DNA of 64,000 bases from Gammaproteobacteria bacterium (GTDB lineage: Bacteria > Pseudomonadota > Gammaproteobacteria > JBIOEC01), in NCBI GenBank assembly GCA_965279305.1, contig OZ257143.1, positions 1,477,994 to 1,541,993 on the forward strand, written 5' to 3'. This document shows, piece after piece, positions 1 to 64,000 of this stretch; positions within the stretch are counted from its first letter, which is position 1, and each line of letters begins with the position of its first letter. The position numbers and the translations under genes were made by a program. Under the pieces are notes generated by a model. The model was not told the DNA's origin. It made no database searches and saw nothing but the letters and a program-made list of their open reading frames with translations.

Positions 1-491
1 TGGCTTTTCAGTATCCTGTTGAAATTCCCGGTGTAAGCAATATCAATTTCTTAAAAGCCTCTGTTAATGCGGTTAGAAAAGCGCAAGGTAAAGAGGAATT
101 AGATGCGGTTTCTTTACTAAGCCAAGCGAAACAAAAAATGGCGGCACAAGGATTAGATCCAGATTTTTTATACCGTTCAGTGAATGAAGGTTTTTCGGGC
201 GGCGAGAAAAAGCGTAATGATTTAGTGCAAATGCTAATGCTTGAGCCTTCTCTTGCGATTTTAGATGAAATTGATTCGGGTTTAGATGTGGATGCTCTTC
301 AAATGGTTGCTAAAGGCGTAAACGCTATGCGGGATGAACATAGAGGATTTTTACTCATTACCCATTATCAGCGTATTTTGAATTTTATTATTCCGGATTA
401 CGTACATATTTTTTCTCAAGGAAAAATCGTAAAATCAGGCGGAAAAGAATTAGCGTTAACCGTAGAAGCAGAAGGTTACACAGGGTATTAA
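1..491 (+). CDS. sufC: Fe-S cluster assembly ATPase SufC, C-terminal part (5' end lies outside the window)
   Basis: The frame continues upstream of the annotated Met back to nt 3 (AFQYPVEIPGVS...). It contains the ABC signature SGGEKKRNDLVQML, the Walker B/D-loop ILDEIDSGLDVDAL and a THYQRIL H-loop, consistent with SufC, and sufD and sufS follow. Confidence 0.85.
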   Translation, partial: AFQYPVEIPGVSNINFLKASVNAVRKAQGKEELDAVSLLSQAKQKMAAQGLDPDFLYRSVNEGFSGGEKKRNDLVQMLMLEPSLAILDEIDSGLDVDALQMVAKGVNAMRDEHRGFLLITHYQRILNFIIPDYVHIFSQGKIVKSGGKELALTVEAEGYTGY

Positions 492-492
492 T

Positions 493-1671
493 ATGCATAC
501 TAAGCAAAAAGAAGCATTTAAATACACTTCGCTTAATCGTATAGAAAGCCAAACCTATGCCAAACCCTCTATGGCATCTAAAAAAACGATTAATAAACTA
601 TCTACGTTGGCAAAAGCGAATACTACTTTAGTATTTGTCGATGGTTTTTATAGAGAAGATTTATCGAAACTAGCTTTAATCACCGGTGTAAAATTCGAGC
701 CTGCTGTTTTATCTTCTAGAAAGTCTGAGTCTGCTTTAAATCATAGTGATGATTATGTCTCTTCTTTGCCTTTTTTAAAGGTTAATTCTACTTTAGATGG
801 CTTTATTATTGAAGTTAAGCCAGGTGTTAACGCCGGTATTATTGAAATCTTTTTTTATACTAGCGCTAATGCTGAACGTACATCCGCGCGTAAATTAGTT
901 CAATTAAGAAATAGCATTTATTGCCATGCCGACAGCCAAATAACTGTTATTGAGCGTTATATAGGTGAAACAGCGGCAGAAAGCTTAACCAATAGCGTAA
1001 CAGAAGTGCAATTAGATACTAATGCGCGTTTAGATCATATTAAAATTCAAACCGAAGCCACCTTAACCGATCATATCGGGCAGTTATTTGTTGACCTATC
1101 TAAGAATAGTACCTTAAACAGTTATATGCTTTCGTATGGTGCTAATTTAGCTCGCAATGAAGTGCATACACGCTTACTACAAGAACATGCTACTTCTAAC
1201 TTATATGGTCTTTTTATGCCGCAAAAAAATCAGCATATGGATCAATATACGGTAATGGATCATGTGTCTTCACATGCCAATAGCCATGAATTTTATCGGG
1301 GCATTTTATCCGATAATGCTAGAGGCGTTTTTAATGGCAAAGTGATGGTTCGCCCTGATGCTCAAAAAACAGTGACTAGGCAAATTAATAATAATTTATT
1401 ACTGTCTTCTAATGCTGAAATTGATACCAAACCTGAATTACAAATTTATGCGGATGATGTTCAATGTAGTCACGGCGCTACCGTAGGGCATTTAGATGAG
1501 CAGGCTCTGTTTTATATGCAAGCGAGAGGAGTTCCTTTAGCGGAAGCTAAAAATATATTATTGAGTGCATTTGCTACTGAAATATTACAATCTATTTCTG
1601 ATCTGGCATTGAGAGATCAATTGCAAACCGATTTATTGGCCTATTTGCCAGGAGCTTCTTATGGCCAGTAG
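493..1671 (+). CDS. sufD: Fe-S cluster assembly protein SufD
   Basis: A 392-aa ORF lies immediately after sufC and overlaps sufS by 11 bp, the usual sufCDS order and size. Its C-terminal region (ADDVQCSHGATVG) is typical of SufB/SufD. Confidence 0.8.
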   Translation: MHTKQKEAFKYTSLNRIESQTYAKPSMASKKTINKLSTLAKANTTLVFVDGFYREDLSKLALITGVKFEPAVLSSRKSESALNHSDDYVSSLPFLKVNSTLDGFIIEVKPGVNAGIIEIFFYTSANAERTSARKLVQLRNSIYCHADSQITVIERYIGETAAESLTNSVTEVQLDTNARLDHIKIQTEATLTDHIGQLFVDLSKNSTLNSYMLSYGANLARNEVHTRLLQEHATSNLYGLFMPQKNQHMDQYTVMDHVSSHANSHEFYRGILSDNARGVFNGKVMVRPDAQKTVTRQINNNLLLSSNAEIDTKPELQIYADDVQCSHGATVGHLDEQALFYMQARGVPLAEAKNILLSAFATEILQSISDLALRDQLQTDLLAYLPGASYGQ

Positions 1672-2881
1672 AGCTGACTTTCCTGGATTACATCAAGAAG
1701 TCAACGGACAACCCCTGATTTATTTTGATAATGCAGCTACCACTCAAAAACCTTTATCAGTCATTGAAGCTGTTGATCACCATTATCGATTTGATAATGC
1801 TAATGTGCACCGTGGTGTTCATGTTTTAAGTAGCCGCGCGACCCATGCTTTTGAAAAAACTCGCTCTTTGCTGGCAGAGTTTATTAATGCTGAGTACTTA
1901 CATGAAGTGATTTTTACTCGAGGAACCACTGAAGCGATTAATTTAATTGCTTACTGTTACGGCTTACCTTTTTTGAAAAATGGCGATGAAATTCTGATCA
2001 CTACGATGGAGCATCACGCAAATATTGTGCCCTGGCAAATGGTATGTGAACAAACAGGCGCTACACTTAAAGTAGTTCCTTTAGTAGCTGATGCAGATAG
2101 TGGTGAGTTAGATAGAGATGCGTTTAGCGCACTGTTAAGCAAAAATACCAAAATAGTTTCGTTTCCTCATATCTCTAATGTCTTAGGGACTATTAATCCT
2201 GTTGCGGAATTGATTGCAGAAGTGCGAGAAAAAACCTCTGCTATTGTGGTGATTGATGGTGCGCAAGCGATTGCTCATCTTCCTATTGATGTACAAGCAT
2301 TGGATTGCGATTTTTATGTGTTTTCAAGCCATAAAATGTATGGTCCATCAGGTATTGGTATTCTTTATGGTAAAACTGCTTTGCTAGAACGTATGCCGCC
2401 TTTTCAATTCGGTGGCGAAATGATTAAAAGCGTTAGCTTTGAACATACCGAATATAATGATCTTCCTTTTAAATTTGAAGCAGGAACACCTAATATTGAA
2501 GGGGTAATTGGTTTGGGTGCTGCAGTAGAATATCTTAAAAAAGCTGATGTTAAAAAACTAGCCGCTCAGGAAAAAGAATTATTAAACTATGCCACTGAAC
2601 AAATGCAAAATATTCCTAATATCCGTATTTTGGGAACATCAAAGCATAAAGCAGCTATGATTACGTTTGTGATCAAGGGCATTCCGGCGCAAGATATTAG
2701 TACTTTGCTGGATATGTCGGGTATTGCGATTAGAGTAGGGCATCATTGTGCTATGCCTTTACATGAGTCTTTAGGGCTTAGCTCTTCTGTGCGCGCTTCT
2801 TTTGCTTTTTATAATACTAAAGAAGAAATTGATAGATTTATTATTGCTTTGAATAAAGCGCTAAAGGTGTTACATGCATAA
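1661..2881 (+). CDS. sufS: Cysteine desulfurase SufS (PLP-dependent, group II)
   Basis: It has the PLP-lysine motif SSHKMYGPSGIG and the catalytic cysteine loop RVGHHCAMPL. At 406 aa and inside the suf operon, it fits SufS. Confidence 0.9.
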   Translation: MASRADFPGLHQEVNGQPLIYFDNAATTQKPLSVIEAVDHHYRFDNANVHRGVHVLSSRATHAFEKTRSLLAEFINAEYLHEVIFTRGTTEAINLIAYCYGLPFLKNGDEILITTMEHHANIVPWQMVCEQTGATLKVVPLVADADSGELDRDAFSALLSKNTKIVSFPHISNVLGTINPVAELIAEVREKTSAIVVIDGAQAIAHLPIDVQALDCDFYVFSSHKMYGPSGIGILYGKTALLERMPPFQFGGEMIKSVSFEHTEYNDLPFKFEAGTPNIEGVIGLGAAVEYLKKADVKKLAAQEKELLNYATEQMQNIPNIRILGTSKHKAAMITFVIKGIPAQDISTLLDMSGIAIRVGHHCAMPLHESLGLSSSVRASFAFYNTKEEIDRFIIALNKALKVLHA

Positions 2882-3419
2882 AGCACCGGTTGTATTAACT
2901 CGCGAAGTTGAAGCATTGCTGATCCCTTCTGCAACGCCTGTGATGTTACGAGAAGGTGAAGTAGTGAGAGTTACCCAAGCTTTAGGTGGCGCTTATACGG
3001 TGCAAGTGGGTGGTAATTTAGCCCGTATTGAAGGTAAAGATGCCGATGCTTTAGGTTTAGAAATAGAAGAAGCGTGTTCTACTCTTGAAAAAGTAGCAGA
3101 CGGTCCTGTAGAAGTTGAAGTTTTATGGGAAGCGCTTAGAACGTGTTACGACCCTGAAATTCCAGTGAATATTGTGGATTTAGGTTTAATTTATAAATGT
3201 GAAGTAGTTGCAGTTGATGCTACTCATAACAAAGTAGAAATTGAAATGACACTGACGGCACCCGGTTGTGGAATGGGCCCTGTATTGGTATCCGATGTAA
3301 GAAACAAAATCGAAAAAATAAAAAATGTGACAGAAGTAGATGTACAATTAGTATTTGACCCGCCCTGGGATCAATCGCGAATGAGTGAAGCCGCTCAACT
3401 CCAGTTAGGTTTATTATAA
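2874..3419 (+). CDS. sufT: DUF59/MIP18-family Fe-S assembly protein (SufT-like)
   Basis: The C-terminal half carries YDPEIPVNIVDLGLIY, the DUF59 signature. It overlaps the sufS stop by 8 bp, indicating translational coupling. Confidence 0.6.
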   Translation: MHKAPVVLTREVEALLIPSATPVMLREGEVVRVTQALGGAYTVQVGGNLARIEGKDADALGLEIEEACSTLEKVADGPVEVEVLWEALRTCYDPEIPVNIVDLGLIYKCEVVAVDATHNKVEIEMTLTAPGCGMGPVLVSDVRNKIEKIKNVTEVDVQLVFDPPWDQSRMSEAAQLQLGLL

Positions 3420-3448
3420 TTGCTGGTGGAAAGTAGGAAGTATCTACT

Positions 3449-4882
3449 ATGTTTAATTTATTTAATTGCTTTAGGAGCCGCCAAAAAACTCCATTATTTA
3501 CTGATTTTGCTTTATCTCCTTTGATGAAGGATCCTCCTTATATCCCTTTGACAGAAATACCTGCCTTAGTAGAACCAGAAAAGCCTGAAACATTAATCGT
3601 GCTATCTCTAGATGCAGATGGGATGGTTTTTAATCCCCGTTGGGTTGCATATAAACTAGATTGTATAAAAAGAAATATCGCATGTGATAATGATAGTATT
3701 TTTAAGTTCAATAGGCCATTGGTGGGTTATATTCTTGAGGTTTTACTTGAGCATGGTGTTGATTCTGCTCAGGTAATGGTTGGGTCCATGCGCCAATCAA
3801 AATTTGCTGATAATCATAATATAGAAAAATTTCCAGGAACGGGATCGTATTTTTATTGGTTAGAAATGTTTTGTAACTTTTTTAATGAAGAGTGCAAAGA
3901 CGATAATCTCTCATATCGATTAAAGCTTAACCGTTATTTACTATCAGATACTTATAGTGATACTTCTCATGAATTTAGTTTCATCAATGCGCTTGCTGGA
4001 CAAGGTCTTTCTGGTATTGAACTTATTGAGTCTGTAAGTAAAGTTGATAGAGGAAAGTTCGGTATTTTATATGCGCAAATGTTTAAGATAGCTACCGAAA
4101 ATCCAAATAAAAAAATCATATATCGGTTTGTCGATGATCACCAGGAAACGTTAGATGCTTTATATGATATTTTTAGAAAAAACATACGGTATTTGCCTCC
4201 AAACGTATCTCTTGAAATAGTACGCCATTATTACAATTCTCTAGGAGAACCTGTCATTGATAGATCGCGTTATATTATTCACCCTGATCCTAAAAATATA
4301 ATGGATGAATGCTATGAAGAAACGTTGAGAAAAATAGCTAACTATGCAGAAGAAGGAAGAGATATCTATTTTGACTTAGAGTTGCAAGATGAGTTTCAGG
4401 GGTTTAGAGAGAAGATAAACGTACTTAGAAAAGTAGAAGTGATTGTACCTAATAATATTGATAGGTTGCATAGTCTTAGAAAAGAAGTGGAATCTTTGTA
4501 TGCCGGTTTGTTAGAACATTATTTTAGTTTTGATGATGATGGGATAGCTGATTGTATGAGCTCTGTTTTTTCAGAAATTCGGACTTTATATCATATCTAT
4601 ATCAAAGAGTCTGGTCGTTCAAACTTGGAATATTCTTTTGAAGCCATGAATGATTTTTGTTTTATGAAATTAATTTTATCGTATGTGAAAAACTTACTTG
4701 AAGGGCGTTTTGAAAATGGTTTGGTTTCCGGTTGTAGTCAATCTAATATAGAAAATATAGTAAAGGGTAAAATGGGGCTTTATAATACAGCTTCTTTGGC
4801 ATATGCTCTAAACACTCTTTATAATATAATAGTTTTCCCTACTGCTCCTGTAAAAGAAAATTTGACTCCTGTGGCAGGTTAA
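3449..4882 (+). CDS. Hypothetical 477-aa protein with no recognisable domain, inserted into the suf/rpsD core block; effector candidate
   Basis: It is a long clean ORF with local codon usage and no conserved motif I can recognise. Its position between housekeeping genes suggests an accessory insertion. Confidence 0.5.
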   Translation: MFNLFNCFRSRQKTPLFTDFALSPLMKDPPYIPLTEIPALVEPEKPETLIVLSLDADGMVFNPRWVAYKLDCIKRNIACDNDSIFKFNRPLVGYILEVLLEHGVDSAQVMVGSMRQSKFADNHNIEKFPGTGSYFYWLEMFCNFFNEECKDDNLSYRLKLNRYLLSDTYSDTSHEFSFINALAGQGLSGIELIESVSKVDRGKFGILYAQMFKIATENPNKKIIYRFVDDHQETLDALYDIFRKNIRYLPPNVSLEIVRHYYNSLGEPVIDRSRYIIHPDPKNIMDECYEETLRKIANYAEEGRDIYFDLELQDEFQGFREKINVLRKVEVIVPNNIDRLHSLRKEVESLYAGLLEHYFSFDDDGIADCMSSVFSEIRTLYHIYIKESGRSNLEYSFEAMNDFCFMKLILSYVKNLLEGRFENGLVSGCSQSNIENIVKGKMGLYNTASLAYALNTLYNIIVFPTAPVKENLTPVAG

Positions 4883-4896
4883 CTTAGAAGGCAAGT

Positions 4897-5205
4897 ATGG
4901 CAAATTGGATCAGCATTAATACCGTAGATAGTTTTACAGACACTCCCAGACAGTTTCTAGATAAAGACAATCTGCATATAGCGATATGTAAAATAGGGGA
5001 GCAATTTTTTGCTTTTGAAAGCATGTGTACTCATGCCATGTATGAGCTAGATGATGCGCCTATAGAAGGTAATGAGATAATCTGCCCTTTGCATGGAGCT
5101 CGATTTTGCTTAAAAACAGGAGAGGTAATGTCACCCCCCGCCTATGAAGACTTAAGGGTGTTCTCAACTCGCGTAAGGGAAGGTCTAGTTGAAATAGAGC
5201 TTTAG
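4897..5205 (+). CDS. Rieske [2Fe-2S] ferredoxin-like protein
   Basis: The 102-aa protein has both Rieske boxes, CTHAMYEL (CxH) and CPLHGARF (CxxH), at the correct spacing. Confidence 0.8.
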   Translation: MANWISINTVDSFTDTPRQFLDKDNLHIAICKIGEQFFAFESMCTHAMYELDDAPIEGNEIICPLHGARFCLKTGEVMSPPAYEDLRVFSTRVREGLVEIEL

Positions 5206-5209
5206 ATAA

Positions 5210-5467
5210 CTACTCATTGTTAAGTTGGTCGATAATAGTTTCAATTGAATAATCATTTGCCATGCCGCTTTCTTCACCTTCGATTAAAGCTGAACGTAAA
5301 GCGCTTAATTTGACTTCTCGTTCCTCCAGCATTCTAAGGCCAGCACGAACAATTTCACTAGCAGAGCCATAGCGACCGGATGATATCTGTTTATCTACAA
5401 AAAGATTGAAATGTTCGCCTAAGGCGATACTGGTTGTTTTTGCCATAAATTCCTCATGGATTACCAA
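5210..5467 (-). CDS. parD: ParD-family type II antitoxin (RHH/CopG fold)
   Basis: The 85-aa protein carries [28 protein letters not shown], matching the Caulobacter-type ParD1 motif (YATASEIVREAVRDWL). No parE follows it. Confidence 0.8.
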
Positions 5468-5504
5468 TAGATAGTATATGTTGGTAGTTTGATTTTGGCA
5501 AGCG

Positions 5505-5537
5505 GGGAGAGAAAATGCACCCCTCCAGAAGGAGGGG
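5505..5537 (-). terminator. Rho-independent terminator downstream of rpsD
   Basis: A perfect 7-bp GC stem CCCCTCC / GGAGGGG (5520-5526 / 5531-5537) with loop AGAA is followed on the minus strand by TGCATTTTCTCT. Confidence 0.5.
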
Positions 5538-5557
5538 CAACAAGAGTGAGTAAAAAC

Positions 5558-6178
5558 TTATAAACCTACGCGTGAGTAGTACTCAACGATTAAGTTCAAT
5601 TCTACTTGTAAGGGCACGTCGTCTGATTGAGGCGCCTGGGTTACGGTAGCGGTAAACTCTTTAGTGTTTACGCTTAAGTAGGCTGGTAAGCTTAAAGAAG
5701 GGTTTTCGATGGTTTCGATTACCAACGGCACACCTTTAGAGCTTTCTTTAATACTAATCACATCGCCTGCTTCAACATGATAGCGAGGGATATTCACTAA
5801 TTTACCATTTACTTGAATATGCTTATGAGACACTAGCTGACGAGCAGCGGGTAGGGTAGGTGCAAAACCTGCACGGAACACTACGTTATCTAAGCGAGAT
5901 TCCAACATTACTAGCATTTCTTTACCAGAATCACCTTTAGAGCGAGCCGCAGCACGCATATAGCCTCTTAACTGACGTTCACTAACGCCATAGTTAAAGC
6001 GAACTTTTTGTTTTTCACGTAAACGAACACCGTATTCAGTGCTGTTTTTGCCCTTACGGGTAGCGCCATGCTGACCAGGGGGATTTTTACGTTGATTTGG
6101 GGTCTTGCGGGTTAAACCGGGCAAGTCGGTTTGTAAACTACGTAATACTTTTAAGCGTGCGCCTGTAAATCGTGACAT
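5558..6178 (-). CDS. rpsD: 30S ribosomal protein S4 (stand-alone, Bacillus-type)
   Basis: The 206-aa protein has MSRFTGARLKVLRSL..PGQHG....EYGVRLREKQKVRFNYGV..RQLVSHKHIQVNG, which is close to firmicute-type S4. It is monocistronic rather than part of an alpha operon. Confidence 0.85.
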   Translation of the reverse strand: MSRFTGARLKVLRSLQTDLPGLTRKTPNQRKNPPGQHGATRKGKNSTEYGVRLREKQKVRFNYGVSERQLRGYMRAAARSKGDSGKEMLVMLESRLDNVVFRAGFAPTLPAARQLVSHKHIQVNGKLVNIPRYHVEAGDVISIKESSKGVPLVIETIENPSLSLPAYLSVNTKEFTATVTQAPQSDDVPLQVELNLIVEYYSRVGL

Positions 6179-6487
6179 ACTATTCTATATCCATCCTTTA
6201 AATAATTATTAGCCCAGCAGTACTGCCTATACCGACCAGCCACTGGAAAGTCGCCCAAAATAGCATATCCAAGCCTCAATTGCAAGGGAGCCTAGGCTTT
6301 TTTGGCCTTCTGATCAGCTAGTATCTAATCGCTAAGTTGGTTAGCGTGTATTATAATTGTCTCTATTATTTAAAACCGCTTTGGCGGGTGATAGGGGCAA
6401 GAAAATGTCAGCTTCTTATATTCTCATTGCATTACAGTGGTTGCTAGCGCCAAGTATAGGGTGTAGAATGCTCCACTTGTTATCTAT

Positions 6488-6564
<77 letters not shown>

Positions 6565-7035
6565 TTTAAGCATTTCAGAACGTTTCAAAACGTTCCTAAC
6601 TCCTTGTAATTACTCAGTTTTTTTGGTATCCTGTCTGCCAAGTTGTTCACCTTAAACCATCTAAATCCCACCCTAAGTGGGGGCTCTTCTCAAAACCGAA
6701 TTTAAAAACTCCTTATAAATCATTGGTTTTACCTAGGTCCAGGCAATTCAAGGAAATGCCCATACATCAAGGCATAAGTGGGGGTACTTTTATACACCTA
6801 AAAATGGGTGTCCCAGACGTTTTTAATTCATATAAAATTGAGCCGGCGGAGATTGGAAGGATCTTAAACGCAGTCAAATGGCTACCAGGGCTCTTTTTTT
6901 CACTCAATGTGCTTTTATAGAGTATCCCCTATGGGGTTTGTGCGGCCAGGAGAGTTACGGGGAGCCAATGGTCAGAAATAAATTTTGAAAAGGCAGAAAA
7001 TGACAGATACCAGGGGGCTAAAATGAAAATTCGTA

Positions 7036-7797
7036 CTAAGCATATTCTCCCTTTGTCCTCTCAGGCCATTGCCTATAACAATGAACCTGATGAGGGCTAA
7101 AATGACCCTGATAGGCCAATGCCGCTTGGTAAGATGGATCTAAAGAAATCAATGTTACCTGATAGGAATCATTTTCAATAATGAAGGGCTCTGCTGAAAG
7201 TATATTTATTTTATCTAGTGGATAACTAAGTCCACATCCTAAACATTTTAATAGCGCCTCCTTTTGTGTCCAAATCTCAAAAAATAGCTTATTTTGATCT
7301 TTATGTGGAACTATGGAAAGTGTCTTATATTCTTCAGCCGAAAAGAAATGCTGAGCTATGCTCATAAAATCAAAGTTTGAGATCATAAATTCTATGTCTA
7401 CCCCAATGTTTTGATATTGAGAAATTGAGATCAATATATAGTTACCTGCATGTGAAAGATTAAATTGAATATCCCTTATGTTTTGATGGTGTTTTATCCG
7501 CGGTTTTCCAAAGGATGAATAGACAATATGGATATCAGTAGGAGGTAAAGCTAAATATTGCCCTAGTAAGTAACGCAACGCTCCACGAGCAAGAATGTAA
7601 CGTTGGCGATCCTTCTCAAATATATATTTTTTTGATTTCTCCTGTTCATCGGCAGCCAAAAAAGACTGGAGTTGCAATTGATGAGGGGAAAGTTGATCGA
7701 GTGTAAAGCACCATAAATGAATGTTATCACTCGGTAAAACCCAGTTATTCAGACGTAAGGGAGGTGTTATTGGAAGTTCAATTTTTAAAAAAAACAT
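7036..7797 (-). CDS. Sfp-type 4'-phosphopantetheinyl transferase
   Basis: It has the GVDIEFM (G-x-D) motif and the WTQKEALLKCLGCGL (W/F-x-x-KEA-x-x-K) motif. It sits near an NRPS carrier domain. Confidence 0.8.
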   Translation of the reverse strand: MFFLKIELPITPPLRLNNWVLPSDNIHLWCFTLDQLSPHQLQLQSFLAADEQEKSKKYIFEKDRQRYILARGALRYLLGQYLALPPTDIHIVYSSFGKPRIKHHQNIRDIQFNLSHAGNYILISISQYQNIGVDIEFMISNFDFMSIAQHFFSAEEYKTLSIVPHKDQNKLFFEIWTQKEALLKCLGCGLSYPLDKINILSAEPFIIENDSYQVTLISLDPSYQAALAYQGHFSPHQVHCYRQWPERTKGEYA

Positions 7798-8696
7798 AGC
7801 ATGATAGGCTTCAATGATGTTTCAGACTGGTAAAAAAGAGTTCTTTATTCTATGCAAGCGTACATATCTAGCGTAAAAACAGCATTCTAACGTATTTTTT
7901 AATGTACTACCAGCGCCAAAGACTATGTAAACACACATCCTAAAAAGTGGTTGTTTTTTAAGCTATCTTGCGCATAATTTTCTGACTCTTACTAATGTAT
8001 AAGGCCAAAAACATATTGCACTAGTTATGGGAACTTCATCACAAATTAACTCTATTACTATATCAGGTTCAGCTATTGTGATTACTCATGGAGAGTTTTT
8101 AGATTTAATCAGAGAAAATAAACAAGCAAAATCGATCTGATATATACAAGTTAAAAGTATAAAAAATGTGATTGAAATGCTAAATTTTTCTTGACGTAGC
8201 CAATTAATTATATTAATTTGTTAGGCATGGTTAAGTAGTTTAAGATTTTTTTGATTTGAATTTGGGAGAATGCCTCATGAACCACAAGCTGGGGCATGTA
8301 AGGATCCATGAAGTCAAAGAATTACCTTCCCCCTTTGTTAAATTGAATGATTGTTCTATTTCTGATTTTGCAGCGAAATTAATTTTTGAAACGCATAATG
8401 AAATTTCATCATTATTGCATAATATTGATGATTACTTTCGCACCGTCTTTATACGGAATGCCATAACCTCTTGCTAGTGAGTTATCAGAGCTCGCTAATA
8501 CGGTCGAATCAACTGGTTGGAAAATTAAATCTGCAGAAAGAATAGAATACAAAGGTAACGACGCTGCTATTGAAGATTTTAAAAAGAAGAAAGGACTGAA
8601 TATTAAGCTTGATAATAATGGAAGGACTAATTTGCCAGCATGGCATTTGGCCCTTCAAGTCACCGTCTGATAGTGAAAAAATAGGGGCTAATAGAA

Positions 8697-10133
8697 ATGT
8701 TCCAGAAGTATGCTTCATTTGCCGGGTTGAGTCTTGGTTTCTTTATTATTATGATGGACATAACCACTGTACCATTGATGTACCCAACCCTTATGAATGT
8801 GTTTGATGTTAATCCGGCTATGGTCGCTTGGGTCAATAATATTTATCTCATTACTTATGCTTCATTTATTCTTTTAGGAGGTCGGCTTGGAGACTTCACA
8901 AATCGAAAGATTGTATTACTGATTGCTTATTTGGCTATAGGGGTAGGAGCAGCAATTAGTGGTGCAGGACAAAGCTTGTCAGATGTAATTATTGGTCGCG
9001 CATTGATGGGTGTAGGAGCGGGATTATTGACACCACAGAGCATGGCATATATTTCTATTCTTTTTGCGAGTGGAGGTAGAGGAACTGCACTGGGTATCTG
9101 GGGAGCTGTAGCTGGTATTGCCGCTGCTACTGGGCCTATTGTTACCGAGATATTCTTGACAATGGGGGATTGGCGTTGGGTGATGTGGATCAACATTCCT
9201 ATCGTGCTTGTTTGTTTTTTAATTTCCGTTTTGAGTTTACCCAATGTTCCCGGCCGTGGTATTAAATTCTGGGACACTACTGTAAGTGTTTTGTGTGGAG
9301 CGTGTTTGGCAGGAATTATTCTTGGAATCCAATTCATTAATGCGTCTAAATCAATTATAAGCATAGGTGGTGCTCTTTTTATAATGGGAGGTGTGGCTAT
9401 AAGTGTCTTGATTAGAAATGAATTGAAGAAAAAACAGGGATACATTTTGTCACCCGAATTATGGGTTGATAATATTTTTCTCAGAATATGTTTAATTTCA
9501 GGGCTACTTGGATTAAGTCTAACAGCTTTTTATCTTCCTTTAGTATTTCTTTTAGACGTACGAATGAATTTAGGCCCTGTGGCTATAAGCATGGTCATGT
9601 TTACTATCGCGCTGGCTAATGCATTAGTTGGACCATTCGCAGGTAATCTTTCAGACCGTATGGAGCCAGAAATAATTATTAGACGTGGTTTGATTTTATT
9701 TGCAATTGCAAATGCTTTACTTGGTTTTATTGGTATATTCCTGCCTGAAGGAATTTTGGCCTTAGTAGCACTTTTTGCCGTTATGTTTATTGCTGGAGCG
9801 GGTACTGGTTTAGCTTTTGCGCCTCTTGCTAATTTAGCCGTGGGTCGTGCTCAAGTAGCAACTCTAGGTCGTGCTGCCGCTTTTTTCAACTGTGCGCGCC
9901 AAATATCAAGTGCATTAGGTGGTGTGATTGTAGCTATTGTTTTTGATTGGATAATACGCTTACAATTAGAACATGACATTGAAATAACTACTACAACCCT
10001 TCGTGAATCATCGACTATTACTGCTAATGCCACTTTAGCTTGTTTTTTGTTTATTGCTATTAGTTTGTCGGTAGCTGCTTATCTATCTTGTAGAAGTGAG
10101 CAGGAGCTTGTAGTAGATGAATCTGGGGCTTAG
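8697..10133 (+). CDS. MFS transporter (14-TMS drug:H+ antiporter-like), putative exporter
   Basis: It carries MFS motif A, GGRLGDFTNRKI, and is hydrophobic and helix-rich throughout. It lies in the NRPS locus. Confidence 0.8.
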   Translation: MFQKYASFAGLSLGFFIIMMDITTVPLMYPTLMNVFDVNPAMVAWVNNIYLITYASFILLGGRLGDFTNRKIVLLIAYLAIGVGAAISGAGQSLSDVIIGRALMGVGAGLLTPQSMAYISILFASGGRGTALGIWGAVAGIAAATGPIVTEIFLTMGDWRWVMWINIPIVLVCFLISVLSLPNVPGRGIKFWDTTVSVLCGACLAGIILGIQFINASKSIISIGGALFIMGGVAISVLIRNELKKKQGYILSPELWVDNIFLRICLISGLLGLSLTAFYLPLVFLLDVRMNLGPVAISMVMFTIALANALVGPFAGNLSDRMEPEIIIRRGLILFAIANALLGFIGIFLPEGILALVALFAVMFIAGAGTGLAFAPLANLAVGRAQVATLGRAAAFFNCARQISSALGGVIVAIVFDWIIRLQLEHDIEITTTTLRESSTITANATLACFLFIAISLSVAAYLSCRSEQELVVDESGA

Positions 10134-10471
10134 TATCTGTTGTAATGCACAATTTTAGTTGGTAAAGTAAGCTTGTGTATAAGTTCCAAAAATTCGGATT
10201 ATGATATTGAATCATTCAAGTTATTGTACGGACCATGTGAGTTTCTGACTAAGTGTTCGCTATCCTTAAGGTGATATAGGATGGTATGAAAAAGAGTTGC
10301 TTAAGCACTGAGAAGCAAGCAAGATTACTGGTGAGATATATATTAGTGGTACTTTTTTTGTCATATGCTAGATTAAGGTGTACCTATGACAAGAGAAAGA
10401 AGAAGCTCTATGCGGGTTACGGGATAAGTGAAGCAGCAAATGATGATTGGGCGACAGAATAAGAGTCACTA

Positions 10472-11530
10472 TTGACACAATCGAAGGTATTATTGATGAC
10501 AAATTCAACTTCTTTTGGGATAAGTGCATTTGGATATTCATTTGGCGAAAAACAAAATGTGGAAGAAACTGCATGCAATTTTGTTTCTGATCCGGAAAGA
10601 GTTTTTAAATGGGATTGTCAAACCTACTATCGTTCACCCCCTGATCGATTTGCCCTTGATCTGGCAACTGATGCGGCACGTGAAGCTATAAGTAAAGCAA
10701 ATATCGACCCTAATAGTATAGATTTAGTAGCATTTGCTTCAGCAGAAATAGCAGAATATTTATACTGGGATTCCTCAGTTGCACTTGCACGTGCACTGGG
10801 CATTGAAAGAACGCAAACAATGCTACTAAATAATGAAGGTTGCAGTGCAGGGATAAGAATCTTTGGAGCCATTGCAGGAGTCTTTGCAACGCAACCGGAA
10901 ATTCAAACTGTTTTAGTAGTAATAGTTAACCGTGTGAGTGAATATCACAGGAATCGTATGAAGGTTGTTAATTGCATACTAAGCGACGGAGCTGTAACTG
11001 CCGTTTTACAACGTGGCCATCCTCATAATCAATATTTGGCTTCAGACCATTTCGTCTATCCAGAATTTTGCGATTTTTTTCGAATGGATTATGGTGGAAC
11101 AAAAGCCCCCATTACTCCTGCAGGTTGGACTTGCCATGATGAGCATGGTTACGATAAAATATATGAACACTTTGGTGATGATATAGAGAGAATGCAAAAC
11201 TTTTTAACAGTACAGCGTAATGAACGGTTAGCAGAGGTGGTTCAACGTTCTTGTGCACGTGCTAATATATCTAAAGATGATATTTCACATTTCTTTTATG
11301 TTGCTGATTCTCGCCCAGGAGCTATTGCAGAAATTGTAAAACCTTTTGGAATTCCTATCGAAAACACTAACCTTGAATTAGCAAGAATGTATGGGCATAT
11401 GGGGGCTGCTGATCAATTTTTTTCTTTAGGAAAATTTATAGAAAGTAGACATATGGGACCGGGAGATATAGCCGCCATGGCGGGTATTTCATCCGGAATT
11501 CAATGGTGTTCCACTTTGTTTAGAGTATAA
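10472..11530 (+). CDS. FabH-like (KAS III family) thiolase-fold protein with non-canonical catalytic residues
   Basis: It aligns to FabH along its length: EGCSAG to AACAGF (catalytic Cys), SDGAVTAVL to GDGAGAAVL, and the C-terminal GISSGIQWCSTLFRV to GGGFTWGSALVRF. The canonical His and Asn positions appear substituted (YVADS and YGHMG). Confidence 0.65.
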   Translation: MTQSKVLLMTNSTSFGISAFGYSFGEKQNVEETACNFVSDPERVFKWDCQTYYRSPPDRFALDLATDAAREAISKANIDPNSIDLVAFASAEIAEYLYWDSSVALARALGIERTQTMLLNNEGCSAGIRIFGAIAGVFATQPEIQTVLVVIVNRVSEYHRNRMKVVNCILSDGAVTAVLQRGHPHNQYLASDHFVYPEFCDFFRMDYGGTKAPITPAGWTCHDEHGYDKIYEHFGDDIERMQNFLTVQRNERLAEVVQRSCARANISKDDISHFFYVADSRPGAIAEIVKPFGIPIENTNLELARMYGHMGAADQFFSLGKFIESRHMGPGDIAAMAGISSGIQWCSTLFRV

Positions 11531-11534
11531 TCTG

Positions 11535-14500
11535 ATGAATGAAACTATTTTCCAAGCATTTGAAGAACAAGTTAAAAAAACACCTGATTCTATTGCACTT
11601 CTTTTTAAAGAAGAAAAACTTAGCTATAAAGAATTAAATGAAAAATCTAATCAAGTCGCTAGATCCCTGCGTAATCTCTACAAAAAAAATATAGGATTCG
11701 ACCTTAAACCGGATACTCTTATTGGCATTTGTGTTGAACGTAGTTTAGACACCGTTATTGGAATATTAGGAATATTAAAAGCGGGTGGTGCATATGTGCC
11801 AATTGATATTGCCTATCCAGAAGGACGAATCCAATTTTTATTAGAAGATACTAAAAGCCCTTTTATCGTGACGCGGAGGCATTTGCAAGAGAAATTAAAT
11901 AAAATCCATAACAACACATTGCATCAGTTTTTCTTAGACGATCTTTCTTATGATAATGAAAGCAAAGATAATTTAAGTATTATACTAGAACCCAATCATT
12001 TGGCCTACATTATATATACATCAGGAACTACCGGAAAACCAAAAGGTGTTATGCAGACTCATCATAATGTTATGCGCCTATTTACGGCAACACAGGATGT
12101 ATTTGAATTTAACGAAACAGATGTATGGACATTATTCCATTCCTATGTATTTGATTTTACGGTGTGGGAGTTATTGGGTGCTTTAATATATGGTGGAAAA
12201 CTGGTAATACCCAGTCTTGATGAGGTTAAAGATACAAGTAAGTTTTATGATTTATGCGAAAAACATAAGGTTACTGTGTTAAATCAAACACCATTAGTCT
12301 TTTATCAATTTATTGAGGAAGCAATTAATCGTAAAGAAAAACTGAATAGTTTAAGATGCATAATTTTTGGTGGAGATTATCTTAATATTTCTCAATTGAA
12401 ACCTTGGTGGAATCAGTATGGTTTTCTAAAACCTAAATTAATTAATATGTATGGAATTACTGAAACAACGGTATTTGTTACACATAAAATCCTCACTGAA
12501 GCGGATATAAATAAAGGTTCTATCATTGGCACTGTAATTAAAGATCAAAAAGCTTATGTTTTGGATGAGAATTTAAAACCCGTACCCGTCGGAGTTGTTG
12601 GAGAATTATATGTGGGTGGTGCTGGTCTTGCCAGAGGATATTTGAATAGAGAAGAAGTAACACAGGAAAGTTTTATTATCAATCCTTATGCCACAAATGA
12701 AGATCTATTGAAAGGCTATAACCGTATTTATAAAACGGGAGATTTAGTCAAATGGTCTACAAATGGGGATTTAGAATATATCGGCCGTAATGATAAACAA
12801 GTTAAACTACGCGGCTTTCGAATAGAACTGTTAGAAATTGAAAGTATTTTAAACACTTTTACTGGAATAAAACAAAGCACGGTATTGTTAGATAAGAAAA
12901 GCAACAATCCATATTTAATAGGTTACTATCGTTCAGAAGCAAAAATAGATGAGGAAATATTACGATCACATTTAGCTAAACATCTACCGGATTATATGGT
13001 CCCCAACGTTTTAGTCCATTTAAACAAGTTTCCCATTACTATCAATGGAAAATTGGATGTAAACGCATTACCTTGTCCCAATTTTAATTCTACTCAATCT
13101 TCCATAACACTCAAAAATGAGATTGAAAAGGATGTGGCTGCAATTTGGTCGGAAATTTTAGGAATTGATATAATTGGCACAAATGAAGATTTCTTCAGAA
13201 TTGGAGGTGACTCAATTGTAAGTATAAAACTAGTCCTAAAATTGAGAAATAAAGGGTATCATTGTAATGTAAAAAATATATTTGAAAATAGAACCATTGA
13301 AAGCCTAAGCCACTTTTTGAAATCATCTGATATACAATCTAATAAAATTGAAGCAGAACAAGGGTTGTTAACTGGCGAGGTTGATTTATTACCGATTCAA
13401 CAATGGTTTTTTAAAAACAAATTTGATAAGCAGAATCATTGGAATCAATCTTTTTTAATCAAGGTTCCATTATTGGATGTTAATAAATTAAATCATGTCC
13501 TTGAGAAATTAATTGAGCATCATGATGTGTTACGGTTGGTTTTCAAAAAGACAACAAATTTTTATAAACAATTTTATTTGAAAGAAATTAAAATTCCTCT
13601 CATTAATACCTTGGATAGATCTGAACTCTCTGATCAACAACTAATTAATATATTTACCAAATGGCAAAGTGATTTTGATATAGAGAATGGTCCTTTATGG
13701 AAGATAGGCTATGTTACTGGTTATAAAGATAATACCGCTCGGATATATTTTGCCTTGCATCATCTTATTATAGATTCTGTTTCATGGAGAATTTTGATTG
13801 ATCATTTGAAATGTTTGTATGAAAGTAAGGAATTACCCCCAAAAACCAGCAGCTACCGTCAATGGGTGAGGGCTGTGCAACATTATGCGACTTCGAATAA
13901 TCAACAATTAAGTTATTGGGAACAACATTACATCCCTCAAGTACTAGAAGATGATTTTAAATTTCTTAATGAAAATACCGCACATAATATTAAAAATATT
14001 AATCTTGTCACATTAAATGAAAGTTTGACGAAAATTTTATTAAGGAAAGCCAACAAAGCCTATCATACCGAAATTAATCACTTGTTACTCACTGCCTTAG
14101 GATGTGCACTAAGGGATTTAACGAATAAAAGTGAACATATTATTCGTCTTGAAGGGCATGGTCGTGAAAAAATCAATGAAATTATAGATGTTAGTCAAAC
14201 TGTCGGCTGGTTTACAATACTTTATCCTGTCAAGCTTATGGTGAATGACTCATTAGAAAAGTCTATTCTATCTATCAAAGAAATTTTAAAAAGTATTCCT
14301 GACAATGGAATTGGATACAGTGCACTTAAATATGCAAATAGCGAAAATTCTCTTTGTAAACATTGTCCATCGGGAATTAGCTTTAATTACTTGGGCCAGT
14401 TTGATACAGAAACCAGTTTGTGGCAAATTGCCGCAGAAAACTCTGGAAATAATTACGGTGCTAATGCTGATGGAAATCTACTAACGATCACAGGCTGGGT

Positions 14501-14648
14501 TATTGATGGTAAATTAGAATTTGAAATCGTAAGTTGTATGAACGCAATCAAGAGTGAACAATTTTCAAAATTCTTTCAGTCTATTTTAGAAGAAATAATA
14601 GTACATTGCGCAGATTTAGTTAGTAGCGACAAAAAGGCGTTAGTTTAA
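11535..14648 (+). CDS. Non-ribosomal peptide synthetase, single A-T-E module (adenylation, peptidyl carrier, epimerization)
   Basis: A-domain cores are present: A3 LAYIIYTSGTTGKPKGV, A4 FDFTVWE, A5 NMYGITETT, A7 YKTGD, A8 GRNDKQVKLRGFRIELLEIE and A10 NGKLD. The carrier domain has FFRIGGDSIVSIKL, the GGDSI type that precedes E domains. The epimerization cores E1 PIQQWF, E2 HHLIIDSVSWRIL, E4 EGHGRE, E5 QTVGWFTILYP, E6 GIGYSAL and E7 FNYLGQFD are all present. No condensation or thioesterase domain is seen. Confidence 0.9.
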   Translation: MNETIFQAFEEQVKKTPDSIALLFKEEKLSYKELNEKSNQVARSLRNLYKKNIGFDLKPDTLIGICVERSLDTVIGILGILKAGGAYVPIDIAYPEGRIQFLLEDTKSPFIVTRRHLQEKLNKIHNNTLHQFFLDDLSYDNESKDNLSIILEPNHLAYIIYTSGTTGKPKGVMQTHHNVMRLFTATQDVFEFNETDVWTLFHSYVFDFTVWELLGALIYGGKLVIPSLDEVKDTSKFYDLCEKHKVTVLNQTPLVFYQFIEEAINRKEKLNSLRCIIFGGDYLNISQLKPWWNQYGFLKPKLINMYGITETTVFVTHKILTEADINKGSIIGTVIKDQKAYVLDENLKPVPVGVVGELYVGGAGLARGYLNREEVTQESFIINPYATNEDLLKGYNRIYKTGDLVKWSTNGDLEYIGRNDKQVKLRGFRIELLEIESILNTFTGIKQSTVLLDKKSNNPYLIGYYRSEAKIDEEILRSHLAKHLPDYMVPNVLVHLNKFPITINGKLDVNALPCPNFNSTQSSITLKNEIEKDVAAIWSEILGIDIIGTNEDFFRIGGDSIVSIKLVLKLRNKGYHCNVKNIFENRTIESLSHFLKSSDIQSNKIEAEQGLLTGEVDLLPIQQWFFKNKFDKQNHWNQSFLIKVPLLDVNKLNHVLEKLIEHHDVLRLVFKKTTNFYKQFYLKEIKIPLINTLDRSELSDQQLINIFTKWQSDFDIENGPLWKIGYVTGYKDNTARIYFALHHLIIDSVSWRILIDHLKCLYESKELPPKTSSYRQWVRAVQHYATSNNQQLSYWEQHYIPQVLEDDFKFLNENTAHNIKNINLVTLNESLTKILLRKANKAYHTEINHLLLTALGCALRDLTNKSEHIIRLEGHGREKINEIIDVSQTVGWFTILYPVKLMVNDSLEKSILSIKEILKSIPDNGIGYSALKYANSENSLCKHCPSGISFNYLGQFDTETSLWQIAAENSGNNYGANADGNLLTITGWVIDGKLEFEIVSCMNAIKSEQFSKFFQSILEEIIVHCADLVSSDKKALV

Positions 14649-15719
14649 CTTTCTTTCTTGTGCGATTTTTCTAAAATTTTCAAGAGCTTCAGCAGCAGTT
14701 AATTCTTGGCCTTGTAAAACATCGTTAGCGGGTATAATTTTATAGCGCATATTTTCTGGTATTGAATATTTTGTTGGCAAATACAATTGATCTAGCCCTA
14801 TACCAAAAGCACAATTTTCTTGCCCTAAAACTCGAAAATAATGCCTTAATCGATTAGATTCATCTTTAATAATAAATTTTTTCATTTCTGGATCATGACA
14901 TCCATATGTCAAATAATACTCCACATTGTTATTTTCCATTTTACGAACAATATCAACTAAATTGTTATAAAGAACTTCTCCCGGATAAAGCTCCCTATAC
15001 ATTCCTGAATTTCCTGAACGTGCTCTTGCAGTTTCAGGGTAAGGTGGGTTCATTACAACAAAGTCGCCCGTTTGGAGATCAGATAATGCATGCAAAAAAT
15101 CACCACTTTTTAAAATAACATTATTTTTGTTCAAAAGATTTGAGGTTCTATCAACCTCTTCAAAAAAAACTTCTAATGATAGAGAGGCTTCATCAAGGTA
15201 ACGTTGTATTGTTTTTCCTTTTATATTAACTTCTCTATAAACAATATTACCTTGATCATCATGAAGAAGTATCCCACCCCAAGAATGATTAATAATAAAG
15301 GGTAATAATAATGATTTTTCATCCAAATTTGCTTGATTATAATCACTAATTATTTTTAAAAAAAATTCTTTTTTGGTATCTGAGTGGTCATATTCGCGTA
15401 TCAATGATTCATACTTTGATTTTACTCTCTTTGGTGCTTCTTTGATTAGGCATAGAGTATTAATGAGTGCTTCATCACTATCATTAATGATATATTGGTC
15501 TGCTAGACCTAGTTCCATCGCTGCTAAACTCCATGAGGCACTTCCAGAAAGCGGATCAAAACAACGTTTAAATTTTTTGCCTTGCGAATTTGCTATAATG
15601 ACTGCAAAATGATCATCAAGTAAGTTCTTGTCAATTTCCATCCGACCAGAGTGCATGGGTAGTGTTAGGTTTCTATTTCCAAGATAATGTAAGAGTCCGC
15701 CTTTATTTTTTGATAGCAT
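14640..15719 (-). CDS. Dam-family (D12 class, alpha-type) DNA N6-adenine methyltransferase, apparently orphan
   Basis: Motif I CFDPLSGSASWSLAA matches Dam EPFVGAGSVFLNT. YIINDSDEALINTLCLIK matches Dam YILADINSDLISLYNIVK. Motif IV is VVMNPPYPET (DPPY/NPPY). No restriction endonuclease gene is adjacent. Its stop overlaps the NRPS stop by 9 bp, convergently. Confidence 0.8.
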   Translation of the reverse strand: MLSKNKGGLLHYLGNRNLTLPMHSGRMEIDKNLLDDHFAVIIANSQGKKFKRCFDPLSGSASWSLAAMELGLADQYIINDSDEALINTLCLIKEAPKRVKSKYESLIREYDHSDTKKEFFLKIISDYNQANLDEKSLLLPFIINHSWGGILLHDDQGNIVYREVNIKGKTIQRYLDEASLSLEVFFEEVDRTSNLLNKNNVILKSGDFLHALSDLQTGDFVVMNPPYPETARARSGNSGMYRELYPGEVLYNNLVDIVRKMENNNVEYYLTYGCHDPEMKKFIIKDESNRLRHYFRVLGQENCAFGIGLDQLYLPTKYSIPENMRYKIIPANDVLQGQELTAAEALENFRKIAQERKLN

Positions 15720-16023
15720 AGTTTAAACTTCTTAAATATATTGTCATTTAAAATTTTGAATTAAGATTATCATAAATTATAGCTAGTTTCAAGAATTTTA
15801 ATGATACATAGCAATGGATATTGGCTCACATCAATCTTGGCAAATCTCGCAGGCATCTTTCACGAAATAACTACTTGGCACTTGTAAAAGAGGCAGGTAC
15901 TATGGGTGCAAATACGTGCGAAAAGTTAATCATCGCATGAATTAATGGACGTAGGTGAAAGAATGACAGTACATAATGAAATTGTAGTGAAAGCAGTTGC
16001 TAAAATTATGAAAAAAAATAAAA

Positions 16024-17655
16024 ATGTCAAATGACCTGATTTATCTAAAAGAAGACGCTTATTTCGAACCTTTGATAAATCACTGGTTTGCGTGGTCTTA
16101 TCTTATTCCACCGGTTCAGGCTTCACGCTATATCACTAACACTCATAAAAGGATCATGTCTTCCTTCGTTGAAGACACGCAAGTGCACATCTTTGGGTCA
16201 AAAGAACCAGCACTCGCAGGCGGTGACTTTCTCAACGCTCGTGACGATCAGGTGAAAGACATCAAAGCATTGCTGGCGGAGTTCGATGAAAAGCATGCCG
16301 ATGTAGTTAAGCTTTCTGAAGCAGTACAGGAGCTCGACGAGATGATCCGCGCACATATCAGCGGCGAGTCTATTGAATATATGTATGAAAAAGTTCCTCT
16401 GCCGCTCAAAGGCTTCGTCGAAATCGGTATGGATATGAACCACAACCCCTGTTATCGTTTGCTGGAGCATTTGCTTTACAACTCAGAGCATTATCGCAAA
16501 TCACTACAAAGTATCTACTTCGGTTTACTTTCCAAGATCGAAGAGCGTCCTTTCTGTTTTTCGACACCGCGTTTGGCCGATGAGAACCACATTCAATTGG
16601 CGATGGATTTCTGTGCACCAGAGGTAGATATTTTAGTCAAGTCGCGCACTGAAGGCGTACCGTGCGAGATGGTGAATGATATATTTGCGCGCTTCGAGAC
16701 TCGCGGCGGCCTTGATTATCGCGAATTGTTCACTACTGAGCCGCCGTCAAGACGCCGTGAGCCGGTGAGCGATGACAGCTTGAAATTGACTTTCCTCGGT
16801 CATGCCTCGTTTATGATAGAAACCAAAGATATCAATATTTTAATTGATCCGGTAATTCCCATTAGAGGCAAAAAATATGCCGATGACGTGATTAGCTATT
16901 CTGAGCTACCCAAGAAAATCAACTATATTTGCATTACCCACAATCACCATGACCACTATAACCTTGAAACCTTGCTACAGTTGCGCCATAAAACGGACAA
17001 GCTGGTTCTACCCATCAACAATGGTGGAACATTGCCGGATCCGTCGATGAAGCTGATAGCCAAACAATTGGGCTTTAAAGTAATTGAGGTGGACGACTTT
17101 GATGAAATCGAGATCCCAGATGGCAAGATAACGGCGATCCCATTTCTTGGCGAACACGGCGACCTCAATGTGCGTTCAAAAACCGTGTGGCTTATAGAAC
17201 TCAAAGGTAAGAAATACTTCTTCGGCGCCGATGCCACCAACTATAATCCGCAAATGTACCGTCATGTCCAAAAGTTGGTTGGGGATGTCGATGTATTGGC
17301 TATCGGAATGGAATGTGTCGGAGCTCCCTATTCTTGGCTCTATGGTGCACTTAACACTAGGGACGTCAGTAAAAACATCACAAATTCACGTCGTCTGAAC
17401 GGCTCCAATGCCGATCAGGCTTATCATATGGCAGATACTTTCAATGCTAAACAAGTTTATCTTTATGCAATGGGCATGGAACCTTGGTACAAGTACTTTA
17501 TGGGCTTAGTTTATAACGAGAACTCACAGCAAATAATTGAGTCAGATAAGATGATTAAGCGCTGTGAAAATAAAGGAATACCATGTCAACGCTTAGCTCT
17601 TAACTGCTACATTCTGACAGATTTAGGTAGTAGCCACAAAATGGCGCCAGTTTAA
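16024..17655 (+). CDS. Metallo-beta-lactamase-fold protein, 543 aa, with a roughly 255-aa N-terminal domain; possible CmlA-like non-heme diiron beta-hydroxylase
   Basis: The C-terminal half has KLTFLGHASFMIE...ILIDP and the ITHNHHDHY (HxHxDH) metal-binding motif. The size and domain order (helical N-domain then MBL fold) resemble CmlA-type beta-hydroxylases that act on carrier-tethered amino acids. It sits next to the NRPS. Confidence 0.6.
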   Translation: MSNDLIYLKEDAYFEPLINHWFAWSYLIPPVQASRYITNTHKRIMSSFVEDTQVHIFGSKEPALAGGDFLNARDDQVKDIKALLAEFDEKHADVVKLSEAVQELDEMIRAHISGESIEYMYEKVPLPLKGFVEIGMDMNHNPCYRLLEHLLYNSEHYRKSLQSIYFGLLSKIEERPFCFSTPRLADENHIQLAMDFCAPEVDILVKSRTEGVPCEMVNDIFARFETRGGLDYRELFTTEPPSRRREPVSDDSLKLTFLGHASFMIETKDINILIDPVIPIRGKKYADDVISYSELPKKINYICITHNHHDHYNLETLLQLRHKTDKLVLPINNGGTLPDPSMKLIAKQLGFKVIEVDDFDEIEIPDGKITAIPFLGEHGDLNVRSKTVWLIELKGKKYFFGADATNYNPQMYRHVQKLVGDVDVLAIGMECVGAPYSWLYGALNTRDVSKNITNSRRLNGSNADQAYHMADTFNAKQVYLYAMGMEPWYKYFMGLVYNENSQQIIESDKMIKRCENKGIPCQRLALNCYILTDLGSSHKMAPV

Positions 17656-17834
17656 CTCCTTCACAAAAAGTGCTTGTGCGCTAATTATAACGTCACTAAC
17701 TTATATATGCCAAGATGAGGAAGGGGTAACTTTGCACACGTAGTACTTGGAATGGCGAGGAGCGGTGATTTAGGTGAGTTAGAAGGGCTGGTTATGGTAA
17801 TTATCTATACAATCCGGGGCCATTAGGAATTTCC

Positions 17835-18683
17835 TTATAAAATAGTACATTTGATTCCATTATTATCAGTCACCGGCGCATGTACTGTTACTGTTCCAGG
17901 TTGCGTATTGACATCAACTCTACCTGTTACTGCGCCAGGCTCTACAGTAAATGTAGGATTTATCGCATTAGGTTCAATACGAGCAGCAGCGAGTGCAATC
18001 CCATTTCTACTTAAACCAACAGATAAACCCGAAGTTACTTCTTTTAGCATGTTGCTGAATGAAACTACTATTTGATAGAAAGAAATCCCCAATTTATTTA
18101 TTAATGAGTTAATTGAAAAAGCTATCATTAATAAAGCTGCTATTTGATATTTGTAATCAGTAGGATCAGTTCTATAGTGAATGACTATTCCTATAAAGGC
18201 AATAGCTACGGCCATTCCAATGCTCGGTTGTCTTTGAAAAAAATTTACTGTATTTAGATTTGCAGGAGTCGGTGCTGCTAAGCGGGCTTGAAGTCCATCT
18301 ATAAGATGCTGAGCATTACTTAATTCTCTTTCTCGCTGAAGATCATCTCTTATCCGGGCCGTCAAATAAGCACGACCGGGATCCCAATCTTGAATAAACC
18401 TAGCTAAATCAGAATTTCCATATTGGTTCGCTATATCTACTGCCAGGCAATTATAAGTTGCAGTCCTTATTGTACGATCTGCTCCATTTTCTAGTAGTAT
18501 AGTTGCAGCCTCTCGGAATCCTCTCCAGCCACAATATATCAAAGCGCTAGGCTCATTTAAGCCACCGCTAGGGGGTAATCTAACATTAATATTTGCTCCT
18601 CTATCCAGACAGTCTAATATTTTTCGAGGATCATTTTTGGTAACTGCATCAAAAAATTCAGCATCAATAGGACTTAATGGCAT
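17835..18683 (-). CDS. Ankyrin-repeat protein with a central hydrophobic segment and C-terminal CaaX box (CTIL); effector candidate
   Basis: It has ANK repeats (GANINVRLPPSGGLNEPSALIYCGWRGFREAATILLENGADRT), a transmembrane-like stretch (AVAIAFIGIVIHY...IAALLMIAFSI), and its last four residues are C-T-I-L. Confidence 0.7.
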   Translation of the reverse strand: MPLSPIDAEFFDAVTKNDPRKILDCLDRGANINVRLPPSGGLNEPSALIYCGWRGFREAATILLENGADRTIRTATYNCLAVDIANQYGNSDLARFIQDWDPGRAYLTARIRDDLQRERELSNAQHLIDGLQARLAAPTPANLNTVNFFQRQPSIGMAVAIAFIGIVIHYRTDPTDYKYQIAALLMIAFSINSLINKLGISFYQIVVSFSNMLKEVTSGLSVGLSRNGIALAAARIEPNAINPTFTVEPGAVTGRVDVNTQPGTVTVHAPVTDNNGIKCTIL

Positions 18684-19013
18684 AAAATTTCCACCCTTAT
18701 AAAGGTTAGGTCTCTTAATCGTAGCCTAAGTTTTAGTAAATGACAAGAAAAAAAGCATTTTAGAGTAGTGCCAGACATCTAAGTCAACTCTCATATGAAT
18801 TTTATCCTAACATATGCATTCTTGAGAAATATTTATCCCATTTTGTTTCAACAAATCCCAATAAACTTTGGGCATTTAGAATTTTGAAACAAAATACCCG
18901 CAATGGCATTAACATACACTCTTGGCTCATATCTCTCTTGATGCCTTATATTTGCAAATGTTATGCTTTCAAATTCATCATACCAACATGTTTACTAATA
19001 AAAAGGTGATGCT

Positions 19014-64000: not shown

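Follow-up and report, generated by a model that had tools for sequence, protein, structure and literature searches.

The locus analyzed here is read as a carrier-dependent aminoacyl-transfer cassette of mosaic origin that descends from ehp/pelagiomicin-type phenazine clusters and in which a KAS III-like enzyme off-loads the product of a stand-alone NRPS module, a reading to which we give slightly better than even chances. Because a methyltransferase pseudogene, an MFS exporter gene and a CmlA-family gene are collinear with those of ehp/pelagiomicin-type clusters, the locus is most likely a mosaic that arose from the aminoacyl-ester branch of such clusters, and not a minimal NRPS formed de novo. 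This ancestry had been missed by an earlier inspection of the DNA (the sequence-only reading), which took the locus for a minimal NRPS; its suggestion of a stand-alone module with non-canonical release, for which the KAS III-like enzyme would serve, is the interpretation that is best supported. The window (the whole 64-kb stretch of DNA that was analyzed) contains all the ORFs named in that reading at the positions given there, including the clustered PPTase, MFS, FabH-like and 1037-aa A-T-E genes, with strong domain matches except for the weakly matching Dam-like gene, and in addition a methyltransferase pseudogene:

7036..7797, minus strand: Sfp/HetI-type 4'-phosphopantetheinyl transferase (PPTase), 253 aa (PF01648 61 bits, PF22624 50 bits)
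8383..8667, plus strand: pseudogene remnant of an ehp-type SAM methyltransferase (tblastn)
8697..10133, plus strand: DHA2-type MFS exporter (MFS_1 E 4e-43)
10496..11530, plus strand: KAS III-like acyltransferase (hereafter the window KAS), 344 aa (ACP_syn_III_C 47 bits)
11535..14648, plus strand: A-T-E NRPS, 1037 aa (AMP-binding, PP-binding and Condensation-superfamily domains)
14640..15719, minus strand: Dam-like D12-class methyltransferase (TIGR00571 46 bits, below cutoff)
16024..17655, plus strand: CmlA-family diiron beta-hydroxylase, 543 aa (CmlA_N E 1e-76, 257 bits)

The NRPS is composed of an A domain (~nt 11559-13052; AMP-binding E 1e-86; TIGR01733 422 bits, cutoff 317), a T domain (~13131-13319; PP-binding 45 bits) and an E domain (~13377-14627; Condensation-superfamily E 6e-62). 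The earlier concern that the A domain might be inactive through degenerate A4-A10 motifs was not borne out: when the translation was read, motifs A1-A10 were all intact (LSYKEL, LKAGGAYVPID, YTSGTTGKPKG, FDFT, NMYGITE, GELYVGGAGLARGYL, YKTGD, GRNDKQVKLRGFRIE, LPDYMVP and NGKLD), and the T domain carries FFRIGGDSI, with the carrier serine in GGDS as the GGxS pattern requires. The specificity code is DFWNIGMVFK, compared with DFWNIGMVHK in 93 homologous A domains, those annotated as PvdD included. The pocket is that of a Thr code in which the hydroxyl-binding His has been exchanged for Phe, so that a Val-like substrate is most likely, with Thr or aminobutyrate as possible alternatives; the prediction hangs on this one pocket residue. 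The V-F-K ending of the code is common to the NRPS and the ehp-type ligases of Microbulbifer variabilis, a JGI contig and Pantoea. As for the C-terminal domain, its ten best PDB matches were E-domain-containing chains (BacC, GrsA, TycB, TycA and PvdL; E 1e-59 to 5e-70), whereas matches mediated by C domains (LgrA, TycC) reached only about 1e-7. The motifs PIQQWF, HHLIIDSVSW, EGHGRE, TVGWFT and FNYLGQ were found, and a motif comparison with 22 homologues showed the G-to-S change in HHxxxDG to be widespread within its subgroup, so that by its motifs this is an intact epimerisation domain.

The claim that the module stands alone was confirmed. No second Condensation domain and no Thioesterase domain was detected by domain search in the window ORFs of at least 80-100 aa, and a tblastn search of the 64 kb with C and TE queries detected no relics of either. 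The NRPS also lacks an N-terminal C domain, and it ends 10 residues past the E domain, while E-terminated homologues (P0006, P0052, P0112, P0119 and P0002) end in (T/A)(P/S)SDF plus a tail, typically as (S/Y)TPSDF and a helix; in comparison with these, the TPSDF docking tail or COM helix, which occurs in homologues that pass their product on to a separate NRPS, is absent from the NRPS C-terminus. Hence, the proposed likeness to GrsA/TycA initiation modules holds for the domain order but not for the docking end. Its closest homologues are found as modules within multimodular NRPSs, and the protein is a true NRPS derived from a Thr(D-allo-Thr) module.

The window KAS is translated from the ATG at 10496 (the ORF opens at TTG 10472), and 4 nt separate its stop codon from the start of the NRPS gene. 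Its PDB matches were 7vyu, ChlB3, CerJ and DpsC, with at most 49 bits to any solved structure, and EhpO-type proteins matched it with 96-125 bits and 21-27% identity. The triad Cys116/His301/Asp306, invariant in an alignment of 25 family members, aligns with that of the EhpO-type proteins, and its His and Asp align with those of ChlB3. Such a Cys-His-Asp triad, where condensing FabH has Cys-His-Asn, is of the acyltransferase type, and it serves acyl transfer in ChlB3 and CerJ (PMC9573744). By analogy, we propose that the window KAS is the off-loading enzyme for the T-bound aminoacyl group; the acyl-D-amino acid suggested earlier as a product has less support than such aminoacyl transfer.

In the 80 genome loci of the family, a loader and a carrier protein adjoin the KAS gene in all but a few, which lie mostly on short contigs. 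The KAS gene is followed by one for an FkbH-domain protein in 53 of the 80 and in 41 of 63 metagenomic loci, mostly with a small ACP after it. Nine of the 80 are phenazine loci with AMP-binding and carrier protein (CP) genes upstream (CP detectable in eight), and in about 17 an AMP-like gene lies downstream, separated by a small ORF in the one locus examined. Some members (45-47% identity) hold the EhpO position in actinomycete phenazine clusters, and behind the best homologue (59% identity) lies an ORF that begins with 29 residues resembling the start of a C domain. A second set of window-type KAS, A-T-E and CmlA genes was not found among the 80 genome and 63 metagenome loci. The pairing with FkbH plus ACP, which most of the relatives show, is used in tetronate pathways for C-C/C-O ring formation, and ester transfer is therefore not the sole chemistry open to this family.

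The protein that had been set further out as merely CmlA-sized with an MBL fold proved to be a bona fide member of the CmlA family. The CmlA_N domain (PF18456) is fused to an MBL fold with an intact HxHxDH metal motif, the PDB matches were 8a90 (E 2e-113) and CmlA 4jo0 (E 3e-102), and the alignment with 8a90 matches 'THNHHDH' together with the Glu in 'GEHGD' and the Asp in 'GAD'. Its homologues are 74-79% identical and, where the context could be read, sit in ehp-type phenazine clusters; the two closest ones with readable context (74% and 77%) lie directly after AMP-binding, PP-binding and KAS III-like genes. In the window, the A-T protein is located 1.4 kb upstream of the CmlA-like gene, with an opposite-strand gene between them. 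By analogy with CmlA, the putative hydroxylase would act on the carrier-tethered amino acid and belong to the core of the system rather than being a bystander. Since its GC3 is deviant (0.49, against 0.21-0.31 in the adjoining genes), the gene may have arrived separately.

M. variabilis, which we take to be the pelagiomicin producer formerly called Pelagiobacter variabilis, carries one of the related clusters, and pelagiomicin A contains 3-hydroxyvaline. Around the closest CmlA homologues the ehp-type order is MT-MFS-SDR-ACAD-AMP-CP-KAS-CmlA-phz, and in the window it is MT pseudogene-MFS-(window KAS-A-T-E)-CmlA, with the shared genes in the same order and orientation. Identities to the M. variabilis and JGI genes are 64-68% (methyltransferase remnant), 58-65% (MFS) and 74-77% (CmlA). 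The MFS protein, aligned over ~470 aa, is 65% identical to that of M. variabilis, 58% to that of the JGI contig and 53% to that of Pantoea, and thus appears orthologue-like to the EhpJ-type exporter of phenazine clusters. Directly upstream of it, as in ehp clusters, only the C-terminal ~80-94 residues of the methyltransferase persist, with an in-frame stop in 'MP*PLA'; tblastn aligned them at 64% identity with residues 142-224 of the 224-residue M. variabilis enzyme, at 68% with the JGI one and at 45% with that of Pantoea. Of the phenazine core and the other scaffold tailoring genes nothing remains in the window: tblastn found no match to phzA/B, D, E, F or G (three query sets, E up to 1-20), and ehpF (ligase), ehpG (aldehyde dehydrogenase), the SDR and the ACAD-like gene were absent from the 64 kb (tblastn). 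In the Pantoea ehp cluster the last three biosynthetic genes encode AMP-binding, ACP and KAS III-like proteins. The EhpM/N/O trio unites an adenylating enzyme with a carrier protein and a KAS III-like one, and it esterifies griseoluteic acid with an amino acid, which EhpO is reported to add (PMC11310501). Because gene order and identities are collinear with ehp-type clusters, the comparison supports an in situ replacement of the EhpM/N/O-type trio by the non-orthologous, functionally equivalent window KAS plus A-T-E.

The PPTase (ACPS plus AASDHPPT_N domains; HetI-like NF042922 at 160 bits, below the equivalog cutoff) is the presumed activator of the T domain. The Dam-family methyltransferase of the sequence-only reading does show D12-class features (an NPPY motif; DpnM 2dpm E 7e-7, with 'vmnPPYpet' aligned; phrog_56 DNA methyltransferase E 1.5e-7), but the match is weak. 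The gene is convergent with the NRPS gene and shares 9 nt with its 3' end; it is probably an interposed, unrelated gene for a divergent D12-class (Dam/DpnM-like) enzyme. The cassette is flanked by suf genes, rpsD and tRNA-Met upstream and by eukaryote-like effector genes downstream, and the U-box/ankyrin, Ser/Thr kinase and TPR proteins encoded in the window suggest a host-associated lifestyle. The contig is small (1.87 Mb), each window protein examined is a singleton, and the lineage of the bacterium is without close sequenced relatives. The window KAS, NRPS, MFS and PPTase genes, whose GC3 is host-like (0.23-0.30), have stayed intact next to a decayed methyltransferase gene, which points to maintenance rather than neutral drift.

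If the cassette is expressed, it might work as follows. The PPTase would prime the T domain, and the A domain would load a small beta-branched amino acid, most likely a Val-like one. The CmlA-family diiron enzyme would hydroxylate the C-beta of the thioester-bound residue, and the E domain would invert the C-alpha to D. The aminoacyl group would then move to the active-site Cys of the window KAS, which, in analogy to EhpO, would pass it to an external nucleophile, most likely a hydroxyl, so that an ester is formed; this transfer would be the release otherwise supplied by a C or TE domain, and the EhpJ-like MFS would export the product. In its history, the activation/carrier/transfer trio would have been swapped for the window KAS and A-T-E, and the scaffold genes lost or never present. 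No acceptor-producing genes lie in the 64 kb, which counts against this reading, as does the low identity of the window KAS to EhpO-type enzymes. Since the scaffold-specific methyltransferase is a pseudogene, the cassette may also have lost its purpose.

The locus could instead be a decaying relic of a horizontally acquired phenazine-amino acid ester cluster, whose intact genes make nothing useful and are heading to pseudogenes. The truncated, stop-containing methyltransferase, the loss of all scaffold genes from the window, the Dam-like gene inside the former cluster and overlapping the NRPS end, the missing C-terminal tail of the NRPS, and the small contig with its host-associated effector-like genes would all fit. 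However, five uninterrupted ORFs (~8 kb together, including the 3.1-kb NRPS) retain complete catalytic motifs, four of them have the host-like GC3 expected of a long residence without decay, the 4-nt coupled KAS-NRPS junction was kept, and the KAS/A-T-E module is itself a replacement, which argues for selection for function after acquisition; we hold a relic to be unlikely, though by no means negligible. Quite improbable, in our estimate, is an ordinary initiation module that hands a D-aminoacyl thioester to a C domain in another NRPS, encoded in some other part of the genome, with the KAS III-like and CmlA proteins supplying or tailoring building blocks. The GrsA/TycA architecture, the multimodular origin of the nearest homologues and the C-domain-like ORF behind the 59%-identity KAS homologue speak for it, but the 64 kb contain no C or TE domains, the NRPS is missing the TPSDF/COM-type tail of its E-terminated homologues, the flanks are housekeeping and effector genes, and the contig is of only 1.87 Mb with all the window proteins examined being singletons.

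Two further alternatives concern the chemistry of the window KAS. By analogy with the FkbH/ACP/FabH-like enzymes of tetronate pathways, it might join the 2-amino-3-hydroxyacyl thioester to a beta-ketoacyl or acyl thioester through C-C or N-acyl bond formation, giving an N-acyl amino acid, a tetramate-like ring or a beta-lactone, with release by cyclisation. The frequent FkbH neighbours, the structural likeness of glyceryl-S-ACP and beta-hydroxy-aminoacyl-S-T, and the amide bond formed by AfcL are in its favour, but the window encodes no acyl-activating enzyme, ACP or PKS that could furnish another substrate, the MFS, CmlA and methyltransferase genes have their collinear relatives without exception in ester-forming ehp clusters, and the Cys-His-Asp triad is of the acyl-transfer type; we give it little weight. 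Least probable of all is a factory for a free D-beta-hydroxy amino acid, in which the window KAS is a hydrolase and the MFS exports, comparable to the BpsD/OxyD/Bhp-type supply of beta-hydroxytyrosine. ChlB3 does hydrolyse SNAC thioesters (PMC9573744), and no acceptor pathway is visible; yet the relatives of the three flanking genes all serve ester formation, and a dedicated phenazine-type exporter together with an E domain would be unusual for building-block supply without a consumer.

A bolder reading, which we regard as possible although not probable, is that the A-T-E/KAS III-like/CmlA/MFS module outlived its phenazine pathway and was kept in a small-genome, host-associated bacterium. The D-beta-hydroxy amino acid would then be passed to another acceptor (for instance a host or envelope alcohol or amine), an attachment functionally akin to Dlt-type D-alanylation, or the residue would be cyclised to a small reactive product; either way, the window KAS would be the only release catalyst of the NRPS protein. 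The transfer cassette offers a concrete off-loading answer for a lone A-T-E without C or TE domains, namely a KAS III-like Cys-His-Asp acyltransferase, and an example of the in-place swap of an activation/carrier/transfer module for a non-orthologous one within a conserved cluster frame. An active cassette would let a host-associated bacterium make a D-configured beta-hydroxy-aminoacyl conjugate, and its NRPS-fused donor would be an addition to the few KAS III-like aminoacyl transferases, with possible use in enzymatic aminoacyl-ester formation. As a relic, it would show clearly how biosynthetic clusters decay, the scaffold genes going first.

Among known systems, the EhpM/EhpN/EhpO branch of the Pantoea agglomerans Eh1087 ehp cluster, which makes D-alanylgriseoluteic acid and thus also a product with a D-amino acid, likewise has an adenylating enzyme and a carrier alongside a KAS III-like enzyme with Cys-His-Asp(Glu). 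The ehp systems share the exporter family (53-65% identity to the window MFS), and the marine versions (M. variabilis and the 38.6%-GC JGI contig) share the CmlA hydroxylase too (74-77%) and the same MT-MFS ... CmlA flanks. They differ in that a DltA-like ligase and a free carrier protein take the place of the fused A, T and E (only 25% identity), in that their KAS III-like enzymes belong to a different clade (21-27%), and in that they possess the phenazine core, ehpF/G, SDR and ACAD-like genes and a methyltransferase that is here a pseudogene. GrsA and TycA have the same A-T-E order and intact motifs (E-domain matches E 1e-63 to 1e-69), but the window NRPS has no C-domain partner in the window, no TPSDF/COM donor tail and a coupled KAS III-like gene, and a small aliphatic or hydroxylated substrate is predicted for it instead of Phe. 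CmlA of chloramphenicol biosynthesis and other family members that act on residues bound to an NRPS have the same CmlA_N domain and MBL diiron fold with its HxHxDH motif, and the placement next to a stand-alone A-T protein is shared too, although CmlP (A-T-R) uses reductase-domain release and p-aminophenylalanine, whereas the window has no reductase release and a likely aliphatic substrate. Finally, ChlB3, CerJ and AfcL resemble the window KAS in the thiolase fold, the Cys-His-Asp triad and the transfer of carrier-bound acyl groups to O or N nucleophiles; the sequence similarity, compared for ChlB3 and CerJ, is low (E 1e-7 to 2e-11), and their aromatic, malonyl or peptidyl donors contrast with the single aminoacyl group proposed here.

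Every gene named by the sequence-only reading of this locus was confirmed by ORF mapping and profile searches, and tblastn added a methyltransferase remnant. The features of the locus and of its upstream edge are:

6488-6564, forward strand: tRNA-Met, between rpsD and the PPTase gene
7036-7797, reverse strand: Sfp/HetI-type PPTase (ORF map, profile searches)
8383-8667, forward strand: psiMT, remnant of an ehp-type SAM methyltransferase (tblastn; C-terminal ~80-94 codons)
8697-10133, forward strand: DHA2 MFS transporter (ORF map, profile searches)
10496-11530, forward strand: KAS III-like protein P0128, 344 aa, from the database start, an ATG (ORF map, profile searches)
11535-14648, forward strand: NRPS A-T-E, 1037 aa (ORF map, profile searches)
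14640-15719, reverse strand: Dam/DpnM-like D12-class methyltransferase (weak match; NPPY motif; DpnM, E 7e-7)
16024-17655, forward strand: predicted CmlA-family diiron beta-hydroxylase, 543 aa (CmlA_N, 257 bits)

In the ORF map the NRPS starts 4 nt past the P0128 stop. The 543-aa protein matched PDB 8a90 (E 2e-113) and CmlA (E 3e-102) and keeps the HxHxDH motif; its sequence points unambiguously to a CmlA-family diiron beta-hydroxylase. The D12-class methyltransferase gene, which has no visible restriction partner, is convergent with the NRPS gene, overlaps its end by 9 nt and is wedged before CmlA. An orphan DNA methylase is one possible reading of it; a role in the pathway is another.

The locus is flanked upstream by suf genes, rpsD and tRNA-Met, and downstream by genes for a Ser/Thr kinase, a U-box/ankyrin protein, TPR giants and GTPase-like proteins. 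A discrete island integrated at the tRNA-Met was considered and is unsupported, because neither a direct repeat of the tRNA 3′ end nor an integrase was found downstream. Promoter and terminator counts equalled the shuffled expectation. The run of effector-like or eukaryote-like genes (19014-20747, 24518-26215, 30542-32665, 36797-40627 and 42240-49291) encodes the Ser/Thr protein kinase, the U-box and ankyrin protein, TPR proteins of 565 and 1276 aa, and large proteins of 967, 692 and 679 aa, two of these three with P-loop GTPase-like N-termini; it would fit an intracellular, Legionellales-like lifestyle. A ParD-type antitoxin gene (5210-5467, reverse strand, E 3e-32) has no obvious ParE toxin ORF adjoining.

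The first reading had described a lone A-T-E protein, to be reinterpreted if a full multimodular NRPS lay just outside the window or if its A domain were degenerate. Within the 64 kb covered neither applies: there is no full multimodular NRPS with C and TE domains, and motifs A1-A10 are intact (10/10), with the GGDS carrier serine also legible. No further Condensation or Thioesterase domain was present in any sizeable ORF of the window, and tblastn with C and TE queries found no relics there. The C-terminal domain matched E-domain-containing PDB chains (BacC, GrsA, TycB, TycA and PvdL) with E 1e-59 to 5e-70, versus about 1e-7 at best for chains matched through their C domains. The Gly-to-Ser change in its HHxxxDG motif is common among its nearest E-domain relatives, 17 of 22 of which carry A, T, S or V. 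An inactive A or E domain was rejected in view of the intact motifs.

The same protein could in principle work like GrsA, passing its product to an NRPS partner in trans. In E-terminated homologues that precede a separate NRPS gene, the E domain is followed by (T/A)(P/S)SDF and a tail of ~20 residues; the window NRPS ends ten residues beyond the last E-domain helix, and no TPSDF relic was found 3′ of its stop. The lack of a docking tail and of a C domain in the window lowers the probability of a trans-NRPS reading. The closest homologues of the window NRPS share 43-55% identity with it and are modules from unrelated multimodular synthetases. One homologue has an MBL fusion at its C-terminus, in a context that is not CmlA-like; in P0016 (L001, 10001-15331), a terminal C-A-T-E module, the fused C-terminal metallo-beta-lactamase-fold domain is a possible non-canonical release domain. 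The NRPS and all other examined window proteins, rpsD included, were singletons at 90% identity (1.87-Mb contig). A genome scan with peptide patterns of the NRPS gave no match. Since the NRPS had no syntenic relatives, synteny was traced through the KAS III-like and CmlA genes instead.

CmlA homologues were found at 73-79% identity, and the context could be read in two, from Microbulbifer variabilis and from a 38.6%-GC JGI contig. Both lie in a phenazine cluster, directly after AMP-binding (~500 aa), PP-binding (~80 aa) and KAS III-like (~340 aa) genes, in the order MT-MFS-SDR-ACAD-AMP-CP-KAS-CmlA-phz... The ehp cluster of Pantoea agglomerans (PMC3175449), which makes D-alanylgriseoluteic acid and was recovered from the plasmid collection, has the same architecture and ends in AMP-binding, ACP and KAS III-like genes; no close CmlA homologue was present in that collection. 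The KAS III-like enzyme of this trio, EhpO, has been reported to join the amino acid to griseoluteic acid (PMC11310501). With tblastn, the window MFS was 65%, 58% and 53% identical to those of M. variabilis, the JGI contig and Pantoea, and the window CmlA 74% and 77% identical to those of the first two. The remnant psiMT, directly 5′ of the MFS gene, corresponds to the C-terminal third of the cluster methyltransferase (64-68% identity to the marine homologues); it has an in-frame stop and has lost its N-terminal 140 residues. Queries with the cluster proteins phzA/B, D, E, F, G, EhpF, EhpG, SDR and the ACAD-like protein gave no tblastn match in the window, and no SDR, ACAD or phz relics were found in intergenic DNA; the methyltransferase was the only relic detected there.

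By these comparisons the psiMT-MFS...CmlA frame is conserved between the window and ehp-type clusters. P0128 and the A-T-E protein are only 21-27% identical to the ehp AMP-CP-KAS versions, and the interior trio has been replaced in place by them. This substitution is the main argument that the two proteins do the job of the trio, in which an amino acid is activated, held on a carrier and transferred. The JGI locus (L094, JGI 3300066487, Ga0606642_0000043, 47305-68933) holds a complete ehp-like phenazine cluster, CmlA included. Its PhzE is split into Chorismate_bind and GATase ORFs, it carries shikimate-pathway genes of its own, and an F-box-like protein is encoded next to it; the contig may derive from a host-associated relative in which the full pathway survives.

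Cys116, His301 and Asp306 of P0128 are invariant across 25 members of its family and align with EhpO-type proteins. Among solved structures its relatives are ChlB3, CerJ and DpsC. In ChlB3 and CerJ the same Cys-His-Asp triad serves to transfer acyl groups and not to catalyse decarboxylative condensation (PMC9573744). Another KAS III-like enzyme, AfcL, releases a carrier-bound peptidyl chain via a Cys thioester (PMC12186527). Members of the family (42-59% identity, ~344 aa) come mostly from actinobacteria, with outliers in Burkholderia, and their contexts were read in 80 genome loci (L014-L093) and 63 metagenome loci (L098-L160). In 53 of the 80 the KAS III-like gene is followed by one for an FkbH-domain protein (TIGR01686, E 5e-80), mostly with a small ACP, a pattern that recurs in the metagenome loci; nine occupy the EhpO position in actinomycete ehp-like clusters, downstream of AMP-binding and carrier protein genes, and in ~17 the KAS III-like gene is upstream of an AMP-binding-like gene. 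In the single one of these loci examined, a small ORF, possibly a carrier protein, lies between the two. The donor varies with the adjacent loader, whereas the KAS III-like enzyme stays the same, which fits an acyl-S-carrier:acceptor transferase as the predicted function. Downstream of the top homologue (59% identity, 3.2-kb contig) an ORF starts like a C domain. No second locus combining P0128-like, A-T-E and CmlA genes was found among the 80 genome and 63 metagenome loci.

The FkbH cassette itself (a KAS III-like protein, a ~616-aa FkbH-domain protein with no Pfam match and a small ACP; located at ~11.0-13.2 kb of each full-length locus) occurs chiefly in actinomycetes, usually with no phenazine genes nearby. 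A few copies lie inside Burkholderia and Streptomyces phenazine clusters, where they may make griseolutein-type hydroxyacyl esters. On a plasmid of Streptomyces sp. NBC_01296 (L013, NZ_CP130721.1, 157371-182384), a KAS III-like gene of 39% identity is flanked by cytochrome P450 and MFS genes. It lies close to genes for an ACP, an adenylation protein of 780 aa and a large PKS, and may belong to an analogous hydroxylate-and-transfer cassette that decorates a polyketide.

For the window A domain the Stachelhaus code reads DFWNIGMVFK. In 93 homologous A domains, PvdD-annotated proteins included, it is the Thr code DFWNIGMVHK, so that the sole change is His to Phe at position 331; the V-F-K ending is shared with ehp-type ligases (DYWSLAAVFK, DYWSIAVVFK and DFWSVCTVFK). 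In Thr-specific A domains this His contacts the side-chain hydroxyl, and hence its loss should shift preference to Val, which is isosteric with Thr. In pelagiomicin A, made by M. variabilis, griseoluteic acid is esterified with 3-hydroxyvaline. No confirmation of this side chain was found in the literature examined, where pelagiomicins are termed only phenazine-peptide hybrids or griseolutein analogues; if it is right, the M. variabilis cluster needs precisely a Val-loading enzyme and a CmlA. Going by code and motifs, the A-T-E module evidently descended from one that turned Thr into D-allo-Thr, and the E domain appears active, so a D-configured beta-hydroxy (or beta-branched) aminoacyl group is expected.

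GC3 is 0.21-0.36 in the 26 other coding segments (24 genes) of the window, 0.30 in the PPTase, 0.28 in the MFS, 0.23 in P0128 and 0.22-0.26 in the NRPS gene. Genes with such host-like values have presumably been resident long enough to ameliorate, and their integrity beside a decayed methyltransferase suggests that the cassette has been under selection. The CmlA gene deviates (0.49), which suggests that it was acquired separately or more recently than its neighbours, or replaced. Against function stand the absence of all scaffold-specific genes and the foreign methylase gene inside the locus; we regard a functionless relic as unlikely. On balance, the sequence data lean towards a KAS III-like off-loading cassette that is, or until recently was, active, and the trans-NRPS, alternative-chemistry and hydrolytic readings share the remaining probability.

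Among known systems, GrsA and TycA have the same domain order as the window A-T-E protein, which differs from them in lacking the docking tail and the partner. By analogy, the window system would work in the manner of the EhpM/N/O (+CmlA) branch that yields ester antibiotics of griseoluteic acid. The locus is nevertheless not a member of the ehp cluster family, because the defining phenazine genes are absent from the window. It is distinguished by a donor that is an NRPS-fused A-T-E, an acyltransferase of KAS III-like type from the FkbH-associated clade, a predicted on-carrier CmlA hydroxylase, the lack of a visible attached acceptor pathway, and its carriage by a small, apparently host-associated genome.

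Follow-up and report, generated by a model that had tools for sequence, protein, structure and literature searches.

A CmlA/FrsH-type hydroxylase gene

The window analysed here is a stretch of 64,000 nucleotides from contig OZ257143.1 of a Gammaproteobacteria bacterium. At 16024..17655 on its plus strand lies an ORF of 543 amino acids, which a sequence-only reading of the same DNA had described as a CmlA-type protein with an N-terminal domain, a metallo-beta-lactamase (MBL) fold and an HxHxDH motif. All of these elements were found. Pfam placed CmlA_N (PF18456) at residues 7-240 (16042..16743, plus strand) within an N-terminal domain of ~245 residues, and the match covers the whole profile (positions 1-232 of 232; E 1.3e-76). 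The MBL-fold catalytic core follows at residues 254-431 (16783..17316, plus strand; Lactamase_B_2 and Lactamase_B_3). Direct reading of the sequence located ITHNHHDHY at residues 304-312, with the HxHxDH signature (H306-N-H308-H-D310-H311) at residues 306-311 (nt 16939-16956). The part of the ORF that is homologous to the family extends from residue 1 to ~525 (nt 16024-17598), and the two-domain architecture is common to all family members that we found.

In the CmlA/FrsH family, three histidines and four carboxylates hold an Fe2 centre in an MBL fold. The enzyme binds an aminoacyl-S-carrier protein on a nonribosomal peptide synthetase (NRPS), and the reduced centre and O2 hydroxylate the beta-carbon. 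The ligands in CmlA numbering, which we take to be H305, H307, D309, H310, E377, D403 and E430, correspond in the alignment from a PDB phmmer search to H306, H308, D310, H311, E377, D403 and E430 of the window enzyme; on the plus strand, E377 is encoded at 17152-17154, D403 at 17230-17232 and E430 at 17311-17313. Ligand conservation and a structure search were among the checks proposed with the sequence-only assignment. The ligand set is complete, and all seven residues are invariant in an alignment of 25 homologues, as is A482. Glu377 and Ala482 are CmlA-specific replacements of MBL histidines (PMC7846560); in the window enzyme, as in CmlA, the fourth MBL histidine is replaced by Glu377 and the last one by Ala482, which separates the family from zinc hydrolases.

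The structural comparison gave the same answer. In the PDB, phmmer matched the protein over its full length to FrsH (8a90; E 2e-113) and CmlA (4jo0; E 3e-102). The AF2 model had a pLDDT of 83 and a pTM of 0.87, and Foldseek ranked FrsH (TM 0.87-0.89; TMq 0.87) and CmlA (TM 0.83-0.87; TMq 0.82-0.84) at the top, with the next structural family reaching a TMq of 0.37 at most. The product of 16024-17655 is an ordinary member of the CmlA/FrsH family of non-heme diiron beta-hydroxylases; its beta-hydroxylating activity, its partner NRPS and its substrate are predictions from sequence. Counted at E <= 1e-30, the family comprises ~280 clusters at 50% identity, and an A domain also lies nearby in 64 of the family loci fetched. 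A plasmid origin of the gene was considered and rejected, the best plasmid matches being only 38-43% identical.

To our knowledge, few members of the family have been characterised: CmlA, teicoplanin-type enzymes, FrsH and HynC. CmlA (Streptomyces venezuelae, chloramphenicol; PDB 4JO0, 5KIK) shares with the window enzyme the two domains, the seven ligands, Glu377/Ala482 and a single-module NRPS as neighbour. The two are ~33% identical, and the C-terminal 18 residues of the window enzyme are not family sequence. The partner of CmlA, CmlP, is an A-T-R protein that loads p-aminophenylalanine, unlike the A-T-E protein with a threonine-type code in the window. FrsH (Chromobacterium vaccinii, FR900359; PDB 8A90) is the best match in both sequence and structure, at ~35% identity. 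FrsH and HynC (hypeptin) hydroxylate L-amino acids, aliphatic (Leu) or aromatic, while these are bound to the T domain (PMC7794379, PMC8252469). For HynC, an E375D mutant has served as the negative control. Both enzymes serve multi-module depsipeptide lines with C and TE domains, whereas neither domain was found in the window.

The neighbouring NRPS module and its cluster

The NRPS that the sequence-only reading had placed beside the ORF is present at 11535..14648 on the plus strand (1037 aa; GC3 0.244). It ends 1.4 kb upstream of the hydroxylase gene, however, and a 359-aa ORF on the opposite strand, orf359 (14640..15719, minus strand), intervenes. This opposite-strand ORF keeps the hydroxylase and NRPS genes on separate transcripts. 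Pfam recognised AMP-binding, PP-binding and Condensation domains in the NRPS, but the A-T-C reading that follows from these was rejected: the last domain is far closer to epimerisation (E) domains (BacC, GrsA, TycA and PvdL; E 1e-59 to 1e-70) than to C domains (E ~1e-7). The gene thus encodes a single A-T-E module. The core motifs of its A, T and E domains are intact, and the phosphopantetheine Ser560 is encoded at nt 13212-13214. The initiation modules GrsA and TycA have the same domain order (1098 aa, compared with 1037 here; E-domain match 1e-63 to 1e-69), but they pass D-Phe to a downstream C domain, and the window holds no C-domain partner.

The specificity code of the A domain reads DFWNIGMVFK, compared with the threonine-type DFWNIGMVHK. 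The code was extracted with a GrsA fragment, which is valid for this purpose because it recovers DFWNIGMVHK from both threonine modules of PvdD. The His-to-Phe change, at Phe314 (GrsA position 331; nt 12474-12476), occurs in no other of 119 homologues, and it is followed three residues later by a Tyr-to-His change. In the papers searched, DFWNIGMVFK is not mentioned. The nearest relatives of the A-T-E protein are threonine modules of large NRPSs, and when an orthologous cluster was sought via the NRPS, the best match was 55% and all matches were modules of large assembly lines. We presume that the A-T-E module is the most likely partner of the hydroxylase and the carrier of its substrate. The threonine-type code argues against this pairing, since threonine already has a beta-hydroxyl group. 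The pairing is sensible only if the His-to-Phe change has the putative effect of altering the specificity.

A KAS III-like acyltransferase of 352 aa (10472..11530, plus strand) ends 4 nt before the NRPS start. Its best PDB relatives are ChlB3, CerJ and DpsC, and it is a distant relative of Pantoea EhpO (E 3e-34, 25% identity), which was identified as the KAS III-like gene by gene order counted from EhpJ. Further upstream lies an EhpJ-family MFS exporter of 478 aa (8697..10133, plus strand), with a native-like GC3 of 0.284. The exporter shares 65% identity with its counterpart in a Microbulbifer variabilis cluster, 58% with that on JGI contig L004 and 53% with Pantoea EhpJ, and less than 30% with any other plasmid MFS protein. 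An Sfp-type 4'-phosphopantetheinyl transferase (Pfam ACPS and AASDHPPT_N) is encoded at 7036..7797 on the minus strand. The product of orf359 is a weak homologue of Dam-like DNA adenine methyltransferases (NCBIfam TIGR00571 dam, E 4.6e-12, below the family cut-off). It has no Pfam match, and no homologue of it adjoins any related hydroxylase locus; orf359 is probably outside the pathway. Neither a reductase partner nor an MbtH-like gene was found for the cluster, and no small MbtH-like or ACP genes were seen in its gaps. Among the 30 largest ORFs scanned (window 493-57137) there were no phenazine core genes (phzA/B, D, E, F, G). The window also contains kinase, U-box/ankyrin, TPR and CaaX-type ORFs.

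With its EhpJ-type exporter and EhpO-like KAS III, the cluster looks like the half of a D-alanylgriseoluteic-acid-type phenazine cluster that is responsible for aminoacylation. Pelagiomicin A is a 3-hydroxyvaline ester of griseoluteic acid. The hydroxylases of Microbulbifer (Pelagiobacter) variabilis and contig L004, two of the closest homologues, are 74-77% identical to the window enzyme. In both cases A, T and KAS III-like genes immediately precede the hydroxylase gene and an EhpJ-type MFS gene is nearby, so that the components match those of the window. However, these two ehp-like phenazine clusters carry phzA/B, D, E, F, G and EhpF/G-like genes, none of which was found in the window, and their A and T domains are separate proteins, with the codes DYWSLAAVFK and DYWSIAVVCK. 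The KAS III of the window is 24-27% identical to the ehp-type members, which are mutually 48-66% identical; the EGC active-site cysteine and a GHMG motif are common to it and the KAS III-like genes of both clusters. The ehp cluster of Pantoea agglomerans (D-alanylgriseoluteic acid; EhpJ, EhpM, EhpN, EhpO) provides by far the best plasmid match to the exporter. It transfers an aminoacyl group by means of an A domain, a carrier and a KAS III-like protein, and comparable parts are found in the window. The residue that it transfers is D-configured, and the E domain in the window would also yield a D residue. In contrast, ehp has neither a CmlA-type gene nor an E domain, and no phenazine core was found in the window. 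The A domain and carrier of ehp stand alone (EhpM, EhpN), whereas the A-T-E protein of the window is fused, of the canonical NRPS type and ~29% identical. The enzyme that attaches the amino acid to griseoluteic acid is EhpO (PMC11310501).

Base composition and a direct repeat around the hydroxylase gene

A rise in GC content inside the hydroxylase ORF had been noted from the sequence alone and assigned to about 16200-16800, against ~38% for the locus. The shift is real and significant, but it is not confined to that interval, and the genes adjoining the hydroxylase have a GC content of 0.32 rather than ~38%. The GC content of the gene is 0.442, a value reached by 0.3% of 1632-nt windows, each of which overlaps the gene; only its first ~180 nt and last ~270 nt are at 0.38-0.39. 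GC3 is 0.487, compared with 0.273 +/- 0.036 in the other 35 ORFs (z = 6.0), and the Karlin codon-bias distance is 0.491, whereas ORFs of 400 aa or longer give 0.235 +/- 0.041 (z = 6.2). Neither GC1 nor GC2 stands out. The antisense ORFs that had been reported inside the gene exist and are four in number (65-94 aa). Stop-free stretches of at least 60 codons occur in it at 3.1 per kb, which is high but not unique (window range 0-5.4).

The repeat search and alignment revealed a 40-nt direct repeat whose two copies are identical at 35 of 40 positions, are spaced 3007 nt apart and bracket a ~3-kb segment. Copy 1 (14611..14650, plus strand) comprises the final 12 codons of the NRPS gene, which encode ADLVSSDKKALV, together with its stop codon, and the stop and last codons of the minus-strand orf359 also lie inside it. 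Copy 2 (17618..17657, plus strand) is read in the same frame and gives TDLGSSHKMAPV and the stop codon of the hydroxylase gene, so the repeat sits at both stop codons. With indels allowed, copy 1 reaches ~14603-14675 and copy 2 ~17609-17690, a repeat of ~70 nt. The window contains only these two matches, and 100 shuffles gave none. The 144 nt past copy 2 are likewise GC-rich (0.444).

The hydroxylase gene has a chimeric 3' end. Its residues 526-543 (17599..17655, plus strand), ALNCYILTDLGSSHKMAPV, form a non-family tail, the last 12 codons of which, together with the stop codon, copy the NRPS 3' end. Homologues stop at '...IPCERLVGKKxxxx', with lengths of 531-534 aa, and the tail is 0-17% identical to them. 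Among the best 150 of the matches in 1.84 billion representatives, none reaches beyond query residue 536, and the AF2 model has a pLDDT below 50 at residues 535-543. The NRPS copy of the repeat is native and the hydroxylase copy is the duplicate, because the end of the E domain, 'VHCAD', aligns to 'RHCAE' of a bacitracin synthase E domain. Neither the duplicated NRPS 3' end nor the A-T-E architecture had featured in the sequence-only reading.

The sole RNA gene near the insert is a tRNA-Met 9.5 kb away, and no integrase was found in the repeat-bracketed segment. Compared with 93 fetched loci, the insert flanks, the intergenic region and orf359 showed no similarity to any. The host lineage is sparsely sampled: the relatives that a SufS search returned are 93% (in SRR28248352) and 79% identical, followed by a 'Gammaproteobacteria' MAG at 66%. 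Legionella, which the kinase, U-box/ankyrin, TPR and CaaX-type ORFs had suggested as the host, was dropped on this result. The sole related contig (86-95% nucleotide identity) ends in the tRNA-Met ahead of the cluster. The closest relatives of the hydroxylase, among the best 80 reference-genome loci, are from Cellvibrionales and Alteromonadales, and none of these 80 is from a close relative of the host (185,579 reference species, to which the source genome does not belong). The foreign composition and the duplicated scrap of the NRPS at the gene end indicate insertion from another bacterium, and there is good evidence that the whole hydroxylase gene was horizontally acquired. The deviant composition, the repeat and the domains of the neighbouring proteins are observed; the mechanism of insertion is inferred.

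Origin of the gene and possible product of the cluster

We consider it likely that the gene encodes a CmlA/FrsH monooxygenase serving the adjacent A-T-E module and that it was added later, as a whole, by horizontal transfer from a higher-GC donor, whose GC3 would be expected to reach at least 0.49. The A-T-E module would load and epimerise one small beta-branched amino acid, and the hydroxylase would act on the beta-carbon of this residue while it is tethered. The EhpO-like KAS III acyltransferase may then pass on the tethered product, and the EhpJ-like MFS pump would export the final one; by analogy, the scheme would parallel the ehp-type esterification of an amino acid onto griseoluteic acid. 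In this view the hydroxylase gene, which sits in the ~3-kb segment bracketed by the duplicated NRPS 3' end, has lost its own last 8-9 codons and now terminates in the copy. Points against the explanation are the replacement of the native C-terminus, transcription apart from the NRPS and the failure to find a reductase partner or an MbtH-like gene. In addition, a single insertion from one donor is not a clean fit, because orf359, which lies in the same segment and is transcribed divergently from the hydroxylase gene, has a native-like GC3 of 0.206. The GC-rich 144 nt past copy 2 are a further point on that side.

Several other explanations were weighed. Automatic source annotations label homologues of the hydroxylase 'MBL fold metallo-hydrolase' or 'UlaG', and NCBIfam gave only weak hydrolase matches to it, as expected for a generic MBL-fold hydrolase of the UlaG, NAPE-PLD or TM1162 type without an oxygenase role. 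Such families, however, match only residues ~250-430, in the C-terminal domain (E 1e-6 to 1e-7; TMq 0.33-0.37), whereas the protein has CmlA_N and the CmlA-like replacement of the MBL histidines by Glu377 and Ala482, and this reading can practically be dismissed. Acquisition of the CmlA_N domain alone, one of two origins offered by the sequence-only reading, would make the protein a domain-level chimera and is highly improbable. GC content is slightly higher in the N-domain (residues 1-250; 0.465) than in the C-domain (0.422), but GC3 is 0.504 and 0.473, both ~6 SD above the window mean, and the two-domain architecture is family-wide. The N-domain shares 78% identity with the closest homologue and the C-domain 80%, and this uniformity argues against a chimera. 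The other origin offered, acquisition of the whole gene, agrees with the high GC3 of both domains and with the homologous gene in four related loci, where its GC3 matches that of its own neighbours. The same comparison counts against vertical inheritance without transfer, in which the high GC3 would be due to selection on codon usage or expression level, and we regard this as very unlikely. The gene for ribosomal protein S4 also deviates (B = 0.516, GC3 0.362), but the GC3 of the hydroxylase gene is far above that of S4, a duplication scar brackets the gene, and its 3' end is chimeric.

Two further alternatives accept the foreign origin of the hydroxylase. It is possible, although somewhat unlikely, that an ehp/pelagiomicin-type cassette already contained a CmlA orthologue and that this was swapped for a foreign allele by xenologous replacement. 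The exchange would have been a one-sided homologous recombination (homology-facilitated illegitimate recombination) with its anchor in the NRPS gene, and the second repeat copy would be the recipient's own NRPS 3' end; such a course would refine the preferred explanation rather than exclude it. The hydroxylase shares a clade with those of ehp-like clusters, and the 5 differences in 40 positions between the repeat copies are what a copy from a diverged relative would be expected to show. The 65% identity of the exporter to that of Microbulbifer fits as well, and its native GC3 implies that the ehp-like ancestry is older than the hydroxylase allele. However, the KAS III and the A domain have moved much further away from their ehp counterparts than the exporter has, orf359 is left unexplained, and there is no relative with the ancestral arrangement to compare. 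It is less likely again that the hydroxylase is an intact-looking orphan, brought in with foreign DNA and either inactive on the neighbouring NRPS or decaying. The threonine-type code, the separate transcription unit with no obvious Shine-Dalgarno sequence, the loss of the native C-terminus and the failure of the NRPS search to return an orthologous cluster with a conserved pairing would fit an orphan. Against it, the ORF is of full length with every family-invariant residue kept, identity to relatives is uniform at 78-80%, and the cluster has the partner types of the closest homologues (A, T, KAS III-like and EhpJ-type MFS).

Beyond the preferred explanation, a more specific reading of the cluster can be proposed, although we regard it as doubtful. 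The cluster may be a phenazine-less offshoot of the ehp/pelagiomicin aminoacylation machinery, in which A-domain specificity and tailoring co-evolved and a D-3-hydroxyvaline-type unit is esterified and exported. The threonine-type A domain would have been retuned by the His331-to-Phe change for a non-hydroxylated isostere, for example valine, and the imported diiron hydroxylase would re-install the beta-hydroxyl group to give the D-3-hydroxyvaline-type unit. The EhpO-like KAS III might then esterify this unit onto an acceptor that is either supplied by genes elsewhere in the genome or of external origin, and the EhpJ-like pump would export the ester from the host, an uncultured and apparently eukaryote-associated gammaproteobacterium.

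The hydroxylase adds one more member to a family with few characterised enzymes, and its assignment corrects the automatic labels 'UlaG' and 'MBL fold metallo-hydrolase' for this clade. The locus offers a clean, datable case of a tailoring enzyme joined to an existing minimal NRPS cluster, in which the recombination scar is still legible and the hydroxylase is paired with an A domain in which a single pocket residue departs from the code of its threonine-activating relatives. A functional pairing would provide a simple system for studying the co-adaptation of A-domain specificity and trans-acting hydroxylases, and it would show how aminoacyl groups are off-loaded by KAS III-like enzymes without C or TE domains.

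The hydroxylase and its family

The 543-aa ORF at 16024..17655 (+) contains the motif ITHNHHDHY. Pfam gives a complete CmlA_N domain at aa 7-240 (E 1.3e-76), followed by MBL-superfamily domains at aa 254-431, which confirms the N-terminal domain plus C-terminal metallo-beta-lactamase (MBL) fold described in the sequence-only reading. That reading had also proposed a CmlA-type diiron hydroxylase, with a generic hydrolase as the competing identity. A sequence search of the whole PDB returned FrsH (8a90, E 2e-113) and CmlA (4jo0/5kik, E 3e-102), both over the full length, whereas NAPE-PLD and TM1162-type hydrolases reached 1e-6 to 1e-7 at best and matched the MBL part only. Using an AlphaFold model built with 25 homologs as input (pLDDT 83.4, pTM 0.87), we found that the predicted fold ranked FrsH and CmlA first (TM 0.83-0.89), and generic MBL proteins came next (TMq 0.33-0.37).

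The residues that align with the CmlA ligands are H306, H308, D310, H311, E377, D403 and E430; apart from Glu377, the CmlA ligand numbers are those of the CmlA structure paper. All seven, together with A482, were invariant in an alignment with 25 sequences of the family. In CmlA the fourth MBL histidine is replaced by Glu377 and the last by Ala482 (PMC7846560). Judged by its full-length matches and complete ligand set, the protein is a bona fide member of the CmlA/FrsH family, with a predicted hydroxylase activity. Neither of the results that would have refuted the sequence-only reading was seen.

The family is moderately large: when 1.84 billion representatives were searched exhaustively, 282 clusters at 50% identity (E <= 1e-30) were found. 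Characterised members hydroxylate T domain-bound L-amino acids: Leu for FrsH, Tyr and Leu for HynC (PMC7794379, PMC8252469). Several representatives (P0363, P0365, P0371, P0392, P0402 and others) reach 1000-1200 aa and have the hydroxylase as their N-terminal part; these look like natural fusions that join a CmlA-type enzyme to further domains.

Base composition and the repeat around the gene

The hydroxylase gene had been described as carrying a patch near 50% GC in its N-terminal domain against 38% in the rest. The shift is real and significant, but this description was only partly right because the anomaly spans both domains: GC3 was 0.504 in the N-terminal and 0.473 in the C-terminal domain. 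For the whole gene GC3 was 0.487, compared with 0.273 +/- 0.036 in the other 35 window ORFs of at least 150 aa (z = 6.0), while total GC was 0.442 and GC1 (0.513) and GC2 (0.325) were ordinary. In 300-nt windows GC was 0.41-0.50 from 16000 to about 17600 and 0.27-0.37 in flanking genes; only 0.3% of gene-sized windows matched the gene's GC, every one overlapping it. Codon-usage distance deviated to a similar degree (z = 6.2 vs similar-sized ORFs). The reported antisense ghost ORFs are present, four of 65-94 aa; their density is on the high side, though not unusual for the window.

We found that the homologous gene in four related loci has a GC3 of 0.32-0.42, the same as its own neighbours and never above them. 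The resident cluster genes of the window have native GC3 (NRPS 0.244, KAS III 0.235, MFS 0.284). On these values a putative donor must have been GC-richer than each of the four closest known carriers.

A repeat search of the window revealed a 40-nt direct repeat (35/40 identical) on the plus strand, extending to about 70 nt when indels are allowed. Copy 1 (14611-14650) consists of the final 12 codons of the NRPS gene with its stop, ending ADLVSSDKKALV; copy 2 (17618-17657), in the same frame, consists of the final 12 codons of the hydroxylase ORF with its stop, ending TDLGSSHKMAPV. Elsewhere in the window the pattern is absent, and 0 of 100 shuffles contained it. The C-termini of the family read '...IPCERLVGKKxxxx' at a length of 531-534 aa, and the hydroxylase departs from this sequence after IPCQRL, at about aa 524. 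Its tail is 0-17% identical to homologs and poorly predicted in the AlphaFold model, and none of the best 150 representative matches aligned past residue 536. The NRPS end 'VHCAD' aligns with the ends of other E domains, which indicates that the NRPS copy is the original.

Between the two genes lies orf359 (14640-15719, minus strand), a weak homolog of Dam-like DNA adenine methyltransferases with an NPPY motif, whose last 11 codons are antisense to the repeated NRPS 3' region at copy 1. Thus a segment of about 2.9 kb, the divergent pair of orf359 and hydroxylase, is flanked by the duplicated NRPS 3' end, and the repeat supplies the ends of both genes. Together with the GC3 anomaly, the bracketing supports the view that the hydroxylase gene entered an existing cluster by horizontal transfer, and as a whole; of the two versions suggested earlier, N-terminal domain or whole gene, the data favour the latter. 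Two findings do not fit arrival in a single clean event: orf359 has a native-like GC3 (0.206, the lowest in the window), and the 144 nt past copy 2 are GC-rich (0.444). The later acquisition could have proceeded by one-sided homologous recombination from a diverged relative already carrying the pair, or by an insertion accompanied by a long target duplication.

The adjoining A-T-E module

Upstream of the hydroxylase lie an Sfp-type PPTase (7036-7797, minus strand), an MFS transporter (8697-10133), a KAS III-like gene (10472-11530) and, starting 4 nt after it, the 1037-aa NRPS (11535-14648). Pfam calls the last NRPS domain 'Condensation'; we rejected this call, as its relatives are epimerisation domains. 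Among solved structures it matches the E domains of BacC, GrsA, TycA/B and PvdL (E 1e-59 to 1e-70), far above C domains (about 1e-7), and HHxxxD, EGHGRE and FNYLG motifs are found. By these matches and motifs the NRPS is a GrsA/TycA-like A-T-E module. There is no C or TE domain near it, and no phenazine, PKS or further NRPS gene turned up in a scan of the 30 largest ORFs (window 493-57137). In another locus (L005, 10001-15331), an NRPS module 47% identical to that of the window (P0137) has a C-terminal MBL domain, not of CmlA_N type, fused behind a second Condensation-family (Pfam) domain; this may be another kind of MBL-based domain, serving release or tailoring.

Read against a GrsA fragment, the specificity code of the A domain is DFWNIGMVFK. 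As a control, both PvdD Thr modules gave DFWNIGMVHK by the same procedure, as did the nearest NRPS homologs P0123, P0124, P0127 and P0151, and P0137 gave DFWNVGMVHK. Thr-type signatures include DFWNIGMVHK (PMC12283262). The motif NMYGITETTVH occurred 121 times across 119 fetched homologs and TTVF never; the window has TTVFVTH in place of the TTVHVTY of its relatives. The residue at GrsA position 331 is thus Phe (TTT, NRPS aa 314, 12474-12476) where 121/121 motifs of relatives have His. This change requires two nucleotide substitutions and is unique to the window NRPS among the fetched homologs; three residues on, aa 317 is His instead of the conserved Tyr. Given the codes of the nearest homologs and the PvdD modules, we infer that the A domain descends from Thr-activating domains, with a unique change at pocket position 331.

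Thr is already beta-hydroxylated, which leaves two readings of the pairing with a hydroxylase. One is that the change at position 331 would make the A domain prefer an analogue without the hydroxyl, for instance Val or 2-aminobutyrate; the other is that the adjacent module would not be served by the hydroxylase.

The ehp-type parallel and the host

The closest relatives of the hydroxylase (64-79% identical) were found in two settings. Most sit in Pseudoalteromonas-type NRPS clusters, in the order penicillin amidase, hydroxylase, MacAB, sigma54 two-component system, ABC and type II thioesterase. Two immediately follow A, T and KAS III-like genes within phenazine clusters, in Microbulbifer (formerly Pelagiobacter) variabilis (74%) and on a JGI contig, L004 (77%). 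These clusters additionally hold a methyltransferase, MFS, SDR and ACAD-like gene, and are collinear with the ehp cluster of Pantoea agglomerans plasmids. The ehp product is D-alanylgriseoluteic acid, EhpJ is its MFS exporter, and griseoluteic acid is known from P. variabilis too (PMC3175449). EhpO attaches the amino acid to griseoluteic acid (PMC11310501). Unlike the window, the Pantoea cluster, with its D-Ala product, has no hydroxylase. Pelagiomicin A of P. variabilis is presumably the 3-hydroxyvaline ester of griseoluteic acid, which would account for the extra hydroxylase there.

The window MFS is 65%, 58% and 53% identical to the three cluster exporters, and no other MFS among 72,556 plasmids exceeded 30%. 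The KAS III-like protein aligns with EhpO (E 3e-34) but with only 24-27% identity; it keeps the EGC and GHMG motifs of the acyltransferase subgroup, and among solved structures it is related to ChlB3, CerJ and DpsC. The A domain is only about 29% identical to its ehp-type counterparts. With exporter, KAS III-like transferase, A-T and hydroxylase, the window thus has the same set of components as the part of ehp-type pathways that is responsible for aminoacylation and export, with an extra E domain and without the phenazine core. The E domain would give a D-residue, as in D-alanylgriseoluteic acid.

L004, whose hydroxylase homolog is the second-closest, holds a full ehp-like phenazine cluster and shikimate-pathway genes. 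Its low GC (0.386) and an encoded F-box-like protein (20829-21380) suggest another eukaryote-associated bacterium with ehp-like chemistry.

The other genes of window 493-57137 include Suf and fatty-acid-oxidation genes, along with numerous eukaryote-like ORFs. The latter are dense (19014-20747, 24518-26215, 30542-32665, 36797-40627) and encode, among others, a Ser/Thr protein kinase, a protein with a U-box and ankyrin repeats, and TPR proteins, one of them 1276 aa long, which suggests a host-associated lifestyle of this uncultured gammaproteobacterium. A Legionella label was rejected on the SufS matches (93%, 79%, then a 'Gammaproteobacteria' MAG at 66%). A second GC-rich patch (20900-21400, GC 0.50-0.55), located where 757 nt separate the kinase gene from a 989-aa ORF, holds short plus-strand ORFs (20975-21139, 21046-21291), one with the WD40-like repeat sequence LPDGRLISGSSDKDIRLWELGSGQCVSTLK; it looks like a fragment of a foreign gene, possibly eukaryote-derived. 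The 282-aa ORF at 17835-18683 (minus strand) has no Pfam or NCBIfam match. Its N-terminal part is ankyrin-like by eye, it ends with a CaaX-type box (GIKCTIL), comparable to prenylated effectors of intracellular bacteria, and its 3' end falls in the GC-richer stretch adjoining the hydroxylase.

Directly upstream of the PPTase/NRPS cluster lies a tRNA-Met (6488-6564, plus strand). The only contig of a close relative (L092) is 86-95% identical in nucleotides over window 3-6517 and ends inside this tRNA, with about 970 bp extra between rpsD and tRNA-Met (in the region L092 10834-11924). A variable region may begin or end at the tRNA.

In substance the sequence-only interpretation is correct. The system is not of a new kind, and the hydroxylase adds one member to a known family. 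Beyond that its interest is modest, and lies in a readable insertion scar, an unusual cluster lacking C and TE domains yet holding ehp-type parts, and a one-residue change in the A domain.

Follow-up and report, generated by a model that had tools for sequence, protein, structure and literature searches.

In the window, that is, the whole stretch of 64,000 nucleotides of gammaproteobacterial DNA analysed here, we found a complete gene for an ankyrin-repeat protein on the reverse strand, at positions 17835..18683 (stop codon included). The gene is credible on several grounds. A Shine-Dalgarno-like sequence, AAGGGTGGA, lies upstream on the same strand (18690..18698), 7 nt before the ATG, the GC3 of the ORF (0.21) resembles that of the neighbour genes, an identical 282-aa protein is recorded in NCBI/ENA, from a contig of 1.87 Mb, and the start, MPLSP, is common to the window protein and its orthologue. 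A consensus scan returned a sigma-70-like promoter match, TTGTCA-17-TACGAT, at 18718..18746 of the reverse strand, which is weak and carries no evidence of function; it sits in a 330-bp region common to the ankyrin gene and a divergent kinase gene.

The product of 282 residues ends in ...HAPVTDNNGIK-CTIL. The reverse complement of positions 17835-17849 reads TGT ACT ATT TTA TAA, that is, Cys279-Thr-Ile-Leu282 (17838..17849, reverse strand) with a TAA stop directly after it (17835..17837, reverse strand), exactly as a preliminary description of this DNA, made from the letters alone, had stated. The cysteine is fourth from the true C-terminus, the a2 position is aliphatic and the X residue permissive, making the ending a CaaX box of the CaaL (GGTase-I) type. 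The same description had considered that the true stop might lie further downstream and leave CTIL internal. This does not hold: downstream of CTIL, stops occur in all three frames within ~25 codons, and the orthologue gene has a TAA straight after its own CaaX box, followed by 15 nt more of contig. Because of these two observations, the stop is authentic, without plausible extension by read-through or frameshift, and a sequencing error masking a longer ORF is ruled out.

The N-terminal part of the protein is an ankyrin-repeat domain with ~3 repeats, spanning residues ~5-100 (18384..18671, reverse strand). The repeats claimed in the preliminary description were confirmed with a family profile (alignment A1) compared with the PDB, which matched ankyrin-1/2 and DARPins over residues ~6-114 with E values down to 4.5e-16. 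The single window sequence falls below the Pfam cutoff for Ank_2 (E 0.049; 14.6 bits, with a cutoff of 27.3 bits), and the same model matched the homologues with E 9.5e-6 (orthologue P0002) and 1.8e-15 (P0086). The domain is followed by a charged linker at residues 101-150 (18234..18383, reverse strand), helical in a low-confidence model and occupied by (RELEQ)n repeats in the aligned orthologue. Further on there are two hydrophobic segments, at residues 152-172 (18168..18230, reverse strand; Kyte-Doolittle maximum 1.57, Wimley-White octanol dG -4.3 kcal/mol) and 181-202 (18078..18143, reverse strand; 1.60 and -6.0 kcal/mol), spaced by a 10-residue charged loop, RTDPTDYKYQ. The hydrophobicity noticed earlier was real, but what had been described as a single internal segment is in fact a pair. 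Judged by hydropathy, both segments appear borderline as membrane spans.

The remaining 76 residues before the box (203-278; 17850..18077, reverse strand) form a polar tail rich in Thr, Val, Pro, Asn and Gly, with a hydropathy of ~0 to 0.4 and a short internal PG(A/T)VT direct repeat (D2). Its last 20 residues are polar and flexible and impose no secondary structure on the box, and the tail as a whole looks like a flexible linker that displays the CaaX box. Neither a polybasic patch nor a second cysteine comes ahead of the box in the window protein, which also lacks an N-terminal signal peptide. AlphaFold2 gave a mean pLDDT of 40.8 with a 3-sequence alignment, the tail being mostly coil at low confidence, and 48.5 for the ankyrin domain alone; both models are of low confidence and therefore too poor for fold searches.

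Among 5.8 billion clusters, the only specific homologues of the window protein were P0002, P0003 and P0005. These are near-identical JGI metagenome proteins of soil type and represent one independent orthologue lineage, the only one in some 15 billion public proteins. When 1.84 billion representatives were searched exhaustively with HMMER, the sole additions beside thousands of generic ankyrin proteins were P0024, P0086 and P0095, the last a truncated remnant of 76 aa. There was no match in plasmids (tblastn) or among phage families (PHROGs), and a metagenome scan for a wider family yielded nothing beyond a generic array of small ankyrin genes.

The ankyrin domains of the window protein and the orthologue are 57% identical, and their C-terminal halves show no significant similarity (BLASTP E 0.22). 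Nevertheless, the orthologue likewise combines a charged coiled-coil linker, two hydrophobic segments (Kyte-Doolittle 2.0 and 2.2) with a short loop, and a CaaX box at its very end, C-N-I-V-stop. A valine in the X position makes for a less typical prenyltransferase substrate. The C-terminal module of the orthologue, composed of a coiled coil, the hydrophobic hairpin and an LRGxGxxxAxAI motif, is common to P0002, P0024 and P0086. In P0024 it is joined to an ILEI-like N-domain (P0002 vs P0024: 36% identity, E 1e-35) and the protein ends in CAFNKT; in P0086 it follows ankyrin repeats and there is no cysteine at the end. Both keep the hairpin though neither has a canonical CaaX box. A MAFFT alignment had placed the C-terminal half of the window protein together with this module, but homology was rejected, as a leave-one-out HMM built from the three modules scored the window protein at -0.2 bits and BLASTP gave the value above. 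Consequently, the "aligned cysteine" of that alignment is no evidence. Searching with a profile of the C-terminal modules (A2) retrieved the query itself only, and no other copies of the module were found within the window.

The terminal motif is thus conserved in the sole orthologue lineage and absent in the distant module relatives. These comparisons suggest that the layout and the terminal CaaX were retained while the C-terminal sequence was replaced, a pattern that fits the prediction of selection on a short linear motif. Conservation of the motif across a family is an accepted criterion for functional prenylation sites (PMC1847700).

CaaX-like endings also arise by chance, and their expected frequency was estimated from 1.21 Mb of unrelated bacterial loci with a permissive CaaX pattern. 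Only three of the 1845 control ORFs of at least 150 aa (0.16%) had such an ending (CSAS, CTVT and CSAA), none of them of the CaaL type. A few chance endings are therefore expected per bacterial genome, so that a lone CaaX box is weak evidence. In the window, where cysteine makes up 0.97% of the residues in long ORFs, two of the 37 long ORFs end in C-T-I-X (binomial P ~0.002 against the control rate). The second one, at 26337..27752, lies 8 kb from the CTIL gene and ends in CTIQ; no homologues exist in which conservation of its motif could be followed. Taken together, the control rate, the two endings in the window and the CNIV of the orthologue are evidence that the CTIL ending is more than chance.

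The genes around the ankyrin/CaaX gene have a marked eukaryote-like component. The ankyrin/CaaX gene is divergent from a gene for a eukaryote-type Ser/Thr kinase (19014-20747), and the same stretch encodes a U-box and ankyrin protein (30542-32665), two giant TPR proteins, large GTPase-like proteins and numerous orphans. The opposite side of the gene is occupied by an NRPS cluster. A scan of the window with Rfam detected one tRNA only.

The preliminary description had taken the C-terminal CaaL for a substrate of GGTase-I, a proposal borne out by published work on this very tetrapeptide. Human OAS1 p46 naturally ends in CTIL. In a humanised-yeast reporter, complete geranylgeranylation at low human GGTase-I was seen with only four sequences, CTIL included, and CTIL was still modified without farnesyltransferase (PMC11152559). 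The CaaL class, including CTIL, is assigned to GGTase-I (PMC11152559), and G-gamma-13, cited as an example in the preliminary description, does end in CTIL (PDB 25st_G). Acceptance by a eukaryotic prenyltransferase is established in this way for the motif, not on the window protein itself. OAS1 p46 and G-gamma-13 are eukaryotic proteins with the identical tetrapeptide but no homology to the window protein beyond these four residues, and the resemblance is best understood as mimicry of a short linear motif.

That hosts prenylate bacterial effectors is a principle known since 2005-2010. To our knowledge, it is experimentally documented in few pathogens only, namely Legionella pneumophila and Salmonella. 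AnkB of L. pneumophila is farnesylated by the host (PMC2916131), and for AnkB and the Pel proteins, all host-prenylated, prenylation governs localisation (PMC2916131, PMC13081727, PMC4322725). AnkB (LegAU13/Ceg27, ending in CVLC/CLVC) resembles the window protein in being a small ankyrin protein with a C-terminal CaaX box. However, AnkB has an F-box, two ANK repeats, a farnesyl group and no hydrophobic hairpin, whereas the window protein shows no detectable homology to it and has two hydrophobic segments and a CaaL box of the geranylgeranyl type. Pfam, searched to E<=1, found only the weak Ank_2 match and no F-box in the window protein, and NCBIfam, which includes models of Dot/Icm Ank effectors, gave no hit. 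On these results, orthology to AnkB/LegAU13 was rejected.

The other Legionella CAAX proteins (PelA, C, D, E/LegG1, H, I and K, and LseA) are unrelated scaffolds whose common feature is the terminal CaaX, on which their membrane or vacuole localisation depends through the cysteine (PMC13081727, PMC4322725, PMC7542358). We decoded some of the endings from cloning primers (PMC13081727): those of PelC (CTII) and PelE (CNLL) are very near to the CTIL of the window protein and the CNIV of its orthologue, and PelA ends in CVLM. The Pel proteins are proven Dot/Icm substrates, whereas the window protein has no sequence relationship to them and its status as an effector is one that we infer. In another lineage, SifA and GtgE of Salmonella likewise use a host-prenylated C-terminal cysteine motif for membrane association, but they are type III substrates of different folds, without ankyrin repeats or a hydrophobic hairpin, and SifA is also S-acylated.

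A different kind of likeness is found among the type IVB transmembrane effectors of Legionella and Coxiella, which typically have two moderately hydrophobic segments, a short loop and an N-in/C-in topology (PMC12981334). The putative layout of the window protein is similar, its segments being borderline for membrane insertion by hydropathy. A CaaX box, which the window protein has, is not described for these effectors in the same 2026 review (PMC12981334). Compared with the host-prenylated effectors described so far, the window protein would differ in having both a CaaX box and a putative hairpin of two helices, and in coming from an undescribed lineage.

Based on these comparisons, we favour, with moderate confidence, the reading that the window protein is a translocated effector geranylgeranylated by its host and held on a host or vacuolar membrane, with the ankyrin domain as a binding module. 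By analogy, it would probably fall in the class of AnkB, the Pel proteins and SifA. The retention of the CaaX box in the sole orthologue and the eukaryote-like gene neighbourhood support the effector reading. The bacterium would deliver the protein, presumably by a type IV-like system, into cells of a eukaryotic host, which is probably a protist. In the host cytosol, GGTase-I would recognise CTIL and transfer a C20 isoprenoid onto Cys279, after which -TIL would be cleaved off by RCE1 and the newly exposed end methylated by ICMT. Through the lipid on Cys279, the protein would be fixed on the cytosolic face of the host or vacuolar membrane. The pair of moderately hydrophobic helices may help as a hairpin of N-in/C-in topology, in which cytosolic prenyltransferases would still reach the C-terminus. 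The ankyrin domain, facing the cytosol, might then recruit a host partner. Of the host-lipidated membrane effector proposed in the preliminary description, the ankyrin repeats, the hydrophobic region, the CaaL ending and the stop all stood, and the Legionella frame, with no homology to AnkB behind it, survives as an analogy only.

The main alternative is that the ending is functionless: the protein may be a bacterial ankyrin protein, located in the inner membrane or the cytoplasm and never in contact with a prenyltransferase, CTIL and CNIV being products of chance or neutral inheritance. Endings of this kind occur in ~0.1-0.2% of ORFs, a few per genome, the relatives P0024 and P0086 have no canonical box, the pair of hydrophobic segments might just as well be an anchor in the inner membrane of the bacterium, and no secretion genes were found within the window. 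We nevertheless regard this alternative as rather unlikely. The box is found in both lineages despite their dissimilar C-terminal halves, for which the probability is ~0.002 under independence, a second CaaX ORF lies nearby, and the ankyrin domain and the eukaryote-like neighbours suit an effector. Moreover, the protein has no signal peptide, and its moderate hydrophobicity is as in secreted transmembrane effectors, unlike that of typical inner-membrane proteins (PMC12981334).

It is also conceivable, and in our view improbable, that the protein is a translocated effector anchored by the hydrophobic hairpin alone, its cysteine being unmodified, a relic, or engaged in S-palmitoylation, a disulfide or a metal contact. 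Two hydrophobic segments are indeed seen in the orthologue and the module relatives as well as in the window protein; of the relatives, P0086 and P0024 retain the hairpin without a canonical CaaX box. Transmembrane anchoring and lipidation are handled in reviews as distinct strategies (PMC12981334). Against this, a CTIL exposed to the cytosol is an efficient GGTase-I substrate, the segments of the window protein are marginal enough by the Kyte-Doolittle scale (1.57 and 1.60) for a second anchor to be sensible, and in both lineages the cysteine is exactly the fourth residue from the end, a position that the other uses of a cysteine do not require. Host prenylation by farnesyl through FTase, or by either lipid interchangeably, appears most improbable: CTIL was fully prenylated in a Ydj1 reporter when human FTase was present (PMC11152559), CNIV and the neighbouring CTIQ are not classic GGTase-I boxes, and AnkB is farnesylated (PMC2916131), but CTIL is modified without FTase and completely geranylgeranylated at low GGTase-I, and the natural CTIL proteins OAS1 p46 and G-gamma-13 are of the CaaL class, which is ascribed to GGTase-I.

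Returning to a host-geranylgeranylated effector, a bolder version of this reading can be formulated, which we offer as a tentative and rather doubtful extension. The hairpin and the host geranylgeranyl group might act together as a dual anchor, with selection keeping both while the sequence turns over, in an undescribed order whose related bacteria would join similar C-terminal cassettes to different eukaryote-like N-domains (ankyrin, ILEI). If so, the hijacking of host prenylation would have arisen or spread well beyond Legionella and Salmonella. A hydrophobic hairpin together with a CaaX box is unusual and, if real, would connect two ways of membrane targeting that are usually kept apart.

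The only close relative of the bacterium's S4 protein (rpsD) was found in the MAG GcC11-19, with 80% identity and suf-rpsD synteny; MsbA, SufS, the kinase and other proteins are singletons in 90% identity clusters. This MAG, recovered from low-GC soil DNA, is described by its authors as a novel gammaproteobacterial order (PMC12477608). Because the nearest relative is assigned to a novel order, Legionella serves here as an analogy for the bacterium, not as an identification. The S4 of the window is of a stand-alone, Gram-positive-like type, and a placement in Legionellales is thus compatible with the rpsD scan.

With the principle already known, the interest of the locus lies in its taxonomic reach, in a motif retained despite sequence turnover and in the possible dual anchor. 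A well-supported candidate from a bacterium whose closest public relative is a soil MAG of a novel order would extend the range of taxa in which prenylation mimicry is known, and a host-prenylated effector would mark its bacterium as a likely associate of protists. With 282 aa, the protein is also a compact construct and a cheap experimental target.

A further observation concerns the C-termini of the proteins encoded in this stretch. In 17 orphan or eukaryote-like ORFs, proline makes up 15.9% of the last 20 residues vs 4.0% of the protein bodies, and the corresponding value for the tails of 19 housekeeping ORFs is 4.5% (Mann-Whitney P 8e-5, in a post hoc comparison). Such an enrichment may point to an export signal that these C-termini have in common and hence, possibly, to a common secretion route.

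The window contains an effector-like cluster composed of a eukaryote-type protein kinase gene (19014..20747, + strand; Pkinase match with E 7e-46), a gene for a U-box and ankyrin protein (30542..32665, - strand) and three large ORFs in succession (42240..49291, - strand), two of which have weak GTPase matches (MMR_HSR1/RsgA). The cluster is broken up by housekeeping genes, namely a tesA-like gene and ybbP. Proline/alanine-rich C-terminal tails, such as ...AAAPPPQSGAAPRA, ...LPPAPLAAKPRAA and ...LAPAPAPAEIPTPA, were found in the orphan proteins of the window and in those with eukaryote-like domains. We list here nine of the ORFs with such tails, although further ones exist: six on the - strand (24518-26215, 27759-30005, 30542-32665, 42240-45143, 45161-47239 and 47252-49291) and three on the + strand (36797-40627, 49741-50199 and 50382-51236). 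In a post hoc comparison (P about 8e-5), proline accounts for 15.9% of the last 20 residues in the orphan and eukaryote-like proteins, but for only 4.5% in the housekeeping ORFs. Such tails may represent a lineage-specific C-terminal secretion signal.

The 282-aa ankyrin/CaaX protein is not the only one in the window to end in a CaaX-type box. A 471-aa ORF (26337..27752, + strand) terminates in ...SSLATTYSCTIQ-stop, with the box at 27738..27749 and glutamine as its X residue, that is, of the farnesyl type. Searches of this ORF against Pfam, NCBIfam and PHROG returned no match, and no homologues were found among 5.8 billion protein clusters.

The metagenome orthologue of the ankyrin/CaaX protein, P0002, has a C-terminal module in common with its distant relatives P0024 (locus L085, 8001-9284) and P0086 (locus L082, 364-2148), fused to different N-terminal partners: P0024 has an ILEI-like domain there, P0002 and P0086 have ankyrin. 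Besides a coiled coil and a helical region, the module has two hydrophobic segments and the motif LRGxGxxxAxAIxxG...F.P. P0024 is encoded among genes for TPR, pentapeptide and calpain-like proteins, and the N-terminus of P0086 resembles a Sec signal peptide. One unrelated contig from a metagenome, retrieved by an N-terminal peptide pattern (Ga0210003_1003487, locus L081, 497..7172), contains at least eight small ankyrin-repeat genes (130-210 aa) in tandem, which encode proteins with similar N-termini (...DQDFFDAV...DQVKFY).

The ankyrin/CaaX gene and the kinase gene are divergently transcribed, and the 330-bp spacer that separates them contains an imperfect palindrome, GCCTTATATTTGCAAATGTTATGC (18943..18966), which may be an operator site.

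An NRPS cluster, comprising genes for a PPTase (7036-7797), an MFS protein (8697-10133), a KAS III-like protein (10472-11530) and the NRPS (11535-14648), ends with a CmlA-like diiron beta-hydroxylase gene (16024..17655, + strand). The GC3 of the latter is 0.49, against 0.21-0.27 in its neighbours, which suggests a recent foreign origin.

A stand-alone gene for S4, rpsD (5558..6178, - strand), adjoins sufD-sufS (493..3419, + strand) and is of the Gram-positive/cyanobacterial type. The same arrangement was found in the soil MAG GcC11-19 (locus L001), described as belonging to a novel gammaproteobacterial order (PMC12477608). The S4 of this MAG is 80% identical to that of the window; all remaining S4 matches from the peptide-pattern scan have at most 53% identity.
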